Origin: a virus
Taxonomy: Duplodnaviria > Caudoviricetes
DNA length: 64,000 bases
Virus record (IMG/VR): IMGVR_UViG_3300032312_001422
Coordinates: 128,001 to 192,000 of that record
Strand: one strand, 5' to 3'
Part shown: positions 1 to 64,000 of the stretch, one piece after another
How the letters are laid out: the number at the start of each line of letters is the position of its first letter
Position numbering within the stretch: the first letter of the stretch is position 1
Made by a program: the position numbers and the translations under genes
Notes under the pieces: generated by a model
What the model was told of the DNA's origin: nothing
The model's input: the letters and a program-made list of their open reading frames with translations, nothing else
Database searches by the model: none

Positions 1-1224
1 AAATTTGTTAATGCTTATGTGGCAAATCATGATACTGTTGATGTAGATTCTCCTGGTAGTGTTCGACCAATCATAATTAAACGCAAGCAGATTAGAGGTG
101 TTATGAACATCCTATCCAACATGCCTGACTCAGAAAACAAAAAAACATTGGTATTGAACTTGTTTAGTAATCCTGCATATTTGTTACAGTTTATCCACGA
201 ATATCTTACCAACAAGGGCGAGAATGTTCCTCCGGTCAGCAATAATCCAGTTCAAGGCGAATTAGAAGAAGGCGAAGTAGTTCCAATGACTCAAGATCAG
301 TCTGTTCTACAGGCATACAATGATGTTCTTGAAATACTAAAAGCAAGTAAAACTAAACAACCTGATGTTGTTACTATGATGCGTCAAGACTGGGCCAGTC
401 GTTATAAACAACGTTTCCAAATCAGCACAGCACCAGACGGTAATTACTACATGCTTGATAAAACAACTAACCAACGTCATAGATTACCAGATCCACGTAC
501 ATTCCCCATGGAAGAAGATTCGTGGCACAACGGTCAAAACTCCTGGAGCAGTGAGCACGACCAATGGGCCAAAGAAAGCGTTGAAGAAACACGTTTGACA
601 GTGGGTGATCCTGTGGTTGTTACTGCACCAAATGAATACGAAGGCAAGACCGGCGAGATTAGCGAGTTTAGTCCAAGTGGTAAGTTCGTCATTGTCGACC
701 TGTATAACTACGGCGAACACAGCATGCACCTGAGTGATGTTGAATACAACAAATACGCTGACGAAGAAGTAGACGAAGGCTGGAGTGATGCAATGGTTTC
801 TCGAAGAACAGGCACGCCACGTACACCTTACTCGGTTTATATCAAAGGTAAAAAATGGAAAGACTTTTCTAATGACGATCACGCAGAAGCCGTAGCAAAC
901 AAATTACGAGCCAAGTTCAAGGCCGACGGACGTGATCCCAGTGTTATTACCATTGCCCCCACAGATATTCCGGAAGGTGTAGCGGAAGGTCAAACTGATT
1001 ACCAAAAGCGTAGACAGCGTGAGCGTGATGTAGATGCTGGTAAACCTGTTAGCCGCCAACCCCGGAACCCACAGACTGATTACGCTAAAAAACGTGCCAA
1101 GGAAAAACGTGACTTGGAGCAGTTTGGCGAAACTACCAACTACTGGACTAGACTACAGAATGAACGTAATACAAAAATTGCCAGTCTAGTAAATGAATTA
1201 AAAGAAAGCATTGAGAAAAAATAA
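1..1224 (+). CDS. 5'-truncated modular hypothetical protein (short modules joined by acidic xxE linkers; one SH3/KOW-like segment)
   Basis: Frame 1 is open from base 1 to TAA at 1222-1224; linkers ELEEG, SVEET, EVDEG, GVAEG, QFGET. Confidence 0.8.
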   Translation, partial: KFVNAYVANHDTVDVDSPGSVRPIIIKRKQIRGVMNILSNMPDSENKKTLVLNLFSNPAYLLQFIHEYLTNKGENVPPVSNNPVQGELEEGEVVPMTQDQSVLQAYNDVLEILKASKTKQPDVVTMMRQDWASRYKQRFQISTAPDGNYYMLDKTTNQRHRLPDPRTFPMEEDSWHNGQNSWSSEHDQWAKESVEETRLTVGDPVVVTAPNEYEGKTGEISEFSPSGKFVIVDLYNYGEHSMHLSDVEYNKYADEEVDEGWSDAMVSRRTGTPRTPYSVYIKGKKWKDFSNDDHAEAVANKLRAKFKADGRDPSVITIAPTDIPEGVAEGQTDYQKRRQRERDVDAGKPVSRQPRNPQTDYAKKRAKEKRDLEQFGETTNYWTRLQNERNTKIASLVNELKESIEKK

Positions 1225-1658
1225 TGGAACAATTAATCAAAGCGGCCAAGATTGGCTTTGCCAGCGAATACACTTTTTATCTAAAAGCACACTACTTTCA
1301 TTGGAACGTGGAAGGCCCAGACTTCAGCCAACTGCATGATCTATTTGGAAAAATCTACGAAGAAGTGTATGGTGCTATCGATCCATTTGCTGAAAAAATT
1401 CGTGCTATGGGAACCTATGCGCCAGGCTCCAGCAGCAGATTCAACATGCTGAGCCGCATAGAAGATGAAACCAGCATACTTCCAGCCGAAGCCATGGTAC
1501 AAGAATTACTACAAGATTCAGACAACATGGTCAAACTACTGAAACGAGTTTATGATGTTGCCGAAGCGGCAGGCGAGCATGGTTTCTCAAACTTCCTTGC
1601 GGAACGTATGGATGCTCATAGAAAACATAGTTGGATGCTACGTGCCACAGCAAAATGA
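1224..1658 (+). CDS. dps: Dps/ferritin-like DNA protection protein
   Basis: Dps motifs HYFHWNVEG, LHDLFGKIYEE, IDPFAEKIR, HRKHSWML. Confidence 0.93.
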   Translation: MEQLIKAAKIGFASEYTFYLKAHYFHWNVEGPDFSQLHDLFGKIYEEVYGAIDPFAEKIRAMGTYAPGSSSRFNMLSRIEDETSILPAEAMVQELLQDSDNMVKLLKRVYDVAEAAGEHGFSNFLAERMDAHRKHSWMLRATAK

Positions 1659-2143
1659 AAATTAACGAAGTTTTTTCACCCCTAGATGAAAAGTGGAGCC
1701 GGAAATACAAAAGCTCTATCAACTGTGCCAGCCCAAAAGGATTTAGTCAACGAGCTCATTGTGCGGGTCGTAAGAAGAATGAATCCAAAGAACACACAGT
1801 CAACAACTTTGTTCACAAGTTTGCCCCTTGGGTGGCCGAACAGCTGGATATCAAACAGTTACCCAAAATAGAATTGTTGGACAAGCCAATGAACACCAGC
1901 TTTGGCACCTACGATGCCGACAACAACTGTTTGTATCTGGTCACTGCCGGACGTCATCCCATTGATGTGTTGCGTACTCTAGCACATGAACTCACACACC
2001 ACAAACAAAATTTGGCTGGGCAGTTGGATGCAAACTCCGGCGACACTGGCACCGACGAAGAAAACGAAGCCAATGCCAATGCTGGCATAGTCATGCGTGA
2101 TTTTGCAAGTGCCAATCCAGAATACTTTGGGCAAGACAAATGA
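1655..2143 (+). CDS. zincin-like metallopeptidase domain protein with basic Cys-containing N-terminal module
   Basis: ATG at 1655 overlapping dps stop; HExxH in LRTLAHELTHHKQ with downstream E (ENEANA). Confidence 0.7.
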   Translation: MKINEVFSPLDEKWSRKYKSSINCASPKGFSQRAHCAGRKKNESKEHTVNNFVHKFAPWVAEQLDIKQLPKIELLDKPMNTSFGTYDADNNCLYLVTAGRHPIDVLRTLAHELTHHKQNLAGQLDANSGDTGTDEENEANANAGIVMRDFASANPEYFGQDK

Positions 2144-2217
2144 ACCCAAACGAATATCCAGTATACCCCGAAGACGACGGCTATGATAATCCAAGAAATC
2201 CTTACAGCCCCGTCTAA
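2140..2217 (+). CDS. possible 25-aa Pro/Tyr-rich microprotein MNPNEYPVYPEDDGYDNPRNPYSPV
   Basis: ATGA overlap with the previous stop; below the ORF-track cutoff; overlaps the next ORF by 35 nt. Confidence 0.4.
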   Translation: MNPNEYPVYPEDDGYDNPRNPYSPV

Positions 2218-2929
2218 CGATCCCAGAGAGGAATTAGATACGATACTTGCTAAATGTTGCGAGGCAGTTCTTGACGGTCAAACCGCTGACTCAGAGTTTT
2301 ACGGCATGGTTGGTGCATGTGTGGTATGTCCAGATGGTCAACTAGTATACGGTGTCAACTATCAAGCTGAAGATGGACGTAGAGTACACGCAGAACGTGC
2401 TGCCTTAGAACGGTGTGACAACGTTACGTCAGAATGTATAATTGTTACTACGCTAAGTCCATGCAATCGACCCATGGATGAACGTGTGGGTGAAAGTTGT
2501 GAAGACCTAATTGCCGAATACGGCATTGAACATGTGTATTGTGGATACAAAGATCCCACACAGGAAGGTGATGACAGCATTGAGACTCGCAATGAAAAAC
2601 TACGTGAGCTGTGTAAACGACTGGCCGACACATTCTTAGATGAAGCCCGTAAAAAGAAACGCAAGTCTCGTGGCGGTTACTATGTTGGATATCCTTGGTG
2701 GGGTACATCGGACAGCACTGGCGGTGAAGGTGGAGATGGCGGTGGTATGGCCGAAAATTTTCATGATGGCAAGGTCAAAGGCAAGAGTCGCCCGGGTCGT
2801 GTTAAACGTTCAGGTGCCAGTTGTAACGGATCAGTTACTAGTCTCCGTGCCAAAGCCAAAAAGGCATCAGGCGAACGAGCCAAGATGTATCATTGGTGTG
2901 CCAATATGAAGTCAGGAAAGAAAAAATGA
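2183..2929 (+). CDS. cytidine/RibD-type deaminase domain fused to a basic C-terminal module
   Basis: HAE (VHAERAA) plus TTLSPC...C zinc ligands; YCGYKDP resembles RibD. Confidence 0.7.
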   Translation: MIIQEILTAPSNDPREELDTILAKCCEAVLDGQTADSEFYGMVGACVVCPDGQLVYGVNYQAEDGRRVHAERAALERCDNVTSECIIVTTLSPCNRPMDERVGESCEDLIAEYGIEHVYCGYKDPTQEGDDSIETRNEKLRELCKRLADTFLDEARKKKRKSRGGYYVGYPWWGTSDSTGGEGGDGGGMAENFHDGKVKGKSRPGRVKRSGASCNGSVTSLRAKAKKASGERAKMYHWCANMKSGKKK

Positions 2930-3984
2930 GAGCAGATGAATTTATAACAGAAAATTTAAAGCAGTGGTTCAAAGACAAATGGGTAAGATTTGGTCCTGAT
3001 GGCAAGATCCGTGGCGACTGTGCTAGAGGATCGAGTAGTGAAGGCAAACCCAAATGCTTGCCACAATCAAAAGCACAAAGTTTGGGCAAAAAAGGTCGTG
3101 CCAGTGCCGCGGCCAAAAAGCGTAGAGAAGATCCAAACCCTGAGCGTCGTGGAGCAGCCAAGAACGTGGCCACTCGAGTCAAAGAAGATGAACTAGACGA
3201 AGCTTGCTGGAAAGGCTACCACAAAGAAGGTATGAAGACCATGTTTGGCAAACGCTACCCTAACTGTGTCAAAAACAAAAATGAAAGTTTAGAAGTGTAC
3301 GTTGATCGTGGCGAATGTCCCGGTTGTGGCGGTGCTATGGTTGCTGAAGATCAAATTGCAGAAAAACAAGACGCTTGCTACCACAAGGTCAAAAGTCGTT
3401 ATAAAGTATGGCCCAGTGCTTATGCATCAGGTGCCTTGGTTCAGTGCCGTAAGAAAGGTGCTGCCAATTGGGGCAACAAATCAAAAAACGAAAGTGTGGA
3501 GAATATGATGGATGAATTAGATAGAATTTTAGAACTTAGCACAGGTGTCAGTGCCAGCGAGCGAGCAGAGTTAGCAGAAGAGTTTGATCTTATTGAGTCA
3601 AACATTGACGATCTTGCTGAACGCAATTCAGTAGATGCAGAAGTGATCTGGGAAGACCTAGAATCACTAACTGATGATGAATTGTATGTGTTTGCAACTA
3701 CAACACCTGTAATGGAAGATTGGCAAAAGGCCAACAAGAAAGATCGTACTGCTGGTATGAGCCAAAAGGCTGTGAACGCTTATCGTAGAGAAAATCCAGG
3801 TTCAAAGTTAAAAACAGCAGTTACTACCAAGCCTAGCAAGTTAAAGCGAGGTAGCAAAGCCTCAAAGCGTCGCAAGAGCTATTGCTCACGTAGCAAGGGT
3901 CAAATGAACATGCACAATATTTCGTGTGCCAAAACTCCAGACAAGGCCATTTGCAAAGCACGACGTCGTTGGAACTGTGAATGA
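2926..3984 (+). CDS. modular basic protein, candidate internal head protein
   Basis: ATGA-coupled start MRADEFITE; several K/R/C-rich modules separated by xxE linkers. Confidence 0.75.
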   Translation: MRADEFITENLKQWFKDKWVRFGPDGKIRGDCARGSSSEGKPKCLPQSKAQSLGKKGRASAAAKKRREDPNPERRGAAKNVATRVKEDELDEACWKGYHKEGMKTMFGKRYPNCVKNKNESLEVYVDRGECPGCGGAMVAEDQIAEKQDACYHKVKSRYKVWPSAYASGALVQCRKKGAANWGNKSKNESVENMMDELDRILELSTGVSASERAELAEEFDLIESNIDDLAERNSVDAEVIWEDLESLTDDELYVFATTTPVMEDWQKANKKDRTAGMSQKAVNAYRRENPGSKLKTAVTTKPSKLKRGSKASKRRKSYCSRSKGQMNMHNISCAKTPDKAICKARRRWNCE

Positions 3985-4619
3985 GTCACATAGTAGCTAA
4001 CTTACCCGCTGTAAAATGTTTTGTTCGTAGAGAGTTTTTGTATGATTTTGAGCAAGGTCACGGTGAATTAGAACCTGTGTGGTGGGTTAGCATTAAAAGT
4101 TTAAGAGGTCAAGCATTCCGTATTGAAAGCTATCTCAATCAGTATGGTGCTTTGTATGACAAACTACCCTTGCATGCCTATTGTTGGAAGCCCATAGAAG
4201 GTGAACCACTACCGTTGGATTACCTACAGTTATGGGACTGTCTCAGTTACGATATCACTGTGATCAAAAAAGCACAACTACAAAGTATGCGTTGCAAGTT
4301 CAAACTCAAGAATGGAGCCTGGATGTCAGGCGAATACATGTTTACTGTGGACTCAGCACATCCAGACTTTAACACACTTGATACTGGCTTCTCAGAAGAT
4401 GTAGAAGATCACAAAAGCTATAACTTTATCCGGTGTGACAACGGACAGTTTGCCGCACAGCCCAACAACAGATTGATCATACTAGAACCCAGTAGCAATC
4501 CTCGAGAACTCAAACAGCCAGACTTTCGGGTATCCACTCGACGCTGGAGTGTGGAAACAGATCCCAAATGGGCTCTTGGCGACACCAATACTGTCATGTA
4601 TGAACAGGTAAAAAATTAA
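3981..4619 (+). CDS. hypothetical protein
   Basis: 212-aa ORF coupled to the previous stop. Confidence 0.8.
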   Translation: MSHIVANLPAVKCFVRREFLYDFEQGHGELEPVWWVSIKSLRGQAFRIESYLNQYGALYDKLPLHAYCWKPIEGEPLPLDYLQLWDCLSYDITVIKKAQLQSMRCKFKLKNGAWMSGEYMFTVDSAHPDFNTLDTGFSEDVEDHKSYNFIRCDNGQFAAQPNNRLIILEPSSNPRELKQPDFRVSTRRWSVETDPKWALGDTNTVMYEQVKN

Positions 4620-4625
4620 AACAAA

Positions 4626-4722
4626 TACACTACCTTAGGACGTTATGCGTTACTAGTGTATGCCCGGCTGCTGGGCTAACATATTTGGGAGTCGTGCCCC
4701 GGAATGTATGTTTAAAGTGAGC
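4626..4722 (+). ncRNA. candidate structured intergenic RNA (three consecutive stems)
   Basis: TACACTA/TAGTGTA (4626-32/4654-60), GCCCGG/CTGGGC (4662-67/4671-76), AACATA/TATGTT (4678-83/4707-12). Confidence 0.45.
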
Positions 4723-4764
4723 AATTATTTTTTCTATTAGAGTATTTCAATAAGTATATATTCC

Positions 4765-6291
4765 ATGTTTGACAAAAAAATATTATGCCTGGGCAACAAT
4801 TCTGCCAACACTGACCTGATGGTAAGTGAATTGGCCAAACAGGCCGGTGCTACAAATCATGGTTTAATTGATCAGATTCGCAATATTGAGTTGTTTGGTT
4901 ACTATCATACCACAGTGGCCGATTTAATTCCCGGCGAGATTGTTACTTTATCCGACCAATTTGATCATGTCATGTTATTGGATCAGCCATCGGAATCATG
5001 GTCTCATCCAGTGTTGTTTTCCAAGACCATGCATTTAATTAATATACTCAAAGAATCAAACCATTCTGTACTTTTTCAAAATCCCAAAACAGTAACACAC
5101 TCGACCTTTTTTCAAAATCTATTAGAAACCAACAAAAGTTTTTGCATTTATCCTTTTATACATTTGGTGTCTCGGGGAGATGGCAAAACCCATGTTTGTT
5201 CTAGATCATTCGAACCAGTAGCCGATATCAGCCAAGTCTCTGATTGGCAAAATAATCCCAGTTATCAACAGGTGCGTGAAAGCATGATAGATGGCAAAGC
5301 CTTGCCCAAACATTGTGGCTATTGTTACGATATAGAAAAAAATGGTGGGCGTGGTGCAAGATTCCACGAAACATTGGAGTGGACTTCAAAATTAAATATT
5401 ACCAGTCTAGAAGATCTCAAAAAAATTCAGTCGCCAGTGTATTACGAAATACGACCCAGTAATAAATGCAACATACAATGTAGATCTTGTGTTCCTAGAG
5501 ATAGTCATTTAATTGATCGAGAATTCAAGTCCATTGGCATGACCGGATTTAAAAAAAATACCGGAGACTACAATCAATACACAGGATTTGATATAGTAAA
5601 CATCGATTCTGTTGAACGACTGTATGTGGCTGGCGGCGAGCCTACTGTTATGCCTGAATTGTACGAATTTTTAAGAAAGTGTATAGCACAAGAAAAAACA
5701 AATTTTGAATTTATGATTAATACCAATGCTGCAAAAATTAGTCAGCCCTTAATGGATCTGTTTAAACAGTTTTCACGCTTGGGATTTAGCGTGAGCCTAG
5801 ACGGAGTTGGTGCAGTGAACGACTATATGCGATGGCCATCACAGTTTGATAGCATTGTAAAAAATACACATGCTCTGATTGATCAAGGTCATAGCGTGGC
5901 CTTTATTTCTGTAGTGTCTATATATAACATAACCAGCCTGTACAAATTAATGGAATTTCAAGACCAAGAATTTTATGGCATACCAGTGATGTTGCAATTC
6001 AACACATTCAAAGATGATTTGCAATCTGCTTACAATCACCCCGATACCAAATTGGCATTAGAATCTCTAGAGCGGTGCAAAAAAACCAATGCGTATGTGA
6101 ATTATTCTCGAGGAACCAAAAGTATCATCGATCAACTACATCAGCATTATGCTGGTAATCCCGCGTGTGATTTTGAAAAGTTAAAACAATTTTCAGAATT
6201 TAATGCAAAATTGGATTTATCACGAGGCCATAAACTGGAAGATTATATACCAGAACTTTCAAAAGAGCTCTTGCGTTTTCAAAATAAGTAG
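4765..6291 (+). CDS. radical SAM protein with Twitch/SPASM-like domain N-terminal to the SAM domain
   Basis: CNIQCRSC, AGGEPT, NTN; upstream FCIYPF...CS...CGYC. Confidence 0.88.
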   Translation: MFDKKILCLGNNSANTDLMVSELAKQAGATNHGLIDQIRNIELFGYYHTTVADLIPGEIVTLSDQFDHVMLLDQPSESWSHPVLFSKTMHLINILKESNHSVLFQNPKTVTHSTFFQNLLETNKSFCIYPFIHLVSRGDGKTHVCSRSFEPVADISQVSDWQNNPSYQQVRESMIDGKALPKHCGYCYDIEKNGGRGARFHETLEWTSKLNITSLEDLKKIQSPVYYEIRPSNKCNIQCRSCVPRDSHLIDREFKSIGMTGFKKNTGDYNQYTGFDIVNIDSVERLYVAGGEPTVMPELYEFLRKCIAQEKTNFEFMINTNAAKISQPLMDLFKQFSRLGFSVSLDGVGAVNDYMRWPSQFDSIVKNTHALIDQGHSVAFISVVSIYNITSLYKLMEFQDQEFYGIPVMLQFNTFKDDLQSAYNHPDTKLALESLERCKKTNAYVNYSRGTKSIIDQLHQHYAGNPACDFEKLKQFSEFNAKLDLSRGHKLEDYIPELSKELLRFQNK

Positions 6292-6299
6292 TATATAAT
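6271..6299 (+). promoter_or_regulatory. sigma70-type promoter with TAAGTA in the spacer
   Basis: TTGCGT-17-TATAAT, followed by GGAG and ATG 6324. Confidence 0.6.
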
Positions 6300-6323
6300 A
6301 TGTTTTTCAACTAGGAGATTCAA

Positions 6324-6584
6324 ATGTCAACACGCATGTTTAGCAATGAGCAAAAAGCCAAGCTCACCCAAATCATCAACGAAGGTATGGCTGTGCTACA
6401 AGAAATTGAAGATTTAAACGCTGGCTTAAATGATACAGTTAAAGCCATTGCAGAAGAAATGGAAATCAAGCCGGCTATCCTAAAGAAAGCTATCAAGATT
6501 GCCCAGAAATCCAAACTAGGTGAAACCAACAACGATCACGAAGAATTGAACACAATTCTTGAAACTGTGGGCAAAACACTTTAA
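6324..6584 (+). CDS. small helical DNA-binding protein, DsbA(T4)/GapR-like
   Basis: 86 aa; pattern LQEIEDLNAGLNDTVKAIAEEMEIKPAILKKAIK. Confidence 0.55.
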   Translation: MSTRMFSNEQKAKLTQIINEGMAVLQEIEDLNAGLNDTVKAIAEEMEIKPAILKKAIKIAQKSKLGETNNDHEELNTILETVGKTL

Positions 6585-6889
6585 TGTTTCCGTTCGGCGA
6601 CTGGCTCTATGCTACCTGGGGATATATCAAGCGAGATTACACAGAATGGCCTTTACGATTCTGTGCAGAAGTGTTTGCCTGGGCATGCAGTTTAGTCAGT
6701 GCTGTTATATTTGCATATAGCGTACCACACATACCAGTAATCCCGCTTTACAGCATTTTTATTGCTGGTTGCTTGGCCAGTGCATGGACCTGTTGGACCC
6801 GGGGCAGTTTTGGATTGTTGGCCAATTACATTTGTTTAATCACCATTGACGCTGTGGGATTGATTAGATTTATTGTTAAAACCATGTAG
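6584..6889 (+). CDS. small membrane protein
   Basis: About three hydrophobic segments. Confidence 0.7.
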   Translation: MFPFGDWLYATWGYIKRDYTEWPLRFCAEVFAWACSLVSAVIFAYSVPHIPVIPLYSIFIAGCLASAWTCWTRGSFGLLANYICLITIDAVGLIRFIVKTM

Positions 6890-6897
6890 TTTGGTCA

Positions 6898-7428
6898 ATG
6901 TTACATCAAGTGTTTGCTGATTGGGTGTACGAACATCAAGATCAAGATTTTGTAAACTATGCACAGTCTTGGTTTGATGGTTCAGCAGATTTAAATTGGA
7001 CTAATGAATTACGCAGTTTAAGAAATGCTAACAACATTGATCAAATAGATCAACTGTGTCAAACTGTGCCGGATCACGCATTTGTAAATTTTATCAATGC
7101 ACACGCCGACATATTTCTACAACAACAATACAATGATTTTTCCCAACGGTCGGTGCTGATTGGCATCTGGCCGTTTGCCATGACCACTGAGTTGTGTCAT
7201 GCTCTGCACCGGCATGATGAGTGCCACTTCAGCGGTACTTACTATGTAGAAATTCCTGCGGGATCTGGACCTATACAATTTCACAATGATACCAAAATCC
7301 AGACCATAAATCCCACGGCAGGTATGCTTTTAATTTGGCCCAGTCATATGCGTCATTCGGTTCCAAAAAGAGAGTTTGTTGGCACACGACGGGCAATTTC
7401 TTTTGATATTGCTCTTGCTAAACGCTAA
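6898..7428 (+). CDS. 2OG-Fe(II) oxygenase superfamily protein
   Basis: HxH (HRH)...FSGTYYV...GMLLIWPSHMRHSV...RRAISF. Confidence 0.78.
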   Translation: MLHQVFADWVYEHQDQDFVNYAQSWFDGSADLNWTNELRSLRNANNIDQIDQLCQTVPDHAFVNFINAHADIFLQQQYNDFSQRSVLIGIWPFAMTTELCHALHRHDECHFSGTYYVEIPAGSGPIQFHNDTKIQTINPTAGMLLIWPSHMRHSVPKREFVGTRRAISFDIALAKR

Positions 7429-7512
7429 GTAAGATAGTATAATATACAGAGTCGCTGACTTAATCAGCATGTAGAGCAAGTGTTGGCTCAAAGCAACACA
7501 CATTGGAGAGTT
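7415..7512 (+). promoter_or_regulatory. DNA polymerase promoter and structured leader
   Basis: TTGCTA-17-TATAAT (7415-7443); hairpins 7454-7468 and 7480-7499; GGAGAG SD before ATG 7513. Confidence 0.65.
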
Positions 7513-10173
7513 ATGAGTTATATAGATGCATTGTTTGATCGCGACAAAGATCGCATACACGTGGTAGAACGTGTGAATGGAGAACGTGTTTACACAGAGT
7601 ATCCGGCCAACTATGTATTCTACTACGACGATCCCAGAGGTAAATTTCGCACAATCTTTGACACACCTGTCACACGCTTTGCCACACGCAACGGCAAAGA
7701 GTTCCACAAAGAACAACGAGTCAATGGCAACAAACGCTTGTGGGAAAGTGATATCAATCCCATCTTCCGTTGCCTTGAAGAAAACTACCTAGGCGTAGAC
7801 TCGCCCAAACTACAAACAGCCTTTTTTGATATTGAAGTGGACTTTGATCCACTGAGAGGCTATTCAAAACCCGAAGATCCCTTTAATGCTATCACTGCTA
7901 TTTCAGTCTACATGGACTGGATGGACAAGATGGTCACGCTGGTGGTTCCACCCAAGAGTTATTCGTGGGAAACCGCACAGGAGATTTGCAACCAATACGA
8001 CAACTGCTTCTTGTTTGAACGAGAAGAGGACATGCTGAACACATTCCTTGACTTGATTGAAGATGCAGATATCCTGTCAGGTTGGAACAGTGAAGGCTTT
8101 GATATTCCCTACACTACCATGCGTATCACCAGAGTGCTGAGCAAGGATGACACACGTAGGTTATGCCTGTGGGGACAACTGCCCAAGCAACGTGTGTTTG
8201 AACGATTTGGTGCAGAGAACTTGACATTTGACCTGTTGGGTCGTGTTCACCTAGACTACATGCAACTGTATCGCAAGTACACTTATGAAGAACGTCACAG
8301 TTACAGTTTAGATGCCATTGCCGAATACGAACTGGGTGAACGCAAAACACAGTACGAAGGTACCCTGGATCAACTGTACAACAAAGACTTTCCCAAGTTT
8401 ATTGACTATAATCGTCAAGACACAATGATTCTTGCCAAGATGGATAAAAAGTTACGCTTTTTAGATCTTGCCAATGAACTGGCACACGATAATACTGTAT
8501 TGCTACAAACCACCATGGGTGCTGTGGCAGTTACAGAACAGGCCATTATCAATGAAGCTCACAGTCGTGGGCTAGTAGTACCTAACAGGAGAAGTAGAGA
8601 TGATCAAGGAGACACGCAAGCGGCAGGTGCCTACGTTGCTTACCCCAAAAAAGGCATGCACGAATACATCGGGGCAATCGACCTCAACAGTCTCTACCCG
8701 TCAGCGATCCGTGCTCTTAACATGGGGCCAGAAACAGTTGTTGGTCAGTTAAGAACTGTAATGACCGACCACTACATCCAAGAAAAGATGACCAGTGGAA
8801 GCAGTTTTGCTGATGCATGGGAAAACATGTTTGGTACCTTGGAGTATCAAGCGGTAATGAACATGGAGCCGGGCACAGAGATTACTGTAGACTGGGAAAG
8901 TGGTGGTTCGGATGTGATGAGTGCCGCAGATGTATGGCGCTTGATATTTGACAGTCGTCAGCCATGGACACTCAGTGCCAACGGCACAATATTTAAATAT
9001 AACGTCAAGGGCATTATCCCTGGCTTATTGGAGAGATGGTATGCTGAACGTAAGGAAATGCAAGCTAAAAAGAAAACCGCAACATCTGAGGAAGATGAAG
9101 CGTTCTGGGACAAAAGACAGCTGGTCAAAAAGATCAACCTTAACTCACTTTACGGTGCGATCCTCAACCCGGGTTGCCGTTTCTTTGACCAACGCATTGG
9201 CCAGAGTACGACGCTTACGGGCCGTATTATTGCCAAGCACATGGACGCACACGTTAACGAAGCTATTACCGGCCAGTATGACCACGTGGGGGCGAGCATC
9301 ATCTACGGCGACACGGACTCGGTCTATTTCTCAGCCTGGCCGCAAATCAAAGAGGAAGTAGCCGCGGGTCGCATGGAGTGGAACAGAGAAATCTGTGTAC
9401 AGTTATATGATACCATTGCCGAAAGTGTAAATGCCAGTTTCCCTGCGTTTATGGAACGTGCTTGTCATTGTCCAAGAGAGATGGGTAGTATTATTGCAGC
9501 CGGTCGTGAACTTATTGCATCAAAAGGCCTGTTTATCAAGAAGAAACGCTATGGTGTATTAATATTCGACATGGAAGGTGTGCGACTAGACACACACGGC
9601 AAGCCAGGCAAGATGAAGGCTATGGGCTTGGACTTGAAGCGGTCAGATACACCCAAGGTGGTACAGGACTTCTTGAGCGAATTGTTGATGGATGTGCTGA
9701 CAGGCGCCGGTCGAGAAGCAGTGATTGAAAAAGTCAAAGAATTTAAATTAATTTTTGCTACTAGGCCAGCCTGGGAAAAAGGTACTCCCAAACGTGTCAA
9801 CAACTTGACCAAGTATGCAGCCGAAGAAGCACGTCTAGGCAAAGCCAACATGCCCGGTCACGTTAGAGCTGCAATGAACTGGAACAACCTAAAGCGTATG
9901 CATGGCGACAACTACTCTACAACCATTGTAGATGGCATGAAAACCATTGTGTGTAAACTCAAAGACAATCCAGTAGGATATACTTCAGTTGGTTATCCCA
10001 CTGATGAAACTCATATTCCGCAATGGTTCAAAGACTTGCCGTTCGACGACAGCACAATGGAATCAACTATTGTAGATCAAAAAGTAGAAAACTTGTTGGG
10101 TGTACTAGAGTGGCGCATTGCCGAAAGCACAGATATTAAAACAACATTTGATGATTTGTTTAGTTTTGAATAA
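7513..10173 (+). CDS. polB: family B DNA polymerase with 3'-5' exonuclease domain
   Basis: FFDIE, GWNSEGFD, YNRQD (exonuclease); DLNSLYPS, KINLNSLYG, YGDTDS (polymerase); start chosen by SD. Confidence 0.97.
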   Translation: MSYIDALFDRDKDRIHVVERVNGERVYTEYPANYVFYYDDPRGKFRTIFDTPVTRFATRNGKEFHKEQRVNGNKRLWESDINPIFRCLEENYLGVDSPKLQTAFFDIEVDFDPLRGYSKPEDPFNAITAISVYMDWMDKMVTLVVPPKSYSWETAQEICNQYDNCFLFEREEDMLNTFLDLIEDADILSGWNSEGFDIPYTTMRITRVLSKDDTRRLCLWGQLPKQRVFERFGAENLTFDLLGRVHLDYMQLYRKYTYEERHSYSLDAIAEYELGERKTQYEGTLDQLYNKDFPKFIDYNRQDTMILAKMDKKLRFLDLANELAHDNTVLLQTTMGAVAVTEQAIINEAHSRGLVVPNRRSRDDQGDTQAAGAYVAYPKKGMHEYIGAIDLNSLYPSAIRALNMGPETVVGQLRTVMTDHYIQEKMTSGSSFADAWENMFGTLEYQAVMNMEPGTEITVDWESGGSDVMSAADVWRLIFDSRQPWTLSANGTIFKYNVKGIIPGLLERWYAERKEMQAKKKTATSEEDEAFWDKRQLVKKINLNSLYGAILNPGCRFFDQRIGQSTTLTGRIIAKHMDAHVNEAITGQYDHVGASIIYGDTDSVYFSAWPQIKEEVAAGRMEWNREICVQLYDTIAESVNASFPAFMERACHCPREMGSIIAAGRELIASKGLFIKKKRYGVLIFDMEGVRLDTHGKPGKMKAMGLDLKRSDTPKVVQDFLSELLMDVLTGAGREAVIEKVKEFKLIFATRPAWEKGTPKRVNNLTKYAAEEARLGKANMPGHVRAAMNWNNLKRMHGDNYSTTIVDGMKTIVCKLKDNPVGYTSVGYPTDETHIPQWFKDLPFDDSTMESTIVDQKVENLLGVLEWRIAESTDIKTTFDDLFSFE

Positions 10174-11123
10174 TGAAAAAATTAACTGAACTTGTTCGAA
10201 TTCGAGAACTGTTAAAAACAGAGTACACACCTCAGGATATCACGTTGGGTATCAACAGTTTGGAAAATCGCATCAGTGCCATTGCTAACGAAACGCCCTT
10301 GACAGATGTGCAGTTTGAAATTAATCAATTGACCGGAGATTTTGCTAGATTACATTCGGATTTACAATTTAGTCAATCGCGATTTGATCTTATCATTGAT
10401 AAAATAAATCAACAGATACAGGCAGAGGCAGCTCATTTGTTTACCAACAACTACGAATTAGAATTACGTGTAGAAGAAGAAGCAGTAAGCAATATACGAA
10501 AAGTTCGTGTGCTGGAGTTATCCGATTCTTTACAAACAGAAATCCATAATCGCATACAATTAAATACCAATTGGAAATATCCAGCACTGGAAATTGGGTG
10601 TCGAGATGGTGAATGGACCAAACACATTGTGGCCGCTGATCCTTTGTACGTTACTGATCACTACAGAGATTTTTTACAATCCACTGCTGGCCAGTTTCCA
10701 GATGAGTATCAACGCAGACTAAGACCATATCTTGTCAAAGATACCAATTTTGATGTGTTACCTCAGGGACAATTTGGATTTGTATTTTGTTGGAATTTTC
10801 TAAACTATCGCAGTCTTGATACCATAAAAGAATATCTTAAATCAGTCAAGGAACTGTTACGACCCGGCGGTGTGTTTATGTTCAGCTACAACAATGGTGA
10901 CATAACCGAATCAGCCGGTTATGCAGAAGGCTTTTGGATGACTTACATGCCAAAAAGCATGTTGATACCCATGTGCGAAAGTTTAGGTTTTGAAGTGCAC
11001 CATGACAGAGACGTTCGTGGCCAAGGCACTACAGTCAGCTGGCTTGAACTCAAACGACCTGGCACATTAGAAACGGTCAAAGCACATCAGGTATTAGGCG
11101 AAATAAAAAGACGAGACCATTGA
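10173..11123 (+). CDS. class I SAM-dependent methyltransferase with N-terminal coiled coil
   Basis: LEIGCRDG motif I; FGFVFCWNFLNY; LLRPGGVFMF. Confidence 0.78.
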   Translation: MKKLTELVRIRELLKTEYTPQDITLGINSLENRISAIANETPLTDVQFEINQLTGDFARLHSDLQFSQSRFDLIIDKINQQIQAEAAHLFTNNYELELRVEEEAVSNIRKVRVLELSDSLQTEIHNRIQLNTNWKYPALEIGCRDGEWTKHIVAADPLYVTDHYRDFLQSTAGQFPDEYQRRLRPYLVKDTNFDVLPQGQFGFVFCWNFLNYRSLDTIKEYLKSVKELLRPGGVFMFSYNNGDITESAGYAEGFWMTYMPKSMLIPMCESLGFEVHHDRDVRGQGTTVSWLELKRPGTLETVKAHQVLGEIKRRDH

Positions 11124-11148
11124 CTTTTTCTAAATACTACTATACAAT
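11120..11148 (+). promoter_or_regulatory. sigma70-type promoter with nested CTAAATA
   Basis: TTGACT-17-TACAAT; GGAG before ATG 11173. Confidence 0.7.
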
Positions 11149-11172
11149 TACTACACTTACGGAGAATAAAAA

Positions 11173-11907
11173 ATGTTTGATCACTTAAAAGATATTGTAC
11201 AACACACTTATGGCTTGGGCGTTATTAGCATGATTAAGGTCACAGGCGATGCTAACGGCACAGCCATTAATGCTTTTGACCAAGCTACCAAAACAGTGGT
11301 GCTGAATGCAGAATTCAAAGCACCCGTTGCCGAATTCCAAGGCGTGTTTGGTATGCCAAACTTGGATAGACTTAATACTATCCTTAACATTCCTGAATAC
11401 AAGGAAGGCGCAAAAATCACAGTAGCAAGTCAGAAAGATGCAGAAGGCACAGATGTTCCTTCCAGCATCAATTTTGAAAACAAGGGTGGCGACTTTAAAA
11501 ACTCATATCGCTTTATGAGCACAGCAGTCATTAACGATCAATTGAAGAACGTTAAGATGAAACCAGTCAAGTGGGGTGTGGAAATAGCACCCACAGCACT
11601 GAGCATCCAGAAACTAAAGTTTCAAGCAATGGCACACTCAGATGCTACAACATTTTCAAGCAAAACAGAAAATGGCGAACTAAAGTTTTTCTTTGGTGAA
11701 GCCAGCAGTCACGCAGGGTCATTTACGTTTGCTACAACCTCAGGTTCATTGAGCAAACAGTTGAACTGGCCAGTGGCTGTAGTTAACAGTATTTTGAGCT
11801 TGCCCGGAGACAAGACATTCAAGATCTCAGATGATGGTGTTGCTGAAATTACTGTAGACTCTGGTCTAGCTGTTTATCACTACATGTTGCCAGCACAAAC
11901 CAAGTAA
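11173..11907 (+). CDS. probable sliding clamp (gp45-like processivity factor)
   Basis: 244 aa with beta-rich pattern, near the DNA polymerase; no diagnostic motif, so inferred from size and context. Confidence 0.55.
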   Translation: MFDHLKDIVQHTYGLGVISMIKVTGDANGTAINAFDQATKTVVLNAEFKAPVAEFQGVFGMPNLDRLNTILNIPEYKEGAKITVASQKDAEGTDVPSSINFENKGGDFKNSYRFMSTAVINDQLKNVKMKPVKWGVEIAPTALSIQKLKFQAMAHSDATTFSSKTENGELKFFFGEASSHAGSFTFATTSGSLSKQLNWPVAVVNSILSLPGDKTFKISDDGVAEITVDSGLAVYHYMLPAQTK

Positions 11908-12557
11908 TGAAAGAAGCAGTTAGACACGGATACTTAGCAGGCGGTGGATTGCGTAGCCCAGATAAAAAACACTTTTATTTGAACATTCCCAAAAACGCCA
12001 GCACGTACCTGTCTAACACACTACTGGCCAATGGATGGCATTATCATACCTTGGGTGATGACAGTGACAAAATTACTCATGCCATGGTTGTGTTAAAAGA
12101 TCCAGTAGATCGTTGGGTCAGCGGAGTTGGTACATATATTAGCAGTTGGATATTAGGGCCAGGTTACGGCAGTGATCACTTTGTTGAAAATTATAATAAT
12201 TTATCCGAACGGCTGTTGTTTGAAACCTTGATACTGGATGACCATACTACACCACAGATTGCATATATCAACCAACTTGAACAACTATTACCAGGCGTAC
12301 CTGTTACATATTTTAAATTAGATCAATTTGTTGTTGACAATATGAGTGTTTGTATATCACAGTTATTGGACGTGCCCGCAGTTGAGTCAAACATTTCTGA
12401 GGATCATTATGATCAGCAAGTCGTAGTTAATTTTATAAAAAAACGAATACTAGCCGACTTTACATTAAAGGCCAAGGTAGTTGCTAGATTTCAAGAGGAC
12501 TACGATTTTATTAACCAAACACAATTTTACTATGAGCCAAGACAACTTAACCGCTAA
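11907..12557 (+). CDS. sulfotransferase family protein
   Basis: 5'-PSB-like NIPKNASTY and 3'-PB-like KDPVDRWVSG. Confidence 0.72.
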   Translation: MKEAVRHGYLAGGGLRSPDKKHFYLNIPKNASTYLSNTLLANGWHYHTLGDDSDKITHAMVVLKDPVDRWVSGVGTYISSWILGPGYGSDHFVENYNNLSERLLFETLILDDHTTPQIAYINQLEQLLPGVPVTYFKLDQFVVDNMSVCISQLLDVPAVESNISEDHYDQQVVVNFIKKRILADFTLKAKVVARFQEDYDFINQTQFYYEPRQLNR

Positions 12558-14097
12558 ACAATCAGACTATGCTGTGTTCCTTCCGGCCATCTCGGGCTTC
12601 TATGCCACATTCATAGGTAAGCAACGTGATCCGGTAGCAGGTCCTTATGTAGACCCGGCTAGATTCCCACAGGGCATAACAGATATGGAACAACTCAACT
12701 GGTTGAATGACCAGAAGGGCATGTTCCCATACAAGTGGTCGCTTTACTCCGGTGGCCACGCAAACCTTGATCTCGCCAAGCAGGACTGGAGCGAGGACAT
12801 GGTTCGCAATCGCGACCCAAACACACTAGTACTAGGTGACTCTGGTGGATTCCAGATTGCCAAAGGACTATGGGAAGGCGATTGGAAGGCCAATTCAGGA
12901 TGTCCCAAAGCACAGAAAAAACGAGAACAGGTTTTGGCGTGGCTTGACGGCATTGCTGACTACGGTATGACCCTTGATATTCCAACCTGGGTTGCACTAG
13001 ATAAAGAAGCAGGTAAGAAATGTGGTATTAGTACGCACCAGGAAGCTGTTGATGCTACCAAATATAACAATGATTACTTTATGGACAATCGTAAAGGTAT
13101 CAAGAACGGTGGCGTTAAGATTTTAAATGTATTACAAGGCGCCAACCACATTGAGGCTGACGATTGGTACGAAACCATGAAACACTATTGTGATCCTGTG
13201 CAACATCCAGACACACACTTTAACGGATGGGCCATGGGTGGACAAAACATGTGTGACGTGGAATTGATTCTCAGACGTTTAGTTACTCTACGTTATGACA
13301 ACTTGTTACAAGAAGGTGTTCACGATTGGATGCATTTCTTGGGCACAAGCAAACTAGAGTGGGCAGTACTGTTAACTGTGATACAACGAAACGTTAGAAA
13401 GTATGTAAATCCTAGTTTCACTATCAGCTTTGATTGTGCTAGTCCATTCCTTGCTACAGCCAACGGACAGGTATACTTTGAAAATGTGTTTCCCGACAAC
13501 GGCAAGTGGTCATACAGGATGGCTCCTAGTGCAGATGACAAAAAGTACGCAACAGACACACGCAAGTGGAGTGACGGAGTGGTAGCGGATGGCAAGTATC
13601 CACGTTGGGAAGACAGTCCACTTAGTAACTTGTTTAAAATGAAAGACATTTGCTACTACAAACCAGGCGATGTAAACAAGAATGGCAAAGAAGGCAAAAC
13701 GTCATGGGATAGTTTTAGTTACGCATTGTTAATGGGTCATAATGTATGGATGCATTTGACAGCGGTACAAGAAGCCAATCGTAGATTTGATGCCGGTGCT
13801 CATCCTGCCATGATGCGTAGCTCAGGCCCGGGTGGTGAATATTTTGAAGACATCGTAGAAGCAATCTTTGCTGCCCCAGATAAAGCAACATCGATGGAGA
13901 TCATTGATATGTATAAAGGAGATACCGGGTATTGGTGTGAAATTGTTGGTACTAGAGGATTCAAAGGCAAGAAAGCTGTTAACGGTAGTGCCAATTTTAG
14001 TAAATTGTTTTATTTTGAAGATGATGTAGAAATTGTAGAAGAAACAACAGAACAAGAATTTGATCAAACTAAACTAGACGCACTGGAGGCAGAATGA
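12532..14097 (+). CDS. TGT-fold guanine transglycosylase, DpdA-like
   Basis: GDSGGFQI, MTLDIP, NVLQG, GWAMGG, MHFLG, SFDCASP match the TGT barrel; no CxCxxC zinc site. Confidence 0.85.
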   Translation: MSQDNLTAKQSDYAVFLPAISGFYATFIGKQRDPVAGPYVDPARFPQGITDMEQLNWLNDQKGMFPYKWSLYSGGHANLDLAKQDWSEDMVRNRDPNTLVLGDSGGFQIAKGLWEGDWKANSGCPKAQKKREQVLAWLDGIADYGMTLDIPTWVALDKEAGKKCGISTHQEAVDATKYNNDYFMDNRKGIKNGGVKILNVLQGANHIEADDWYETMKHYCDPVQHPDTHFNGWAMGGQNMCDVELILRRLVTLRYDNLLQEGVHDWMHFLGTSKLEWAVLLTVIQRNVRKYVNPSFTISFDCASPFLATANGQVYFENVFPDNGKWSYRMAPSADDKKYATDTRKWSDGVVADGKYPRWEDSPLSNLFKMKDICYYKPGDVNKNGKEGKTSWDSFSYALLMGHNVWMHLTAVQEANRRFDAGAHPAMMRSSGPGGEYFEDIVEAIFAAPDKATSMEIIDMYKGDTGYWCEIVGTRGFKGKKAVNGSANFSKLFYFEDDVEIVEETTEQEFDQTKLDALEAE

Positions 14098-14609
14098 ACA
14101 GAGCAGGACACGAACAAGTAAATTTCTTTGTTGGCCGGGAAGTAGAGCATAGCCCGGCATTTGGACATAAAACTTTATTTGTAGTTGGTATTCAGTCTAC
14201 TGATGTTATTCTAAACACGGCCAAGAATAACAACTGCTCACACGTTTATTTTGGCGCAAACCAAAGTTTTCCTAATCCCAAAACCAACGATGGCGACACA
14301 TGGCGTGAATGGGAAGGTATGATTACCGGATGTTTACAACGAGGGATATTGTGTACCTTGGATTTGGACGTATCCAGTGTAGAAGGACTAGTTGAAGGTT
14401 GTTTAATTGAGTACAACAACTTTATCCCGATGATTTCGGTGAAATTGCCCTCTTTACAACTATTAGGATATAATGCTACAATAAAGCTCGACGACAAAGA
14501 CTTTGCGGCATCCAACCCCGGAGTATGGTGTCATCAGTTACATGATTTAAAGGACCGTAAAGTATTTACGGATTGGTCGAAGTACACACAAGACGAAGTT
14601 ATAAAATGA
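14094..14609 (+). CDS. hypothetical protein coupled to the TGT-like gene
   Basis: ATGA overlaps at both ends. Confidence 0.8.
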   Translation: MNRAGHEQVNFFVGREVEHSPAFGHKTLFVVGIQSTDVILNTAKNNNCSHVYFGANQSFPNPKTNDGDTWREWEGMITGCLQRGILCTLDLDVSSVEGLVEGCLIEYNNFIPMISVKLPSLQLLGYNATIKLDDKDFAASNPGVWCHQLHDLKDRKVFTDWSKYTQDEVIK

Positions 14610-15070
14610 ACCAAGAACAAAGAGAAGTAGTTGAAAGAATTAAAACAGCCGCACATCGCCAGATCTGGGTCACCTTCCAAAAGGAAGGAATTCATTGCTA
14701 TCCGGCTGCAGGCACGGATCCGGCACTAGCAACAGGAGATGAATACGATGTATCGTTTCTTGCTAATCCTCATCGCCATATTTTCCATTTCAGGGTGTCA
14801 ATTGATGTCTTCCACAACGACAGAGATATTGAGTTCATCCAGTTCAAACGCTGGCTCGAGAATCTTTACAGTGGGACCGGTCCCTTTAATCAAGATCGAG
14901 TATTAGAATTAAACTATAAGAGTTGCGAAATGATCGCCGACGACTTGTATGTACAAATTGCTGCACGTTATCCAAATCGTGCTGTCTCAATTGAAGTGTC
15001 CGAGGACGGTGAAAACGGATGCTTAATCAATTATAACCTTACCCGTCCAAGTCAATCAATTGTAATCTAA
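14606..15070 (+). CDS. QueD-like T-fold protein (DpdL-type signature)
   Basis: LANPHRHIF = LxxxHRHxF; SCEMIA; VSEDGENG C-terminus typical of the PTPS fold. Confidence 0.75.
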   Translation: MNQEQREVVERIKTAAHRQIWVTFQKEGIHCYPAAGTDPALATGDEYDVSFLANPHRHIFHFRVSIDVFHNDRDIEFIQFKRWLENLYSGTGPFNQDRVLELNYKSCEMIADDLYVQIAARYPNRAVSIEVSEDGENGCLINYNLTRPSQSIVI

Positions 15071-15081
15071 GGAGTATTAAA

Positions 15082-15342
15082 ATGGCCCAAGAATGGCTAA
15101 AGAAGTATCTTCGTTTCAAACCCGAAGTAGTAACCATCTTTGAAGATTTAGAACGCTATGAGCGTTTTTGTCGAGACTACGGTTATCCGTTTGACGAAAA
15201 AAATCTTTACAACGAACGCACTCCTTATGGTGAGTATATGAAGATGGTGCGTGGTCGCGAGCCTTGGGATCAGTGGCGTACTCCCAAGCGTGATCGTAAC
15301 ACGTTTAAACCACGTGATACAAATTGGAAACCCAGGGACTGA
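15082..15342 (+). CDS. hypothetical protein
   Basis: AAGGAG SD; 86 aa. Confidence 0.75.
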   Translation: MAQEWLKKYLRFKPEVVTIFEDLERYERFCRDYGYPFDEKNLYNERTPYGEYMKMVRGREPWDQWRTPKRDRNTFKPRDTNWKPRD

Positions 15343-15356
15343 TGAGGCGTTATAAA

Positions 15357-16547
15357 ATGCGTAAATTATGGTACATGGGGTTGGAGCCCTACAAAGCAAG
15401 ATACACTTTGCAACTACAAGAGTGGAATCGTAGTGTATTTGAACGTCGCGGCATTGATTATGAAATTGTTGAAGGCGAAACACTTTCAAATGACCAAGCC
15501 ATTGTTACAGGACAAGTGCTAGACGCACATGGTCGTACATACTTTGGTATGAGTCAGTTGATGAATCTTGTACGCAAGATGAAACAAGGAGAAGTTACCA
15601 ATGAAGATGTTATCTACTTTGAAGACATGTTTCAACCCGGTATCGAGAGCTTGCCTTACATTATGGATCAAATCGATTCTGCTCATCGTCCTCGCATTGC
15701 CGTTCGTTGCCTTGCACAAAGTATTGACCCCGATGATTTTGTTCATGTGTGGGGTATGCAGAAGTGGATGGGACTTTATGAAAAAATGGTGGATAGTTTT
15801 GCGGATATTATTTTAGCCAGCAACGAAGAGATGGCCATGCACATGAAGGTGGCCGGATGGGAAGGCAACATCTATAATATTTCAGGATTGGCCTTTGGTA
15901 AAGCAGAAGTACGTGGCCGTGTGCCAGGAGAACTAAAGCCATTTCAGGATCGTCGGTATCGTGTGGGATTTGCTGCACGTTGGGATCAAGAAAAGCAACC
16001 AGACTTTTACATGGACTTTATCGAAGCCTGGCATGACAAGTACAAAGATAATTTTCCAATGAATACAGTAGAGTTCTGTATCTTTTCAGGTGCCAAACTA
16101 AAATCAAACAACGACAGCTACATGGCTCGTACAAGAGATTTACAGGCTCGTGGTTTACTAACAGTTTATGAGGACTTGGAAAAAAATGATTACTATGCTT
16201 TGCTTAATAATACTCGTGTATTGTTCAATTGTGCTCTTCAAGACTGGGTCAGCAACACAGTATCGGAGGCAGACACACTCGGCGCTAATGTGCTTTATCC
16301 TGCTTATCGCAGTTTCCCTGAAACTTTTGCTAACGATCATACACGCTTATACGTCCCTTGGTCAATAGACGATGCAATGACCAAGTTGTGGGGTGCGTTG
16401 CAATCACCAAGTCCTAACATGGGCAAGATCAGTGACTGGACAGATGGTTGTATTGATCGGGTTGTAGATATTTTAGAAGGTAAAGGAGAGCAGTGGCGTC
16501 GTATGAGCACTGATTATCGTAAACATACTCATGAAAGCAAATATTAA
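15357..16547 (+). CDS. GT-B fold glycosyltransferase
   Basis: VGFAARWDQEKQPD; QDWVSNTVSEA..LGANVLYP resembles the GT-B donor-binding motif. Confidence 0.8.
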   Translation: MRKLWYMGLEPYKARYTLQLQEWNRSVFERRGIDYEIVEGETLSNDQAIVTGQVLDAHGRTYFGMSQLMNLVRKMKQGEVTNEDVIYFEDMFQPGIESLPYIMDQIDSAHRPRIAVRCLAQSIDPDDFVHVWGMQKWMGLYEKMVDSFADIILASNEEMAMHMKVAGWEGNIYNISGLAFGKAEVRGRVPGELKPFQDRRYRVGFAARWDQEKQPDFYMDFIEAWHDKYKDNFPMNTVEFCIFSGAKLKSNNDSYMARTRDLQARGLLTVYEDLEKNDYYALLNNTRVLFNCALQDWVSNTVSEADTLGANVLYPAYRSFPETFANDHTRLYVPWSIDDAMTKLWGALQSPSPNMGKISDWTDGCIDRVVDILEGKGEQWRRMSTDYRKHTHESKY

Positions 16548-16548
16548 A

Positions 16549-17754
16549 ATGACAACCAAAGATATTACCGCAGAACAATTGGTAGCTGTACTCAAATTTA
16601 CACCACGCACATACAAGATCAGTATGTGGGGCTACGGTGGCGAAAAAGTCATGGGCACAGTTAGTCGTGAAGTTTACGATTATTGCGTAGAAAACTGTGT
16701 TGATCTACAGGACATTGCCTGGGGCGACGAAGATCGTGTAGAAGAAATGGGTCTTGACATTGACATGTTGCCATTTACTCCGGGTTCGTGGTATGAATGC
16801 GATGACATGGCACATACCAACGGTGTGAGCCGTAATGCGGGTACACTACAAATCGAAGATGAAAACGGCAATGTTGTTTATGAGCGTAGTCTAGAAGATT
16901 GTGACGGCGGAAGCGATGATAGTCCAGAATGGTCCTGCTTTGATGAAGCATGGATTGGTAGCAAGCCTGCTGGTACTGTGGTATTTGTTGGATGCAGCAA
17001 TGAAAAAGGCACGTTCTTCGAAGGCGAAATTGAATTGACTGAACCGTTTGATATTACCAAACTGACCTTGCAATACGACGAAGTTGATGGTGAAGAACTG
17101 GTCAACTGTGTGCAGTACGATGGTGAGGACATTGACAACTGGGGCGGCAGTACTGACGGCAAGAGTAGTGACTTTGGTATGTATGTTGTGATAGACAGCA
17201 ACACATGGGAAACCTATAGTCCAGAAGAAAAAGACTGGGGTCACCCTGAGTATGGCACTAGCCCAAGCGACTGGGAGAAGTCTGAAACGTTTAAATTTGC
17301 CAAACAGAAACCTACCATTCCAGGTTATTACAATGCAGTATGGAAGCACTACGGAACTACCACCGGGTCGTTGTACTGGGATGGTACGGAGTTTGGCGAG
17401 TGGGAATACGGTAAGTTTAAACCACAAGCAGGTGTTGAGTCTTGGTCGGGCTATAACTGGGACACTAGCTCATGGGTCAATCAACCGCCTGAACCACCCA
17501 ATGTCATTTGCGATAACAAAGAGTGTGGATGGATTGGCAAGAGTGATGAACGCATCACTGATGAAGAGTATAATGATCATTGTCCTAACTGTGAAGGCAC
17601 AGACTTCTCATGGATTGACTATGATCCTGATACCAAAGCGGGTCGTGCCAACCGAGAAAAATTCTGTAAAGAATGGGATCCTGCGGTTGCAATGGATCGT
17701 ATTGTAGCATCCGTGCCCGAGGACGTTGCAACAAAGGCCAAATGGCCATTTTAA
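16549..17754 (+). CDS. acidic hypothetical protein with C-terminal zinc ribbon
   Basis: D/E-rich; CDNKEC...CPNC. Confidence 0.75.
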   Translation: MTTKDITAEQLVAVLKFTPRTYKISMWGYGGEKVMGTVSREVYDYCVENCVDLQDIAWGDEDRVEEMGLDIDMLPFTPGSWYECDDMAHTNGVSRNAGTLQIEDENGNVVYERSLEDCDGGSDDSPEWSCFDEAWIGSKPAGTVVFVGCSNEKGTFFEGEIELTEPFDITKLTLQYDEVDGEELVNCVQYDGEDIDNWGGSTDGKSSDFGMYVVIDSNTWETYSPEEKDWGHPEYGTSPSDWEKSETFKFAKQKPTIPGYYNAVWKHYGTTTGSLYWDGTEFGEWEYGKFKPQAGVESWSGYNWDTSSWVNQPPEPPNVICDNKECGWIGKSDERITDEEYNDHCPNCEGTDFSWIDYDPDTKAGRANREKFCKEWDPAVAMDRIVASVPEDVATKAKWPF

Positions 17755-17769
17755 CATAAGGAGAATGTT

Positions 17770-18447
17770 ATGAATACAGCAGTATATCGTAGTGCCGCTG
17801 GAATCAATGAAGCAATGGGTCGTGTGTATGGTCACATGAGTGTTGCTGTGATTATCAGTATGATTGTGAGTTATTTTGTAGGATCTAGTCCAGAGTTAGT
17901 TCAATTCTTTTTTACAGGCCTAACAAAATGGATTGTTATCTTTGCTCCGTTAGTGTGTATTTTAGCAATGACATTTGCGTCTGAACGGTTTAGTAAGGGT
18001 GGCCTACAATTATTCTTGTATGCGTTTAGTGCTCTTATGGGTCTGAGCTTTGCCACAATATTTGTCATCTACTCTATGGGCAGTATTGTCACAGCCTTTA
18101 TGGGTGGTGCTGTACTGTTTGGCACCATGAGCATTTATGGTTACTTTACCAAAAAAGATTTGACCAGTGTGGGATCATTTATGTTTGTGGGCTTGATTGC
18201 AATCGTTATTGCCAGCATTGTTAACATTTTTATTGGTAGCACAGTATTGCAAATGGTCATCAGTGCTATTGCTATCGTTGTGTTCTTAGGACTAACTGCA
18301 TACGATACACAAACTATTCGTCAAATAGTAACACGTGACAGCGACACTGGCCGCGAAGAAGTGTTAGGCGCACTTAGCCTATACCTAAACTTTATCAATA
18401 TTTTTATCAGCCTGTTGCAGTTGTTTGGTGGTCGTAATGATGACTGA
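17770..18447 (+). CDS. Bax inhibitor-1/YccA family membrane protein
   Basis: Multiple TM helices; GLTAYDTQ and ALSLYLNFINIF; AAGGAG SD. Confidence 0.92.
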   Translation: MNTAVYRSAAGINEAMGRVYGHMSVAVIISMIVSYFVGSSPELVQFFFTGLTKWIVIFAPLVCILAMTFASERFSKGGLQLFLYAFSALMGLSFATIFVIYSMGSIVTAFMGGAVLFGTMSIYGYFTKKDLTSVGSFMFVGLIAIVIASIVNIFIGSTVLQMVISAIAIVVFLGLTAYDTQTIRQIVTRDSDTGREEVLGALSLYLNFINIFISLLQLFGGRNDD

Positions 18448-18613
18448 TCCACGCTGTTGCGGTTCAGGCACTTGCATTATTAATGCAGAAGGCGAGTGCT
18501 GGTGCGGACAACGATGGGATGGTACTAAAATGTGCCAACCTTATTATATCAACGAATCCGGTATGAAGGTCAATGCCGTAACAGGAGATCTTATCCATGA
18601 CCAAAAAATTTAG
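18440..18613 (+). CDS. small Cys-rich protein
   Basis: MTDPRCCGSGTC...CWC...C; overlaps the previous stop. Confidence 0.55.
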   Translation: MTDPRCCGSGTCIINAEGECWCGQRWDGTKMCQPYYINESGMKVNAVTGDLIHDQKI

Positions 18614-18740
18614 AATTTGGCTAGCTCGTAAGATTTTAGGCAACCATTGTCCTTGCTATCAAATGGGCTATCACTCAATGGTAGATTTCCAACAGCGTAG
18701 TGCAGATGCTTTAGCCAAACACAAGGCAACAAAAGAATGA
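18597..18740 (+). CDS. 47-aa hypothetical protein
   Basis: Read from sequence (MTKKFRIWLARKILGNHCPC...); its stop overlaps ATG 18737. Confidence 0.55.
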   Translation: MTKKFRIWLARKILGNHCPCYQMGYHSMVDFQQRSADALAKHKATKE

Positions 18741-18940
18741 CAACCTTTACCACCGATGACATTGAAAGTTTAAAGACTGAATGGTTTCCATTTGATTTAG
18801 ATCCTGTCCACGAAGGCGAATACGAAGTAATGAGCTCTGCATGGCCGTGGGTGCATCGTGCAGGGTGGACCAAAAAAAACGGCTGGGGAGATTTACAAAT
18901 TGACCAATGGCGTGGATTAAAGGTACGGATTCCAGAATGA
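18737..18940 (+). CDS. hypothetical protein
   Basis: ATGA coupling at both ends. Confidence 0.7.
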   Translation: MTTFTTDDIESLKTEWFPFDLDPVHEGEYEVMSSAWPWVHRAGWTKKNGWGDLQIDQWRGLKVRIPE

Positions 18941-19914
18941 CTAGAAAAGTTGTAGTAACAGGTGGTTGTGGTTACATTGGTAGCCATGTAGCACGAGCAT
19001 TTAAACAGCAAGGCGATCATGTTACTATAATTGATCGAGTCCGACGTGATCACACACTTAAAGATATTGATGGACACTTTATCGGAGACTTTGTCAGTGA
19101 CGGAGCATTGAGTGTACTTATACACGCTGAACCTGATGTGATTGTGCATTGTGCTGGCACCAGCTTGGTAGGACCCAGCATGACCAACCCCGGCGAGTAT
19201 TGGGACAATAACGTGGTAAAGTTTATTAAATTATTAGATGTGGTTAAGAATTTACCCAAGCGACCACTGATCTTGTTCAGTTCAAGTGCCAGTGTGTATG
19301 GCGAACCTAACCGTTTACCAATTCCTGAAACACACAGGATAGACCCAATCAGCCCGTACGGCAATACCAAAGCCACTTGTGAACGCATATTAAAAGACTA
19401 TTACCTAGCTCATGCCGTTCCCAGTGTGTGTTTTAGATTCTTTAATGCTGCAGGTGCTGAGCCTTTTAATTATGACCTTGGCCAAGAACCCAACGCCACA
19501 CACATTGTGGCTCGAGTGCTAGAATCCATGTTGCGTAAAGAAGAATTTGGCCTAAATGGCACAGATTACAAAACACGTGATGGCACTTGTGTCAGAGACT
19601 ACATACACGTATGGGATCTAGCACAGGCACATATTATGGCTGCTGATCGAGCAGGAGAGGCCACCGGATGGGTTGGTGCTCAACAGATCAATCTTGGTAC
19701 CGGCGGTGGTATTAGCAATCAAGAAATTGTCGACTATGTCAAACAACATTACGATCCTGATTTCCGCACAGTTGTGAATTCACCCAGATTGGGAGATCCA
19801 GCTGAATTGGTAGCACAAGCGGATCGAGCCAATGAATGGTTAAATTGGACTGCTGAACACAGCGACATAAGTACTATTATAGACTCAGCTTATAAGTGGT
19901 ATACTCGGGTCTAA
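18937..19914 (+). CDS. galE: UDP-glucose 4-epimerase
   Basis: GGCGYIGSH, FSSSASVYG, YGNTK, RFFNAAGA, RDYIHV. Confidence 0.92.
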   Translation: MTRKVVVTGGCGYIGSHVARAFKQQGDHVTIIDRVRRDHTLKDIDGHFIGDFVSDGALSVLIHAEPDVIVHCAGTSLVGPSMTNPGEYWDNNVVKFIKLLDVVKNLPKRPLILFSSSASVYGEPNRLPIPETHRIDPISPYGNTKATCERILKDYYLAHAVPSVCFRFFNAAGAEPFNYDLGQEPNATHIVARVLESMLRKEEFGLNGTDYKTRDGTCVRDYIHVWDLAQAHIMAADRAGEATGWVGAQQINLGTGGGISNQEIVDYVKQHYDPDFRTVVNSPRLGDPAELVAQADRANEWLNWTAEHSDISTIIDSAYKWYTRV

Positions 19915-19930
19915 TCTCCCAAGGCCTACA

Positions 19931-20959
19931 ATGTATCAATACGCAGAACTTGTCCACTGGATGAGAAATCAAGACACCATGAAGATTCTGCCTGCACAGG
20001 TAGACATAGATCTAACCAATGTATGCAATCAAGATTGTTACTATTGCAACTCTGCCGACTTCCGTGCAGAAAAACCTGTGCAAAAGAAATACACAGAATA
20101 CATTGAGTTACTAGACAAGTTGGCTGGTTGGCGAGCACACACGCCTAACAGCTATGGCACAACACACACTATTACCTATCCCGGTGGTGGCGAACCCACT
20201 GTGTTGGTCAGTTACGAAAAGGTTATTGAGCATACTCTAGACCTAGGATTCCTGACCAGTTTAACCACAAATGGCAGTAACTTAGATAGCCTGCTGGATA
20301 CTGTTCATGTAGACAAGTTACGCAAGATGGCCTGGATTGGTATTGATATTGATGCAGGTACAGAACCTTTATATGAACAAATACGACGCAGTTTAACTGC
20401 TCGAAGTTTGTTTACCAAAGTATGCGACAATGCACGTGGCTTGATCGAAGCTGGCGTTAATGTGGACTTTAAGTGTTTGATTAATCCCTTAAATGACACA
20501 GAAGAAGCAATGAATGACCTGTTTCAGTTAGTTGCCGGCCTTGGCGGGCGTATGATATACTTCCGTCCTGTTATCATTGACAGTCAAGCATATCCCATCA
20601 CAGAGGCAACCATTGCTAGACTAGATCGATATAGCAAACTGTACAAACTACCTTACTGGGCCAATCAAAATAAAACATTGCCACGCAACTACAAGAAGTG
20701 TCACCAGATGTTTCACTTTCCTGTGTTTTGTGCTGATGGAAAAATTTATATCTGTTGTGAAGGCAAAGGCAATCCACAATTTGAATTGACCAATTGGGAC
20801 TCGGGTGACTTCCGCGATAGCTGGCTAAATGAACGTCATTATGACATATACAATAAAACCCGTGTGGAGTTTTGTGCTCCGTGCAGGCCAAATATCAGCA
20901 ACATACAAATACAAAACATTTTAGACAATCCCAAAAAAATAGAGACCTTATACCTATGA
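19931..20959 (+). CDS. radical SAM protein with C-terminal Twitch/SPASM domain
   Basis: CNQDCYYC, GGGEP; C-terminal KC...ADG..YICC...CAPC. Confidence 0.88.
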   Translation: MYQYAELVHWMRNQDTMKILPAQVDIDLTNVCNQDCYYCNSADFRAEKPVQKKYTEYIELLDKLAGWRAHTPNSYGTTHTITYPGGGEPTVLVSYEKVIEHTLDLGFLTSLTTNGSNLDSLLDTVHVDKLRKMAWIGIDIDAGTEPLYEQIRRSLTARSLFTKVCDNARGLIEAGVNVDFKCLINPLNDTEEAMNDLFQLVAGLGGRMIYFRPVIIDSQAYPITEATIARLDRYSKLYKLPYWANQNKTLPRNYKKCHQMFHFPVFCADGKIYICCEGKGNPQFELTNWDSGDFRDSWLNERHYDIYNKTRVEFCAPCRPNISNIQIQNILDNPKKIETLYL

Positions 20960-21318
20960 ATATCACATTTCCTGTTATTGAATTATTTGATCGCCTGGCC
21001 ATTGCTGACGTTAAGTTTAAACGCACTGGAGGTGCCAATGCTGAAGAACTGACTTGGTACATGAATCAAGCAATAGCATATGACATTGAAAAAATTGAAG
21101 ATCTATATACAAATCTTGTGGGCATACACAACGAAATATGGGAATTGGAATCACTGCTCAAAACAGGACGTGAGCAAGAATTAGGACTAGAAGAAATTGG
21201 CCGTCGTGCCATTGCCATTAGAGATCACAACAACAAACGTATTGCCATTAAAAATGCCATTGCTGAACGACTTGAATGCCTAGTACGTGAAATAAAACAA
21301 GATCACCTAAGCGAATAG
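20956..21318 (+). CDS. helical hypothetical protein
   Basis: ATGA-coupled start MNITFPVIELFDRL. Confidence 0.7.
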   Translation: MNITFPVIELFDRLAIADVKFKRTGGANAEELTWYMNQAIAYDIEKIEDLYTNLVGIHNEIWELESLLKTGREQELGLEEIGRRAIAIRDHNNKRIAIKNAIAERLECLVREIKQDHLSE

Positions 21319-22392
21319 TTTGTCAAGCATGGTTCTTGAAACCTTACCGGCGGCATTCTTAGGTACTTCGTCAACTTCTTTGAGCACAGTTGGATAACAG
21401 TATTGCCCCATAGACACTAATACTGTTTTAATTTGCGTTTTATTGTACGGGCCACTGTATACACATTTTACAGAGTCTGTGCCAAATACTGCCAGGTCTT
21501 TAAGATCAGGAAACACAGCATATAGTTTGTTTTCTAGGCTTAAAGGATCTAATTTGTAGCCGCGAACATTAATACGATCTACACTACGTCCTAGAATTCG
21601 AAAATAGCCTGCTTCATCTTGTTCGGCCAAATCTCCGGTGTCGAGCCAATCCGAATTAGCCACACTAGGACCTCGTATCAGTAGTTTACTTTGTTCAATA
21701 CGTGCTTCTACTCCATCAGGTAAACCCACTGTACCTATGCGTTGTTCTCCATCCAGCGGATTGGTCAAACAGTGACTACATGATTCTGTCATGCCAAAAC
21801 TTTCAACAATAGGCACACCAAACTGTTCTTTCATAGCAGAATACAGTTGCGGAGGTAAAGCAGAGCTAGCACTACGAACAAATCGTAAACTATCAAACCT
21901 TTGTTTCATCAGGGCTTTTAATATATCTGGAATACCAGTAATAAATGTAGGACTGTATTTGGATACTTCTTGTAATCGTCCAATGGGCAAAAATGTTGTT
22001 TCCATACCAATCATGCGACTCATCCAATACATCATTTGGCCGTGTGCATGCCATAGGCTCATTACACCAACATAACGATCATTGGCAGTAAGATTATAGG
22101 ATTTGATTATTTGACCACATACATAATTGACTTGCTGTTCGGTAAAACTGTAAAATTTACTATCGCCAGTTGTGCCTGAAGTATACCAGTAGACTTTTTC
22201 TCCAGGGTACTCAGCACCATCCCGCTCTTGTATGTTGTCGGCCGTGACCAATAGGCTCCAATCCGAATTGTTTAACAGGTATTGGTTTCGGTCAGCCGGC
22301 GCTGCAGGATTCAATACCATAATGCTATAATTTTTATCATATAGTGGTATGTAGTCCCAGGGGTTGGGTACACAAATGACAGCTCTTTTCAT
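21307..22392 (-). CDS. ANL-superfamily AMP-dependent acyl-CoA synthetase/ligase
   Basis: YTSGTTG, ESFGMTE, TGDL, GR..DRINVRG. Confidence 0.9.
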   Translation of the reverse strand: MKRAVICVPNPWDYIPLYDKNYSIMVLNPAAPADRNQYLLNNSDWSLLVTADNIQERDGAEYPGEKVYWYTSGTTGDSKFYSFTEQQVNYVCGQIIKSYNLTANDRYVGVMSLWHAHGQMMYWMSRMIGMETTFLPIGRLQEVSKYSPTFITGIPDILKALMKQRFDSLRFVRSASSALPPQLYSAMKEQFGVPIVESFGMTESCSHCLTNPLDGEQRIGTVGLPDGVEARIEQSKLLIRGPSVANSDWLDTGDLAEQDEAGYFRILGRSVDRINVRGYKLDPLSLENKLYAVFPDLKDLAVFGTDSVKCVYSGPYNKTQIKTVLVSMGQYCYPTVLKEVDEVPKNAAGKVSRTMLDKLFA

Positions 22393-22414
22393 TGGATTTT
22401 ATTAGTTGATATGG

Positions 22415-22422
22415 TATTTATA
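22415..22422 (-). promoter_or_regulatory. T4-late-type promoter TATAAATA
   Basis: Exact TATAAATA on the minus strand about 22 nt upstream of ATG 22392. Confidence 0.55.
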
Positions 22423-22448
22423 TTTCGATAAAAAATTATCAACACGTA

Positions 22449-22477
22449 TTGACTTGTAGATCTAAATACTGTATAAT
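22449..22477 (+). promoter_or_regulatory. sigma70-type promoter with nested CTAAATA
   Basis: TTGACT-17-TATAAT. Confidence 0.72.
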
Positions 22478-22489
22478 GTTAACATCAAA

Positions 22490-23410
22490 ATGAATAAACC
22501 TACACTTATAAATCTTAAAAATTTACCATACGGTGGTGCACAGTATGTACCCAGCAACGAACGAGAACAATTTGTTCGTCATAGTATCAAAGTATCAGCA
22601 GACAGCTTATGGTTACCACAGTTACAAGATGAATTTCTTGTTGCATATCGTCAATGGATTGGTGCTACCAAACTAAACACCATCGCAGGCCTAGACAAAT
22701 TTCCCGTATCAGCAGTTGCTCAAGGAACCACCGAAGCATTTGATAAATTTTATCTTAAAAATTCTGCTCGTCGTTTGAGATATTTCAAAGGTGAGTACAT
22801 GTATCATCAAGTGGCTGGAAGACAATACTTTGGAAGCGCCAGTACATTTATCGAAGATGAAGCACTGGACATTAATGATGCAGTGGTTGTCAGTTTGCCA
22901 TTCAGTGATACCGGCAATGAACATCCAAAAATGAAGGCCATGCTTGCGGAATGTACAAGATTGGGTATTCCAGTGTTGATGGATTGTGCATATTTTGGTA
23001 TTTGCAGTGGCATTGATTTTGATGTTGATCACGATTGTATCACAGACATAACCTTTAGTCTGAGCAAGACATTTCCAGTTCCCCATTTGCGTATTGGCAT
23101 GCGATTGACACGTGTCGATGATGATGACGCACTACTGGTCACAAACAAAACACAATATGTCAATCGGTTGAGCGTGGCAGTTGGGCTAGAACTCATACAA
23201 ATGTGGGACTGTGATACTATTCCCAATTTGTATTTGGAGACTCAAAAAGAATTTTGCAAAGCATTAGAAGTCGAACCAAGTAATTGTGTTATTTTTGGCA
23301 TAGACACTACTGAAAAATGGAAACAATACAATCGTGGTGGAGCAACCAATCGTTTATGTTTTGCCAAATACCTGCACGAAAAACAATTACCCATTGACTT
23401 CACAGTCTAA
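22490..23410 (+). CDS. fold-type I PLP-dependent enzyme (aminotransferase-like)
   Basis: LMDCAYF (PLP Asp) and FSLSKTF (PLP Lys). Confidence 0.68.
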   Translation: MNKPTLINLKNLPYGGAQYVPSNEREQFVRHSIKVSADSLWLPQLQDEFLVAYRQWIGATKLNTIAGLDKFPVSAVAQGTTEAFDKFYLKNSARRLRYFKGEYMYHQVAGRQYFGSASTFIEDEALDINDAVVVSLPFSDTGNEHPKMKAMLAECTRLGIPVLMDCAYFGICSGIDFDVDHDCITDITFSLSKTFPVPHLRIGMRLTRVDDDDALLVTNKTQYVNRLSVAVGLELIQMWDCDTIPNLYLETQKEFCKALEVEPSNCVIFGIDTTEKWKQYNRGGATNRLCFAKYLHEKQLPIDFTV

Positions 23411-23422
23411 ATATTATACAAT
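23394..23422 (+). promoter_or_regulatory. folE promoter, sigma70-type with nested CTAAATA
   Basis: TTGACT-17-TACAAT. Confidence 0.68.
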
Positions 23423-23459
23423 AATACAAAGTCATCCACGACACTAACTCGGAGAATAA

Positions 23460-24302
23460 ATGTCCAAAAATAAAGATAAAAACAAAGATAAAAATAAAAA
23501 TAAAGATCTACTATTTGATGCAATCAAAGCTACACAATACGTAAATGAAGCACCGTATCATCCCGGATACGAAGATGCTGTAATGCACATGAGCGATAAA
23601 GGTTACGAAGAAGGCAAGTATCTAGCCGATGCTATCCGATTTAATATGAAGCGTGATAAAAAACGTTTCTGGGCTGGTGACAACATCAGTGAATACTTGC
23701 ATGAAGGTGATAAAGAACGACTAATCGATGAAGCTACAGAAGCTTTTGAACGAGTGTTAGATACCTTGCTGATTGATCGTGAGAATGATCCTAACTCAAA
23801 AGGTACAGCACGTCGTTTGGCCAAGATGTATTTTAACGAAATTATGGAGGGCAGATATGCTCCAGCGCCAGATGCAACAGCTTTTCCAAATGATTCAGCG
23901 GATAGATACGAAGGTATGCTTGTGGTTCGTAGCGAACTGCGTTCTATGTGCAGTCACCATCATCAGCCTGTGTCTGGTGTTGCTTACATCGGAATCATTG
24001 CCGCAAATAAACTTATTGGCTTGTCTAAATATACTAGGATCGCTCAGTGGTGTGCTCGTCGTGGCACACTTCAAGAAGAACTATGTAACGACATCGCAAG
24101 AGAAATAATGCGGGCCACTGAATCAGAAAACGTGGGTGTGTATATCCAAGCGGTACACGGGTGCTGTGAGAATCGTGGCATTATGGCACACTCTAGTCTA
24201 ACGCAGACTACTGTGTTGCGTGGTAGTTTTCAAACAGACCCAGGAACCAAAAAAGAGTTCATGGACAATATTAAACTACAACAGGACTTTGCTCCTCGTT
24301 AA
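23460..24302 (+). CDS. folE: GTP cyclohydrolase I
   Basis: SMCSHHHQP, IGLSK, LQEE, HGCCENRG. Confidence 0.95.
   Translation: MSKNKDKNKDKNKNKDLLFDAIKATQYVNEAPYHPGYEDAVMHMSDKGYEEGKYLADAIRFNMKRDKKRFWAGDNISEYLHEGDKERLIDEATEAFERVLDTLLIDRENDPNSKGTARRLAKMYFNEIMEGRYAPAPDATAFPNDSADRYEGMLVVRSELRSMCSHHHQPVSGVAYIGIIAANKLIGLSKYTRIAQWCARRGTLQEELCNDIAREIMRATESENVGVYIQAVHGCCENRGIMAHSSLTQTTVLRGSFQTDPGTKKEFMDNIKLQQDFAPR
23466..23507 (+). repeat. short AAAAAYAAAGAT-type tandem repeat encoding KNKDKNKDKNKNKD
   Basis: Read directly at the folE 5' end. Confidence 0.7.
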
Positions 24303-24316
24303 GGAACATAACTACA

Positions 24317-24979
24317 ATGTTAGAAACCATATGTGAAGTATTAGAAGATGCGTACAAACGCAATTGGATTACCAGCCGTGATGGCAATGTGAGTATTCGT
24401 CATCACGACCGCGATCATTTCTACATCACTCCTAGTGGTGTGCGTAAACAGACACTACAACCTGATCAGTTTAAGAAAATTATAATTAAACCTCCAATGA
24501 CTTGGAACGAACCAGGCACAGGTTTATTAGCAGAACGTTGGGGGTGGAAAGAAGACACCTACACCGATATTAGTTCTAAACTACGACCCAGTGGAGAGAT
24601 TCCTTTGCATTTTGGTCTACAGAAACAGATGGGACAACACTTGGGAGAAGTCCGAGTAGTGGTACATGTGCATCCTACCTACTGCATTGCGGCCATGCAT
24701 GCCGGCATTGATTTGAGTACTGTGAGTGCGGCATTTCCAGAACTCAATCGATATACTCGGGTAGCACCCAATGTACCGGATGTTCCGCCAATCAGTCAAG
24801 AGCTTGCAGATAAATGTTTTGAAAAGCTAGGCCTAGATGATCAAGGTAACATTGCCTATGACATTGTGGGCATCAAAGGGCATGGAGTAGTTGCTATTGA
24901 TACAAGTCCGTGGCGTGCCTATGAGCACATAGAGCGATTAGAACACATTTGCAAGATTGTATTGGCCTCTAAAACATGA
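24317..24979 (+). CDS. class II aldolase/adducin family protein
   Basis: DGNVS, ITPSG, VVHVHPTY, KGHGVV. Confidence 0.88.
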   Translation: MLETICEVLEDAYKRNWITSRDGNVSIRHHDRDHFYITPSGVRKQTLQPDQFKKIIIKPPMTWNEPGTGLLAERWGWKEDTYTDISSKLRPSGEIPLHFGLQKQMGQHLGEVRVVVHVHPTYCIAAMHAGIDLSTVSAAFPELNRYTRVAPNVPDVPPISQELADKCFEKLGLDDQGNIAYDIVGIKGHGVVAIDTSPWRAYEHIERLEHICKIVLASKT

Positions 24980-25305
24980 TACCTAAAAGTTGGCGCATAG
25001 GATTTTTTAACTGGCTTGGTGCAGGCAAAATAACATTAACAGTAGATAAACCACAGGAATACTCAATGGGAAATACATACACAATAGGCGGTGGTGGAGC
25101 AGGGTTGGGCGGCCTTCAGCTTAATCCATCAACTCCACAAAGTAGTCAAACAATGACTGTCAAGATTACTCCAGCCAACGGTGGCACTATTGTTCAAATG
25201 CTAACTAGCGAATATAGCAACGGAGAGTTATATATTATTCCAGACGGAATAGACTTTGATAGGGAACTAGGTAAAATTATCACTATGAGCAAATTAAAAT
25301 CATGA
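24976..25305 (+). CDS. hypothetical protein
   Basis: ORF track; true start may be internal (MGNTYT). Confidence 0.6.
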   Translation: MIPKSWRIGFFNWLGAGKITLTVDKPQEYSMGNTYTIGGGGAGLGGLQLNPSTPQSSQTMTVKITPANGGTIVQMLTSEYSNGELYIIPDGIDFDRELGKIITMSKLKS

Positions 25306-25529
25306 TTACACAAAGCCTACAGGCTGTTATAACAGAAGTATCCGACCTATGGTCTTGGATGATTGGCATTGTTGCTGGTTGGGGTCTAACATTTACTCTT
25401 GTGGTCGCTGTACTGATATATGCACACATCAGAATTTCTAGATTGCAACGTAAGGTAACACAGCTTGAAAATCGTCATGTAACAGATGAGCGGGACCTTA
25501 GCTTACGTATAAGGAAGTTTGAAAAATGA
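25302..25529 (+). CDS. small membrane protein
   Basis: One TM helix; ATGA coupling. Confidence 0.65.
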   Translation: MITQSLQAVITEVSDLWSWMIGIVAGWGLTFTLVVAVLIYAHIRISRLQRKVTQLENRHVTDERDLSLRIRKFEK

Positions 25530-25615
25530 AATTAGGTGAACTAATCTCTATGGTTATTTTTGGAATTATCTTGGTTGCATTTATTTTTTATCAATATGGA
25601 CATCATGTAAAATGA
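25526..25615 (+). CDS. 29-aa hydrophobic microprotein
   Basis: MKLGELISMVIFGIILVAFIFYQYGHHVK; ATGA-coupled at both ends. Confidence 0.55.
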   Translation: MKLGELISMVIFGIILVAFIFYQYGHHVK

Positions 25616-26166
25616 GTAAAGTATATTACAAAGAATCAACAATTCGATCTTGGGTACACGATATTATCCGTGCTGTGAACGCAGATAATTGGCGCCCCGA
25701 TTATATTGTAGGTCTAACTCGCGGTGGACTAGTTCCTGCTGTGATGCTGAGTCATTACTTGGATGTACCAATGCATGCTCTTAAAGTAAGCCTACGTGAC
25801 GGCGATCATGGACCAGAAAGCAATGCATGGATGGCCGAAGATGCATTCGGTTGGATTGAAGGCGGGTATCGAGGGTTGGGTGGTGACGGTGCGTTTGATT
25901 TTACTATGCATGCTAAAAACATTCTTATAGTAGATGATATCAATGATACCGGCGCTACACTAAACTGGATTCGCAAAGATTGGCAAAGCAGTTGCTTACC
26001 CGATAACTCACGTTGGGAAAATGTATTTGGTAATAACGTTCGCTTTGCTGTATTAATCAATAACGAAGCCAGCGAGTTCACGGACGTGGACTATGTGGGC
26101 ATGTCAATAAACAAACTGGAAGAACCCATCTGGTGTGTTTTTCCTTGGGAAGAATGGTGGAGATAA
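25612..26166 (+). CDS. type I purine phosphoribosyltransferase (Gpt-like)
   Basis: GLTRGG; PRPP motif ILIVDDINDTGATL; FPWE. Confidence 0.88.
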   Translation: MSKVYYKESTIRSWVHDIIRAVNADNWRPDYIVGLTRGGLVPAVMLSHYLDVPMHALKVSLRDGDHGPESNAWMAEDAFGWIEGGYRGLGGDGAFDFTMHAKNILIVDDINDTGATLNWIRKDWQSSCLPDNSRWENVFGNNVRFAVLINNEASEFTDVDYVGMSINKLEEPIWCVFPWEEWWR

Positions 26167-26254
26167 ATAGTTATATCCCCAAAACAGCGGTCTTGGCGTC
26201 ATTCCCGCTTGATAAATTCTGCCGCCTATGCTATAATTAACATAGGAGAAATCA
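26162..26254 (+). promoter_or_regulatory. queD leader: late-type GATAAATA, pseudoknot-like RNA, SD-sequestering hairpin and overlapping sigma70 promoter
   Basis: AGCGG/CCGCT stem; loop GGCG complementary to CGCC; CCTATG/CATAGG; TTGATA-17-TATAAT at 26209-26237. Confidence 0.6.
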
Positions 26255-26704
26255 ATGGCAAAGTATTACTCAACAAAACATTACGGACACAACATTGGAT
26301 TGAGTGCTGTATTTAGACAGCCCAATGCCGATCATAGTCACTGTCACTTGCTACATGGCTACAGTCTAGCGTTTACATTCACATTTGGTTGTGATCAGCT
26401 AGACAACAAAAACTGGGCAGTGGACTTTGGCAGTCTCAAAGAACTAAAAGCCTGGCTAGAAGATCACTTTGATCACAAATTGGCTCTGGATCAACAAGAT
26501 CCGCACTTGTCCAAGTTCGAAGAATTACAAGCATTGGATCTGGTAGAGATCAGAATATTTGATGGTGTGGGTGCAGAGAAGTTTGCCGAGCATGCTTTCA
26601 ATTTTGCCGATCGATTGATTAGAGAAAAGACCGATGGTCGTTGCTATTGTGTCAGAGCAGAATGTGCCGAACACGGAGCCAATAGTGCAATCTACGAAGG
26701 TTAA
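26255..26704 (+). CDS. queD: 6-carboxytetrahydropterin synthase
   Basis: HCHLLHGY; VDFGSLK; FDHKL; AEKFA; EHGANSAIY. Confidence 0.9.
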   Translation: MAKYYSTKHYGHNIGLSAVFRQPNADHSHCHLLHGYSLAFTFTFGCDQLDNKNWAVDFGSLKELKAWLEDHFDHKLALDQQDPHLSKFEELQALDLVEIRIFDGVGAEKFAEHAFNFADRLIREKTDGRCYCVRAECAEHGANSAIYEG

Positions 26705-26960
26705 CGAAATCTTGGACATATTGCAAGAGGAGTGCGGTGAAGTTATTGTTGCTATCAGCAAAATTCGCCGTTTTGGTATTGACAATACGTACAAGGATGG
26801 TGGTACCCAGCGTGAACACCTGGTACAAGAACTAGGCGATGTTACATTGCTAGTAGAATTACTCAAGGCACACAATATTTTTACAGAAGCAGAATTACAT
26901 GAAGCACAAGTGAGAAAAAGTCAAAAATTAACACAATGGTCGAAAATATATGAAGATTAA
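26685..26960 (+). CDS. MazG-like nucleotide pyrophosphohydrolase
   Basis: GTG start after GGAG; LQEECGEV...ELGDV all-alpha NTP-PPase motif. Confidence 0.78.
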   Translation: MQSTKVNEILDILQEECGEVIVAISKIRRFGIDNTYKDGGTQREHLVQELGDVTLLVELLKAHNIFTEAELHEAQVRKSQKLTQWSKIYED

Positions 26961-27810
26961 AGTCAGTGAAATATTTTATAGTTTACAAGGCGAAGGTCGC
27001 TTTGTTGGAGTACCCAGTGTATTCCTTAGAACCTATGGCTGTAACTTTACCTGTTCAGGTTTTGGATGCAAGCCTGGAGAAAAGTCAACAGGTGCCGATG
27101 AGGTTGCTAAAAAGGTTGAACTGTACAAGACATTTACGGACTTGCCCTTGGTAGAAACAGGATGCGACAGCTATGCGTCATGGCACCCTGCTTACAAGCA
27201 TCTAAGTCCAACACTGACCACAGAAGAACTTGTGGAAAAGATGTTGACCTTGACTCCCAACAACCAGTGGGCCCAGAACAATGGCAATGATGTACACTTG
27301 GTTATCACAGGCGGTGAACCTTTGCTAGGTTGGCAACGTGCCTATGCAGAACTGCTGAGTCATCCCAGAATGGCAGACTTAAAAAATATCACATTTGAAA
27401 CCAATGGCACACAAGAACTACACGAAGACTTTAGAGATTATTTGATCGATTGGGCCAGTGACAAAGCTGGTCGTGAAGTTACATTCAGTGTCAGTGCCAA
27501 ACTGAGTGCAAGCGGCGAGACTTGGGAAGATGCTATCAAACCCAAGATTGTCAATATCTATCAAACTTACGGACATACCTATCTTAAATTTGTGGTAGAA
27601 ACAGAAGACCATGTAACTGAAGCAGTCCGTGCTGTGGACGCCTTTAGACATGATGGCTTCAAAGGAGTTGTATACTTGATGCCACAGGGCGGTGTAGTTG
27701 ATCCATACGAATCAAATAAACTAAACATTGCCAACATCTGTTGCAAACTGGGATTCAACTATAGCCCACGCTTGCATGTGGATCTCTGGGGCAACGGCTG
27801 GGGCAAATAA
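26950..27810 (+). CDS. queE: 7-carboxy-7-deazaguanine synthase (radical SAM)
   Basis: EIFYSLQGEG...FLRTYGCNFTC; TGGEPL; FETNG; YLMPQ; PRLH. Confidence 0.93.
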   Translation: MKIKVSEIFYSLQGEGRFVGVPSVFLRTYGCNFTCSGFGCKPGEKSTGADEVAKKVELYKTFTDLPLVETGCDSYASWHPAYKHLSPTLTTEELVEKMLTLTPNNQWAQNNGNDVHLVITGGEPLLGWQRAYAELLSHPRMADLKNITFETNGTQELHEDFRDYLIDWASDKAGREVTFSVSAKLSASGETWEDAIKPKIVNIYQTYGHTYLKFVVETEDHVTEAVRAVDAFRHDGFKGVVYLMPQGGVVDPYESNKLNIANICCKLGFNYSPRLHVDLWGNGWGK

Positions 27811-27811
27811 T

Positions 27812-28036
27812 ATGGCTCCCATACCGGGCATGGACCGATATGATCAGTTTCATGCACGAGCCGACTGGGATTACGTATTTGTCTGGTGGCCGAAACAATG
27901 TGAACTCACTAACCGTCAAATCTGGTTGCAACATGCATATCGTGGCACAGCAGTCTGGGTCGGCCCCGGTGAACCTGTGTTTGAATACAGATATCATGCT
28001 CCCCAGGAACACTTAATTTGGCAACTACAACAGTGA
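27812..28036 (+). CDS. hypothetical protein
   Basis: ATG immediately after the queE stop. Confidence 0.6.
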   Translation: MAPIPGMDRYDQFHARADWDYVFVWWPKQCELTNRQIWLQHAYRGTAVWVGPGEPVFEYRYHAPQEHLIWQLQQ

Positions 28037-28518
28037 CTGAAAAAAAATCCAATGTCACCGACGGACGAGAGAGTTTTGACGTCACAGTTGGCAATACCTT
28101 GGTTGCGTTTTTTAATCGCAACGTAAGCACGTATCCCACTGAAGCGGGTGGACCCAAGTTTGATCTTATTCCCGTTGAAAAGCAAAAAGACATCATGGTC
28201 AATGTGGCCCGTATGTATGCTCAACAGGAATACGACCGTATTACAGAATTGGTAACAGTATTACAAAAACAAGCAGCAGAACTCAAGCGTCGATTAGATA
28301 TTACCGACATGGTACATGCCGCCAAGTACGAGTTCCAAGTGTATCACGGCCAAACCTATTGGTTGGCTTACGAACACAACAAACAAGGCACTAGATTGAC
28401 CCACTTGGGCCCAAATGATTGGACCACAGGTGCGCCTGCAGATTATGAATATATTTGCCAGGTCAAGTGGTTGGGTGATTACACCTGGGTAGAAGTAACA
28501 GAACAGGATGCAAAATGA
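28018..28518 (+). CDS. hypothetical protein
   Basis: ORF track; start uncertain (GTG at 28033 is possible). Confidence 0.7.
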   Translation: MATTTVTEKKSNVTDGRESFDVTVGNTLVAFFNRNVSTYPTEAGGPKFDLIPVEKQKDIMVNVARMYAQQEYDRITELVTVLQKQAAELKRRLDITDMVHAAKYEFQVYHGQTYWLAYEHNKQGTRLTHLGPNDWTTGAPADYEYICQVKWLGDYTWVEVTEQDAK

Positions 28519-29477
28519 ATAAAATGATGATTTGGCCCGTGTGGGCAGTGGCAGTATTGACCACTTGGTTATACCTGATCTTGACCGGACCAGGTTTTGC
28601 CTTGTATGACACACACTGGCTGTATGCGGTTATGATGATATTTGGTTCAGCCATAGCCGGCTTCACTCCCGAGGGTGGCGGTGCTGTGGCATTTCCCATT
28701 CTGAGCCTGTACTTTAATATCACCCCGCCTGCGGCTAGAGACTTTAGTCTAGCCATACAAAGCATTGGCATGGTATCAGCGGCCATATGGATCTTGACAC
28801 GCAAAGGGCATGACCTACGAACATTTAGACACGTACCGTTCTATGCGGCTGTGAACATGATTGGTTTTGTGCTTATGACCACTGTGGCCGGTGCTGTTGC
28901 TTTCAAAACCGTACAGATGTTGTTTGTGAGTCTGGCCTTGGCCTTTATTGTGGCCTACTTGATCAGCCGTGGTCGTGGCACCGTGGATGATGTCGAACTC
29001 AAAGGTTCCCAATTTGTTACTTTTACAATATTTTCATTCATAGGTGGTTGTGCCTCTGCCATGTTCGGCACAGGCAGTGACATGTTGATTTACATTGCGT
29101 TGACCTGCTACTACGGCATGAAGGAAAAGATCAGCACAGACATCAGCATTGTGCTCATGGCTGTGATCACTGTGTTTGGCATTGCCTATCGTGGTTTGTT
29201 TTTGGATGCTGTACACCCGGACGTTTATTTGATGTGGTTGGCAGCTGCCCCGGTGGTGTTGTTTTTTGCTCCATTTGGTAACATACTGTTGGGATGGGTC
29301 CGTAAAGAAACCATGTTGTACACAGTACTGGCCATGAATGCTGTAAACTATTTTTACTTTATGAGTAAAAATCTAAATATGCTGACACCAACTGTGATAA
29401 CACTGGCATCATTTGTAATATTTTTTGTAGCAAGTTTTTACATTAAGAACATAAGGAATAAAAATGGGAATATTTGA
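28515..29477 (+). CDS. TauE/SafE-like sulfite exporter family membrane protein
   Basis: Repeated GxGGG-like loops (GFTPEGGGAV; FGTGSD); about 8-9 TM helices. Confidence 0.72.
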   Translation: MNKMMIWPVWAVAVLTTWLYLILTGPGFALYDTHWLYAVMMIFGSAIAGFTPEGGGAVAFPILSLYFNITPPAARDFSLAIQSIGMVSAAIWILTRKGHDLRTFRHVPFYAAVNMIGFVLMTTVAGAVAFKTVQMLFVSLALAFIVAYLISRGRGTVDDVELKGSQFVTFTIFSFIGGCASAMFGTGSDMLIYIALTCYYGMKEKISTDISIVLMAVITVFGIAYRGLFLDAVHPDVYLMWLAAAPVVLFFAPFGNILLGWVRKETMLYTVLAMNAVNYFYFMSKNLNMLTPTVITLASFVIFFVASFYIKNIRNKNGNI

Positions 29478-29850
29478 TCGCTTTAAAAAGAAACCCGAAA
29501 CAAAACCAGAAGCACCCAAGACTCGAAAAAAATCTGCCAAGGACTTGGCCACAGAAAAGGGTGAACCTTATGTGGCAATTCTTAGTGTGGACCTAGATCC
29601 CGACAACATTGGCAACGGTGCATTTGAGCTAGACTGGAATGACAAGTTTATTGCCAATCTGGTACGTGCTGGTTATCAACACAAGCCCGCAGACACAGAT
29701 GCAGACATGGTAGACCGTTGGTTTGCTGATGTATGTAAAAATGTAGTGGCAGAAAACTTTGAACAATGGGAAGCCAATCAACCCTTTGATGCACGTCCAC
29801 GCAATATTGAACGCAGAGATATCGGCGACGGTCGCACTGAAGTATCGTGA
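29464..29850 (+). CDS. hypothetical protein
   Basis: AAGGA SD; 128 aa. Confidence 0.75.
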   Translation: MGIFDRFKKKPETKPEAPKTRKKSAKDLATEKGEPYVAILSVDLDPDNIGNGAFELDWNDKFIANLVRAGYQHKPADTDADMVDRWFADVCKNVVAENFEQWEANQPFDARPRNIERRDIGDGRTEVS

Positions 29851-30575
29851 TACTGTATGTGAATGGCGATAGCCATAGTGCCGGTGCAGAATTAGCACAA
29901 GTTCGCAATGGAGTGCTATCAGAGTTCAACGACGACACTCGGCAGTATCAACCAGCACAAGGAAGTCAACACTGGCAAGCTGAATGTGTTAAACGCAGTT
30001 ACAGTCAACAGTTGGCCAATCACTTGGGTGCAGAGCTGGTTTGTGAAGCAGAGTCCGGTGGCAGTAGTGCAAGAACGCTACGAGTCACCCGCGAATATCT
30101 CAAACACAATCGTCCTGACCTTTTGGTTATTGGCTGGAGTCCAATTGAACGGGAAGAGTGGTGGCACAATGGTGTTGCATATCAAGTAACTGGGGGTGGT
30201 GTTAAATCAGTTCCTGCAGAGTTGGCTGACAGATACAAGCAATGGGTAATCAATAATTCTACACCCAGTGCCATCAATGCCAAGGCCGTGGCATTGCACA
30301 AAGAGATATTTGATTTCCATCAAGAATTACTTGAGATAGACGTACCACATGTGTTTTTTAACACATTCAACAGTTTTGAATTCATTGCTGACATGGGTGG
30401 CTCACCTGTTGACTGGAATGACTGTTTTGTTGAACCTTATTTGGAATCCTATACTTATTGTTTGTGGTTAAAAAATCAAAATTATCAAACAGTCAATTTG
30501 TCCAGCATGCATTTTGGTCCAGCCGGACATCGTGCCTGGGCCGATTTCTTATATCAACACTATTGTAAAAAATGA
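29847..30575 (+). CDS. SGNH-hydrolase-like protein (tandem paralog 1)
   Basis: NGDSHSAG block I; C-terminal HFGPAGH. Confidence 0.7.
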   Translation: MILYVNGDSHSAGAELAQVRNGVLSEFNDDTRQYQPAQGSQHWQAECVKRSYSQQLANHLGAELVCEAESGGSSARTLRVTREYLKHNRPDLLVIGWSPIEREEWWHNGVAYQVTGGGVKSVPAELADRYKQWVINNSTPSAINAKAVALHKEIFDFHQELLEIDVPHVFFNTFNSFEFIADMGGSPVDWNDCFVEPYLESYTYCLWLKNQNYQTVNLSSMHFGPAGHRAWADFLYQHYCKK

Positions 30576-31273
30576 TCTTATACGTAAATGGTGACAGTCA
30601 TAGTGCTGGTGCAGAAGCAGTAAACACATATTCGTTTGCTCGAGACGATAGCTTGTACTGGAACATGGATCGAGAACCGCATCCAGATAATCTACGTGTC
30701 AGCTACGGCTGTGAGTTGGCCAATATGCTGGGTGCCATACTACAATGTGATGCCGAGTCAGCAAGTAGCAACGACAGAATCGTTCGTACCACTTATGAAT
30801 CGCTTGACATTGTAAAACCCGAGTTGGTCATCATTGGGTGGTCAACATGGGAACGCGAAGAGTGGTGGCACGAAGGCACCCAACAGTATTGGCAAGTCAA
30901 TGCTGGTGGTGTTGGTGAAGATTGGCCGGCAGAAATCAAAGATCAATACCAGGGTTATATTTTAAACATCAACTACGATCATGCTGTTAGAAACGCACAC
31001 GAAAAAATACACCAACTGCATAGATATCTTGACCAGAGCAAGATACCACACATATTTTTCAATACCTTTGAGCCGTTTACAAAAACCTTAAAATTTGAAT
31101 GGGGCAACAGTTACATACACCCATACAATCCAGAATACACTTACTACAATTGGTTAAAGCAACGGGGATTCGAAACGGTTCGTCCCGGATCATACCATTT
31201 TGGTCCAGAGGCACATCGTGCTTGGGCTGAATTTTTATACCAAAATTATGTCCAAACGCTGTTGACAACTTAA
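30572..31273 (+). CDS. SGNH-hydrolase-like protein (tandem paralog 2)
   Basis: Identical N-terminus MILYVNGDSHSAGAE; HFGPEAH. Confidence 0.7.
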   Translation: MILYVNGDSHSAGAEAVNTYSFARDDSLYWNMDREPHPDNLRVSYGCELANMLGAILQCDAESASSNDRIVRTTYESLDIVKPELVIIGWSTWEREEWWHEGTQQYWQVNAGGVGEDWPAEIKDQYQGYILNINYDHAVRNAHEKIHQLHRYLDQSKIPHIFFNTFEPFTKTLKFEWGNSYIHPYNPEYTYYNWLKQRGFETVRPGSYHFGPEAHRAWAEFLYQNYVQTLLTT

Positions 31274-31290
31274 TCATTATATGCTATTAT
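31262..31290 (+). promoter_or_regulatory. sigma70-type promoter
   Basis: TTGACA-17-TATTAT. Confidence 0.6.
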
Positions 31291-31296
31291 AACTAC

Positions 31297-32292
31297 ATGA
31301 GATATCTACTTGTTGACACCGCTAATACATTCTTCCGTGCCAGGCACGCCGCACACCGTCAAGCTGATACTTGGGATAGGCTGGGTTTTGCTATTCAAGT
31401 AACACTAAATAGTGTTAATAAGAGCTGGAGAGACCAAAAGGCAGACCATGTTATTTTCTGCCTGGAAGGTCGTAGTTGGCGCAAAGACTATTATGAGCCT
31501 TATAAAAAGAATCGTAGTGTGGCTCGTGCGGCACTGACAGAAAAAGAAGCTGAAGAAGATGCATTGTTTTGGGAAAGCTTCGATACGCTCAAAGACTTCT
31601 TGGCTACAAAAACAAATTGCACAGTATTACAACACCCCGAACTAGAAGCAGATGATTTGATTGCTGGTTGGATACAAGCCCACCCACGTGATCATCACAC
31701 CATTGTGTCAAGTGACACAGACTTTCATCAACTGCTGGCAGAAAATGTAAATCAATATAACGGAATCGCAGATGAGCTCCACACTATTCAAGGTATTTTC
31801 GACAAGAAAGGTGCCCCAGTCAAAGATAAAAAGACTAAGGAACCAAAAACAATTCCGGACCCTAAGTGGATTCTTTTCGAAAAGTGTATGCGAGGAGATC
31901 CAACCGACAATATTTTTTCGGCGTACCCAGGGGTGCGTAAGGTGGGAAGTAAAAATAAAGTTGGGCTCCAAGAAGCCTTTAACGACAAAACAGCGAAGGG
32001 CTTTGCGTGGAATAATCTAATGCTACAGCGTTGGACCGATCACAACGGTGCCGAACATCGTGTGCTAGACGACTACGAACGCAATCGTGTGTTGGTAGAT
32101 TTAACTGCACAGCCCGATGATATCAAAGTCAAAATACGTGGCACCATAGATGGAAATAGTGTGCCACTTAACCGCCCCATGATTGGTGCTCATTTTTTAA
32201 AGTTTTGCGGCAAATACGATCTAGTAAAAATGTCAGAATACGCTGAACAATACACTAGATTTTTAGAAGCCAGTTATCCAGAAAAGGAATAG
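31297..32292 (+). CDS. 5'-3' exonuclease / T4 RNase H-like flap nuclease
   Basis: LLVDTAN, EADDLIA, SSDTDFHQL, GDPTDNI H3TH motif. Confidence 0.92.
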   Translation: MRYLLVDTANTFFRARHAAHRQADTWDRLGFAIQVTLNSVNKSWRDQKADHVIFCLEGRSWRKDYYEPYKKNRSVARAALTEKEAEEDALFWESFDTLKDFLATKTNCTVLQHPELEADDLIAGWIQAHPRDHHTIVSSDTDFHQLLAENVNQYNGIADELHTIQGIFDKKGAPVKDKKTKEPKTIPDPKWILFEKCMRGDPTDNIFSAYPGVRKVGSKNKVGLQEAFNDKTAKGFAWNNLMLQRWTDHNGAEHRVLDDYERNRVLVDLTAQPDDIKVKIRGTIDGNSVPLNRPMIGAHFLKFCGKYDLVKMSEYAEQYTRFLEASYPEKE

Positions 32293-32293
32293 T

Positions 32294-32464
32294 ATGTTAG
32301 ACAATTTTAGATCATGGTATTTGCGTAACCACAAAGAAATTACCTGGTTCCTTATTGGCTTTTTGGTCATGGCTGGCATGATTGACATTGGCCAGGGCGA
32401 CTACGTAGGTGCTGTTATCAGTTTTGGTATTGCTTATATCAATTATCTTTTTAGCAAAAGATGA
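32294..32464 (+). CDS. 56-aa membrane protein
   Basis: Read from sequence (MLDNFRSWYLRNHKEITWFLIG...); coupled to the next ATG. Confidence 0.6.
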   Translation: MLDNFRSWYLRNHKEITWFLIGFLVMAGMIDIGQGDYVGAVISFGIAYINYLFSKR

Positions 32465-32820
32465 TTTTTTTATTGTTGTTTGTGCTGGCTGTCAAGCATT
32501 GGATTGCAGATTTCGTATTGCAATTTGAATACATGGTTGAACAAAAAGGCACCTATGGCCTTATGGGCGGAATCGAACATGCCATCATGCATGGCGTGTT
32601 TACTGGCATCATAGTGACAGTATTTGTGAACAATGCACCGGTGGGTATAATGTTTGGTCTACTGGATAGTGTTGTACATTATCATGTAGATTACGTCAAG
32701 GCCAAATGGGGCACACGAAATGCCAACACACAAAAGTTTTGGATTCAATTGGGAGCCGATCAGTTGGCCCACTACACGTTCTATATCTGGTTGGTATGGA
32801 TCTTACAAGAAGCTATTTAA
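32461..32820 (+). CDS. His-rich membrane protein, DUF3307-like
   Basis: KHWIADFVLQ...HAIMH...HYHVD...DQLAH. Confidence 0.8.
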   Translation: MIFLLLFVLAVKHWIADFVLQFEYMVEQKGTYGLMGGIEHAIMHGVFTGIIVTVFVNNAPVGIMFGLLDSVVHYHVDYVKAKWGTRNANTQKFWIQLGADQLAHYTFYIWLVWILQEAI

Positions 32821-32829
32821 GGAGTCACC

Positions 32830-33306
32830 ATGAGTGATATTATTGCTAAACCCGTTGTAAAAAATAAATTTTGGATTGTAGAAGAAGGTGGAGAAAAGAT
32901 TGCCACCATCCAGGCCATTGAAGAAGGCGGCTTTGCTTATGTACATGATGAGCAAAGAGAACTGTTTCCATCAATCAAGATGATCAGTAAAAAATATAAC
33001 ATCGAATTTGTCAAGGCTGAAAAACCCAAGAAGGAAAAACTGGATGTGTATGATGTGTATGGATTTCCTACCAATACTCAGCCCAACAATGAAGTGTTAG
33101 ATGTTCAACGCTACTTGCCTATCTATACCAAGGGTGCCAAATCAAAAAGTTTCTTTTGTGCCGGCTACTACATTATTAAATTCAGTTCAACCTGGGTTCG
33201 TGCCTACTGTCCAAAATTGATTACATTAAATCGTTACGAATATCAGGGTCCATTCAAAACTCAAGACCGCATGATAGAAGCCATGCGAGAAGCCAATGGA
33301 CAATAA
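32830..33306 (+). CDS. hypothetical protein
   Basis: AAGGAG SD. Confidence 0.8.
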   Translation: MSDIIAKPVVKNKFWIVEEGGEKIATIQAIEEGGFAYVHDEQRELFPSIKMISKKYNIEFVKAEKPKKEKLDVYDVYGFPTNTQPNNEVLDVQRYLPIYTKGAKSKSFFCAGYYIIKFSSTWVRAYCPKLITLNRYEYQGPFKTQDRMIEAMREANGQ

Positions 33307-33514
33307 CGTATCTGTTCATGTACGCATGTTCAATGATCGGGTGCGGGCCATGAATCAAAGCAATGGTAAAATACTAACACTAAATGCTCAAGAAGCTCGC
33401 AACTTACATGCCGAAATATACGAGTTGCTGGCCACCATCAGTGGATTGAGTAAAAATACTGAAAATTCCATTGTTAAAACCGGTATAAGTATGGATGGTG
33501 GCGGTTTTAAATAA
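33296..33514 (+). CDS. hypothetical protein
   Basis: ORF track. Confidence 0.65.
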   Translation: MDNNVSVHVRMFNDRVRAMNQSNGKILTLNAQEARNLHAEIYELLATISGLSKNTENSIVKTGISMDGGGFK

Positions 33515-33563
33515 TATACGTATATTAAGAGATAAATAAACAGTATATCAAGGATAACTGAAA

Positions 33564-33851
33564 ATGTCTAGACCCAAGCCAACCGTACTGTTGGACCACG
33601 TTAATAAAACCACTTACAAGAGCGAGCAAGTGCTGGCCTCTGAAGGTATCTGGGCGGTGTTCTACGACAATCAACCTATCAATCTCAAAACACACAATAT
33701 TCTAGTGAGTTACCCCGGTCCCAAGTACAAAAAAGTAAGCTTCAGCAATAGCGGACATGCAATCAACCTCTGCAAGAAACTCAACACCTTGTTCAAGACT
33801 GACAAGTTCAGTGTGGTACTGTTACGTGCCGGCGACAAAATCTTCCCATAA
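33564..33851 (+). CDS. hypothetical basic protein
   Basis: GATAAATA and AAGGA upstream. Confidence 0.75.
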   Translation: MSRPKPTVLLDHVNKTTYKSEQVLASEGIWAVFYDNQPINLKTHNILVSYPGPKYKKVSFSNSGHAINLCKKLNTLFKTDKFSVVLLRAGDKIFP

Positions 33852-34212
33852 GCGTTACACTCAACGTCAACTGACAAAAATATTTGTTGAACAGGCTGAC
33901 TTTCCCATTGGCCAAACTACCGACCTGCAACTGCGTTGGTGGAAGAATCCCACAGACGACACCAGCCTAAGATTGAGTCTTGCCGGCCTACAATTTGTCA
34001 AGGCTGTGCTCAAACTACAAAGTTACGAATTTGCCTTGCCCAAAGAACTGACCAATCATCATTTGTTGAAATTGGAACGACAGTTCCGAAGCATGTATTA
34101 CCTGCTCAAACGTCAGAAAATTATAGTGTTTGAAGAAGAAGAAGCCATGATGCTGACCTTACACGGCAATGACCTGGCGTTGTATTTAGACAACATAGAA
34201 TCAACCAATTAA
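33757..34212 (+). CDS. hypothetical protein (true start probably downstream)
   Basis: ORF track; N-terminus overlaps the previous gene. Confidence 0.55.
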   Translation: MQSTSARNSTPCSRLTSSVWYCYVPATKSSHKRYTQRQLTKIFVEQADFPIGQTTDLQLRWWKNPTDDTSLRLSLAGLQFVKAVLKLQSYEFALPKELTNHHLLKLERQFRSMYYLLKRQKIIVFEEEEAMMLTLHGNDLALYLDNIESTN

Positions 34213-34241
34213 TTGACATAAAGTATTATTCCTATTATAAT
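34213..34241 (+). promoter_or_regulatory. consensus sigma70 promoter
   Basis: TTGACA-17-TATAAT exact. Confidence 0.8.
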
Positions 34242-34263
34242 ATAATTATTATCAATTAAAAGG

Positions 34264-34644
34264 ATGTTGATTATGAGACCGTTATGCGTTAATCATGGAT
34301 GCAAACGACTAGCTATGGAAAGTCATAAAGACGCCGCCGGCAATGTTCGATATCGTGTACATTGCGGGCATTGCCAAAAAGCCAGCTACGGCGGCCATTC
34401 GCACAGTCCTGGGGTCACTCCGTTTAAGACCGGTCGGTGCAGCAATGATGACGGTCACTTAGGATTTAACTGTTGCATTGATTATAAAAAAGCACCCTGG
34501 GCAGTTGGCATGACAGAAATTGATCATATCAACACAGACCCGCACGATAATAGATTAGAAAATCTACAAGAGTTATGTCCAATGTGTCACAAAAGAAAAG
34601 GCCGAGTAAATGGCGACTATAAAAGAAAAACGTATCTTGCTTAA
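34264..34644 (+). CDS. HNH endonuclease
   Basis: EIDHIN...NRLENLQELCPMCH; additional CxxC motifs. Confidence 0.85.
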   Translation: MLIMRPLCVNHGCKRLAMESHKDAAGNVRYRVHCGHCQKASYGGHSHSPGVTPFKTGRCSNDDGHLGFNCCIDYKKAPWAVGMTEIDHINTDPHDNRLENLQELCPMCHKRKGRVNGDYKRKTYLA

Positions 34645-35182
34645 AGAATCATTGAACAAGTTTACCAAAGCAAACTATACCAAAGTTAAACGCAGTACAA
34701 ACACTCATTGTGAAAGTTTAGCCATTACCGTTTCGGAACTTGAGCGACTAATTGGTCTGTATAGAGGTAATCATACTCCGCAAACTGCTCGGTTGATTCG
34801 AGACAGTATAGATCATTGGATTCGTAGATACCACGGATATGTGATTGAGGGAGGCATTGGTGCTCATTACAGCCAAGTGGGCGTAGACTTAAAGAACTGT
34901 ATTTTTGAGCATGTTATTCCTGCTGCCAAAGTTCGTGACATGCTTATACAAGGCGTATTAACTGCACCGCAGGCATTGAATACTCCCACTTGCTTTATTA
35001 GTAAAACAAACGATCAGTTGTTGCGTGATCATAAACGAGTGAGTACCAGTCCCGATTATTGGAATTTCTTCAAGCGTTACGATATATTTGACAATGTAGA
35101 ATTTTGCACGTATAATGGTGTTAGTATAGATCAGACAACCTGGACATTGGAAGATCACTTTAATTTCTTTAAGAATATATGA
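34610..35182 (+). CDS. hypothetical protein, possible His-Me nuclease
   Basis: FEHVIP followed by TCFISKTND. Confidence 0.6.
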   Translation: MATIKEKRILLKESLNKFTKANYTKVKRSTNTHCESLAITVSELERLIGLYRGNHTPQTARLIRDSIDHWIRRYHGYVIEGGIGAHYSQVGVDLKNCIFEHVIPAAKVRDMLIQGVLTAPQALNTPTCFISKTNDQLLRDHKRVSTSPDYWNFFKRYDIFDNVEFCTYNGVSIDQTTWTLEDHFNFFKNI

Positions 35183-35946
35183 TACCACTAATAACACAAA
35201 ATATAGCGACTAACATAGCCGGGCATACTCAGCAGGCATGGACCTATGGTGTGCCCAATGGCGATACTGGAGAAATTGTTGTTGCCTGTGGAATTAAACC
35301 ATTCTACGACGGTGCCGAGCAAAAAGGTGGTTCAACTACTATTGTAGATGTCAAAGTAGATCATGTAGCATACGATATTAAATGTAGAGATGTGCTGGGC
35401 ATTTTTACTCGAGAACCAAGTGCTAAACAAAAATCTGCCGATCAAAATTATTATAAGGTAGATGAAAATTTATTTGTACGAGTACCTAAGTCGGTTGAAA
35501 GCCCAGTTAGACGCCCTAGTGTAGACCTTGAAAACTTTCAAGGTAACTGCCAAACTATTATTACAGAACAAATACAAGAATATAAAGACTATGCTGATAG
35601 AACTACCGCAGATGCAGGATGCACTGAATTGCGTAGTTTGCTTTTTCTGTATGGACGTAATAAAGGATATAAAGCTATCTACATAGAAGAACAACCGTTT
35701 AATACCCCAACCCCTACTAGTTTTGATATCTATAAAAACACTAAAGGTAAACCGGCGGCATACTATGCACGTGATCACAAACTATTATACAAGTTATTAG
35801 ACTACAGCAAAGGTAGTACTAATTTTGTTAAACGATTTGATTGCACTAACGGATACCTATTTGTATGGCCTGATAAATTTTTATCTAATAAAATCACAGA
35901 TATCATTGAGTGGAAAGTTCACGGAAATCATTCATTAATAATATGA
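35179..35946 (+). CDS. hypothetical protein, possible PD-(D/E)xK restriction-like nuclease
   Basis: E...IVDVK...YDIK spacing; weak motif. Confidence 0.5.
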   Translation: MIPLITQNIATNIAGHTQQAWTYGVPNGDTGEIVVACGIKPFYDGAEQKGGSTTIVDVKVDHVAYDIKCRDVLGIFTREPSAKQKSADQNYYKVDENLFVRVPKSVESPVRRPSVDLENFQGNCQTIITEQIQEYKDYADRTTADAGCTELRSLLFLYGRNKGYKAIYIEEQPFNTPTPTSFDIYKNTKGKPAAYYARDHKLLYKLLDYSKGSTNFVKRFDCTNGYLFVWPDKFLSNKITDIIEWKVHGNHSLII

Positions 35947-36995
35947 GTTACTTAGAAGAAATTAAAAAGAAATACGATATTACAGATTACAAAGAAGCTA
36001 GTGTAGCGATACCCGAGCTTCCTACTGATGGTATTGTATTAATTGTAGGCACATCAGGCTCAGGTAAAAGTACTATCCTACGCAGTTTAAATAATACTCA
36101 TGCTCCTACCATTAGCCCATGTGCTGATGTTATCAGTAACTTTTCTACTGCTGAGCGAGGAGAAGAATTGTTACTGGCTTGCGGATTGCGTAGTATTCCT
36201 GCTTGGTTCCGAGCACCTAATACATTAAGTAATGGCGAGTACCATAGATTTGAAATGGCCTTGTTCTTAGATCAGGGTATCAATATTGTTGACGAGTTTA
36301 CCAGTGTTGTTGATCGTGATACTGCCAAAAGTCTTGCCCTAAGCATTCGTAAGTTTTACGATCGTCAAGGTAGTACCAATCCGTTGTACATTGCCAGTTG
36401 CCATAGAGACATAGTAGAATGGTTAGATCCAGACTACGTATATGACACAGATCTCTGTGTCTTAGAAAATCGGAGGTCACCCTTTCGACTGGGGACAAGA
36501 CCAGAACTTGCACTCACCATCAAAAGCTCAAGTGTCGACTATTGGAGATATTTCAGTAAGTATCACTATCTAGACACAGAAATTAGTAAGAGTGCTCATT
36601 ACTATGTGTTACTGTTAGGCGACAAGCCCATTGGCTTCCATGCCGCAATACATTCAACTAACAGAGATATTCATTCGTACTGGCGTGGTCATCGTACAGT
36701 AATCCTACCCGAGTTTCAGGGCATGGGTATAGGCACAGCATTTAGCGACGCTATTGCTGAAATATATGTGAGCCGTGGTCTAAGATACTTTAGTAAGACT
36801 GCTCATCCCAGCTTTGGTGAACACAGAGAAAAGTCAGACTTATGGCGCCCTACATCAATGAATCGGAAGAGTCGTGTGGGCAGTTACTTGAACAAGGACG
36901 GTACGGCACGTGAGATGAAGGGCTATGGCGGTACAACCACTGTTCGCGATGCTTATAGGGTTTGTTACAGCCATGAATACATTGGTAAGAAATAA
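35943..36995 (+). CDS. ABC-type ATPase fused to a GNAT acyltransferase (Mom-like)
   Basis: GTSGSGKST, LSNGE, IVDEF, ASCH; GNAT KYHYL and RTVILPEFQGMGIG. Confidence 0.85.
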   Translation: MSYLEEIKKKYDITDYKEASVAIPELPTDGIVLIVGTSGSGKSTILRSLNNTHAPTISPCADVISNFSTAERGEELLLACGLRSIPAWFRAPNTLSNGEYHRFEMALFLDQGINIVDEFTSVVDRDTAKSLALSIRKFYDRQGSTNPLYIASCHRDIVEWLDPDYVYDTDLCVLENRRSPFRLGTRPELALTIKSSSVDYWRYFSKYHYLDTEISKSAHYYVLLLGDKPIGFHAAIHSTNRDIHSYWRGHRTVILPEFQGMGIGTAFSDAIAEIYVSRGLRYFSKTAHPSFGEHREKSDLWRPTSMNRKSRVGSYLNKDGTAREMKGYGGTTTVRDAYRVCYSHEYIGKK

Positions 36996-36996
36996 T

Positions 36997-37749
36997 ATGA
37001 AAAAATTTGACAGTTTGGTCGTACTTGGTGATAGTTGGTCTTGGGGATCAGAGTTGTCAGAGGATACTCGAGTGGCCAGTAGATTTGATACGCTATTAGG
37101 AAACCAACTTGGACTAGAATGTGTCAATTTATCTAGAGAAAGTGCATCAAATTTTTGTCTTAAATGGCACTGGCTTGATTGGATTTCAACCAACCCTGTG
37201 TATAAAAATCCTTTGGTGATTGTGGGCATCACTGGACCTAACCGTTGGTTAATTTATAATAATCAAGCAGAATTTTTTCAAGAAGGCGGTGGCGGCCGTT
37301 TAGTAAACGAAGACGTAGTAATGTCCAATTGGGGCAACTCTCAAAAAACTGGCGGCTTTATAAGAGCATTTCCCAATTACATCGATGCACCAACTCCAGA
37401 AAAAACACGCTGTCAAGAAAATTTCTATCGTTACAATTACAACGATACCATGGCAGAAATTTATGCCATATGGGAAATTAATCAAATAAACTCAATGGTA
37501 CAATCATTTGGTGGCCAAGCAATATTTTGGTCTAATTTTCACAAATATACACAGGTCAATATGCCTTGGTGTCAACCCTTGCTAAAAACAATTCATTTGG
37601 TTGACGATCTGCAACCAATTGCAACCTTATTAAGAGCTGAAAGAAACATGCTGTGCCGTGGCGGGCACCCAAATGCAGACGGCCACAAATATATACAGCA
37701 TAGATTAATAAAATATATAGCTTCTGTTGCTGAAAAACAACACCCGTAA
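36997..37749 (+). CDS. SGNH-hydrolase-like protein
   Basis: LGDSWSWG; GGHPNADGH. Confidence 0.7.
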   Translation: MKKFDSLVVLGDSWSWGSELSEDTRVASRFDTLLGNQLGLECVNLSRESASNFCLKWHWLDWISTNPVYKNPLVIVGITGPNRWLIYNNQAEFFQEGGGGRLVNEDVVMSNWGNSQKTGGFIRAFPNYIDAPTPEKTRCQENFYRYNYNDTMAEIYAIWEINQINSMVQSFGGQAIFWSNFHKYTQVNMPWCQPLLKTIHLVDDLQPIATLLRAERNMLCRGGHPNADGHKYIQHRLIKYIASVAEKQHP

Positions 37750-37773
37750 CCCCCTGTTTTTAGGGGGTTTTTT
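37748..37773 (+). terminator. rho-independent terminator
   Basis: AACCCCCT-GTTTTT-AGGGGGTT followed by TTTT. Confidence 0.8.
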
Positions 37774-37789
37774 GTACTTAAAATTCCGG

Positions 37790-37818
37790 TTGATCCATAA
37801 ATCCATTAAATGTATAAT
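37790..37818 (+). promoter_or_regulatory. early-type sigma70 promoter
   Basis: TTGATC-17-TG-TATAAT; AAGGAG before ATG 37849. Confidence 0.72.
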
Positions 37819-37848
37819 GTATGTATAGTGATTAATAAGGAGCTAAAA

Positions 37849-38130
37849 ATGGTTGGACTAACAATAGTAGATGGTGATATCATCCGTAGCTATGATTTCA
37901 AACCCATGGCAGGACGTGATGATTGTTTTATCGAAGGTCAAGTGATTGATGCTCACAGTACCGAGCAAGGTTATCAGGCCTACAAGATCCGTGTTACCCG
38001 TGATCATTTTGGTGCTGACACCGATACTAATCAATCCGGTCCTGACAGTCGTGTGGGTCATGAAATATTTGTGCCTTGGAGAGTCAGCTTCAACGAGTTC
38101 CAAGGTCGTGTAATGAATCTTTCCAGATAA
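37849..38130 (+). CDS. hypothetical protein
   Basis: AAGGAG SD; start corrected from the track. Confidence 0.75.
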   Translation: MVGLTIVDGDIIRSYDFKPMAGRDDCFIEGQVIDAHSTEQGYQAYKIRVTRDHFGADTDTNQSGPDSRVGHEIFVPWRVSFNEFQGRVMNLSR

Positions 38131-38134
38131 GGCT

Positions 38135-38227
38135 GTGATGGGGCCGTGCGGTCCTTGGGGAGCCTTGATACCCCAGAAACAACGCAGTCACTTTTTACTG
38201 GTTTTTGACTCAAAATAAAAACCAGTA
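38135..38227 (+). other. structured intergenic element: three-way-junction-like fold, U-tract, then 11-bp inverted repeat
   Basis: GTGAT/GTCAC, GGGCC/GGTCC, TGGGG/CCCCA; TACTGGTTTTT/AAAAACCAGTA. Confidence 0.45.
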
Positions 38228-38248
38228 CTTTTTAACCAGGAGATTGAA

Positions 38249-38437
38249 ATGTCAAAATATCGTACCCGAGAAGAATACCAAGCAATGGTCCGGACTATGC
38301 CGGCTCAAGAATTATCATCCCTGCTAGATACTTTTTGGAGCTCGACCACATTGACTGAAGGCGAACGGGCCATTCGTGATGTACTTGATGCTGAAATGGA
38401 ACGCCGTATCATGGCCTGGGAAATCGCCGAAGTATGA
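38249..38437 (+). CDS. hypothetical protein
   Basis: AGGAG SD. Confidence 0.7.
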   Translation: MSKYRTREEYQAMVRTMPAQELSSLLDTFWSSTTLTEGERAIRDVLDAEMERRIMAWEIAEV

Positions 38438-38769
38438 GCAACCTGTTTCTTGTGTCGTGGGACTGCACGGGGCTTGAGGCTGTGATCAATATCACAGACT
38501 ATGAAAAAGAAGCCACTTGGGCCACACTCAAGAATGAAGATCCACCGGTTCGGTTGGGCAGTATGGTCAATCATTTGATGCTTCGTGCTAGGGCCAACAG
38601 CCAAAGACATTATGAAATCTATACCATGAATGTGGCGGAAGGTATTTCAGACGAAGATATTCGTGGTATGTTTGACGCAGATCCGCAAGGTTCGGCTGAT
38701 TTAATTCGTGATCGTGGTAATAAAATTTACAGCGATCGTGAAAATTTAGTAGACCGTAAAATCATTTAA
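38434..38769 (+). CDS. hypothetical protein
   Basis: ATGA coupling. Confidence 0.75.
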   Translation: MSNLFLVSWDCTGLEAVINITDYEKEATWATLKNEDPPVRLGSMVNHLMLRARANSQRHYEIYTMNVAEGISDEDIRGMFDADPQGSADLIRDRGNKIYSDRENLVDRKII

Positions 38770-38778
38770 TTGTATAAT
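38750..38778 (+). promoter_or_regulatory. early-type sigma70 promoter
   Basis: TAGACC-17-TG-TATAAT with spacer similar to those at 37790 and 40456. Confidence 0.6.
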
Positions 38779-38819
38779 AGTTCTATAGTAGTTAATTTTG
38801 TAGTAATTTTTAGGAGCCT

Positions 38820-39929
38820 GTGATGAGTACAACTATTAGTGAAAGCCGTACAGTAACACCAAACGAATGCCGTAGCAGATTGCTTCGTGCATTCAAAGTA
38901 AAACGTCCTGTTTTTATCTGGGGTCCTCCCGGAGTAGGTAAGTCAGAGCTTGTGGCTGGTCTTACCCAAGAATTGGGCGGTCATATGATTGACTTGCGTT
39001 TGGGTCAAATGGACCCAACTGACTTGCGTGGTATTCCATTTTATAACAAAGACAATGGCAAAATGGACTGGGCTGAGCCAGTTGAATTGCCAACCAAGGA
39101 AATGGCCGAGAAGTATCCGGTTATTACACTATTCTTGGATGAGATGAACGTGGCGGCACCTGCGGTGCAAGCGGCGGCGTATCAGCTGATCTTGAATCGT
39201 CGCTTAGGCACTTACTTCTTGCCAGACAATGTGGTTATTGTGGCTGCAGGTAACCGTGAGTCGGACAAAGGTGTCTCATTCCGTATGCCCATGCCCCTGG
39301 CCAATCGTTTCGTACATTTAGAAGTACGTGCTGATTACGATAGCTGGAACGAGTGGGCTGTGCAGAATCGTGAGCACAAGGACGTGGTAGGTTACATTGG
39401 TTTTGCCAAGCAAGACTTGATGGATTTTAACCCACGCTCAGCCAGCCGTGCCTTTGCAACACCACGTTCATGGCACTTTGTAAGTGAATTCTTACATGAC
39501 GAGGATGCCACAGATGCAGAATTGTCAGACTTGATCGCTGGTACTATTGGTGATGGCTTGGCAGTTAAGTTTATGGCACACCGCAAGGTTGCCAGCAAGA
39601 TGCCTAACCCAAGCGAAATTTTAGCAGGTAAGGTCAAGACCCTGGATGTCAAAGAAGTCAGTGCCATGTACTCCTTGACTGTATCCATGTGCTATGAATT
39701 GCAAGATGCTTATGCCAAACTAGGCAAGGAAAAGATCAGCCAATGGCATGGTATGGCTGATAACTTCTTCCGCTTTATGATGGATAACTTTACCACTGAA
39801 TTGGTTGTTATGGGTGCTAGAGTTGCGTTGACCACTTATAACTTACCACTAGTACCGGGCAAGCTCAAGAACTTTGATGAGTTCCATAAGCGTTACGGTA
39901 AGTACATTATCGCGGCAGGCGGTAAGTAA
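38820..39929 (+). CDS. MoxR-like AAA+ ATPase
   Basis: GPPGVGKS, LFLDEMN, AAGN, PLANRF, ATPRSW. Confidence 0.9.
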   Translation: MMSTTISESRTVTPNECRSRLLRAFKVKRPVFIWGPPGVGKSELVAGLTQELGGHMIDLRLGQMDPTDLRGIPFYNKDNGKMDWAEPVELPTKEMAEKYPVITLFLDEMNVAAPAVQAAAYQLILNRRLGTYFLPDNVVIVAAGNRESDKGVSFRMPMPLANRFVHLEVRADYDSWNEWAVQNREHKDVVGYIGFAKQDLMDFNPRSASRAFATPRSWHFVSEFLHDEDATDAELSDLIAGTIGDGLAVKFMAHRKVASKMPNPSEILAGKVKTLDVKEVSAMYSLTVSMCYELQDAYAKLGKEKISQWHGMADNFFRFMMDNFTTELVVMGARVALTTYNLPLVPGKLKNFDEFHKRYGKYIIAAGGK

Positions 39930-39984
39930 AAGGTTGCTGTCACAGGCAGGGGGCAGGCACACGCTGTAAGTCCTCCTTATTCTT

Positions 39985-40182
39985 ATGAACTATGACTTTT
40001 GTCCAGAACTAGATACTCCAGAGATTTGTGTAGTCATGAATCGTAAATGGTGGTTAGATAACAAAGAATCCATTGGCACTTGGTTAGGCCACGATAAGAT
40101 AGCACTAGGACAAATGATGTTATATATCCCCGACCCAGCAGACCGTACTTATTTTATGTTGAGGTGGCCACAATGGTCATAG
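39985..40182 (+). CDS. hypothetical protein
   Basis: ORF track. Confidence 0.6.
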   Translation: MNYDFCPELDTPEICVVMNRKWWLDNKESIGTWLGHDKIALGQMMLYIPDPADRTYFMLRWPQWS

Positions 40183-40475
40183 GTCCTTTACTTATAGTTG
40201 GTCTAGCTAGTGTGGCTTCGGTAGAAACCACCGGTAAAGGTCTAGCAGATCATGGTATCAGTGTTGTTCGCGATCAAGACTGCAAGATAAGTAGAAGCAT
40301 CAGCGGCAATGATATTTGCCGCCCCACAGCACCTGAACCACGTGCCACAGTCGCAGTTAGTCAACCCACAGCACCACAATTGATCAAGCCTAGTTCTAGC
40401 GTACAGAACATGGAAGATGTGTTTAATCAGCGACAAAACCGTGCTAACCAAAAGGTTGACCAAAAAATCAATTAA
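40164..40475 (+). CDS. hypothetical secreted or membrane-anchored protein
   Basis: Hydrophobic N-terminus. Confidence 0.55.
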   Translation: MATMVIGPLLIVGLASVASVETTGKGLADHGISVVRDQDCKISRSISGNDICRPTAPEPRATVAVSQPTAPQLIKPSSSVQNMEDVFNQRQNRANQKVDQKIN

Positions 40476-40484
40476 ATGTATAAT
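40456..40484 (+). promoter_or_regulatory. early-type sigma70 promoter
   Basis: TTGACC-17-TG-TATAAT. Confidence 0.72.
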
Positions 40485-40508
40485 ATATATAATACAGGAG
40501 CGAACAGA

Positions 40509-41759
40509 ATGACTACATTAGCAGAAAAAAGTAAAGTGGTAACAGTAACAGATCCCAAGACGGATGCTAGTGCCCGCGAAAAGCTGGTTACCGCACGTAT
40601 TGGTCTTTTACTCCGTGCTCCATTCTTTGGCAACCTTGCTACCCGCCTAACACTTATCAACGCAGACGACTGGTGTCCTACTGCCGCCACAGACGGCCGT
40701 AAGTTTTACTACAATAGCGAGTTCGTCAACAACCTTCCCCTAAAGCAATTAGAGTTCTTGGTCGGACACGAAGTGCTTCATGCGGTTTATGACCATATGG
40801 GACGTCGTGGCAACAGAGATCCAAAACTGTGGAACATTGCCGACGACTATTGTGTAAACTGGGACCTGGTAGAGCAACGAATTGGTGACAAGATTCCCGT
40901 TGCACTTTACGATAGCAAATACAAGGGCATGAGTGCAGAAGAAGTCTATGACGACTTGTATGAGAATGCTGACAAAATCAATATTGACGAACTAATGAAA
41001 CGTCTATTGGACGAACACTTGGATGGAGAAAGTGCTGATGGTGAGGGAGAAGATGGTGATAAACCCGGCAACGGTCGCCCACGCCTGAGCGAAGAAGAAA
41101 AGAAAGCCATTCGCGATGAAATCAAAGATGCAGTACTAAATGCCGCCAATGCGTCAGGTGCAGGTAATTTGCCGGGCGGTGTCAAACGCATGATCAAGGA
41201 TCTAACCGAACCTGTCATTAACTGGCGTGAGTTGGTCAACCAGCAGATTGAATCGACTATCAAGAGTGATTTTACTTGGCAACGTCCCAGCCGCAGAAGC
41301 TGGCATATGGATGCTGTAATGCCCGGAATGTTGCCCGGCAATCAAATTGACGTGGTTATTGGCATTGATACTTCAGGTAGTATTACTGACAACGATCTTA
41401 AAATATTCCTGAGTGAAATCAAAGGTATCATGGAAAGCTATGACGAATATCGTATCCATGTGTTGGGTTGGGATACCCAAGTACACAATCACGAAATATT
41501 CACATCAGACAATATTGCTGACATTGAGAGCTTTCAACCCGGTGGCGGTGGCGGCACAGATCCACATTGTGTTTGGTCATGGTTGGAAGAAAATCAGATC
41601 GAACCCAAGAAATTGATCATGTTTACTGACTACTGTTTCTTTGGCTGGAGCCCCGAGCAGGTAGAGCAGTATTGCGATACTGTATGGATTATTAAAGGCA
41701 ACAAAGAAGCCAAGCCCGAGTTTGGTGTGTATGCTCACTACGAGGATGCAGTAAAGTGA
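40509..41759 (+). CDS. metallopeptidase-VWA domain protein (MoxR partner, DUF2201-like)
   Basis: TAATDG, GHEVLH; MIDAS IDTSGS, GGGGTD, FTD. Confidence 0.88.
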   Translation: MTTLAEKSKVVTVTDPKTDASAREKLVTARIGLLLRAPFFGNLATRLTLINADDWCPTAATDGRKFYYNSEFVNNLPLKQLEFLVGHEVLHAVYDHMGRRGNRDPKLWNIADDYCVNWDLVEQRIGDKIPVALYDSKYKGMSAEEVYDDLYENADKINIDELMKRLLDEHLDGESADGEGEDGDKPGNGRPRLSEEEKKAIRDEIKDAVLNAANASGAGNLPGGVKRMIKDLTEPVINWRELVNQQIESTIKSDFTWQRPSRRSWHMDAVMPGMLPGNQIDVVIGIDTSGSITDNDLKIFLSEIKGIMESYDEYRIHVLGWDTQVHNHEIFTSDNIADIESFQPGGGGGTDPHCVWSWLEENQIEPKKLIMFTDYCFFGWSPEQVEQYCDTVWIIKGNKEAKPEFGVYAHYEDAVK

Positions 41760-41947
41760 ACTTACAAGATCTTAAACAGCAGGCAGGGATAGGAGACAAT
41801 CCTGATCAAGAAGGTCTGGATCTATTTGCCAAGTTGATTGTGCAAGAATGTGCCAACGAACTAATTAAATGGAAAAATCAACCGTTTCCGTATGATGAAG
41901 AATTTGGAGCAAGATTAATTAAACAACATTTTGGAGTTGAAGAATGA
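41756..41947 (+). CDS. hypothetical protein
   Basis: GTGA coupling. Confidence 0.65.
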   Translation: MNLQDLKQQAGIGDNPDQEGLDLFAKLIVQECANELIKWKNQPFPYDEEFGARLIKQHFGVEE

Positions 41948-42123
41948 CATACAGTTGGGTATTGATCATTGCTATGTTTAGCCCAGGTGGTGATTTTATA
42001 GGCAATCAAACTATCAACTTTGTCTCTAAAAAAGATTGTGAAGCAGTAAGAACACAGCTACCAAATTTAAATCAACCAATGCATGTTAAGTATAAAGGAC
42101 TGTGTGTAAATAATGGAATTTAA
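41944..42123 (+). CDS. 59-aa hypothetical protein with hydrophobic N-terminus
   Basis: Read from sequence (MTYSWVLIIAMFSPGG...). Confidence 0.55.
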   Translation: MTYSWVLIIAMFSPGGDFIGNQTINFVSKKDCEAVRTQLPNLNQPMHVKYKGLCVNNGI

Positions 42124-42412
42124 AAATCCCAAGGATCTAAAACCCAAGGCCGCACGTGAGCTGGCATTGGAGCTACAGTTGCGTATTCTCAAATTGGAAA
42201 ACTGTCTAGACGATCTTAGCCGTTCAGTAGAGATTGCTCAATTTACCAAACAGTATCAAGTAACCGAAACTTTTGTACGTGATGCCGAAACTTTGCTCAA
42301 GGATAGATTGGTACTGCCCGAAGCCAATCAAAGCAATGCCAAATTTACCTTGGTTGAAGGAGAATTGAGTCAGGAAACCATAGACTCTATCCGGTCCAAT
42401 GCTAAAGTATAA
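42113..42412 (+). CDS. hypothetical protein
   Basis: ORF track. Confidence 0.7.
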   Translation: MEFKNPKDLKPKAARELALELQLRILKLENCLDDLSRSVEIAQFTKQYQVTETFVRDAETLLKDRLVLPEANQSNAKFTLVEGELSQETIDSIRSNAKV

Positions 42413-42689
42413 CGAAGCAAATCCTCTAACAGTATTTGGCCTTAGAGAATTAGATCACTGCCCACCGCACTTTACCCCGGTCACGTTTGAGTTAAAATGT
42501 ACCGAAAAAACCATTTCAGATTGGATATGGACCAACCTAACTGGCAGGTTTTACTACGGTGAGCAGTATTACAAAGATGCTGATGCCAATGTACACAGCC
42601 ATCGCTGTGCCGCATTTGAAATAGCCGCAGAAGCCAGTATGTTTGCCTTGATACTGGATCAAATCAACACCTTCAATTTCGAGCTTTAA
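42399..42689 (+). CDS. hypothetical protein
   Basis: ORF track. Confidence 0.7.
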   Translation: MLKYNEANPLTVFGLRELDHCPPHFTPVTFELKCTEKTISDWIWTNLTGRFYYGEQYYKDADANVHSHRCAAFEIAAEASMFALILDQINTFNFEL

Positions 42690-42747
42690 AAAATTTTTCC
42701 GGTGGCTGTATAGATCGTAAATATATGCATAGTTTACGGAGATATCT

Positions 42748-43005
42748 ATGCAAGAACAAACAACACAACAAGAACAAGTAGCACAGCCCGACGAAGCCGC
42801 AGTTCAGTTACAATTATCGGACTTGATGCTGTGTGCCCAAGCACTTCAGTTGGCCAGCACACGTGGTGCATTTCGTACCGAAGAATTCACACAGGTTGGC
42901 GGAGTATTTGATCGCATTACTGCTTTTCTTAAAGCCAGTGGTGCATTATCATCATCTTCTGCACCAACCAGTGATGAAACAGTAGCCACAACAGCTGCTG
43001 AATAA
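42748..43005 (+). CDS. hypothetical protein
   Basis: TAAATA and GGAG upstream. Confidence 0.75.
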   Translation: MQEQTTQQEQVAQPDEAAVQLQLSDLMLCAQALQLASTRGAFRTEEFTQVGGVFDRITAFLKASGALSSSSAPTSDETVATTAAE

Positions 43006-43019
43006 AAGGAAAATTTAAA

Positions 43020-43721
43020 ATGATTAAACATGTGGGTAAACACAACAACAAAAGAATAGTATTACTATGGCGCCGTGTACCAAACGAGGATCATATGGCC
43101 TTGCTTGCATACAGCGAAACACTTCCACGTATGATTCATGACGAAGTTATGAAAGCATTGGAAAGCCCAATTGGTCAAAACGCCAAAGAATTCAGTGATG
43201 TGTTGTTCCGTACAACCATGGCTGATGGTCGTAATGCTCTCGAAGTGTTACACAAAGAAGGTTTTATCAAGAAAGTACCAACCAGCCAAGTGTTGATAAC
43301 TCCCACAATGAAATCCAGTGTACGTTTAGATGAACTAAACAGCATTCTAGACGAAATGGAAAAAGGTGAAGAGGCTATTAAGAAGTTGGCCGACATTGAT
43401 GCCAATGCAGGATTGCAAACTAAAAAACGTCGTACCGAAGGTCGTGAAGTTGGTATGCCGCCTAACAACGCCAGTATTAGCAGAACCAATCTTGATATTG
43501 AAGCAACCGATAGTGCCGCTGCCTATCTCAAAGGTGTACTAAGCGACGATGATTTGGCCACACAAAGATTAAGCCAGGCTGCTCAGATGCAAAAGCAAGC
43601 TGAGCAACTATTAGCCGAAGCCAAGCGTTTAACTGAAGAAGCACAATCACTAACACCTGCGAAAAATGTCAAAACAACAAGAGCCAAAAAAGCCACGCCG
43701 ACCAAGAAGCAAGCGGCTTAA
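43020..43721 (+). CDS. hypothetical protein with K/A/T-rich tail
   Basis: AAGGA SD; C-terminus PAKNVKTTRAKKATPTKKQAA. Confidence 0.8.
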   Translation: MIKHVGKHNNKRIVLLWRRVPNEDHMALLAYSETLPRMIHDEVMKALESPIGQNAKEFSDVLFRTTMADGRNALEVLHKEGFIKKVPTSQVLITPTMKSSVRLDELNSILDEMEKGEEAIKKLADIDANAGLQTKKRRTEGREVGMPPNNASISRTNLDIEATDSAAAYLKGVLSDDDLATQRLSQAAQMQKQAEQLLAEAKRLTEEAQSLTPAKNVKTTRAKKATPTKKQAA

Positions 43722-44013
43722 CTTAAACCGTAAAGATCAATGGGAAAAGCTCTTAAAAGAAGTAACCAAAGAACAAGTACCCATTAATGTCTTACGTTAT
43801 ATTACTGTTAATTTAAAAGATGGCACCAGTGTAGATGTCAACGTTGCTGAGATGATTGACGAAGGTGCCGATCCTGCTGTAGTGGAAAAAATTATCAATG
43901 CCAAACTAGAAGCCTTAGATGACATCATAAAAGATGTCGATTTTCATATAAGCGTAGACAGCGTGGCCAAAGTAATTCAACCGTTCACAGACAACTTACT
44001 CAAAGACTTATGA
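43666..44013 (+). CDS. hypothetical protein
   Basis: ORF track. Confidence 0.7.
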   Translation: MSKQQEPKKPRRPRSKRLNLNRKDQWEKLLKEVTKEQVPINVLRYITVNLKDGTSVDVNVAEMIDEGADPAVVEKIINAKLEALDDIIKDVDFHISVDSVAKVIQPFTDNLLKDL

Positions 44014-44510
44014 TAAATGCTATATTTGCCGTTGATTTCAACGGCGGTATGGGCCATAACGGAACGTTACCTTGGCCGCATAACGCTGAAGATTTACAAC
44101 ACTTTAAAAACTTGACTACCGGGCATGTAGTTGTCATGGGTCGCAAGACCTGGGACGATCCCAAGATGCCCAAGCCCTTACCCAATCGTACTGTGTATGT
44201 TGCCACCCATAGACCTGTGGCACATGCAAATCCGTTCAGCGGCGATGTGGAACAAAAACTGTTAGACCTAGAGCGTGAAAATCCCACTAAGAAAATATTT
44301 GTTATTGGTGGATCTGTTCTATTAGAAACTGCTCGTCCATTGTTTGATAGAATATACTTGACACACGTCAAAGGTACCTATCGTGCAGATACCAGAATAT
44401 ATGTAAAAGAGTTCTTGACTGGATTTCAACCTGTACGTGCTCAAGTAAGTCGAGATTTTCAATCAACATTTACGGTCTATGAGTCAATCTTCAAACGCAA
44501 AACAACCTAA
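44010..44510 (+). CDS. folA: dihydrofolate reductase
   Basis: GTLPWPH..EDLQHFK, VVMGRKTWD, PLPNR, VIGG. Confidence 0.95.
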   Translation: MINAIFAVDFNGGMGHNGTLPWPHNAEDLQHFKNLTTGHVVVMGRKTWDDPKMPKPLPNRTVYVATHRPVAHANPFSGDVEQKLLDLERENPTKKIFVIGGSVLLETARPLFDRIYLTHVKGTYRADTRIYVKEFLTGFQPVRAQVSRDFQSTFTVYESIFKRKTT

Positions 44511-45264
44511 AATATTTGTTGCAGGATCTAGCTGGGCTCGTGGAGAATGGGCTGCTGGTAATCCTGTGGTACAACACGATGGTATAAAACAGTATTTTGC
44601 AGATGCAGGATACACAGTGGTAGATGCCAGTCAAGCTCGCAGTTACCACAGTCGTGTAATTGCATATCTAGATAAAAAACTAAAAGAACACTATAACAAC
44701 AACGATGTTGTTTTTTTTATTATGGCTGATCCCTTGTTGGATCTTATTATGCCAGAACTTGCTGGACTAAATCTCAAACGTGACAGTGATGCCAGTAACT
44801 TGCCCGGGTTTACCAAAACCATTAAAACAGCCGGTGGGTTAATTAATTTGGTACGTCAACAGCAAGATAGCATTTACAATCAACTTGACGCTGTGGCTAA
44901 ACAATACAATGTCAATGTACATTGCATAGGCGGAACTTACAATGTAAATACCAACATATCTAGCAAGTATTCTAACCTGTTGCCCACTGTGCCAAGTTGG
45001 ATTTATTTGTTAGCAGGGCAGTATCGAGAACACCCAGGAACGGATAATCCAGAGTTTGGTATAACGTATACCTGGGGCATTGACTATATTGACTTATCCA
45101 CATACACCGTAGAATTTGCCAATCAAGTTCGGCAAGAATTTGGTGTAATATCTGACAGCACTAGAATAATGGATGAACTTATTTTTCACCCAGATGGCTT
45201 GCATCCTAACAGAGAAGGTCATACAATACTATATAAACACCTAACAGACTTATTACACTTATGA
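44479..45264 (+). CDS. SGNH-hydrolase-like protein
   Basis: AGSSWARG; DGLHPNREGH. Confidence 0.68.
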   Translation: MSQSSNAKQPKIFVAGSSWARGEWAAGNPVVQHDGIKQYFADAGYTVVDASQARSYHSRVIAYLDKKLKEHYNNNDVVFFIMADPLLDLIMPELAGLNLKRDSDASNLPGFTKTIKTAGGLINLVRQQQDSIYNQLDAVAKQYNVNVHCIGGTYNVNTNISSKYSNLLPTVPSWIYLLAGQYREHPGTDNPEFGITYTWGIDYIDLSTYTVEFANQVRQEFGVISDSTRIMDELIFHPDGLHPNREGHTILYKHLTDLLHL

Positions 45265-46172
45265 AACAATACCTAGACGCACTTCAACAAGTTCTTGAGC
45301 AGGGCGAGGTTCGAGACGACCGCACCGGTGTAGGCACTATCAGCCTGTTTGGTTTGCAACACCGTTATGATTTAAGTAAATCGTTTCCGGCAGTAACTAC
45401 TAAACGACTAGCATGGCGAGCTTGTGTGGGTGAACTGTTATGGATGATTGAAGGCTCAGGTAGTGAACGTAGACTGGCAGAAATTACACACGGTACCGCA
45501 GATGGTACAGCAACTATCTGGACTCCAAATGCACTTGCTCCGTACTGGAAACCCCGGGCCCAGTTTGAAGGTGACCTAGGTCGCGTGTACGGAGTACAAT
45601 GGCGTCGCTGGCGCACTCCTGTAGAACACAAAGCTGAAACATTTAAAGATGATTTTGGAAATATATATAATAGACAAGGGCTATTGCATATCAAAGAAGT
45701 TGATCAGCTACAAGAATTAATTGAAGGATTAAAGCAAGACCCGCATGGACGAAGACATATCATATCTGCATGGAACCCTGGTGAATTAGATCAGATGGCC
45801 CTGCCACCATGTCATGTGTTTGCACAATTTTATGTAAGTCAAGACGGCAAATTAAGTTGTCAAATGTATCAAAGAAGTTGCGACATGTTTCTAGGAGTAC
45901 CATTTAATATCGCAAGCTACAGCCTCTTAACGGCCATGATAGCTCAAGTGTGCGGCCTTCAGGTTGGTGAGTTCGTTCACGTTCTCGGCGATGCACACAT
46001 CTACTTGAATCATGTTGAACAGGTAAAAGAACAATTAACACGTGAACCATTACCTGCGCCAACTCTCTGGCTTAACCCAGACATTAAAGATATTACAAAA
46101 TTTACAATGACAGATATTCGTTTAGACGGATACCAATCACACAGTAGCATTAAAGCAGAAATGGCTGTGTAA
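45261..46172 (+). CDS. thyA: thymidylate synthase
   Basis: DDRTGVGT, LGRVYG, ALPPCH, YQRSCDMFLGVPFNIASY, DAHIY. Confidence 0.97.
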   Translation: MKQYLDALQQVLEQGEVRDDRTGVGTISLFGLQHRYDLSKSFPAVTTKRLAWRACVGELLWMIEGSGSERRLAEITHGTADGTATIWTPNALAPYWKPRAQFEGDLGRVYGVQWRRWRTPVEHKAETFKDDFGNIYNRQGLLHIKEVDQLQELIEGLKQDPHGRRHIISAWNPGELDQMALPPCHVFAQFYVSQDGKLSCQMYQRSCDMFLGVPFNIASYSLLTAMIAQVCGLQVGEFVHVLGDAHIYLNHVEQVKEQLTREPLPAPTLWLNPDIKDITKFTMTDIRLDGYQSHSSIKAEMAV

Positions 46173-46897
46173 TGACTTACAGTTATGTTCTTGCCTTTGG
46201 CGATAGTACTACTGCTGGAGCCGAACTAATTGAAAATGCTTTAGACTTGGATTCTATTAAAAAATTAAGTTTCTCAAATCAGTTAGCTGATAAATTAAAC
46301 ATACCTTGTATTAATTTTGCATGGCCTGGCGGTAGTAATGATCGAAGCTTACGTTTGTTACCAGAGGCATTGTTAACTTATCCCAACAGTCTTGTATTAT
46401 TCACCTATACTAGCTTTGATAGAACTGAATTTTTTACTCTAGATTTGGAAATGCAACAAAATGATAGACACGCTGGATTTGGCAAATGTTGGACTCATGT
46501 TAAATCTAGTAAAAGACATCAAGAATTAAACACACAATATCTTAAAAATTTTTATTATGATCCAATTGATTATAATCGATACAGAACATACAATATGATG
46601 TTAAATGTACAACTACTGTGTCAACAATATGCTAAAAACTATTTGCAAATTTTTTTGTATAAGCAATTAATATCATCACCCGACTATCAACAAGTAATCT
46701 ACGATAATATAGATAAAGATCACATTTACAAATTTGATTATGCAACTGAAAAAATTTACTGGAAGCACAATAATCACGGGTTTGGCAGTTTAGACCATTG
46801 GGCAAAAAGCAAAGGATATAGTTTTTGTAAACACGGTCATATTGGGCAAATTGCACATGACTCTTTTGCAAATGAATTGTATAATAAGGTAACATGA
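46172..46897 (+). CDS. SGNH-hydrolase-like protein (AT-rich)
   Basis: FGDSTTAG; GGSNDR; HGHIGQIAH. Confidence 0.68.
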   Translation: MTYSYVLAFGDSTTAGAELIENALDLDSIKKLSFSNQLADKLNIPCINFAWPGGSNDRSLRLLPEALLTYPNSLVLFTYTSFDRTEFFTLDLEMQQNDRHAGFGKCWTHVKSSKRHQELNTQYLKNFYYDPIDYNRYRTYNMMLNVQLLCQQYAKNYLQIFLYKQLISSPDYQQVIYDNIDKDHIYKFDYATEKIYWKHNNHGFGSLDHWAKSKGYSFCKHGHIGQIAHDSFANELYNKVT

Positions 46898-47841
46898 AAA
46901 TATTAGTTACTGGCGGAGCAGGTTTTATCGGACACGGTGTAGTTGCTAAACTAGAAAAACAAGGGCACGAAGTTTGTGTGCTTGATAACTTTACTAACTA
47001 TGGTGTCATCCCTGAAAGAGAAATTAAATCGCTACACGCAGAACGTTTGGCTCGACTTAAAACTACCAGCATACATCGTGTGGATATAAAAAACTATCAT
47101 GACGTAAGTCAGGTATTTGAAGAGTGCTTGCCCGATGTTGTGATACATTGTGCTGCTTTTCCTAGAGCCAAAGTGGTAGATCAAAATCCCGAAGAAGGAT
47201 GTGCTGTGCTTACCAGTGGGCTTGTTAACTTGTTACGTGCCAGCGAACGATGGAAGGTGCGTAGATTTGTTTATATCAGTAGTAGCATGGTCTACGGCGA
47301 CTTTGACATGATTGGCTACGAGGATATGCGATGTAGTCCAAAAGGCATCTACGGCATACTCAAACTTGCAGGCGAAGCATTAACACGAGATCATTGTGAA
47401 CGTGCCGGTATGGATCATGTTATACTACGTCCTTCAGCTGTGTATGGTCCACTTGATGTTGAGGATCGTGTGGTAAGTAAATTTTTAATTGCTGCAATAC
47501 AAAATAAAGAAATTGTGGTACACGGACCGGACGAGTTATTGGACTTTACTTTTGTTGATGATTGTGTGCGTGGTATTGTTAGAGCCGCTAATAGTTTTAA
47601 CAGTAGTGGACGTACTTATAATATTACTAGGGGCCAGAGTCGTACTTTATTAGAAGCTGCTGAACTGGCTATTGAAATTGCCGGTGGTGGTAGGATTAAA
47701 ATAGCTGATGCCAATCCCACATTTCCCAGTAGGGGAACACTGAGCAATATGCGAGCTGGGCAAGACTTTGGCTATCATGGGCGAGTTGATATAGAACAAG
47801 GTTTTCAAACATACTATGAGTGGCTACAGCGTACCGTTTAA
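46894..47841 (+). CDS. NAD-dependent NDP-sugar epimerase/dehydratase
   Basis: TGGAGFIG, SSSMVYG, YGILK. Confidence 0.9.
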   Translation: MKILVTGGAGFIGHGVVAKLEKQGHEVCVLDNFTNYGVIPEREIKSLHAERLARLKTTSIHRVDIKNYHDVSQVFEECLPDVVIHCAAFPRAKVVDQNPEEGCAVLTSGLVNLLRASERWKVRRFVYISSSMVYGDFDMIGYEDMRCSPKGIYGILKLAGEALTRDHCERAGMDHVILRPSAVYGPLDVEDRVVSKFLIAAIQNKEIVVHGPDELLDFTFVDDCVRGIVRAANSFNSSGRTYNITRGQSRTLLEAAELAIEIAGGGRIKIADANPTFPSRGTLSNMRAGQDFGYHGRVDIEQGFQTYYEWLQRTV

Positions 47842-48925
47842 CGGCATAGCCCGTCAATACCAAAATATCCGGGACGAGATCCTAGATGCCAGTGATCGTG
47901 CGTATCGTGGCGGGCAAGTATTAGATGGCCCGTATACGCAGATGTTTGAACGACATATGGCTCAACGATGCATGCGGCAATATAGTGTGGCAGTTAACTC
48001 TGGAACACAAGCATTGTTGTTTGCTCAGTTAGCTACTGCTCGAAGCAAAGGCATAGAAAAGATCATGATTCCCGGCATTAGTTTTGTTGCCACACTTAAC
48101 TCTGTGTTAATGGCCGGCAACGAACCTGTGTACTGTGATGTGGATCACAATGCCTTGCTAGATATAGAAACAATTGATTATGCCTTAGATGGACACATAG
48201 ATACTGTTATGTATGTTAACATGTTTGGCAATGTGTTAGACTACAATAAACTATTAAATGTTACCAAGTTTTTCAACGAAGATGTCAAGATAATTGAAGA
48301 TGCTGCACAAAGTTTTGGTGCCAGCTACAACGGTGTTCCATCAGGCAAACTAGGAGACGTAAGCGTACTGAGTTTTGATCCCACAAAAAATCTAAACAAT
48401 TACGGGTCAGGTGGAATGATACTCACAGACGACTATGATATCTATCAATTTGCTTTGGCTCTGAGGGACAATGGCAAAGTATTAAACCACGACTTTGCCG
48501 GCACCAACAGTAAGATGAGTGATTCAGACTGTGCTCAAATGTTAGTCAAGCTAAAATATTTTGATGGGTGGCAACGACGTCGTGCAGAAATTGCAGACTT
48601 TTATATAGAGCACTTGACTGACTGGGTAGATGTGCTGTTGCCCAATCAGGATGTAGAACATGCATGGCACAAGTTTGTTATTCGTACTGGATCACGTAGT
48701 GCCATGCAAGGCATGTTGGCCAGCAAAGGCATTGAAACTAAAATACACTATGAGCAACCGTTGTTTGAACATGCGGTAGGGTGGGACTATGTGGATTATG
48801 CTAGAGATATCATGCGTGGTAGCACAGCACACAGCAAAGAAGCATTGAGTCTGCCTATCTATCCTGAAATGACGGACACCGAAGTAGAACTTGTGGTTGA
48901 GTCTATCGAGGCTTACTTAAATTAA
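47816..48925 (+). CDS. DegT/DnrJ/EryC1/StrS aminotransferase
   Basis: VNSGTQAL, IEDAAQSFG, SFDPTKNL, LSLPIYP. Confidence 0.93.
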   Translation: MSGYSVPFNGIARQYQNIRDEILDASDRAYRGGQVLDGPYTQMFERHMAQRCMRQYSVAVNSGTQALLFAQLATARSKGIEKIMIPGISFVATLNSVLMAGNEPVYCDVDHNALLDIETIDYALDGHIDTVMYVNMFGNVLDYNKLLNVTKFFNEDVKIIEDAAQSFGASYNGVPSGKLGDVSVLSFDPTKNLNNYGSGGMILTDDYDIYQFALALRDNGKVLNHDFAGTNSKMSDSDCAQMLVKLKYFDGWQRRRAEIADFYIEHLTDWVDVLLPNQDVEHAWHKFVIRTGSRSAMQGMLASKGIETKIHYEQPLFEHAVGWDYVDYARDIMRGSTAHSKEALSLPIYPEMTDTEVELVVESIEAYLN

Positions 48926-50738
48926 AACGTTCTCTTAACCACTGCCAGTCAAAACTGAATTTTAATCGTTCGTAGTCGCCGCCAACTTCTGTGTAATACA
49001 CCACAGCATCTTTTGCTCCACAAATACTCCAATTGGCAAAATCTCCATTGGCAATGGTTAGCCAAACATTAAGTCTATGCTCAGTTTCTACAGTAGGCGC
49101 CGTGGCCATAAAATGTTGTAGTTTGATCACTTCACGAAAAGCAGTTCGCCAAGTCATCCACGGTGACTGATTGTAATGTGCTACACCACTTAGTATAGGA
49201 ACACTCTCGTGTGGTTGACTCAGGGTAAAGTCTATGCCTGGTGTGTTATTCTCCAGTACCAATCGTTTATTATAAGCAATAACACCTTGGTGTCCATACT
49301 CTAATCCGTTTACAGGATTACGAGCATTAAAAATATAATGTTTGGGTTCTTGGAAGTAATCGGGTAACCAGGTATGCCAAGGAAAAGTATTGCCCAAAAC
49401 TTCTAGTTTAGCAAACACAGCAAAGAACCAAGGTGTTGAGCTTTGTCTAGCAGCTTCTTGATAGGCAGCTGTTCGTCCGTTTATGCCACGTACCCATTTT
49501 GCATGATAGTTACTTTGGTAACACAAGTGATCGTACCATTTTTCTTCGTCAGGTTCGCCATTGCTGATATACACTATGTCAAGGCAATCACGGCCTCCTA
49601 GGTAGTCGTTTAACCTCGGTTTCGCGTCCTCAATGTAGGGATAATCGTAGATTTGTGTACGCAAATCCTCCTTGATATCTCGAGGTACTATCGCAGTAGC
49701 ACCTGCGGTACTAATTCGCACTACAGCACGGTCTTTCTTGGTCCATAAGCAAGGGTTATCGTGTAACACCAGATCTTTTTGGTTGGTGAACACAGCGTAC
49801 GGAGTTTCAAACTTGTAGTTTTTGATTTCGGTTACCAAGTCATCGGTTGCGTATTGATGCACTGGCATACCAAAACGTTCTACCTGCTGATCGTCACAAT
49901 AGTTGATAACATTGAACCAATCCAGTAACTCTAACTCAAACATCTGTTGGGTAAAACTGGGAACATGTATATAAAATGTATCTCCACGACGTTGATTGCC
50001 TGTGGGAAAGCAATGTATCATTTCTCGCTGTGCTTCGCTAGGATGCCAGGTAAAGTCAAACTGTGTATAATCACATACGCTACTAATGATCCATACATAT
50101 TCTGTAGTGGCCATGTTCATAATACGCTTGAACACGTTGAGATGGTTGTCCACATATCTTGTTCGCTTGATATCAGGATGATCTAATTTTAACAAATCAA
50201 ATTGATGACGTGCTATGCCGCCATTTAAGAAGTCCATGTAGAATATTTGTGTGGCACCGGCACGTATGCGTTGATCAGTCATGTACTTGACGCCGGCTGT
50301 GCCTGGATATACAGGGCCACCTTCACGTTGCCATTGTGTGGGGAAACGATATTCATAGTCAGGTTCAGTACGATCTGGATGCCAGCTATAATCAAACTTG
50401 CTATCGTCTATGTTGTCTGGCACTTGCCACAGGGCTCGCTCAGGACGACGTCGAACACTTTGTTCTGTGTGAAAGTGCCATTGTTGATTTTGATGAGTGC
50501 GTCGATTGGCCAGATATACTTCGCCGTTACGTTGATGCTGGCTAGGCCACACATGCAAGTGATCAGTTTCCCAAGGTACTGGCACGTATTCAAAGTCGAA
50601 GCCTGTGTAATCATTGCCCCCATAAATATACCAGTAGTGTGTAGTCTTACATTTATTAGCGGCATCTTCCAAAGAAGTCGCAGGTTGTTCAAAAGCAAAC
50701 AAGCCCGGTTTATCGCCAAAGTAAAAAACATCAAACAT
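48903..50738 (-). CDS. multi-module glycosyltransferase-like (GT-A-like) protein
   Basis: Three related modules (..D[VI][FV]Y..; [YW][FW][WY]I..; FD[FY].W.P). Confidence 0.55.
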   Translation of the reverse strand: MFDVFYFGDKPGLFAFEQPATSLEDAANKCKTTHYWYIYGGNDYTGFDFEYVPVPWETDHLHVWPSQHQRNGEVYLANRRTHQNQQWHFHTEQSVRRRPERALWQVPDNIDDSKFDYSWHPDRTEPDYEYRFPTQWQREGGPVYPGTAGVKYMTDQRIRAGATQIFYMDFLNGGIARHQFDLLKLDHPDIKRTRYVDNHLNVFKRIMNMATTEYVWIISSVCDYTQFDFTWHPSEAQREMIHCFPTGNQRRGDTFYIHVPSFTQQMFELELLDWFNVINYCDDQQVERFGMPVHQYATDDLVTEIKNYKFETPYAVFTNQKDLVLHDNPCLWTKKDRAVVRISTAGATAIVPRDIKEDLRTQIYDYPYIEDAKPRLNDYLGGRDCLDIVYISNGEPDEEKWYDHLCYQSNYHAKWVRGINGRTAAYQEAARQSSTPWFFAVFAKLEVLGNTFPWHTWLPDYFQEPKHYIFNARNPVNGLEYGHQGVIAYNKRLVLENNTPGIDFTLSQPHESVPILSGVAHYNQSPWMTWRTAFREVIKLQHFMATAPTVETEHRLNVWLTIANGDFANWSICGAKDAVVYYTEVGGDYERLKFSFDWQWLRERFNLSKPR

Positions 50739-51903
50739 GTATAACTTATCCAGTCATTACGAAAATATATTCCAACACCTACAAACTATTATAACAGATC
50801 CTAGGGTGGTTTACCTACACCCTTTTGGATCAACTCTACCAGAAAATCTAGAATTTCGAAGAAATGACATTGGTGCAGGACAGTTCCGTGGACCAATGTT
50901 TATCTTTTACGATCAAGAGCCCCTGGACCTTGAATACAACCGACCTGTGTTTGAAGCCATTACTGCTCTCGAACAAAAACCGTTTATTCTAGTATCCACT
51001 GAACGTGACAGTGATGAAGCCACTCGTATCTGTGAAGAGTTTCCATTTTTGCACATCAATTATTTCTTTCATATATTTGCTGCACACGATTGGTTCCGTG
51101 GACATCAGATGCTTCCAGGAATACAACTACCGCATGAACGTACATTAGAAAAAACATATATATCGTTTAATCGACTGACCAGTAATCGTCGTATCTATCG
51201 TAGTTTGCTAGTCAACGAGTTGTACAAAAACAATTTACTAGAACACGGCTATGTGAGTTACAGTCACCATTGTCCAGATGATGGAGCATTTGATGACAAC
51301 CTACGCCGAGGAGTTCCTGAATATGAGTTTGACTCTGCATATATCGAAGAAGCTATTGCTAACATAAAACAAATACCAGAGTTGCGTATAGACTTTGCTG
51401 GACAAGACATTCCCAATCAAAGTATGCTGCTGAGTCCTATGACAGAGCTAATGAAGAGCTTTGTATTTTTAGTAACAGAGACTTGCTTCTTTCAAACAAA
51501 AACACACTTGACAGAAAAGATATTTAAACCCATTGTGTTACGTATGCCGTTTGTACTTGCCGGCTGTGCTCATAACTTGGCATATTTGCGTAGCTATGGA
51601 TTTCGTACATTCGGTGATTACTGGGACGAAAGTTACGACACCATAGAAGATCCTGTACTACGCATCAAAGCTATCACACAGGTAATAAAAACCGTTAGCG
51701 AATTAAGTACAGAACAACAAATGACCATGTTGCTAGACATGCAACCTATATTGGAACATAACTATAATTTGTTCAATGATCCTGCGTTTATCAAACGTGA
51801 ATGGGATCATTTAATAAATTCTATCACAGCAATAGATCGTGCGTTTCAGCGTATACCCCCATACCGACTAGACGTTAGGACTGGTTTACCCGTCCCCATT
51901 TAA
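50737..51903 (+). CDS. glycosyltransferase-like protein (GT10/fucosyltransferase-like TEK motif)
   Basis: FLVTETCFF...HLTEKIFKPIVLRMPF. Confidence 0.55.
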   Translation: MYNLSSHYENIFQHLQTIITDPRVVYLHPFGSTLPENLEFRRNDIGAGQFRGPMFIFYDQEPLDLEYNRPVFEAITALEQKPFILVSTERDSDEATRICEEFPFLHINYFFHIFAAHDWFRGHQMLPGIQLPHERTLEKTYISFNRLTSNRRIYRSLLVNELYKNNLLEHGYVSYSHHCPDDGAFDDNLRRGVPEYEFDSAYIEEAIANIKQIPELRIDFAGQDIPNQSMLLSPMTELMKSFVFLVTETCFFQTKTHLTEKIFKPIVLRMPFVLAGCAHNLAYLRSYGFRTFGDYWDESYDTIEDPVLRIKAITQVIKTVSELSTEQQMTMLLDMQPILEHNYNLFNDPAFIKREWDHLINSITAIDRAFQRIPPYRLDVRTGLPVPI

Positions 51904-52087
51904 TTTGATCCCATACACGCTCATGTATAAAGTATAGAACAGTATTTGTTACCAATTGAATAGTTGCTATACTGCCCGCAATAACAAAATTTCCAGATAT
52001 CAAATAACTGATCCCAAACGTAGCACTACTACCGGTTATGCGCCAGGTAATAGTTTTTATTAAACTCCGTTTGGGTTTATCAATCAC
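51875..52087 (-). CDS. DUF2061-like small membrane protein
   Basis: RSLIKTITWR...YFIHERVW. Confidence 0.8.
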   Translation of the reverse strand: MIDKPKRSLIKTITWRITGSSATFGISYLISGNFVIAGSIATIQLVTNTVLYFIHERVWDQIKWGRVNQS

Positions 52088-52941
52088 TTTAATCCCAGCT
52101 CTTTACGAATCTTTGTGGCACTGATGTCAGTGATTGTTTCATCAAACGTTTCTTCCCCGCTGGTGTATCCTACTCCGCGGCCCCAACCAATGTGTACAAT
52201 GTTAGGAACTACCTGTATTTCATATTGCCCTTGATAGATAGGATCTAAGTCACGTCTAATAAATGCCTTGACTTTTGCCACCTCAAAAGGATTTGATCCT
52301 TGCCAGCCCTGTACATCACGTATCTGAATAACCACTTGCCCTGTACGCTGTATTAGTCGATCAAACAAGGCACGGTGCCCGTCATGCCAAGGTTGCCAAC
52401 GTCCCAACATTTGTACAGTTTCCTTCTTCCAATCAAACGTAGGACGGCGGCGATTGTCAATTATGTGTTGACCAATAAACTCAGCCCATTTGTCTGCATC
52501 TTGTTCTGTAACACGGAAGTCATACACGTCAGGCTCAACAAAGGCCGCATTGGTGTCGGCATAACGACCTTCGCGGATAGTGTCTACCCAGATGGTCCAG
52601 TCAGCTTTGAAGTTGTTACGCATCTCCACCAAGGGTGCAACAAAGTCACAGATCACATAGTCGCCGCCAGCTTCTATGCTGAACTGAAACATGCGTAGGC
52701 TTTGGCGGATACGTCCTTCATTGCTAAAATCCCAGTCGTTGTACTTGCGGCGAATGTCGTCGGCATTAAACCAAGTTACCTTAGCATCAAACCCGGTTAC
52801 TGGAAGTTGTTCGGCAGAATACATACTCATTGTTCCGTGCTGTTCCAAATACTTTTTAAGAGCACCGGCCAAGGTTGTTTTACCCGCACCCGGCAGGCCC
52901 ATGATTAAAATACGTTGTGTCATTTTATTTTCCTTTACCAA
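52084..52941 (-). CDS. APS-kinase-like P-loop domain fused to a HIGH-type nucleotidyltransferase
   Basis: GLPGAGKTT, NADDIR...DFS.EGR; LGRWQPWHDGH. Confidence 0.8.
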   Translation of the reverse strand: MVKENKMTQRILIMGLPGAGKTTLAGALKKYLEQHGTMSMYSAEQLPVTGFDAKVTWFNADDIRRKYNDWDFSNEGRIRQSLRMFQFSIEAGGDYVICDFVAPLVEMRNNFKADWTIWVDTIREGRYADTNAAFVEPDVYDFRVTEQDADKWAEFIGQHIIDNRRRPTFDWKKETVQMLGRWQPWHDGHRALFDRLIQRTGQVVIQIRDVQGWQGSNPFEVAKVKAFIRRDLDPIYQGQYEIQVVPNIVHIGWGRGVGYTSGEETFDETITDISATKIRKELGLK

Positions 52942-53477
52942 ATATCTGATGGTACTTCGGTGTTTCTAAATCCTTGATACAAACTCATTCTGTAGTTAGT
53001 GACTGGATGTTGCATGCCGTGTGGTATGCGTGTAGGACCTATCAGCATATATCCTGTGTTTGCTCGATAGGGTACGGTGTGCCATGCACCTTCGTCATAG
53101 CAACAGGTTCCCATATTTTCTGCACCGTCGCTGAGATAAACTTGTATATTAACACAATGATTGGGGCTGACATCTCCATCGTGTATGGTATTGATATAGC
53201 CGTTGTCGTCGTACCATAGTTGTGGACCATTTTGATATAACGGTCCAACACGTGGCTCGGCTGTTCTAACATATTTTTTTAATTCTGCATGTATCTGTTG
53301 TGCAAGATATTCATTAACTGATAAACTCAACTGTTGACGTTTTACATCTGTGTTATCATCTGAAATTTGATCCCATGTGGATCTGTCTTGATCAAAACTA
53401 GATGTCAGTCTTTGATAAAGAGCTGGACTAAACACATCAGTAAGTTGATAAAAATTTTCTGTAATTTTTACGAGCAT
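52935..53477 (-). CDS. 2OG-Fe(II) oxygenase-like protein
   Basis: IHDGD (HxD-like)...IQVYL...PHG...R.S. Confidence 0.62.
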   Translation of the reverse strand: MLVKITENFYQLTDVFSPALYQRLTSSFDQDRSTWDQISDDNTDVKRQQLSLSVNEYLAQQIHAELKKYVRTAEPRVGPLYQNGPQLWYDDNGYINTIHDGDVSPNHCVNIQVYLSDGAENMGTCCYDEGAWHTVPYRANTGYMLIGPTRIPHGMQHPVTNYRMSLYQGFRNTEVPSDIW

Positions 53478-54949
53478 ACACGTACTCCGTACAGTTGCTC
53501 AAAGCGATCTGCATCCGCACGATCATTAACCATGGGCTCGCCGCGAATATTTAGACTGGTGTTTAACAACATGGGACAACCGGTCATTACATACCACTTT
53601 TCTAGGAGTTCTCTAATGCCTGAGCCATCAGCTGCAACCGTCTGTACTCGGCTAGTGCCGTCGTGATGCACAATAGCAGGAAAAGCGTCAGGCATGCGGC
53701 AATGTGCGACTGACTGCATATAAGGACTATCACTGAAGCCGCGGGGCATATCAAAAAATAACTCAGCTTGCTCAGCCAGGATAACTGGCGCAAATGGCCT
53801 AAACTTTTGTCTACGTTTGATTTCATTGACACGGTCTTTTATATCTGGTCCACGCGGGTCGGCGAGGAGACTTCGGTTCCCAAGGGCACGAGGTCCAAAT
53901 TCGGCTCGTCCACTAGCAACTCCAACGATTTTATCGCGGAGTAAACAATCCAGGACGGCATTGACGGGATAGTTGCCGCCAATTGTGTGACCAAGGTATG
54001 CGTTGTTGAAGTCAATTCTTTTGCCATAGGCGAGTGCAGCGGCACCAAGACTACTACCAGCATCGCCAGGATTAGGCATGATCCAAATTTTTTCAAAATA
54101 ATCACCAAGATTACGATTAGCTAAACAGTTTAGGGCAACCCCGCCCATGTAAACCAAATTTCTGCTCCAGCCAAAGTCTTTGGCTCGACGCATAACATTA
54201 TATATCAAATTTTCACAAAAAGCCTGGCTAGATGTGGCTATATCGTATTCTAGATGTTTGGCTAAAAATTCCTCATCTACACCCAGGTGCAAATTTTGTA
54301 CAAATTCAATATCCCACTCATTGGACATTAATGCATTTTTAATTTGTGCAGCAACTTTAGGTTCGCCATAGGCTGCCATGCCCATTAATATGTATTCTTC
54401 TTCATTGGGTTTTAATCCCACACGCTGAGTCATTGCTGAGTAAAACAGGCCTATACTGTGTGGATATCTCTGTCCCCATAGTCTATGATATTTTGCTCGA
54501 CCATTATCGTAGTGAGCACCCCATATACTAATTGTGTCCCATTCACCAATAGCATCAATAACAACCACTGTGGCTCGATCAAATGTGCTAGTCTGGAATC
54601 CTGCTGCGGCGTGACTTAAATGATGACTGTGTGTGCTAACAGGAGTGCCAGAAAAGAATCCGCCTAGTTGTTGTTTAAGTACCTGGCGTGTGGTTAACTT
54701 ATCCCACTCTAGACCTTGCCCACTATATAACTGACGTAACTGTTTCTTCCACGGGGTTTCGTAGTAGGCAATGTGATCAATATGACGCCACCCGTTACAG
54801 GACAAGTCAAGAAGCATTTCCTTGTGTAGGTTGGGGTCATTCTTAATCTTGCTGTAGCGTTCTGAGTGCCCGGCATATAAGATTTCACCGTTGTTGATTA
54901 CTGTTGCGGCGGCATCATGGAAGCCAGCCGATATTCCTAATATGTTCAT
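53468..54949 (-). CDS. carbamoyltransferase (NodU/CmcH/TobZ family)
   Basis: HDAAA, SERYSK, HHLSHAA, DAIGE, GGVALNC, EFGPRALGNRS, RPFAP, LNTSLN. Confidence 0.95.
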   Translation of the reverse strand: MNILGISAGFHDAAATVINNGEILYAGHSERYSKIKNDPNLHKEMLLDLSCNGWRHIDHIAYYETPWKKQLRQLYSGQGLEWDKLTTRQVLKQQLGGFFSGTPVSTHSHHLSHAAAGFQTSTFDRATVVVIDAIGEWDTISIWGAHYDNGRAKYHRLWGQRYPHSIGLFYSAMTQRVGLKPNEEEYILMGMAAYGEPKVAAQIKNALMSNEWDIEFVQNLHLGVDEEFLAKHLEYDIATSSQAFCENLIYNVMRRAKDFGWSRNLVYMGGVALNCLANRNLGDYFEKIWIMPNPGDAGSSLGAAALAYGKRIDFNNAYLGHTIGGNYPVNAVLDCLLRDKIVGVASGRAEFGPRALGNRSLLADPRGPDIKDRVNEIKRRQKFRPFAPVILAEQAELFFDMPRGFSDSPYMQSVAHCRMPDAFPAIVHHDGTSRVQTVAADGSGIRELLEKWYVMTGCPMLLNTSLNIRGEPMVNDRADADRFEQLYGVRVCS

Positions 54950-55565
54950 TGATTTTTTCTGCTATTCTTTTGTGTCCCAACTCCAATGGATGTCCTAATG
55001 GTCCTCTTGGGCAATCTCCTTGCCACATATAAATTCCCTCAAACGGCCATCCTGGGTAATGGTTAGTATCGACCCCATCACATAGGTATTGTACACTATT
55101 CCATGCACCGTTGTAAAGCTGTTGATCAATTCCATTTAGGCTAACCATGATGTAAGGTTGATTGATGGATTTTAAATATCCCTGTAATGCCAATATCTGT
55201 GAAACCCATTTTTTATGAGCATGTAAATCATTGTAGTGATATTGGTAGTATGTTTCTAGCCAAGTTAGCCCAAACATCTGAGAGTGTAACTTTCCCACAT
55301 TTACATCCATTGTGCTACGTCGTCGGTCATTCCATATTTCCATTCGACTAGGCTCAGTCCACTGTACAATAACTAGATCAAATTTGTGTTGAACAGTTTC
55401 TTCTACAACCAATCTAAACGTACGATCATTGGATGCACCACCCATGCCTAAATTTTTTACTGAGCGATTGTTTAGTTTTCCAATCAAGTTAGGCCAAGCA
55501 GATTCTGCAGGATTTGGTAATTCTGCACCCTCTGTGAAACTACACCCAACTGCTAATATGTTCAT
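54915..55565 (-). CDS. SGNH-hydrolase-like protein
   Basis: GCSFTEG; GGASNDR; GHPLELGH. Confidence 0.72.
   Translation of the reverse strand: MNILAVGCSFTEGAELPNPAESAWPNLIGKLNNRSVKNLGMGGASNDRTFRLVVEETVQHKFDLVIVQWTEPSRMEIWNDRRRSTMDVNVGKLHSQMFGLTWLETYYQYHYNDLHAHKKWVSQILALQGYLKSINQPYIMVSLNGIDQQLYNGAWNSVQYLCDGVDTNHYPGWPFEGIYMWQGDCPRGPLGHPLELGHKRIAEKINEHIRNIGWLP
54937..54964. repeat. 28-bp direct repeat, copy 1 (second copy at 55553-55580)
   Basis: CTAATATGTTCAT-NN-ATTTTTTCTGCTA; 26 of 28 positions identical. Confidence 0.8.
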
Positions 55566-56184
55566 AAATTTTTTCTGCTATGATCGTGTGTCCTTGTTCC
55601 AGTGGATGTCCGCCAGGTCCGTGCGGTGTACCAAATGTCCATTCAGTTGATCCTGAATATGGCCAACCAATGTATGAGTTTATATCTATGCGTTGAACTA
55701 AGTGTTCATGTTGATTTTGTTTTTTTATAAAATCAATATTCCAACTCTCAGCATTACACGCACTAAACATCACGCAAGGAACGGCATTTGCACGACAAAA
55801 CGTTTGTGTTAAAACAATTTGTCTTATCCATTTGGCATAATAATATCCAGGCACATCGTATGCTGTCATGTACTTGATTAGATCACGTCGATGATCTGAG
55901 CAAGTTTGCATTCTGCGATAATCCCTACCTGCCCACAAATCAGTAATACTGATATCATCGGCAAACTCTTGTCTAGCTGGATCTGACCACCCAACAACAA
56001 TCAATGAAGCGCCATCAAATACAGCATCCATTGTACGCTTAACTATGCGGTAGTTTCCAGTTGCTGGTTTACCCCAATTGGTTACAGGTTGTTTTAATTT
56101 TTTACCTAGTAATGTGGGCCAGGCCGTGTCACGGTCAGTTAATTCTTCGCCGTAAGTAAAGCTATCTCCGATACAGTAAATCAT
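55540..56184 (-). CDS. SGNH-hydrolase-like protein
   Basis: GDSFTYG; ATGNYR; GHPLEQGH. Confidence 0.72.
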   Translation of the reverse strand: MIYCIGDSFTYGEELTDRDTAWPTLLGKKLKQPVTNWGKPATGNYRIVKRTMDAVFDGASLIVVGWSDPARQEFADDISITDLWAGRDYRRMQTCSDHRRDLIKYMTAYDVPGYYYAKWIRQIVLTQTFCRANAVPCVMFSACNAESWNIDFIKKQNQHEHLVQRIDINSYIGWPYSGSTEWTFGTPHGPGGHPLEQGHTIIAEKIYEHISSWV

Positions 56185-56282
56185 TTATAGATAAATGGAT
56201 CTCTTTTACGCAGTTCTTTTAACTTCTTGCGATAGCGTAACTCTAGCTTAATGCGATTGTAAATGTTTCGTAACCAGTTCAT
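56181..56282 (-). CDS. 33-aa basic microprotein MNWLRNIYNRIKLELRYRKKLKELRKRDPFIYK
   Basis: Fills the intergenic gap; ATGA-coupled to 56184. Confidence 0.6.
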   Translation of the reverse strand: MNWLRNIYNRIKLELRYRKKLKELRKRDPFIYK

Positions 56283-57030
56283 TGAATTTTCCTTGCATCA
56301 AAACGGATGCGTCTTTGTGTGCTTGTTCCAGTGGATGTGTAGTTCCTATAGGGTATTTATTCTCTACTGCCCACTGATAAAAACCTCTTGGTGTTTTGGT
56401 TTGGTTACTTCCTGTTCCGGCCGGGAACCAAAACCAACGGCTATGATCTATCTGTTTTAACAAACTTGCAATTACTGTGTCTGCCGTATTGATTGTATGG
56501 TTATTGAATATACTGTTGTCTGCACAGGTAAACAAGAATGGTATTTGTTTTAACGTCAAATAGTTTTGTAAGTACGTTATTTCTTTAAGACTGCTGTATA
56601 TTTCCCAGTACTCTGATCCGCCCACATGACGATAAAATGACTCAGCAAAGTCTGCCACACCTGTTTGTTGAGCACGTTTAATGGTCTGCTTTTGTGCTTC
56701 TAATATATCCGCATCTTCTGTAACAAACTCTTCTCGAATGCTATCCAAGTTGGTTTGAATAGTCCATGCATTAATGGCATACCAAGGCGATTTCTTTTGC
56801 CGGGTATCATATGCAAACCTAAATTCATATCTGCCAGGAAATGTCCATGACACTAGGACTCCGGTAACTCCGCCTTGTTCACAACGTTCTATAGTGGTAC
56901 GTGCAATAGCATCGTTGCCAAAGCCAGGCCAGGCCACACACTCGTTGGCACCTAGTAGTGCTGTAAATGTGTTGGCAGGACTTTGTAGTTCACTGCCGTA
57001 AACAAAACTATCTCCGGCTGCTATAATCAT
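56248..57030 (-). CDS. SGNH-hydrolase-like protein
   Basis: GDSFVYG; GFGNDA; THPLEQAH. Confidence 0.72.
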   Translation of the reverse strand: MIIAAGDSFVYGSELQSPANTFTALLGANECVAWPGFGNDAIARTTIERCEQGGVTGVLVSWTFPGRYEFRFAYDTRQKKSPWYAINAWTIQTNLDSIREEFVTEDADILEAQKQTIKRAQQTGVADFAESFYRHVGGSEYWEIYSSLKEITYLQNYLTLKQIPFLFTCADNSIFNNHTINTADTVIASLLKQIDHSRWFWFPAGTGSNQTKTPRGFYQWAVENKYPIGTTHPLEQAHKDASVLMQGKFNELVTKHLQSH

Positions 57031-58093
57031 ATCCAGGCTTCATCATATCTATTTGCTGTTGTTTATAAGTGGCATCAGACCAGCAGTAATCAAATGTTGC
57101 TCGTACTCCATCTACTTCTATTTGGTATATGTCCAAATGACTACTAAGTATATCCCATATGTGTTGATAGTCAGCTGTTCCAAAACTCTTTGTTAACTCC
57201 ACTTGTCCAATGGGCAAGTATCCTAGACTCAATTGAGGGTCTGCAGGGTCACGGTTGTTGGCTATTAACCATTTACGAAACTCTATTTGTTCCTTGGTAT
57301 GCCATGGATTACTATCGCCTAGCAAAGTTACATCGTTGCCCCACTCTACGTCGAACTCACCCGAATAGTATTTTAATTCTGTAATAGATTCGCATACTGT
57401 TTCCGTAAGCTCTGGTGCATGTTCATCACGGAATACTTCAAACAATGTTTTGCCTATCTGTGTCCAATGCATATACACTCCGCCTAGCACACGATCATAT
57501 CCGTTGATGGCAAACCCTGTGCGATGTTCTCCTTTGAGATCATACCGCTGTGCCTGTAGGAATGTGGTAATCTGGCTTGGGCGTACCCAATAAGGTGCTG
57601 TTGATTCTTTGCGTTGACTTAGAATTAAGTTTTCCATCTCGTGACAGATATTGTTTAATTGTCGTATAGCATACTTTGTTTCGTAGTTGGCACGTCGATA
57701 ATAATCACTTAGTCCCCAGACAGTTCCTTGCAAGCGTTCAAAGTGATTGTGTAATTGATTCATTACTGCATGATTAACACCATTATCTGCGTAATCAAAT
57801 CCACGTACAGAGTCTGGCGTAAATGTTTCGGGTATAATATATTCGCAACTACTACTGTTGATTATATCAACTGCTTGATTAAGTTCGTCGCAAAGATATT
57901 CCAATGTGCGGGCTGTGCGAGGGAAGCCCATAAAACAAAAATTCTTTTCTAGCAAGCGACCACTTTGTAATTCTAGCTTTAATGCAGATATCCAATCCTT
58001 TGCCAATTGATTATCTGCAGCCGTGATTGTGTAATCAACTTGATTGTTGTAGTTTAAGGGATTACGTAGGATTACTTTAATTGATTGAGTCAT
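57008..58093 (-). CDS. hypothetical protein
   Basis: 361-aa ORF overlapping its neighbours. Confidence 0.8.
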   Translation of the reverse strand: MTQSIKVILRNPLNYNNQVDYTITAADNQLAKDWISALKLELQSGRLLEKNFCFMGFPRTARTLEYLCDELNQAVDIINSSSCEYIIPETFTPDSVRGFDYADNGVNHAVMNQLHNHFERLQGTVWGLSDYYRRANYETKYAIRQLNNICHEMENLILSQRKESTAPYWVRPSQITTFLQAQRYDLKGEHRTGFAINGYDRVLGGVYMHWTQIGKTLFEVFRDEHAPELTETVCESITELKYYSGEFDVEWGNDVTLLGDSNPWHTKEQIEFRKWLIANNRDPADPQLSLGYLPIGQVELTKSFGTADYQHIWDILSSHLDIYQIEVDGVRATFDYCWSDATYKQQQIDMMKPGYDYSSRR

Positions 58094-59387
58094 ACCATTC
58101 CAGTGCCGCAGGTCTCAAGGACATTATGTCTCTAAAAGTATACTGGTCTTTTCGAATTCTTTCAATCTCTAATGTTCTGGCCTTGCCTTTACGCAGGCCT
58201 GCTTGGTAAGTGTCAGGCCATTGTTCAGCAAAAGTGGGTCTTGTTTTGAGTTGAATCAGTATATCCCGTAACGGGCCGGTAAGAGGGCGTTCCCCAGGAG
58301 TGCCATTCACAATTTCGTCTATCCAAGGATGCAGTACATCTTTGGGTAGTGCCAACGGGCTCATAATGATGTCTGGGCTAAACGAGAACACCACTTTTGC
58401 TAAAACATCTACTCCGAGTTCTTGGGCAAGCGTTTGTATCGCTTGTACTTCAAAGAGTCCTGGTGTAGTAAGAGTGAAGTCCAAACGGATCTGGCGGCGG
58501 CTACGGTTGTATGCAAGTCCTTCGCGGATGTTCTCAAGCCACTGATCAAAATCAAGACCTGATCGAATATACTCTCCAATTCTGCCCGTGCCGTCGATGC
58601 TTGCACAGATTTGCCAGTCACGTAGCCCAGATAAAATATCCCTAAACAGATTAATACCTCTATAATTGATCCTACTAAGATTTGTGTTGTATCTAGCGTA
58701 AACATTTTTTCCATCTCCAAGTTCGATAATACGCTTCATGTAACGCCAGTGTTGCTCGTACATAAGCGGCTCTCCTCCCACCCAATACACCTCTTCCACT
58801 CGGTGCTCCTCAACAGCAGTGGCAAACTCTTGCTCTACCTGGGTGTCTTGAAACTTTTCTATTTGTATCTTGACTTCGGGACGCATCCAGTTGTTTTTAG
58901 GATTTGTCAAGTCGATCATTGCGTGTTGTCGTTGCTCACTCTCCCAAGCACTACTCAACATGTCACCGCACATGCGGCACTTAAAATTACAAAGGTTACT
59001 AAATCTGTAATCCCACGAAACTGGCTTCATTGTCGTGTAGCCTGTTGCATCAGTATGCTCTATGGCTTGTAAATACTTATGCCCAAACAGCTGGTTAAAA
59101 TAACTACGGTAAACGTCTGTGTTTAATAGTTTGTCGTTGCACACTTCGCACTCGGGTAGTGTTTCCCCAGCCATCATACGACGACGCACACTACGCATAT
59201 GATCGCTGTTCCAATGTTGATCTAATGTAACGGGAATATACTGGCCTGTGCCACTTTTGGTATCAATATACTGCTCAAAGTTTTGTGCTGGCTCGCGGCT
59301 GGCGCAACACATGCGTCTTTCTGTTTGTGGACTCAAATATGTGTGTGTCCAAGGTGCCATGCACAAGGTTGCTGGTTTAAATTGCAT
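58077..59387 (-). CDS. radical SAM protein with N-terminal Twitch domain
   Basis: LCMAPWTH...MCC...CEVC; CNFKCRMC; VGGEPL. Confidence 0.88.
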   Translation of the reverse strand: MQFKPATLCMAPWTHTYLSPQTERRMCCASREPAQNFEQYIDTKSGTGQYIPVTLDQHWNSDHMRSVRRRMMAGETLPECEVCNDKLLNTDVYRSYFNQLFGHKYLQAIEHTDATGYTTMKPVSWDYRFSNLCNFKCRMCGDMLSSAWESEQRQHAMIDLTNPKNNWMRPEVKIQIEKFQDTQVEQEFATAVEEHRVEEVYWVGGEPLMYEQHWRYMKRIIELGDGKNVYARYNTNLSRINYRGINLFRDILSGLRDWQICASIDGTGRIGEYIRSGLDFDQWLENIREGLAYNRSRRQIRLDFTLTTPGLFEVQAIQTLAQELGVDVLAKVVFSFSPDIIMSPLALPKDVLHPWIDEIVNGTPGERPLTGPLRDILIQLKTRPTFAEQWPDTYQAGLRKGKARTLEIERIRKDQYTFRDIMSLRPAALEWYDSIN

Positions 59388-60447
59388 TTATATACTCAAT
59401 TGCTTGTTGTATTTTATCAACATTGGTTTTTGTAACATGATTGTAAAATGTATGATAGAAATGATTATGATTATAGTCAACTAATTCTTGTATTGCAGGC
59501 GAGTCTAACAAATCGTCTTGATCAAAGTTATCAATAAATTCAAATATTTTTTTATATCTAATACTGTCAACGTCTTTATCATAATCCAATTTAAATTCAG
59601 ATTCAAAAGATTCAAAGCCTAATAATTTTAATCTTTCTATACTGCGTTCTTGTGATACAAGCACAAAGCAACAACCAGTTACAATTGATTTCATTATTTT
59701 TTCTGTCAAATAGGCAACAGGTTGATCATGGCAAGAAACAAACATTGATTCACATGTCCACAATAACTTAGAATCTTTAAGTACACGATTATCGAGCGTC
59801 CACGTATGTCCGGGGGCTTTGATAGGATTTAAATGTATGTGATTTAATAATTCAATTTCTTTGTCTGTGATGTTTAATCCAAATTCAGATATCAACTGTT
59901 GGCAATACAATGTAAATGTTGTTTGATTATATTCAGCCGACGGAGTATTGCAAAATGTATATTGTAATTTATTGTCAAATTTATGTAGTAACTTTGCAGT
60001 CGCCAATGCTTTATGCATAGCGTTTCTATTAGACAGAGAACCATGTGTAAATTTTCTTGTGTGAAGTTTTGTATACTCTGGTTTTTGTAAAAAAGGAATA
60101 ATTGTGTGTAGATGTTCTATATAAAATATTTTTGTACGCTTAAACTCAGGGCCTTGATAAAATTGTGAAGTTAATAAAACTATCTGCTTGTCTGCAAATG
60201 CCGGATCGTTTTCCAATCTCTGTAGCATGTCAGTATTGAAACTTTCCCCAAATGCACACAGAATATAGATATCATAGTCTATCGGTGGATACTTAGGATT
60301 CCACCCAAGGCGGTCTATTAGATAGATACGTTTATCAGTTGATATTTGTTTTAAAAAAACAAGCAATTCTCCAAACTCTTTATCCAGTGGATAAGGGTAA
60401 TTATTTAAATTTCCGTTGTATGTAGTATGGTTGGCCTTAACCCACAT
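59377..60447 (-). CDS. glycosyltransferase-like protein (TEK motif, AT-rich)
   Basis: TCESMF...YLTEKIMKSI; related to 50737-51903. Confidence 0.5.
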   Translation of the reverse strand: MWVKANHTTYNGNLNNYPYPLDKEFGELLVFLKQISTDKRIYLIDRLGWNPKYPPIDYDIYILCAFGESFNTDMLQRLENDPAFADKQIVLLTSQFYQGPEFKRTKIFYIEHLHTIIPFLQKPEYTKLHTRKFTHGSLSNRNAMHKALATAKLLHKFDNKLQYTFCNTPSAEYNQTTFTLYCQQLISEFGLNITDKEIELLNHIHLNPIKAPGHTWTLDNRVLKDSKLLWTCESMFVSCHDQPVAYLTEKIMKSIVTGCCFVLVSQERSIERLKLLGFESFESEFKLDYDKDVDSIRYKKIFEFIDNFDQDDLLDSPAIQELVDYNHNHFYHTFYNHVTKTNVDKIQQAIEYINAI

Positions 60448-61654
60448 ATCCCATTGCCCGTGCTATTTCTTCATGTGTATCCATAAAGTTTTGTTTGCGA
60501 TGTTCGTCTGTGCGTTGCATTTTAAACAAGAACTCCTTACCGTCACTGCCGGTGCCATTTTTAATAAATTTAATTACACTATCAATTTCTTGTTGATATT
60601 TGTTATTTTTCCAAAATGTTGTTTTTAGTTTGTTTAGTACCAATTCCTGTGCTGCCGGAGTCATCATTTGTATGCTCATGTGATCCGGGCTATGCATCAT
60701 ATTAAAATAGATGTCACCAAATCTTTTTGTATCTGCCCAATCCAGTAGTTCATCTAAGTAGTAAACGTTTTGTATGTTTATGGTAAAGCATAACTGTGTG
60801 GTAATATTAGGAGTGTCAACAGCCTGCGTAAAATGCACATCATCAATAATTTTATTTGCTAATTCCCAATTGGCTCCGTAACGTTCATATTCAAAACGTG
60901 AGCCTACGTTGTCAATACTAAAGGCAATGTCAACTCGGCCAAACTCTTTCCACATTAAAATTTGTGGGGTACCAGGTTGTTGTGTAGCATTGGTGTTGTA
61001 GTGTATATCAATATTTTTACTGTATCCTTGATCTACTGCGTACTGTAATAAATCAAAGTGTTCTTGTATCATCCAGGGCTCGCCACCAGTGAATTCAAAG
61101 TACCGAATGTTGGGCAACAACTCACGCATGTTATCCCAGAATGTTTCAGTCTTGCGTGGCCATGCACCTTGCCGTAACCAAGTGTAGGCAATGTGTTCTT
61201 TTTTATTAATGCCTGGCATATAAGCAAGTTCTTCTTCGGCCCACTTGCTCGAACTCCACGATCCGCATATACGACATTTAAGATTACAAATGTTTCCTAG
61301 CTTTAGATCAACAAACCATAGCTGATCTGGATCATCGTTATCCCAATCCACTTGCTGATATAACTCTTTCAAACGAACTTGACTGTGTATACGTTTGCTG
61401 TCACGTCCCGCCGACTCTTCTTCCCAACAGCGACTACAGGTTGCAGGCTTTTCACCGCGTCTAAATTGTCTGCGTAAGTTTTGCATGTATTCACTGTGAT
61501 ATGCCACTTCCAAATTGGTTTCATTTAAGTCATACTTGTTGCCCAACTCATCTGTAATTTCTTCGTGTGCCATACAACAAGGTCGTGTAGTTCCCATCGG
61601 GCTGGCTTCGATACTAATCCAGGGCAACATACAAATTGTCTTAGGTAGGTTCAT
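60437..61654 (-). CDS. radical SAM protein with N-terminal Twitch domain
   Basis: ICMLPWI...PCC...CSRC; CNLKCRIC; TGGEPW. Confidence 0.88.
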   Translation of the reverse strand: MNLPKTICMLPWISIEASPMGTTRPCCMAHEEITDELGNKYDLNETNLEVAYHSEYMQNLRRQFRRGEKPATCSRCWEEESAGRDSKRIHSQVRLKELYQQVDWDNDDPDQLWFVDLKLGNICNLKCRICGSWSSSKWAEEELAYMPGINKKEHIAYTWLRQGAWPRKTETFWDNMRELLPNIRYFEFTGGEPWMIQEHFDLLQYAVDQGYSKNIDIHYNTNATQQPGTPQILMWKEFGRVDIAFSIDNVGSRFEYERYGANWELANKIIDDVHFTQAVDTPNITTQLCFTINIQNVYYLDELLDWADTKRFGDIYFNMMHSPDHMSIQMMTPAAQELVLNKLKTTFWKNNKYQQEIDSVIKFIKNGTGSDGKEFLFKMQRTDEHRKQNFMDTHEEIARAMGYVG

Positions 61655-62984
61655 AATCTTTTAAATTGGCTAGTTCCGGGAATGTTTCCCAAAAATCTTC
61701 ATTGCGTACTGTATCTAGTTTAGCACACTCCTCAACAAAGCGTGGCCACAGGTGACTTTGATCTGCACCTTTTAATAAATTCAATGTGCTACGGAATCCA
61801 TTGGTTGCACGTTTAAGATTGTCTTGTGACTGCAACCACTCGATATGTTGTTCGTATGCAGGCACAATAACATCACGTTTAAACTGTTCTGGAAAGATAT
61901 CTATGCGATACCATTCCGGGCTTTGGCAAATATTTACATTAAAGTCTTTGGCTTTAATCAGCCCCAACTCAGTCCACTCTCGATGGAAATCCAAAACGTG
62001 CAACACATTCATTGAACTGATAGTGGCACTGATATAAAAGTCCACATGCGGCACTTCTGCCTGCATGCGTTGACGGTTATCCACGGCTTGTGCCCAATCT
62101 GTTCCTTTACGCATCAGCTCGGCTCTGACTCCCGATGCATCTAGGCTGGCGCCAACACTAACATTCTTAAAGTGTTTCCAATAATCAAACACATGTTTAT
62201 CTTTGTAAGCCAACTCGCTGAAATTGGTGTTGTACTGAATACGCACATCTGTTTTACCGGCTTCAATCAACTTCTCCAGCAAGTAATAATGTTCTTTCAT
62301 AATTAGGGGTTCGCCACCAGCAAAGTACACCTGTTCAAGATGAGGTATGTGTGGCTCCATCTGTGCTAGCATACCGTCTTCGTCTCCGGTGGTGTACTCT
62401 ACACGAGCCATATCACGGCCAAGCACATCAGGAACACGATTATACAACTTGACATGATCGTTAAACCAGTTACTGCTGAAAATAGGCCCACAGCTGCGAC
62501 AACGGAAGTTACAAAGGTTGCTAAAACGAACGTCCCAATAACGTATTTTGAATTCAGGATTTGTGCCATCATCTTGTGTCCTTTCGATTTCATCTATATG
62601 ATGTCCATAGTTACGATTGGCATCGTTACGCATACTAAAAAATCCGTTGCGTTCTTGTTCGTAACATTTATTACACTCTTTACTCTTGATTTCTGTAACC
62701 ATGTTCTTACGCAGGTTACGATATGGTTCTTGATTCCACACTTGTTCCATGGTGTTTTTACGCAGGTCTCCAACTGGATGCCAATAGTCTGCTACACAAC
62801 AAGGATAAGCACGGCCATCCGGAAAAGCATGTAAGTGCATCCAAGGCAACATACAAAATGTTTCGCTTTTCATTAATAAATCTTGTTGTGTTTCACTGAG
62901 TTTGTCAGGTTCAATAAAATAAGGTTTACGTGCCATGTAGTCGTAACCCTTGTTGTAAAAGTCTTTTGTTGTATTTTCACTCAT
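61641..62984 (-). CDS. radical SAM protein with N-terminal Twitch domain
   Basis: FCMLPWMH...PCC...CNKC; CNFRCRSC; AGGEPL. Confidence 0.88.
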   Translation of the reverse strand: MSENTTKDFYNKGYDYMARKPYFIEPDKLSETQQDLLMKSETFCMLPWMHLHAFPDGRAYPCCVADYWHPVGDLRKNTMEQVWNQEPYRNLRKNMVTEIKSKECNKCYEQERNGFFSMRNDANRNYGHHIDEIERTQDDGTNPEFKIRYWDVRFSNLCNFRCRSCGPIFSSNWFNDHVKLYNRVPDVLGRDMARVEYTTGDEDGMLAQMEPHIPHLEQVYFAGGEPLIMKEHYYLLEKLIEAGKTDVRIQYNTNFSELAYKDKHVFDYWKHFKNVSVGASLDASGVRAELMRKGTDWAQAVDNRQRMQAEVPHVDFYISATISSMNVLHVLDFHREWTELGLIKAKDFNVNICQSPEWYRIDIFPEQFKRDVIVPAYEQHIEWLQSQDNLKRATNGFRSTLNLLKGADQSHLWPRFVEECAKLDTVRNEDFWETFPELANLKDYEPT

Positions 62985-63735
62985 ATAGTATATCTTTGTT
63001 TGTTAGTTGTGGTATTAGTATTTCTCGTAACCATCCTTCTGTTGCTTCTGGAAACTTAGGATGGAAATGATCATCTTCTAAATATTTGCGTTTTCTAGCC
63101 CAGTCGCCGTAGTAGTCGTCGTCATGTAACGGCAACCACGGTTCTTTGTCTAAGGACAAATTTAATTTAGCAAGTTCGGCACCGAAGTCAGCAAAATGCG
63201 GCGATGGAAAACTGTGTTTTTTATAATTCAAAAATGATGTATAACAATATGTGTATTGGTTAATCTTTAGATAGTTAGATAAATTTTGCATTGCCAACCA
63301 ACTGTGCAATGTTAAACTGTGGATAGACTGATATTTTGAATAGTCCACCAATGTTTTTATCAACGGTGTTGGGTTTTTTGCATTCCACCAGGCCCCGCCT
63401 ACTACAAGTTCATTGTAATCATCGTATTGGTAATTGAATGAATACTCTGTTGAAAAATTTGAATTTTTAGCATCAGTGATCCAGTCAATTCTGTTGATAC
63501 CGGACCACATTGCAATTACCAAGGTATCTTCTGTTGGTAATTTGTTCTTTTCTAGGTAAAGCATGATGCTTTTGCTAATGTGATCGTTACCTACTCCGGA
63601 TATGGCAAGATTATGTATCTGCATGCCGGTCCAGTCAGCTAACAAATTTGCCCAGCTCGAATGTCCGGGTATACGTCCTGTGTGATGCGTAAAACTACAC
63701 CCCGAAACTACTAAATGTTTAAATTTAGATTTCAT
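62977..63735 (-). CDS. SGNH-hydrolase-like protein
   Basis: SGCSFT; GVGND; DHFHP. Confidence 0.68.
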   Translation of the reverse strand: MKSKFKHLVVSGCSFTHHTGRIPGHSSWANLLADWTGMQIHNLAISGVGNDHISKSIMLYLEKNKLPTEDTLVIAMWSGINRIDWITDAKNSNFSTEYSFNYQYDDYNELVVGGAWWNAKNPTPLIKTLVDYSKYQSIHSLTLHSWLAMQNLSNYLKINQYTYCYTSFLNYKKHSFPSPHFADFGAELAKLNLSLDKEPWLPLHDDDYYGDWARKRKYLEDDHFHPKFPEATEGWLREILIPQLTNKDILYE

Positions 63736-64000
63736 TGTACCACTCTGCCAAATTGGAGAACGTCTCTACAAAGTTCTTACTGCGACGTTGATCGTATTGT
63801 GTAAAAAATTGTTTGAAGTCCTGTTGTAGTATACTTTGTTCTGCAGCACCCACATGCGGAGTTATAACCACATCAAGATAATCAATCAGGCGTTTTAATT
63901 GGTCAATTTCAAACGCATGGAACACACCAAAGTCTTTGTGCGTTTTATAAAATTCACTTAATTTTGTTCTGTATTGTGTTCGAATTGTGTCTGGTAGTAC
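63725..64000 (-). CDS. C-terminal part of a truncated gene, probably another radical SAM paralog
   Basis: Frame is open to the window end; C-terminus YDQRRSKNFVETF resembles LDTVRNEDFWETF of 61641. Confidence 0.55.
   Translation of the reverse strand, partial: VLPDTIRTQYRTKLSEFYKTHKDFGVFHAFEIDQLKRLIDYLDVVITPHVGAAEQSILQQDFKQFFTQYDQRRSKNFVETFSNLAEWYNEI

Follow-up and report, generated by a model that had tools for sequence, protein, structure and literature searches.

Known proteins of the phage head interior

In phage T4, the internal proteins IPI, IPII and IPIII and the Alt protein carry a capsid targeting sequence and are processed by gp21 (Mullaney and Black 1996; PMC9026906, PMC3012670), which cleaves after L/I-x-E (PMC9026906). 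In the T4 record, IPII and IPIII begin MKTYQEFIAE, gp24 MAKINELLRE and gp21 itself MNEPQLLIE; the T4 facts on which the initial annotation of the present DNA drew are confirmed by these sources. In the giant phages phiKZ, 201phi2-1 and SPN3US, inner-body and ejection proteins are processed at S/A-x-E by a diverged gp21 homologue (PMC9026906, PMC7411985, PMC10052503). A polyvalent protein, known from phages and from conjugative elements, is one polypeptide made of 2-15 conflict-related effector domains, and it is linked to genes for packaging or transfer (Iyer, Burroughs, Anand, de Souza, Aravind 2017, PMC5512222). Finally, Sullivan et al. 2010 (PMC3037559) call the T4-GC119 "structural protein" of cyanophages, 276-2985 nt in length, no more than a hypothetical virion protein and do not discuss its modular make-up, a junction motif or processing.

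The gene cluster considered here belongs to the 289-kb genome of an uncultured relative of T4, analysed in a window of 64,000 nucleotides (positions 128,001 to 192,000 of IMG/VR record IMGVR_UViG_3300032312_001422). Like the T4 internal proteins, its products have a short putative N-terminal propeptide with E-F-I-x-E and a gp21-type end site, and the phage has a gp21-family protease. The predicted mature forms are basic, as in T4, and diverse, fast-evolving cargo stands behind a conserved tag. However, T4 has one tag and one cargo protein per gene, whereas here a single tag can precede as many as about ten shuffled modules. A predicted cut site lies at every joint, and enzymes are attached to small basic modules. 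The T4 leader is one residue longer, and no sequence similarity was seen between the mature T4 internal proteins and these proteins. The giant phages offer a parallel to what is proposed here: their prohead protease cleaves numerous proteins of the head interior behind Glu, at several sites, and a mass of cargo is ejected into the host. They are of another lineage, though, with small residues at P3 rather than hydrophobic ones, and their propeptides are trimmed off large proteins, while here a string would be cut into many small conserved modules.

A possible resemblance is to the polyvalent proteins, mosaic effector chains that enter the host with invading DNA. Zincin-like peptidases and ParB-like domains are among their parts, and enzymes of the deaminase type would fit there too. 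Neither a T4-type tag nor prohead-protease sites at the joints belong to their definition, and the small basic Cys modules, which are most of the modules here, appear to lie outside the published catalogue of their domains. In adenovirus, pVII and pre-mu are basic DNA-condensing precursors trimmed inside the capsid by the viral maturation protease; this parallel is an analogy only, the virus being eukaryotic and its protease and proteins unrelated. No description of the combination of leader and junction motif was found in the literature, and the system is rated a variant of the T4 internal-protein system, apparently undescribed. With a probability of roughly 70%, ORFs A, C, D and E encode precursors of cargo for the phage head, as do the genes that lie immediately 5' of the window.

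The gene cluster

Five ORFs (A to E) on the plus strand were translated for the first 3984 positions of the window (Table 1). The cluster is larger than the initial annotation had it, since ORF A begins at genome position 127092, 909 nt 5' of the window. The first gene of the cluster codes for a cytidylyltransferase with a leader. The ATG starts of ORFs C and E both overlap the preceding stop codon as ATGA, and the same start is called in most of their homologues. ORF B has an ATGA overlap at both ends and no leader.

Table 1. Features of the putative cargo cluster, in window coordinates
Feature	Position	Strand	Remark
ORF A, C-terminal 407 codons	1..1224	+	Whole gene 710 aa; leader MFVFDLFE
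ORF A module A2, starts TRLTVGDP, after SVEE	589..777	+	
ORF A module A3, starts GWSDAM, after EVDE	778..987	+	
ORF A module A4, basic, starts GQTDYQ, after GVAE	988..1221	+	
ORF B, Dps/ferritin-like protein (PF00210), within operon	1224..1658	+	
ORF C leader MKINEVFSPLDE, predicted cut after LDE	1655..1690	+	Like T4 IPI and gp24 propeptides
ORF C module C1, basic, two-Cys, starts KWSRKYK	1691..1777	+	
ORF C zincin-like metallopeptidase domain, HELTH	1802..2143	+	Sub-threshold Pfam matches, phrog_87
ORF D cytidine/deoxycytidylate-type deaminase domain (PF00383), leader-like start MIIQEIL, end FLDE	2183..2644	+	
ORF D spacer, variable, Lys/Gly-rich, ends GMAE	2645..2755	+	
ORF D module D2, basic, two-Cys, starts NFHDGK, net charge +15	2756..2929	+	
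ORF E leader MRADEFITE	2926..2952	+	E-F-I-x-E common to T4 targeting sequence MKTYQEFIAE
ORF E module E1, starts NLKQWF, net +14, two Cys, then linker ending ELDE	2953..3201	+	
ORF E module E2, starts ACWKGY, plus CPGCGG piece, linker ending QIAE	3202..3363	+	
ORF E module E4, starts KQDACYHK, DUF5872-like, two invariant Cys	3364..3516	+	
ORF E acidic helical spacer, seven hxE sites, ends PVME	3517..3717	+	
ORF E module E6, DUF6321 (PF19846), net +21	3718..3984	+	36.7 bits

ORF A matched no Pfam or PHROG family. The HELTH of the ORF C zincin is an HExxH motif; the domain scores 23.5 against a cut-off of 24.1 for DUF6647 and 21.2 against 27 for DUF6782, and it matches phrog_87 ("metallo-protease") at 3.8e-5. 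The ORF D deaminase reaches 45.1 bits (threshold 25), with the zinc motifs HAE and PC-x11-C in the translation. In ORF E, DUF6321 covers residues 272-349 above its gathering threshold of 28.5. Module E4 (residues 153-193) is at best a relative of DUF5872 (PF19197), given its 19.5 bits, below the gathering threshold of 27.5, and 21 of 57 larger relatives match that family at E-values up to 0.001. A beta-hairpin is modelled for E2, and a spacer of 72-80 aa recurs ahead of the last module in relatives. The modules of ORF E are found in more than 6,000 clusters at 50% identity.

A leader at the N-terminus

The N-termini singled out by the initial annotation, MRADEFITE and MKINEVFSPLDE, are both in the translations, and together with MFVFDLFE they resemble T4 MKTYQEFIAE, MKTFKEFTSTTTPVSTITE and MAKINELLRE. 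A T4-type propeptide is taken to be about 10-19 residues long, CTS-like and ending in L/I-x-E, and the leaders here are of this kind. Of 145 distinct N-termini in the ORF E and zincin families, 130 begin with the core M-x-x-x-[D/E]-h (45/53 and 85/92, respectively), compared to 22 of 379 genes in the whole genome of this phage. Here, six of nine consecutive genes at genome positions 124608-131984 have the core (P about 5e-7). The strict form is found at none of 1822 internal Met residues, and among relatives the leader precedes differing first modules.

A motif at the joints

The junction motif, hxE, is defined as [LIVMF]-x-E. The junctions quoted by the initial annotation can all be found in the translations, namely (slash at the predicted cut) FITE/NLKQW, ELDE/ACWKG, QIAE/KQDAC, PVME/DWQK, GMAE/NFHDG, PLDE/KWS, GVAE/GQT and EVDE/GWS. 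Such tripeptides make up 2.6% of all those in these proteins, at 2-3.4 sites per 100 residues across the ORFs, so sites in a single sequence are not above chance; junction sites are significant because of their position across relatives, not their density in one sequence. In about 500 relatives, hxE stands at -3 to -1 in 608 of 704 (86%) distinct contexts upstream of modules from six unrelated families. Glu at P1 is nearly invariant and P3 is L, I, V or M, while P2 and P4-P5 vary. For example, hxE precedes C1 in 129 of 132 distinct contexts, and D2 has the P1 Glu in each of its 81 contexts and the full hxE in 72 of them. In ORF A, each of the 14 distinct upstream contexts in which the alignment begins at the first residue of A3 has Glu at P1, and so do 4/4 relatives for A4; A2 in relatives follows MDE, MQE or an N-terminal leader. 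For these three C-terminal modules, Glu is at the start or no more than two residues away in most relatives.

The motif also depends on what comes next. The zincin domain ends ...FGLDK in relatives where it is C-terminal and ...FGL-x-E where another module follows, and hxE comes after it in 0 of 41 C-terminal copies compared to 18 of 49 internal ones (P=5e-6). Deaminase copies end in FL-x-E in 31 of 32 internal but one of four terminal cases. In these comparisons, hxE is a property of the joint and of neither flanking domain, and the alignments support leader and junction motif alike as conserved, position-specific signals. Sites buried in folded domains would escape cutting. In ORF E, all five predicted cut sites that bound modules fall in segments of pLDDT <50, in structure models that are of low confidence overall (mean pLDDT 57 and 68).

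The initial annotation had proposed that module shuffling be mapped among relatives, and 505 proteins show 144 architectures. Zincin, deaminase, GNAT, SLT and cytidylyltransferase domains occur as fusions in relatives. Modules also stand alone. E4 occurs as a 54-aa ORF in Roseobacter phage CRP-901 and E6/DUF6321 as a 93-aa gene in pelagiphage HTVC100P, and in these phages, which are not T4-like, the free-standing copies have neither hxE nor leader. In HTVC100P the gene is surrounded by small non-structural genes, which means that a role within the capsid is not obligatory for the modules.

The protease and the promoters

A gp21-type protease is encoded at genome positions 247560-248192, between portal/core genes and scaffold/capsid genes. 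It matches PF03420 (Peptidase_S77) at 86.6 bits, compared to a cut-off of 27, and PDB 5JBL at 2.7e-14. The major capsid protein of the phage has MLAE/N just ahead of its conserved core, and the T4 capsid protein is cut at the equivalent place, FLTE/AEIGG. Because the proteins join a tag-like leader to a gp21-type motif at the joints, packaging into the capsid followed by cutting into separate proteins is their probable fate; comparative evidence points to the prohead protease as the enzyme that would cut at leader and linkers.

The proteins could instead be packaged and stay whole, the leader and hxE linkers serving as multiple docking motifs for scaffold or DNA, or be cut by another enzyme, such as the zincin of the cluster. 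A zincin module does accompany these modules in many architectures, and autoprocessing by such a peptidase is proposed for head-packaged proteins of P1 (Iyer et al. 2017, PMC5512222). But the junction motif is that of T4 gp21, the phage's own capsid protein has it at the expected place, and cyanophage homologues with the same junctions have no linked zincin in the loci read. That modules stand free in other phages also shows the functional unit to be the module, which leaves this alternative improbable.

Timing may fit as well. A late promoter-like sequence, NATAAATA, is found 17-25 nt 5' of the portal and fibre genes, and of its 71 copies in the genome, 41 are at most 60 nt 5' of a gene start. 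It also lies 18 nt before genome position 124608 and 21 nt before 126299, both heading the cluster. Judged by the promoter motif only, this suggests that the cluster is transcribed late, together with the head genes.

Homologues in virions

ORF E belongs to T4-GC119, whose proteins are true homologues with modules E1, E2, E4 and DUF6321 in common. T4-GC119 was detected by mass spectrometry in S-SM1 virions, with 13 peptide counts, and was undetected in Syn9 virions (PMC3037559 Table S8). The S-SM1 gene, SSM1_115, matches ORF E at 7e-35. The ORF E homologue gp029 of S-SCSM1 is annotated as "virion protein", a tag that the S-CREM2 homologue does not have, and cytidylyltransferase/NMNAT-like proteins recur in virion proteomes of cyanophages. 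Absence from virions, which the initial annotation named as grounds for giving up its reading, does not apply to the family, because homologues of ORF E occur in virions (T4-GC119 in S-SM1; by annotation, gp029 in S-SCSM1). The head-packaging reading itself stands in part. It is supported by the conserved leader and junction signals, the matching protease and the family's homologues in virions, but the leader as a head address is still putative, because those homologues lack the canonical form and begin MPLVNQEAE (S-SM1) and MAKTCKPGYY (S-SCSM1).

The same evidence bears on whether these are ordinary cytoplasmic nucleic-acid-binding proteins and enzymes, with hxE a habit of helix starts or linkers and the N-terminal motif serving translation or stability. 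In this phage the cluster adjoins replication genes (DNA polymerase, nucleotide metabolism), away from the head module, and basic Cys modules would fit DNA or RNA binding anywhere; the missing Syn9 signal and the untagged S-CREM2 protein agree with this. Against it are the homologues in virions, the loss of the motif at C-termini and in free-standing genes, a leader that resembles known T4 head propeptides, late-promoter motifs at the head of the cluster, and a cyanophage gene placed between terminase genes, amid structural genes, which together make a cytoplasmic role very unlikely. Least probable of all, with slim odds, are auxiliary scaffold or core proteins like T4 gp67 and gp68, loaded, degraded and expelled to leave nothing functional in the mature head: T4 core proteins are indeed cut at many L/I-x-E sites and mostly exit the head (PMC9026906), and ORF E has a site-rich acidic helical spacer, but T4-GC119 peptides are present in mature virions, and the modules are strongly conserved, basic, attached to enzymes and also found as free-standing genes.

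If the proteins are head cargo, the precursors would be transcribed late, and each would be docked on the prohead's scaffolding core by its leader (8-12 residues, M-[K/R]-x-x-[D/E]-h-h-x-E), in the manner of the T4 targeting sequence. The gp21-type protease would then take off the leader and cut after every exposed hydrophobic-x-Glu linker. This would free the modules as separate products, some of them small Cys-pair proteins with a strong positive charge (net +5 to +21), others the enzymes zincin and deaminase, and the acidic spacers would be chopped up and lost. The basic modules would then probably sit on the packaged DNA as counter-ions. By analogy with T4 and phiKZ-like phages, at least some of the products may exit into the host along with the DNA at infection.

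What the cluster may mean for aquatic T4-like phages

Few viruses on Earth are as abundant as the T4-like phages of oceans and lakes, and to our knowledge the contents of their heads besides DNA are scarcely known. A wider reading, held tentatively and with the odds somewhat against it, is that aquatic T4-like phages share a two-word grammar, an N-terminal address and a cut mark at the joints, behind which lies a pool of virion-delivered proteins that includes "phage protamines" and first-minute effectors. If this is true, simple recombination could move any module into the head, and the same modules would serve as free-standing genes where phages lack such protease logic. The small basic Cys-pair modules would be disulfide-latched and DNA-condensing, and the first-minute effectors would include the deaminase, zincin, acetyltransferases, transglycosylase, cytidylyltransferase, amidoligase and ParB-like proteins. 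The pool of virion-delivered proteins would then be very large and unexplored. The narrower head-cargo reading, if it holds, has consequences of its own. Leader and junction motif would predict head cargo from sequence alone, with existing virion proteomes a clear target for re-analysis, and the ten-fold length variation of the "hypothetical structural protein" T4-GC119 would be explained. Candidates for injected enzymes and for proteins that pack DNA would number in the thousands, and a natural tag-and-cut system would be at hand for putting foreign proteins into capsids.

Organization of the gene run

ORFs A–E are tightly packed on one strand and belong to a longer run of genes, most of whose products carry a common N-terminal leader (see table). 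The Dps/ferritin-like ORF B sits within this candidate cargo operon, with an ATGA overlap with its neighbor on each side; its product may be packaged or may act in the cell. Just downstream of the ORF A–E stretch lies a T4-type DNA polymerase gene. Public records disagree on the family of the gene that follows ORF E: one S-SSM5 record calls it “ferredoxin”, another calls it “purM”, and the two labels cannot both be right. A search of this phage genome (phmmer, six frames) found no paralogues of the modules elsewhere. In tblastn searches of phage records, ORF A had no match and the cytidylyltransferase gene had two weak matches only; a putative link of the latter to cyanophage T4-GC190 is drawn at the level of family profiles only. 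Contig JBBAKG010000036.1 (62.5 kb) of GCA_040403615.1 also carries an ORF E homologue; DnaJ and ClpB-like genes adjoin it, and their order is that seen in this phage. The contig was binned as Haliscomenobacter sp. and looks like a mis-binned jumbo-phage fragment.

Features of the gene run and of other leader-bearing or head genes (window coordinates are those of the stretch, genome coordinates those of the single virus contig of 288,815 bp, in which the window covers bases 128001-192000; L001, L002, L007, and L008 are loci of this phage genome)
Feature	Coordinates	Strand	Description
ORF A	window 1-1224	+	end of a 710-aa gene starting 909 nt upstream of the window
ORF B	window 1224-1658	+	Dps/ferritin-like (PF00210; phrog_3636 “DNA binding protein”); no leader
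ORF C	window 1655-2143	+	basic two-Cys module, then zincin
ORF D	window 2183-2929	+	deaminase, then spacer, then basic two-Cys module
ORF E	window 2926-3984	+	four basic Cys modules in a string plus an acidic spacer; DUF6321 last
Gene after ORF E	window 3981-4619		ATGA overlap with the ORF E stop; phrog_3704 match (1e-81)
Cytidylyltransferase-like protein, 465 aa	within genome 124608-127089 (L001:6608-9089)		first gene of the run, just upstream of the window; starts MFINELAE
61-aa protein	within genome 124608-127089 (L001:6608-9089)		starts MKSSEFIKTLKE; mature part +7
Acidic 201-aa protein	within genome 124608-127089 (L001:6608-9089)
Amidoligase_2-domain protein, 952 aa	genome 66569 (L007:569-3427)		starts MRYKELLSE
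ParB-like DGNHR-motif protein, 133 aa	genome 70479 (L007:4479-4880)		starts MRAQEFVTE
77-aa ORF	genome 246257-246490 (L002 region)		between portal and core genes; starts MIISELFD
PHROG “virion structural protein”	genome 286621 (L008:621-1205)		starts MMKPFQTYIAE, near the T4 tag
T4-type portal, prohead core, gp21 protease, gp22 scaffold, and gp23 capsid genes	244-251 kb of the contig

The N-terminal leader

The leader, M-x-x-x-[D/E]-hydrophobic (e.g., MRADEFITE in ORF E, or MKINEVFSPLDE), is read as a head-address tag. With ORF E, ORF C, and ORF D as queries, at least 8000, 835, and 3789 clusters of relatives at 90% identity were found; clustering the ORF E relatives at 50% identity gave 6273. 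The leader is present on 45 of 53 distinct N-termini from the ORF E family and on 85 of 92 from the zincin family, compared to 22 of the 379 genes genome-wide (Fisher P ~6e-81). Six of the nine consecutive genes at genome 124608-131984 carry it (P ~5e-7), and none of 1822 internal methionines begins its strict nine-residue form. The module that directly follows the leader differs between proteins, so the leader stands as a separate element. An export signal (Sec or other) was considered and rejected, the leader being short, charged, and devoid of a hydrophobic core.

In the T4 GenBank record, the internal proteins IPII and IPIII begin with MKTYQEFIAE, IPI with MKTFKEFTSTTTPVSTITE, gp24 with MAKINELLRE, and the prohead protease gp21 with MNEPQLLIE. 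The first ten residues of IPIII are enough for head targeting, and gp21 cuts after L/I-x-E (PMC9026906). ORF E and the T4 tag have E-F-I-x-E in common; MRYHEFIAE and MKTYQFITE are among the leaders of relatives. About 19 of 137 diverse relatives (among proteins P0361-P0505) open with a second leader type, M-S-[N/S]-I-[L/F]-K-G-L-x-x-E, which also ends in hydrophobic-x-Glu and might serve as a different address tag.

Outside the run, leaders at scattered loci open the amidoligase-domain protein and the ParB-like protein, both likely further cargo encoded far from the cluster, as well as the PHROG “virion structural protein”. The start of ORF D, MIIQEIL, resembles that of the 77-aa ORF, at whose place T4 has gp67 (MEGLIE...) and gp68.

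Predicted cut sites at the module joints

The initial annotation had quoted several N-termini and hydrophobic-x-Glu junctions, all of which were found in the translated sequence. In these proteins, 2.6% of all tripeptides fit [LIVMF]-x-E, and the density of the motif across the five ORFs is about the same. Since sites at background density prove little alone, their position was tested in relatives: profiles were built for six unrelated modules, each match was projected to the first residue of the module, and distinct upstream contexts were counted. Hydrophobic-x-Glu occupies positions -3 to -1 in 105 of 118 contexts for module E1, 153 of 180 for E2, 111 of 115 for E4, 129 of 132 for C1, and 72 of 81 for D2 (where the Glu at P1, just before the predicted cut, is present in 81/81). 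For DUF6321, the placement is exact in 38 of 78 contexts and no more than three residues off in 76 of 78. Position P3 is filled by L, I, V, or M, with variable residues at P2 and at P4-P5. When the P1 Glu is changed to Asp in T4, processing is blocked and targeting is not. Among the ORF A modules, P1 is Glu in all 14 distinct contexts of A3 that align from the first residue and in 4/4 for A4, and in most relatives of A2 a Glu lies at the start or within two residues of it.

The motif also depends on what comes next. A terminal zincin ends in ...FGLDK (41/41), and ...FGL-x-E or a nearby hydrophobic-x-Glu is found in 18 of 49 zincins with a module after them versus none of the 41 terminal ones (P=5e-6). 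Likewise, 31 of 32 internal deaminases end in FL-x-E, compared to one of four terminal ones. Some modules exist as free-standing small genes in phages that are not T4-like: gp24 of pelagiphage HTVC100P is a bare 93-aa DUF6321, and an unannotated 54-aa ORF of Roseobacter phage CRP-901 (OQ401623.1, L015:2483-2879) is a bare E4, both without leader and without motif. An E1-like 91-aa ORF, where the record has no feature, comes after the bare E4. These two CRP-901 ORFs adjoin a DUF2213 gene and that of a large LysM protein. Because the same modules occur on their own, the predicted cleavage products would be natural working units. Module shuffling among relatives, which the initial annotation had raised as a point to map, was borne out by 144 architectures in 505 proteins. 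With the motif lost at C-termini and in free-standing genes, and the modules shuffled, these comparisons show a predicted cut mark that belongs to the joint and to neither adjoining fold.

The AlphaFold2 model of whole ORF E (mean pLDDT 57) was used only for finding flexible linkers, and all five predicted boundary cuts fall inside modeled segments with pLDDT below 50 (residues 1-15, 80-92, 120-127, 129-148, 186-196, 202-209, 260-265, 267-279, and 290-301). The DUF6321 module is modeled as three to four helices (pLDDT 68). No match to the model was found in the PDB with Foldseek, so no function could be assigned by fold. ORF E had no sequence match in the PDB at E up to 1, and an Atlas feature search with E4 gave only sub-0.9 matches, to small viral hypothetical proteins. 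The basic modules have net charges of +14, +5, and +21 (ORF E), +15 (ORF D), and +8 (ORF C). Each basic module has an even number of Cys, and one pair is invariant in E4 and one in DUF6321; such pairs might form a disulfide or bind a metal jointly.

Protease homologue and late-promoter motifs

The gp21 homologue of this phage (genome 247560-248192) passes as Peptidase_S77 in Pfam at 86.6 bits and also matches 5JBL, the crystal structure of T4 gp21. The phage's capsid protein has MLAE|N directly before the conserved core; at this place T4 gp23 reads FLTE|AEIGG. Across the genome, TATAAATA, which is the exact late promoter of T4, shows no enrichment (16 copies versus about 32 expected), and the informative form is the looser NATAAATA with fixed spacing, the late-promoter form of T4-like phages. 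Of its 71 copies in the genome, 41 lie ahead of a gene start by no more than 60 nt, mostly by 17-25 nt, and precede the portal gene and many fibre, tail, and baseplate-region genes. The same form stands 18 and 21 nt upstream of genome 124608 and 126299, the heads of the run (the cytidylyltransferase-like and 61-aa protein genes), and precedes three other leader-bearing genes. An exact TATAAATA is located 17-18 nt upstream of the MMKPFQTYIAE gene, by two ways of counting.

Evidence from cyanophage virions

The cyanophage homologue of ORF E, gene cluster T4-GC119, is flanked by the genes for the small and the large terminase. In purified virions of S-SM1 it was detected with 13 peptide counts, and across 15 phages it measures 276 to 2985 nt (Sullivan et al. 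2010, Table S8; PMC3037559). The S-SM1 member, SSM1_115 (1488 nt), aligns with ORF E via E1, E4, E2, and DUF6321 (E = 7e-35); in S-SM1 the tripeptides ahead of the conserved modules are IQE, FQE, and QNE. The S-SCSM1 homologue, gp029, has the product “virion protein”, a GenBank tag that the authors of that record give to proteins detected by MS. T4-GC119 was not detected in Syn9 virions, and the S-CREM2 homologue has no such tag; this patchiness may be explained by poor tryptic peptides from Lys/Arg-rich fragments. The virion-detected proteins of S-SM1 and S-SCSM1 have no canonical leader. Cytidylyltransferase/NMNAT-like proteins are also recurrent in cyanophage virions (S-SM1 and S-SCSM1 papers; PMC3037559). 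Two large relatives have a cytidylyltransferase domain fused to these modules, and the first gene of the run is both leader-bearing and cytidylyltransferase-like.

Proposed mechanism

In the literature outside subscription journals, no mention of DUF6321 or DUF5872 was found, nor any paper describing leaders like the T4 targeting sequence in cyanophages or aquatic T4-like phages, or T4-like phages whose head cargo is made as polyproteins. In the mechanism proposed here, cargo precursors would be made late and docked onto the prohead core by the leader. The gp21 protease would then cut the exposed hydrophobic-x-Glu linkers, setting free the basic modules and enzymes, with the acidic spacer fragments being lost. 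By analogy with T4 internal proteins and with ejection proteins that phiKZ-like phages process, the products may bind DNA or be ejected. Judged by its sequence, the ORF A–E system would work like the IP/Alt cargo of T4. It differs from that cargo in that many shuffled modules are placed behind one tag, with a predicted cut mark at each joint.

Follow-up and report, generated by a model that had tools for sequence, protein, structure and literature searches.

The window, a 64,000-nt stretch of DNA from an uncultured jumbo phage, carries a deazaguanine cassette embedded in the replication module, downstream of PolB, and our preferred reading is that the cassette represents a DNA-modification system of the DpdL type for 7-deazaguanine, to which a dedicated glycosyltransferase (GT) has been added, which would lead to glycosyl-7-deazaguanine in DNA (probability of about 0.45). 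According to this reading, FolE, QueD and QueE would convert GTP into 7-carboxy-7-deazaguanine (CDG), as is established for these families, the pathway would halt at CDG in a phage that lacks QueC, DpdL would decarboxylate CDG to 7-deazaguanine, and a TGT-fold enzyme would swap guanine in the phage DNA for the deazapurine. The GT would then place a hexose on the deazaguanine moiety, either while the base is still free or once it has been inserted into the DNA, with UDP-Gal or UDP-Glc, provided via an adjacent GalE, as the probable donor in the window clade, so that virion DNA would bear glycosyl-7-deazaguanine in place of plain dDG. Since 7-deazaguanine has no hydroxyl, the sugar would have to be attached as an N-, C- or acyl-glycoside. 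The earlier note had proposed CDG or 7-deazaguanine DNA, perhaps decorated with sugar; the gene set and the synteny of the GT agree with it, but glycosylation of the base is something that we infer from the genes, and the odds of the sugar reaching the DNA are roughly even. No description of a sugar-bearing purine of the predicted kind in DNA was found in the literature; if the reading is correct, the GT found beside dpdL in many unrelated phages predicts such an undescribed base.

All features given here are on the + strand. The successive ORFs encode a 244-aa protein (11173..11907), a sulfotransferase-like protein (11907..12557), the DpdA-like TGT-fold base-exchange enzyme (12532..14097), a 171-aa protein (14094..14609), DpdL (14603..15070), an 86-aa basic protein (15082..15342), the GT (15354..16547) and a 407-aa protein (16531..17754), and they overlap or are ≤12 nt apart, so that the gene positions and tight coupling read earlier from the sequence were borne out. 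A single intergenic gap, 49 nt long, precedes the cassette; it is located 3′ of a methyltransferase gene and contains a sigma70-like match, TTGACT-17-TACAAT (11120..11148, 10/12 positions). The motif that had been called a promoter is thus present in the gap, but such matches are no more frequent in the region than in shuffles (22 versus 22.2), and its position alone speaks for a promoter, which is suggestive. The 244-aa protein (phrog_12062; fold unassigned) is a core clade gene 3′ of PolB and has homologues in PA5oct (gp170) and Phosso (XYS97379). The latter is annotated as a sliding clamp, and this homology is all that speaks for the previous label "clamp-like", which was not confirmed: no similarity of the 244-aa protein to T4-type clamps or PDB chains was found.

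The genes for deazaguanine supply were located 7-11 kb downstream, where the earlier note had placed them. GTP cyclohydrolase I FolE (23460..24302) matches PF01227 (5.5e-39) and the NCBIfam FolE models. QueD (6-carboxytetrahydropterin synthase; 26255..26704) matches PF01242 and, weakly, TIGR03367, carries the motif CHLLHGY and is 52% identical to the BUCT-ZZ01 enzyme. QueE (CDG synthase; 26950..27810) is divergent, its five NCBIfam matches being all to QueE models and all below cut-off, and shares 47% identity with the BUCT-ZZ01 QueE and 31% with that of X1. Neither QueC nor QueF was detected over cut-off across the whole 288,815-bp record, which extends the absence noted in the window, and QueC is also missing from two near-complete relatives (352 kb and 328 kb). 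The cluster also contains a purine phosphoribosyltransferase (PRTase)-like gene (25612..26166; PF00156, weak XPRT/HGPRT matches), with homologues inside the BUCT-ZZ01 and PA5oct clusters. DpdL (phrog_17812) is a QueD-paralogous T-fold protein with the sequence LANPHRHIF, which fits the LxxxHRHxF signature assigned to it before; with tblastn it matched ACP17 (5e-37) and phiST (3e-8), and it is homologous to ACP17 gp125 and phiST CGPG_00067. The link of such QueD paralogs to CDG decarboxylation, made in the earlier note, was correct, as DpdL is the proposed decarboxylase that converts CDG into 7-deazaguanine (PMC10516641). The pathway logic, i.e., FolE-QueD-QueE, no QueC or QueF, DpdL and a DpdA-like enzyme, holds on every computational test run, and the presence of DpdL favours dDG rather than dCDG as the predicted base.

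The DpdA-like enzyme (521 aa when counted from the ATG, in an ORF that opens with a TTG at 12481) was modelled by AF2 with a pLDDT of 86.8, and the top Foldseek matches were all to Z. mobilis TGT (E 6e-8), which corroborates the fold proposed from the sequence. The catalytic Asp residues D103 (DSGGFQ), D149 and D301 (FDC) are invariant in 92 homologues. The canonical Zn motif CxCxxC...H is absent, as the note had said, but the equivalent region keeps D372 and C374 nearly invariant and H403 and H408 invariant, so that the enzyme may still have a variant metal site. By hhalign it belongs (90%) with the ACP17 gp123, X1 and BUCT-ZZ01 group, and it is 36% identical to PA5oct gp168.

The GT call was likewise upheld. 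The AF2 model (pLDDT 95.9) is of a GT4-type GT-B glycosyltransferase, profile searches gave matches to GT4 chains, and with Foldseek and VIA-align the model matched MshA, BshA and sucrose-phosphate synthase at Z 26; the protein is below the Pfam Glycos_transf_1 threshold. Together with BGluT (UDP-glucose:tetrahydrobiopterin glucosyltransferase, Z 24), these enzymes give full-length GT-B matches (Z 24-27) at 8-14% sequence identity, and they share with the window GT the donor-site pattern RxDxEK and LEA in the C-terminal part. In the GT family R209 and K214 are invariant and E305 is near-invariant, and several residues of the N-terminal half, mostly acidic (D91, D128, E143), are invariant as well. 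All of the nearest structural neighbours use small acceptors, and the acceptor of BGluT is a pterin made via FolE and a PTPS-family enzyme; however, the window GT has QueE and the TGT-fold enzyme as its genomic partners instead of sepiapterin reductase or thiol-cofactor genes. The T4 alpha- and beta-glucosyltransferases are also phage GT-B enzymes encoded among replication genes, and they use UDP-sugars to attach a hexose to a non-canonical base, but their acceptor is the hydroxymethyl of a pyrimidine (5-hydroxymethylcytosine DNA), and 7-deazaguanine has no hydroxyl. Viral "DNA alpha-GT" models are distant from the window GT (ranks 19 and 39, TM 0.48-0.54), in contrast with the GT4 small-molecule enzymes at Z 26.

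The GT is tied to dpdL. Within the close relatives with enough flank, dpdA, dpdL and the GT are all present in 70/70, and in six cultured lineages (PA5oct, ACP17, X1/BUDD, Phosso, BCSR5 and BUCT-ZZ01) the GT lies within 0-2 genes of dpdL, with a distance of ~3.5 kb in BCSR5. The same proximity was observed in 6/7 divergent metagenomic GT lineages (29-33% identity). Hence, the synteny that had been set beforehand as the point at which the proposal could fail was found in 12 further lineages outside the window clade, for dpdL and, in most cases, for the transglycosylase too. At least 12 lineages with little else in common, small RecT/ParB-type phages among them, preserve the adjacency, and the stop and start codons of the neighbouring genes often overlap. 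UDP-glucose 4-epimerase GalE (18907..19914; TIGR01179, 288 bits against a cut-off of 262.3) is directly 3′ of the GT in most close relatives, but outside the window clade it is not a conserved partner.

Two phages provide close comparisons. The Cellulophaga phage phiST, whose DNA contains plain dDG by LC-MS (Cui, Hutinet et al., NAR 2023, PMC10516641), resembles the window in having FolE, QueD, QueE, a DpdL with LxxxHRHxF and a TGT-fold enzyme, in lacking QueC, and in the vicinity of a DNA polymerase. However, its transglycosylase is the 259-aa DpdA3, with no detectable relation to the 521-aa enzyme (hhalign 4%), and the window has in addition the GT, GalE, the 171-aa and 86-aa ORFs, the PRTase, and the sub-clade sulfotransferase and methyltransferase. 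No member of the GT family is present anywhere in the phiST genome, which is one of five DpdL phages without it. The GT is therefore not needed for dDG, and it probably adds something beyond it. Reconstitution in E. coli with DpdL and DpdA alone, from ACP17 and from phiST, failed (PMC10516641). In the Pseudomonas jumbo phage PA5oct (Wroclawvirus) the gene order of gp170-gp162 is that of the window: PolB, gp170, the DpdA-like gp168, the GT gp167, the DpdL gp166, an 86-aa ORF, an epimerase-like gp164 (a 172-aa fragment), the PRTase gp163 and the QueE gp162, with no sulfotransferase or methyltransferase annotated or detected in the cluster. PA5oct DNA withstands five G-containing restriction enzymes, and nucleases sensing modified G attack it (PMC12191111); no published chemical identity for its modified base was found in the literature searched.

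Alternatively, a soluble intermediate (CDG, 7-deazaguanine, a pterin, or their nucleotides) might be the sole acceptor of the GT, with the sugar serving as a temporary handle, as a stored or protected form, or as a shield from host enzymes, and virion DNA would then contain plain dDG or dCDG. We consider this doubtful. The linkage of the GT to dpdL, whose product is predicted to act on the free base, is tighter than its linkage to the transglycosylase, and in Phosso the GT adjoins dpdL with the DpdA-like gene ~170 kb away, so that a small-molecule step fits as well as a DNA step; its structural neighbours point in the same direction. The acidic character of the conserved N-terminal residues and of the family (median pI 5.8) would also suit a small acceptor, but the DpdA-like family is equally acidic, and charge therefore does not discriminate. 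Against a soluble acceptor, phages of the phiST type make dDG with no such helper, and a transient sugar would require a removal enzyme, of which none was recognised. It is improbable that the deazapurine enters DNA before or during replication, with the PRTase making a deazaguanine ribonucleotide that is reduced, phosphorylated and polymerised by PolB, and the TGT-fold enzyme and the GT being secondary. The PRTase does lie within the clusters of the window, BUCT-ZZ01 and PA5oct, kinase or MazG-type genes adjoin dpdL in D479, BCSR5 and phiST, and an association of the cluster with PolB is seen in the window, PA5oct, Phosso, ACP17 and X1. However, the TGT-fold enzyme is conserved throughout, its catalytic Asp residues being intact, insertion has been assigned to DpdA after replication (PMC10516641), and the weakly matching PRTase may serve ordinary purine salvage.

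That the GT is unrelated to deazaguanine, glycosylates proteins, envelope glycans or a different DNA base, and only co-travels as an early or replication-module gene, appears quite improbable: a glycan supercluster of the genome contains many further GTs, and unrelated early genes are commonly packed together in phage genomes, but the dpdL adjacency across such divergent lineages and the invariant N-terminal residues speak against this reading. The fold, being that of tRNA-guanine transglycosylase, could also indicate modification of phage or host tRNA by a queuosine-precursor or tRNA-modification module. This is very unlikely, because homologous clusters are linked to DNA modification (phiST dDG by MS; restriction-resistant PA5oct DNA), the canonical Zn motif is missing and the whole 288,815-bp record has no Pfam TGT match over cut-off.

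The sulfotransferase-like protein (Sulfotransfer_2 type; motifs IPKNAS and LKDPVDRWVS; Atlas feature score 0.95) was correctly recognised, since 19/31 members of its family match PF03567 and the PAPS motif shows no variation at K29, P66 and R69 and hardly any at S72. It was found in ~20/65 close relatives, every time alongside the SAM methyltransferase, and we found no counterpart in the clusters inspected in other lineages. The sulfotransferase proposed earlier is thus real, but as a sub-clade accessory, and possible sulfation of the base is weakly supported by it. The SAM methyltransferase is also an accessory gene of the sub-clade, not a core one. The 171-aa protein, a semi-conserved companion with no assigned function, was detected in ~35/65 close relatives; it is 31% identical to ACP17 gp122, which occupies the equivalent place in its cluster, and it gave weak hhalign matches to ORFs beside the GT or DpdL in lineages L091 and L100. 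The 86-aa protein, also with no assigned function, is conserved across the whole clade, where its gene separates dpdL from that of the GT. The 407-aa protein is very acidic, has a C-terminal Cys-rich (zinc-ribbon-like) motif and is an occasional insertion rather than a core cassette gene.

The window covers bases 128,001-192,000 of a 288,815-bp IMG/VR record, whose completeness was estimated at 80% by CheckV. The cassette and precursor-pathway genes all lie on the plus strand, downstream of genes for a family-B DNA polymerase (PolB, 7480-10173; phrog_262, E 5e-194) and a SAM methyltransferase (10173-11123). They begin with a run of eight ORFs (11173-17754) in which neighbours either overlap or are separated by no more than 12 nt: O244 (11173-11907), a sulfotransferase-like gene (11907-12557), a 521-aa DpdA-like transglycosylase (12532-14097), O171 (14094-14609), the QueD paralogue DpdL (14603-15070), O86 (15082-15342), a 397-aa glycosyltransferase (GT, 15354-16547) and an acidic 407-aa protein with a net charge of about -48 and a C-terminal Cys-rich motif (16531-17754). 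The promoter that the earlier note had placed at 11120 corresponds to a TTGACT-17-TACAAT sequence (11120-11148) in the 49 nt that separate the methyltransferase gene from O244. Promoter-like matches were not enriched in the region (22, against 22.2 in shuffled sequence), and this one may be described as a good match in a sensible place, but only as a consensus match. The seven cassette proteins reached no Pfam or NCBIfam model, and a PHROG scan returned just two unnamed PHROGs; the assignments made by eye were therefore tested in other ways. The observation of the earlier note was confirmed as a whole, and its interpretation was supported in part.

DpdL was defined on phiST CGPG_00067 and an ACP17 protein as a QueD paralogue with the motif LxxxHRHxF, and was proposed to be a decarboxylase of 7-carboxy-7-deazaguanine (CDG), an activity that is predicted even for these founders (PMC10516641). 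The statement on DpdL in the earlier note agrees with the publication. The window protein carries LANPHRHIF, i.e., the DpdL motif in place of the CxxxHGH of QueD, and the motif is kept in 11 aligned sequences, a few of which have single-position substitutions. Both founders were found by tblastn (ACP17 gp125, 5e-37; phiST CGPG_00067, 3e-8), in agreement with the family HMM, so that motif and homology identify the protein as DpdL. No similarity between DpdL and the window's own QueD was detected by BLASTP, and their paralogy is visible at the family or fold level only, as published (PMC10516641).

The published DpdL phages have FolE, QueD, QueE and a DpdA, but no QueC (PMC10516641), and the same pattern was found in this phage. 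All three precursor genes were found downstream of the cassette on the plus strand, as had been noticed by eye: folE (23460-24302; PF01227 at 5.5e-39), queD (26255-26704; PF01242 at 1e-13, motif CHLLHGY) and a divergent queE (26950-27810), whose NCBIfam matches were all QueE models and whose product is 47% identical to the QueE of BUCT-ZZ01. These genes point to a phage-encoded set of deazapurine-precursor enzymes. The absence of queC and queF, claimed for the window, extends to the whole 288,815-bp record, where searches for QueC, QueF and the Pfam TGT family gave nothing over the cut-off; QueC was also absent from a 352-kb relative (100% complete) and a 328-kb relative (92% complete). A 368-aa PP-loop protein with the motif HFSGGADS, encoded 89 kb upstream (L003:1267-2373; about 38,876-39,982 of G000), was considered as a QueC candidate and rejected, since it scored 11.5 bits, below threshold, and belongs to no Pfam family. 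A scan of the window at Rfam gathering thresholds returned no RNA family, and a preQ1 riboswitch before queD is thus not supported.

The transglycosylase had been described as a TGT-fold protein with no zinc site. It had no Pfam match to the TGT (PF01702) or DpdA (PF23859) families even at E 10, and neither single-sequence phmmer nor the family profile gave anything useful against the PDB; its language-model feature similarity to the two families was 0.93 and 0.89. An AlphaFold2 model built from a 92-sequence alignment that included the PA5oct branch had a pLDDT of 86.8, and its top Foldseek matches in the PDB were all Zymomonas tRNA-guanine transglycosylase (E 6e-8, probability 1.0, TM by target 0.55). 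Throughout this alignment D103 (in DSGGFQ), D149 and D301 (in FDC) are invariant. By motif, and not by superposed coordinates, we take them to be the counterparts of TGT D102, D156 and D280, which serve as general acid/base, in substrate binding and as nucleophile, respectively. The model and the invariant residues indicate a DpdA/TGT-superfamily transglycosylase with its predicted catalytic aspartates. As for the zinc site, the canonical CxCxxC...H motif is indeed absent, but the equivalent region has invariant H403 and H408 and nearly invariant D372 and C374, so that a variant metal site is possible.

The window transglycosylase has thousands of close relatives in metagenomes and is 36% identical to PA5oct gp168. 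Its family aligned by hhalign with ACP17 gp123, X1 WEM34307 (annotated in its record as a queuine tRNA-ribosyltransferase) and a 416-aa protein of BUCT-ZZ01 (90%, E 1.5e-6), and in profile comparison it grouped with these proteins, PA5oct gp168 and the protein of one further comparison locus (L088). Membership of DpdA3 was rejected, because hhalign gave 4% against the group of phiST CGPG_00065, D479, Ahp1 and RHph. Given the tie to the former proteins and not to the phiST group, we refer to the enzyme as DpdA-like rather than as DpdA3.

The GT matched no Pfam family, Glycos_transf_1 (PF00534) included, and single-sequence phmmer against the PDB gave nothing useful. Two of its homologues (P0295 and P0340) have precomputed PF00534 or PF13692 matches, and the family profile reached GT4 chains of the PDB (WlaC, 4e-4; GlgM, 2e-3) via the RxDxEK and LEA segments. 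The AlphaFold2 model, obtained with 114 aligned sequences, had a pLDDT of 95.9, and in Foldseek and VIA-align searches its entire length was covered by matches to sucrose-phosphate synthase, MshA, BshA, BA1558, PimA and glycogen synthase (top 15 matches: Z 24-27, 316-344 aligned residues, rmsd 3.2-4.2), with tetrahydrobiopterin glucosyltransferases in the same band (Z 24). The GT-B call made from the sequence was right, and the model places the protein among the retaining GT4 enzymes, with a predicted fold of two Rossmann domains. The invariant residues of the alignment are R16, Q68, D91, G96, D128, E143, R209, K214 and P216; R209 and K214, together with the nearly invariant E305, align with the RlDxxK and lEA segments of GT4 enzymes, and the second Glu of the E-x7-E motif is not conserved. 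The family is large: clustering at 90% identity gives at least 8,000 protein clusters, and 789 representative clusters are obtained at 50%. A 655-aa homologue (P0282) was discarded as an informative fusion, because neither a DpdL nor a DpdA domain was found in it and the extra sequence appears to be of low complexity.

A first scan for related loci gave close relatives only, and the synteny of the GT was sampled through contigs encoding diverse members of the family. Conservation of the GT neighbourhood, which the earlier note had proposed to examine, was observed: the GT lies near dpdL in six cultured lineages and in six of seven metagenomic ones. ACP17 encodes gp122 (O171-like), gp123 (DpdA-like), gp124 (GT), gp125 (DpdL) and QueE, and X1 and BUDD encode the GT, a protein annotated as TGT, DpdL and QueE. 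The order in PA5oct and ten sister records is PolB, gp170 (O244-like), gp168 (DpdA-like), gp167 (GT), gp166 (DpdL), gp164 (epimerase-like), gp163 (phosphoribosyltransferase, PRTase) and QueE, and that in Phosso is PolB, an O244 homologue annotated as a clamp, a "glycosylase", DpdL, a "glycosyltransferase", FolE and QueE. The GT and a DSGGFQ protein of BCSR5 lie about 3.5 kb from DpdL, and the Synechococcus phage BUCT-ZZ01 has QueE, PRTase, QueD, FolE, a second GT, the DpdA-like protein, DpdL and the GT. This second GT (L002:9010-10353; 447 aa, GT1/GT4-like, weak Glyco_trans_1_4), located between folE and the DpdA-like gene, is of a different kind, so that the BUCT-ZZ01 cluster holds two glycosyltransferases.

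The seven metagenomic lineages encode GTs with about 29-33% identity to that of the window. In six of them dpdL is no more than two genes away, and the surroundings mostly include PTPS, radical-SAM and GTP-cyclohydrolase genes as well as a DSG-motif protein; the seventh is a 5.5-kb contig with no recognisable dpdL. Among 80 close relatives, the transglycosylase, dpdL and the GT occurred together in all 70 with enough upstream sequence. Five phages with dpdL (phiST, RHph_I1_18, Bakedbeans, Ahp1 and D479) lacked the GT family genome-wide in searches with a profile that recovered the GT in positive-control genomes. The DNA of phiST contains plain 7-deazaguanine deoxynucleoside (dDG) by LC-MS (PMC10516641), so that dDG can be made without the GT, as would be expected if the GT attaches something more to the base.

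Some neighbourhoods showed other features. Three small metagenomic phage contigs have uracil-DNA-glycosylase-family genes (L089:7093-7587, L091:9381-10607 and L099:8344-9576) no more than a few kb from the GT and dpdL; one of these genes, with weak similarity to a DNA polymerase A exonuclease domain, is just upstream of a PolA gene. DpdL of the Vibrio phage Bakedbeans, which has no GT family member, is the C-terminal domain (about 272-390) of the 383-aa gp176 (L093:7254-8405), whose N-terminal 270 residues had no match in the searches made. The Rhizobium phage RHph_I1_18, whose DpdL is 58% identical to that of the window and which also lacks the GT, encodes a macro-domain (Appr-1-p processing) protein (L007:10417-11241) directly after dpdL.

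In the gene orders of the 80 close relatives, the core consists of PolB, O244, DpdA-like, DpdL, O86, GT and GalE. GalE (18907-19914, plus strand; NCBIfam, 288 bits, cut-off 262) abuts the GT wherever two occasional insertions of the window, the acidic 407-aa protein and a BAX-inhibitor-like membrane protein, are missing, and outside the clade it is not a conserved partner, except for a fragment in PA5oct. The acidic protein, found in only a few close relatives, carries a zinc-ribbon-like CDNKEC...CPNCEG motif. Roughly half of the close relatives carry a detectable O171, as does ACP17. When its family was compared by hhalign with nine small cluster ORFs, the Phosso "glycosylase" among them, weak matches to L091 (59%) and L100 (12%) were all that appeared. 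The clamp-like character ascribed to O244 was not confirmed: hhalign gave 0.3% against the ACP17 and RHph clamps, the family profile had no PDB match, and the label comes from the annotation of a homologue in another record. The sulfotransferase call was correct. The window copy itself does not match PF03567, which is matched by 19 of 31 homologues (best, 4.6e-8); K29, P66 and R69 are invariant and S72 nearly so in the 5'-PSB and 3'-PB PAPS motifs, and the family profile gave weak matches onto the 3'-PB motif of heparan sulfate sulfotransferases. Its gene, sometimes in two or three tandem copies, co-varies with the methyltransferase gene: in 65 relatives spanning PolB to GT, about 20 have both, three have the methyltransferase alone and none the sulfotransferase alone. 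The pair (10173-11123 and 11907-12557) looks like an accessory decoration module.

These results suggest, tentatively and with a probability that we put at about 0.4, that the GT-positive DpdL phages (the clade of the window, PA5oct, ACP17, X1, Phosso, BCSR5 and BUCT-ZZ01) carry a hexosylated 7-deazaguanine in place of guanine, made with an unusual N- or C-glycosidic link by the GT4-fold enzyme, and that the sub-clade of the window may add methyl or sulfate. From family knowledge, FolE, QueD and QueE would convert GTP to CDG, where the absence of QueC would stop the pathway; DpdL has been proposed in print to decarboxylate CDG, and the TGT-fold enzyme would exchange the base. The GT would use a UDP-hexose, in this clade UDP-Gal or UDP-Glc as GalE suggests, and would glycosylate the deazaguanine moiety. 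Since 7-deazaguanine has no hydroxyl, the sugar would have to be attached as an N2- or ring-carbon glycoside, or through an ester on CDG; N2-glycosylated 7-deazapurines are known among natural products (huimycin and dapiramicin). Sulfation of the base is a weak idea, because the sulfotransferase is accessory and no counterpart was found in the clusters of the other lineages.

The sugar could be added to DNA or at an earlier stage. Three observations lean towards a free base or nucleotide as the acceptor: the GT of Phosso stays with dpdL although the DpdA-like gene is about 170 kb away, the structural neighbours of the GT are small-acceptor enzymes, and the invariant residues of its N-terminal half are mostly acidic (D91, D128 and E143). 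A comparison of charge and pI did not discriminate between DNA and a small-molecule acceptor. If the transglycosylase inserts the glycosylated base, the sugar would end up in DNA; if it does not, the sugar would be a metabolic handle. Alternatively, the deazapurine could follow a nucleotide-level, pre-replicative route, which is kept open by the PRTase genes inside the clusters of the window (25612-26166), BUCT-ZZ01 and PA5oct.

The system of the window belongs as a variant with the known phage 7-deazaguanine systems, from which the predicted sugar-bearing deazaguanine sets it apart. To our knowledge, the published phage 7-deazaguanine bases (dPreQ0, dPreQ1, dADG, dG+, dDG, dCDG, mdPreQ1 and fdPreQ1) all carry small substituents. 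A hexosylated base, if confirmed, would be the first purine of natural DNA that we know to have been reported with a sugar. No description of glycosylated 7-deazaguanine in DNA, or of a role for this GT, was found in a literature search. With the GT genetically locked to dpdL in over a dozen lineages, a further layer of purine hypermodification is predicted, which can be tested directly in cultured phages, among them the therapeutic candidate PA5oct, a phage with a modified G (PMC12191111). E. coli co-expressing DpdL and DpdA, from either phiST or ACP17, made no dDG (PMC10516641), and the same prediction may explain this failure of DpdL plus DpdA alone. The GT-positive clade of the window consists of abundant environmental jumbo phages, and a glycosylated base would matter for the evasion of restriction and CRISPR, for the nucleases and glycosylases by which defence systems recognise modified G, for virome sequencing artefacts and for enzymatic routes to glycosylated nucleic acids.

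Several further genes surround the precursor genes. Right after GalE there is a radical SAM enzyme (19931-20959) whose best NCBIfam match is the prokaryotic viperin family (5.7e-14, far below the cut-off), followed by an AMP-binding or acyl-CoA-ligase-like gene (361 aa, 21307-22392), apparently the sole sizeable minus-strand gene between GalE and folE. A class II aldolase/adducin-family protein (MtnB or fuculose-phosphate aldolase-like, 24317-24979) starts 15 nt after folE; we know of no role of this family in deazapurine synthesis. After queE there are a DUF2452 protein and a TauE/SafE-family anion permease (28018-29477), a sulfur-compound transporter that may or may not be related to the sulfotransferase-bearing cassette. 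The next gene encodes a 128-aa protein (29464-29850). Its homologues in Phosso (XYS97393) and PA5oct (gp160, annotated as a virion structural protein) are likewise encoded a few genes after QueE, so that this family is a further recurrent neighbour of these clusters.

Follow-up and report, generated by a model that had tools for sequence, protein, structure and literature searches.

Four genes, which encode a phosphoribosyltransferase (PRT), QueD, a MazG-type pyrophosphohydrolase, and QueE, follow one another on the plus strand of the window, i.e., the 64,000-nt stretch of phage DNA analyzed here (Table 1). This order and the overlaps among queD, MazG, and queE had been pointed out in the original prediction, and both were confirmed, although one overlap is probably smaller than the longest reading frame suggests. 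The MazG genes of related phages mostly encode 89–103 aa, their conserved part starts at residues 17–24, and a GTG at 26,685 has GGAG 6 nt upstream. Thus, MazG is probably a protein of 91 aa starting at this GTG, in which case it overlaps QueD by 20 nt instead of 71 nt, and QueE by 11 nt. The PRT gene is not overlapped: it is separated from queD by an 88-bp gap that contains a sigma-70-like site. This site is the top match of its kind in the region 23,300–28,200, but it is a consensus match only, and the number of such sites in the region is not above that in shuffled sequence. Because of this gap and its promoter-like site, the PRT gene is probably a member of the upstream folE unit rather than of the queD unit. 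The whole block is surrounded by replication genes (PolB, 5′–3′ exonuclease, and thymidylate synthase). A class II aldolase gene (24,317–24,979) was considered as a pathway member and rejected, since it was found in only 1 of 80 related viral contigs.

Table 1 Features of the deazaguanine locus in the window (CDG, 7-carboxy-7-deazaguanine)
Feature	Position	Strand	Evidence or description
TGT-fold protein, candidate DpdA-type DNA transglycosylase, 538 aa	12,481–14,097	+	AF2 model, Foldseek, DSGGFQ
DpdL (QueD paralogue, proposed CDG decarboxylase)	14,573–15,070	+	tblastn with phiST gp040, E 8e-13
FolE (GTP cyclohydrolase I), GTP consumer at the first pathway step	23,460–24,302	+	PF01227, E 5.5e-39
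PRT, type I purine phosphoribosyltransferase, XGPRT/HGPRT-like, 184 aa	25,612–26,166	+	PF00156, E 4.4e-12, 46 bits (cut-off 26.3); phrog_8995 'phosphoribosyl transferase'
Sigma-70-like promoter site before queD	26,209–26,237	+	TTGATA-17-TATAAT, 11/12 matches, extended TG
QueD (6-carboxytetrahydropterin synthase), phiST type	26,255–26,704	+	PF01242, E 1e-13; phrog_2389, E 2e-38
Small MazG-type NTP pyrophosphohydrolase	26,685 (probable start)–26,960; longest ORF from 26,634	+	PF03819, 25.1 bits (cut-off 22); phrog_4856, E 7e-20
QueE	26,950–27,810	+	phrog_2076, E 6.7e-53

FolE, QueD, and QueE occur here without QueC (PF06508), for which no match was found in the 288.8-kb record, itself about 80% complete; this is the composition of a DpdL-type gene set. 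The QueD shows 45% identity to that of phiST (E 1e-36) and carries the motif CHLLHGY. The N-terminus of QueE matches five NCBIfam QueE models, with every score under the model cut-off. Two further genes of interest are located 11–13 kb upstream. One is the DpdL gene, whose reading frame contains LANPHRHIF, in agreement with the published LxxxHRHxF motif. Another encodes a TGT-fold protein that was recognized only through a fold search: it matched nothing in Pfam or PHROGs, nor in the PDB by sequence profile, and the Pfam TGT domain (PF01702) had no match in the whole record. With its AF2 model (pLDDT 82.8, pTM 0.84), the top 50 Foldseek matches in the PDB were all tRNA-guanine transglycosylases (E ~1e-8), and DSGGFQ is found at residues 120–125. 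An ORF at 11,173–11,907 was also tried as a counterpart of phiST DpdA3 and dismissed, as BLASTP with DpdA3 showed no similarity. The hhalign comparison of the TGT-like profile with single ORFs of the phages BUCT-ZZ01 and MaInes gave probabilities below 2%, the method being too insensitive for this purpose; a DSGG-Q stretch was seen by the same program to be common to the profile and a 416-aa protein of BUCT-ZZ01. Both the TGT-fold gene and DpdL are kept in every phage of the clade with enough contig. Since a transglycosylase candidate and DpdL are both encoded, a post-replicative route appears to be available to this phage, and the predicted base-exchange gene set matches that of the phiST dDG system.

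The record contains no PF00156 gene besides that of the PRT. Searching the PDB with the profile of its family gave purine PRTs, namely 1VDM (P. horikoshii purine PRT, 3e-14), the second-best structural relative 4Z1O (S. solfataricus GpT-2, 1.8e-12), 2JKY (yeast HGPRT, 9e-9), and 1A95 (E. coli XGPRT, 2e-3; also 1NUL), and these 6-oxopurine PRTs constitute our comparison set. Three features are common to them and the phage PRT. One is the RGG of the PP-loop; another is hhhhDDxxDTGxT with its final Asp; the last is the C-terminal W...FPWE. Within the phage family, the PRPP-binding motif ILIVDDINDTGAT and W174/FPWE are conserved, DDINDTG is kept in the PRT, and D108, D109, D112, G114, and T116 are invariant among 17 diverse phage members aligned. 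The position of D112 is occupied by Asp in all aligned phage and cellular homologues except four (L100, L149, L151, and L153). We take this Asp, which directly precedes TG and is not known from the adenine, orotate, and uracil PRTs, to be the equivalent of D137 of HGPRT, the acid/base for the purine N7. Because 7-deazapurines lack N7, the retention of this Asp counts against a deaza substrate. Two features are unlike the 6-oxopurine PRTs: the main phage PRT clade has a long additional loop with the invariant motif ESNxWMAEDA, and no NCBIfam equivalog cut-off was reached by the PRT (the best model, XPRT, gave 32 bits vs. 138). Judging from the motifs, from which its substrate is also predicted, the PRT is a relative of the type I 6-oxopurine PRTs of the HGPRT/XGPRT group with the hallmarks kept.

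The PRT gene was found within the same gene block in all of the 80 related viral contigs, and the order PRT-QueD-MazG-QueE is repeated in 25 of them. It occurs together with FolE and QueE in every related contig long enough to show them, and the PRT–FolE distance is 0.3–4.8 kb, in either order, in the relatives showing both genes (63 of 63). As the same order and the PRT–FolE–QueE grouping recur across these contigs, the arrangement is not due to chance. Cultured phages offer no close relatives, since blastn of the locus against them yielded only a 305-nt folE match in phage Phosso. By tblastn, the PRT family was detected in 8 of 50,697 cultured phage records, which belong to three lineages; when the QueE annotation was checked in the phiST group, BUCT-ZZ01, and MaInes (StAshley was left out), all had an annotated QueE. 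In addition, PA5oct carries a divergent PRT copy immediately before queE, and in the Brevundimonas phage MaInes, the PRT gene comes directly after FolE in a QueC-containing system. Since the MaInes gene adjoins FolE despite QueC, the partner of the PRT would be the GTP-consuming step rather than any single deaza base. Both its conservation in the block and its recurrence in independent deazaguanine phages tie the PRT functionally to the deazaguanine genes, as had been proposed; we found no paper describing such a link in the literature searched.

Apart from this, a HIT-domain gene comes after the PRT gene in one marine relative.

The location of the block among replication genes would also suit a more general function, namely an auxiliary purine salvage that would increase GTP and dGTP from host bases, as other nucleotide-metabolism genes do in large phages, the position of the gene then reflecting early expression shared with replication genes. 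In phiST, the PRT gene is likewise 19 kb away from the CDG genes and has RNase H, dNMP kinase, and ribonucleotide reductase genes as neighbors, and 8 of the 10 DpdL-phage lineages tested have no PF00156 gene, which suggests that a phage can do without this function if its host is able to provide it. Nevertheless, we consider such a generic role very unlikely. Among the 50,697 records, the PRT family occurs only in lineages with deazaguanine genes (the three found by tblastn, plus PA5oct), and the QueE type of this phage is present in only 201 records, about 0.4% of the cultured phage collection, so that a generic salvage gene should appear elsewhere too. Furthermore, the PRT–FolE linkage persists through changes of gene order.

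The reading that we favor, at a probability of roughly 0.5, is that the PRT is a guanine (6-oxopurine) PRT serving a post-replicative deazaguanine system, in which it would act as a guanine sink that returns freed guanine to GTP for FolE. What the genes encode, how their linkage is conserved, and which folds are assigned is shown by the data, and from this we infer the substrate of the PRT, the guanine flux, and each catalytic step in this phage as follows. FolE, QueD, and QueE would convert GTP into CDG, and DpdL would decarboxylate CDG to 7-deazaguanine. The TGT-fold enzyme would then exchange guanine in the DNA for 7-deazaguanine, freeing one guanine per swap. The freed guanine would be joined to PRPP by the PRT to give GMP, and host kinases would convert GMP to GTP, the substrate of FolE. 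Such recycling would both take away a competitor of the exchange reaction and refund the precursor. MazG would be a general phage nucleotide pyrophosphatase that came to lie between queD and queE in a single sub-lineage, co-expressed with these genes but not a fixed component of the system. The original prediction had named such recycling, of the guanine set free by the transglycosylase, as its alternative, and the TGT-fold gene, DpdL, and the 6-oxopurine PRT hallmarks now favor it. The lack of a PF00156 gene in most of the DpdL-phage lineages tested counts against it.

The main proposal there was incorporation by the polymerase. In such a scheme, spelled out here with the genes of the phage, the PRT would join CDG or 7-deazaguanine to PRPP, kinases of the host and the ribonucleotide reductase of the phage would convert the product into 7-deaza-dGTP, MazG would lower dGTP, and the family B polymerase would incorporate the analogue; DpdL may decarboxylate the nucleotide, and the TGT-fold enzyme may mop up residual G or have another role. 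We regard this scheme as unlikely, although it has a clear precedent. In tubercidin biosynthesis, the CDG-specific phosphoribosyltransferase TubE joins CDG to PRPP in a QueC-less FolE/QueD/QueE pathway, which is followed by decarboxylation at the nucleotide level to a GMP analogue, and the alignment published for TubE pairs it with 4Z1O (Liu et al. 2018, PMC6112128). 4Z1O is in turn among the PDB entries closest to the phage PRT. The specificity of this PRT subfamily has therefore shifted before, which also speaks against the guanine sink. On the phage side, however, the N7-acting Asp is invariant in the 17 members and is kept in nearly all aligned homologues, and the coexistence of the MaInes PRT with QueC means that the substrate would differ between systems. 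Of the enzymes that could process the product, a ribonucleotide reductase is encoded by this phage and a dNMP kinase lies beside the phiST PRT, while no guanylate kinase is encoded in the 288.8-kb record. The product of the PRT would be a ribonucleotide, so that 7-deaza-GTP would reach RNA and GTP-dependent processes; all pre-replicative phage base replacements known to us act on deoxynucleotides. In phiST-type phages, the DNA contains 100% dDG, dG being fully replaced, and the group has the PRT, yet the expression of phiST DpdL and DpdA3 in E. coli gave no dDG, and the authors considered that further enzymes might be needed (Cui, Hutinet et al., NAR 2023, PMC10516641). On this account, the accepted route is itself unproven. 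Against this stands the retention of the TGT-fold gene and DpdL throughout the clade, and no positive indication of polymerase-level incorporation emerged from our analysis.

The MazG component of that scheme can be judged separately. This gene, the only one with a MazG domain in the record, is assigned by its Pfam score and the paired ExxE...ExxD motifs; the acidic motifs QEECxEV...ELGDV are conserved in 17 members aligned, and its profile had no PDB sequence match. Draining of dGTP would accord with the preference of the cyanophage S-PM2 MazG for dGTP and dCTP, and the phiST cluster also has a MazG, but the latter belongs to a different family (phrog_229 vs. phrog_4856). The phiST MazG and a 118-aa ORF of BUCT-ZZ01 were examined as relatives of the MazG of the window and discarded, no similarity being found. 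Moreover, MazG is present in 26 of the 80 relatives and missing from 54, and its family occurs in 131 cultured phage records. Most of these belong to enterobacterial and Rhodobacter phages, groups that do not figure among the main ones of the 201 QueE-bearing records. The family is thus common in phages without QueE, and the link of MazG to the deazaguanine system appears weak; its proposed part in the deazaguanine route was not borne out.

Cellular homologues provide another view of the PRT substrate. In marine Bacteroidota-type loci, a PRT homologue is located directly upstream of a YhhQ-type transporter gene on the same strand (18 of 18), and the transporter passed the NCBIfam 'queuosine precursor transporter' cut-off at the one locus tested. 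No YhhQ gene is present in the window, while a YhhQ-type transporter lies inside the deazaguanine block in two phage contigs, a PRT–YhhQ pair occurs in the phage contig L053, and two phage-block PRTs nest within the cellular clade (support 98/86). No canonical Hpt was found above the cut-off in five marine Bacteroidota genomes; the better-scoring matches were PyrR in the two genomes checked. The Bacteroidota homologues look like ordinary salvage enzymes. Such pairing of a base importer with PRT salvage is known from the xpt-pbuX operon of B. subtilis. An Rfam E-value scan of positions 22,000–29,000 found nothing, and a gathering-threshold scan of ten Bacteroidota PRT–YhhQ loci found only tRNAs; hence, there is no riboswitch in the scanned regions to tell guanine from preQ1. 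YhhQ is an importer of preQ0/preQ1 (Zallot et al. 2017, PMC5372724), and the pairing could equally be compatible with a PRT acting on a 7-deazaguanine, which adds to the case for nucleotide-level incorporation. In its full form, this idea makes the PRT the phage counterpart of TubE, which would join CDG or 7-deazaguanine to PRPP for reduction and writing by the polymerase, and makes the Bacteroidota pair a device that would turn imported 7-deazaguanines into nucleotides; we hold it to be doubtful. No paper on a PRT–YhhQ pair was found in the literature searched.

For the full replacement of guanine in phiST-type phages, missing components have been suggested (PMC10516641). A purine PRT that travels with the deazaguanine genes in phiST, PA5oct, BUCT-ZZ01, and Brevundimonas phages is an overlooked candidate for such a component, and its protein family also counts thousands of members from metagenomes. 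If the PRT is a guanine sink, it would explain how a reversible base exchange is driven to completion and would show how DNA with full substitution could be reconstituted. If instead the enzyme is a deazapurine PRT, the view that these modifications are without exception post-replicative would be overturned. The marine Bacteroidota PRT–YhhQ operon offers a second, cellular handle on this question.

Comparison with three known systems places the locus as follows. TubE and ToyH resemble the phage PRT in being purine-type PRTs whose genes accompany those of FolE, QueD, and QueE in the absence of QueC. PRTs of this type take CDG or preQ0 as the base to be joined to PRPP, while 7-deazaguanine is rejected. 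A secreted nucleoside is the end product of TubE together with a UbiD decarboxylase, a homologue of GMP reductase, and a Nudix enzyme; among the block genes scanned, none of the TubE/ToyH-type tailoring partners (UbiD, GMP-reductase homologue, Nudix or HAD) was found, and a transglycosylase candidate is present instead. The Z-genome phages (PurZ with DatZ/MazZ; PMC8342488) are similar in that a base-replacing phage has a MazG-type NTP pyrophosphatase. In those systems, however, the new base is built on the deoxynucleotide and dedicated dATP and dGTP hydrolases are present, whereas the phage studied here has no deoxynucleotide-level synthase, its PRT would give ribonucleotides, and MazG is missing from 54 of the 80 loci, unlike a pre-replicative system of the Z-genome or hmC type. 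With respect to phiST, the differences are that dDG was measured in phiST DNA while the uncultured phage here is known from its genes alone, that the 538-aa TGT-fold protein and phiST DpdA3 share no detectable similarity in sequence, and that the PRT gene is inside the cluster here. The PRT is never mentioned in the phiST paper (PMC10516641). Nevertheless, the two phages are alike in having FolE, QueD of the CxxxHGY type, QueE, DpdL with LxxxHRHxF, and a distant TGT-like protein, in lacking QueC, in carrying a MazG-type gene within a cluster that adjoins the replicative polymerase, and in sharing a PRT of phrog_8995.

The gene order PRT-queD-MazG-queE described in the original prediction is real: all four ORFs lie on the plus strand. 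The window covers bases 128001-192000 of a linear 288,815-bp IMG/VR virus record (estimated completeness about 80%). The overlaps that it placed among queD, the MazG gene and queE also exist, in a refined form: from its likely GTG start, the MazG gene, whose relatives mostly encode 89-103 aa, overlaps queD by 20 nt and queE by 11 nt, and the PRT gene is outside the overlaps, separated from queD by an 88-bp gap. The spacer contains a putative sigma-70-like promoter, which is near-consensus (11/12 positions) and the best site of the region. An Rfam E-value scan of window 22000-29000 gave no match. The class II aldolase/adducin-type gene is probably a recent insertion, because only 1 of 80 related contigs carries one.

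Features in and around the PRT locus (window coordinates)
Feature	Position	Strand	Remark
171-aa ORF	14094-14609		between TGT-like gene and DpdL
FolE	23460-24302		1.3 kb upstream of PRT
Class II aldolase/adducin-type gene	24317-24979		between folE and PRT
Type I phosphoribosyltransferase (PRT)	25612-26166	+	
PRT-queD spacer	26164-26254		
Putative sigma-70-like promoter	26209-26237		in spacer
QueD	26255-26704	+	
Small MazG	longest ORF 26634-26960; likely start GTG 26685	+	start from relatives' lengths and GGAG before GTG
QueE	26950-27810	+	
128-aa ORF	29464-29850		after QueE

Three features characterize the wider system. One is that neither QueC nor a Pfam-detectable TGT was found in the 288,815-bp record (about 80% complete). 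Another is a QueD paralogue, 11-13 kb upstream, which contains LANPHRHIF, fitting the published DpdL signature LxxxHRHxF, and matches the DpdL of Cellulophaga phage phiST at E 8e-13. The last is a 538-aa protein, encoded in the same region adjoining the family B polymerase. Sequence-level searches gave it no annotation; the top 50 PDB matches to its AlphaFold model (pLDDT 82.8, pTM 0.84) were all tRNA-guanine transglycosylases (E ~1e-8), and DSGGFQ is present. Together, these features identify a predicted QueC-less, DpdL-type deazaguanine DNA-modification system with a candidate transglycosylase, resembling that of phiST. The QueD motif is CxxxHGY in this phage, in phiST (L004:11087-11716) and in all relatives checked; the published signature is CxxxHGH. 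Close relatives with PRTs 70-85% identical carry QueDs only about 40% identical to that of the window, a sign that the clade has probably seen a replacement of queD.

Eighty viral contigs encode a PRT relative (45-91% identity), and all 80 hold it inside the same block. The block consists of PolB, a phrog_12062 gene, the TGT-like gene, the 171-aa ORF, DpdL and often a 407-aa ORF (GT), together with FolE, PRT, sometimes QueD and MazG, QueE, the 128-aa ORF and a 5'-3' exonuclease. Counted over contigs of any length, QueE turned up in 72 and FolE in 63, and the distance between PRT and FolE is always 0.3-4.8 kb, in either order. Metagenomes supply at least 7,946 members of the protein family. The 171-aa and 128-aa ORFs are conserved, constant companions of the block (36 and 67 loci, respectively), the latter with a weak match to a PHROG annotated 'virion structural protein'. 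The variable slot that MazG fills in the window is taken, in marine relatives, by another gene for nucleotide handling, which encodes a HIT-domain protein (histidine triad nucleotide hydrolase) and is located between PRT and folE (phage contig L054:10551-10928).

As the 80 contigs are kin, independent lineages carry more weight. By tblastn, the PRT family was found in only 8 of 50,697 cultured phage records, in three lineages: Cellulophaga phages phiST, phi13:1 and phi19:2, which are the three phages shown to contain 2'-deoxy-7-deazaguanosine (PMC10516641); Synechococcus phage BUCT-ZZ01 (QueE-PRT-ORF-QueD-FolE); and Brevundimonas phages MaInes and StAshley, the former having PRT directly after FolE in a system that also has QueC, QueD and QueE. 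This QueE type occurs in about 0.4% of cultured phage records, so a result in which all three tblastn lineages have deazaguanine genes is far from what chance would give. Pfam scanning of complete records added the PA5oct group, with a divergent PRT (EST35_0321, phrog_8995) immediately before queE. A generic purine-salvage role of the PRT fits this restriction to deazaguanine phages poorly and is improbable. The PRT is dispensable for DpdL phages, since a PF00156 gene is absent from eight other DpdL-phage lineages (ACP17, Phosso, MA9V-3, RHph_I1_18, Bakedbeans, X1, BCSR5 and Ahp1). Among neighboring genes, a T4 gp1-like dNMP kinase (phrog_139) directly follows PRT in phiST (L001:9431-10039), a dNMP kinase directly precedes FolE-PRT in MaInes, and a P-loop 'ATPase' gene (gp041, own PHROG) lies between DpdL and DpdA3 in phiST (L004:14049-14546).

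The family profile matches solved purine PRTs (1VDM, 4Z1O, yeast HGPRT and E. coli XGPRT). In the PRPP motif, ILIVDDINDTGAT, the Asp preceding TG is invariant in 17 aligned phage members; across all phage and cellular homologues aligned, just four lack it. It corresponds to HGPRT D137, the acid/base on purine N7; an Asp here marks 6-oxopurine PRTs as against adenine, orotate and uracil PRTs. Since this N7-acting Asp is retained and 7-deazapurines have no N7, the sequence argues for guanine, hypoxanthine or xanthine as the substrate.

The interpretation in the original prediction is supported in part. The best-supported reading, with a probability of roughly one half, is that the PRT recycles guanine into GMP; guanine recycling was the alternative in the original prediction. 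DNA would be modified after replication via base exchange, each exchange freeing one guanine (about 120,000 per genome copy, by arithmetic from ~42% G+C), and the PRT would turn it into GMP. Removing guanine would relieve competition for the exchange intermediate, and GMP would return as a precursor for FolE via host kinases; the phage record encodes no guanylate kinase. Guanine recycling would explain the persistent PRT-FolE linkage, the presence of PRT in both DpdL-type and QueC-type systems and the retained Asp. The route originally preferred, in which the PRT makes a deazaguanine nucleotide, MazG drains dGTP and the polymerase incorporates the product, is rather unlikely: besides the Asp, the ribonucleotide product of the PRT, the TGT-fold gene, which is always present, and the patchiness of MazG disfavor it, even though the phage encodes a ribonucleotide reductase and cellular PRT homologues are paired with YhhQ. 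That route also draws on TubE, the CDG:PRPP phosphoribosyltransferase of tubercidin biosynthesis, which accepts 7-carboxy-7-deazaguanine (CDG) and rejects 7-deazaguanine, decarboxylation then occurring at the nucleotide level (PMC6112128), and on the failed reconstitution of the phiST system (PMC10516641).

The cellular homologues (31-37% identity) were found in marine Bacteroidota and Sphingomonadaceae by scanning 185,579 species genomes, where several phage contigs binned into MAGs also surfaced. In 18/18 Bacteroidota-type loci (within L105-L142, e.g., L116:6989-8057), PRT and a following same-strand PF02592 gene form a two-gene operon; with 112 bits, the one PF02592 gene scored is above the cut-off (51 bits) that NCBIfam sets for TIGR00697, 'queuosine precursor transporter' (YhhQ family). 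YhhQ-type transporters 46-48% identical to the Bacteroidota one also occur inside the deazaguanine block of two phage contigs (L053:5869-7007, directly after PRT, and L063:14890-15417). Among five Bacteroidota genomes tested, tRNA Tgt was found in 5, QueC in 1 and canonical Hpt above cut-off in 0; in two genomes examined, the better-scoring PRT-like genes were PyrR. In the maximum-likelihood tree, the PRTs of two phage blocks (L106 and L108) nest in the Bacteroidota clade (support 98/86), the main phage clade is set apart and carries an extra ESNxWMAEDA loop, and the cultured-phage PRTs form long, unresolved branches. The pairing, of which we found no published description, can be read in two directions. 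An importer and a PRT may together salvage guanine-like bases in genomes that have no other HGPRT; alternatively, imported 7-deazaguanines may be what the PRT acts on. The PurR-bound site at E. coli yhhQ hints at a purine connection.

For MazG, the genomic evidence of a dedicated deazaguanine role is weak. This gene, the record's sole MazG-domain gene, has counterparts in only 26 of the 80 relatives. The 131 cultured phage records with a member of its family come mostly from phages of Enterobacter, Klebsiella, Citrobacter and Rhodobacter, and the main groups of the 201 records that carry QueE do not include these phages. In BUCT-ZZ01, about 50 kb separate the homologue from the deazaguanine genes. 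The overlap of the window's MazG gene with both que genes shows that they are co-expressed, not that they share a function. MazG might conceivably lower dGTP, given that a cyanophage MazG prefers dGTP and dCTP.

The PRT goes unmentioned in two key papers (including PMC10516641), and no paper in the literature collection searched links DpdA or YhhQ to such a PRT, save a genome-mining preprint on actinobacterial gene clusters. The PRT is a previously undescribed accessory, and the modification system itself is of a known kind. The PRT question is directly testable in the cultured phages phiST, PA5oct, BUCT-ZZ01 and MaInes. The phiST cluster also contains a MazG, as its authors observed (PMC10516641), but this protein (phrog_229) belongs to a family other than that of the window's MazG. 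A QueC-less, DpdL-type deazaguanine system is predicted in the present phage, as in phiST; in phiST DNA, dG is wholly replaced by 2'-deoxy-7-deazaguanosine (PMC10516641).
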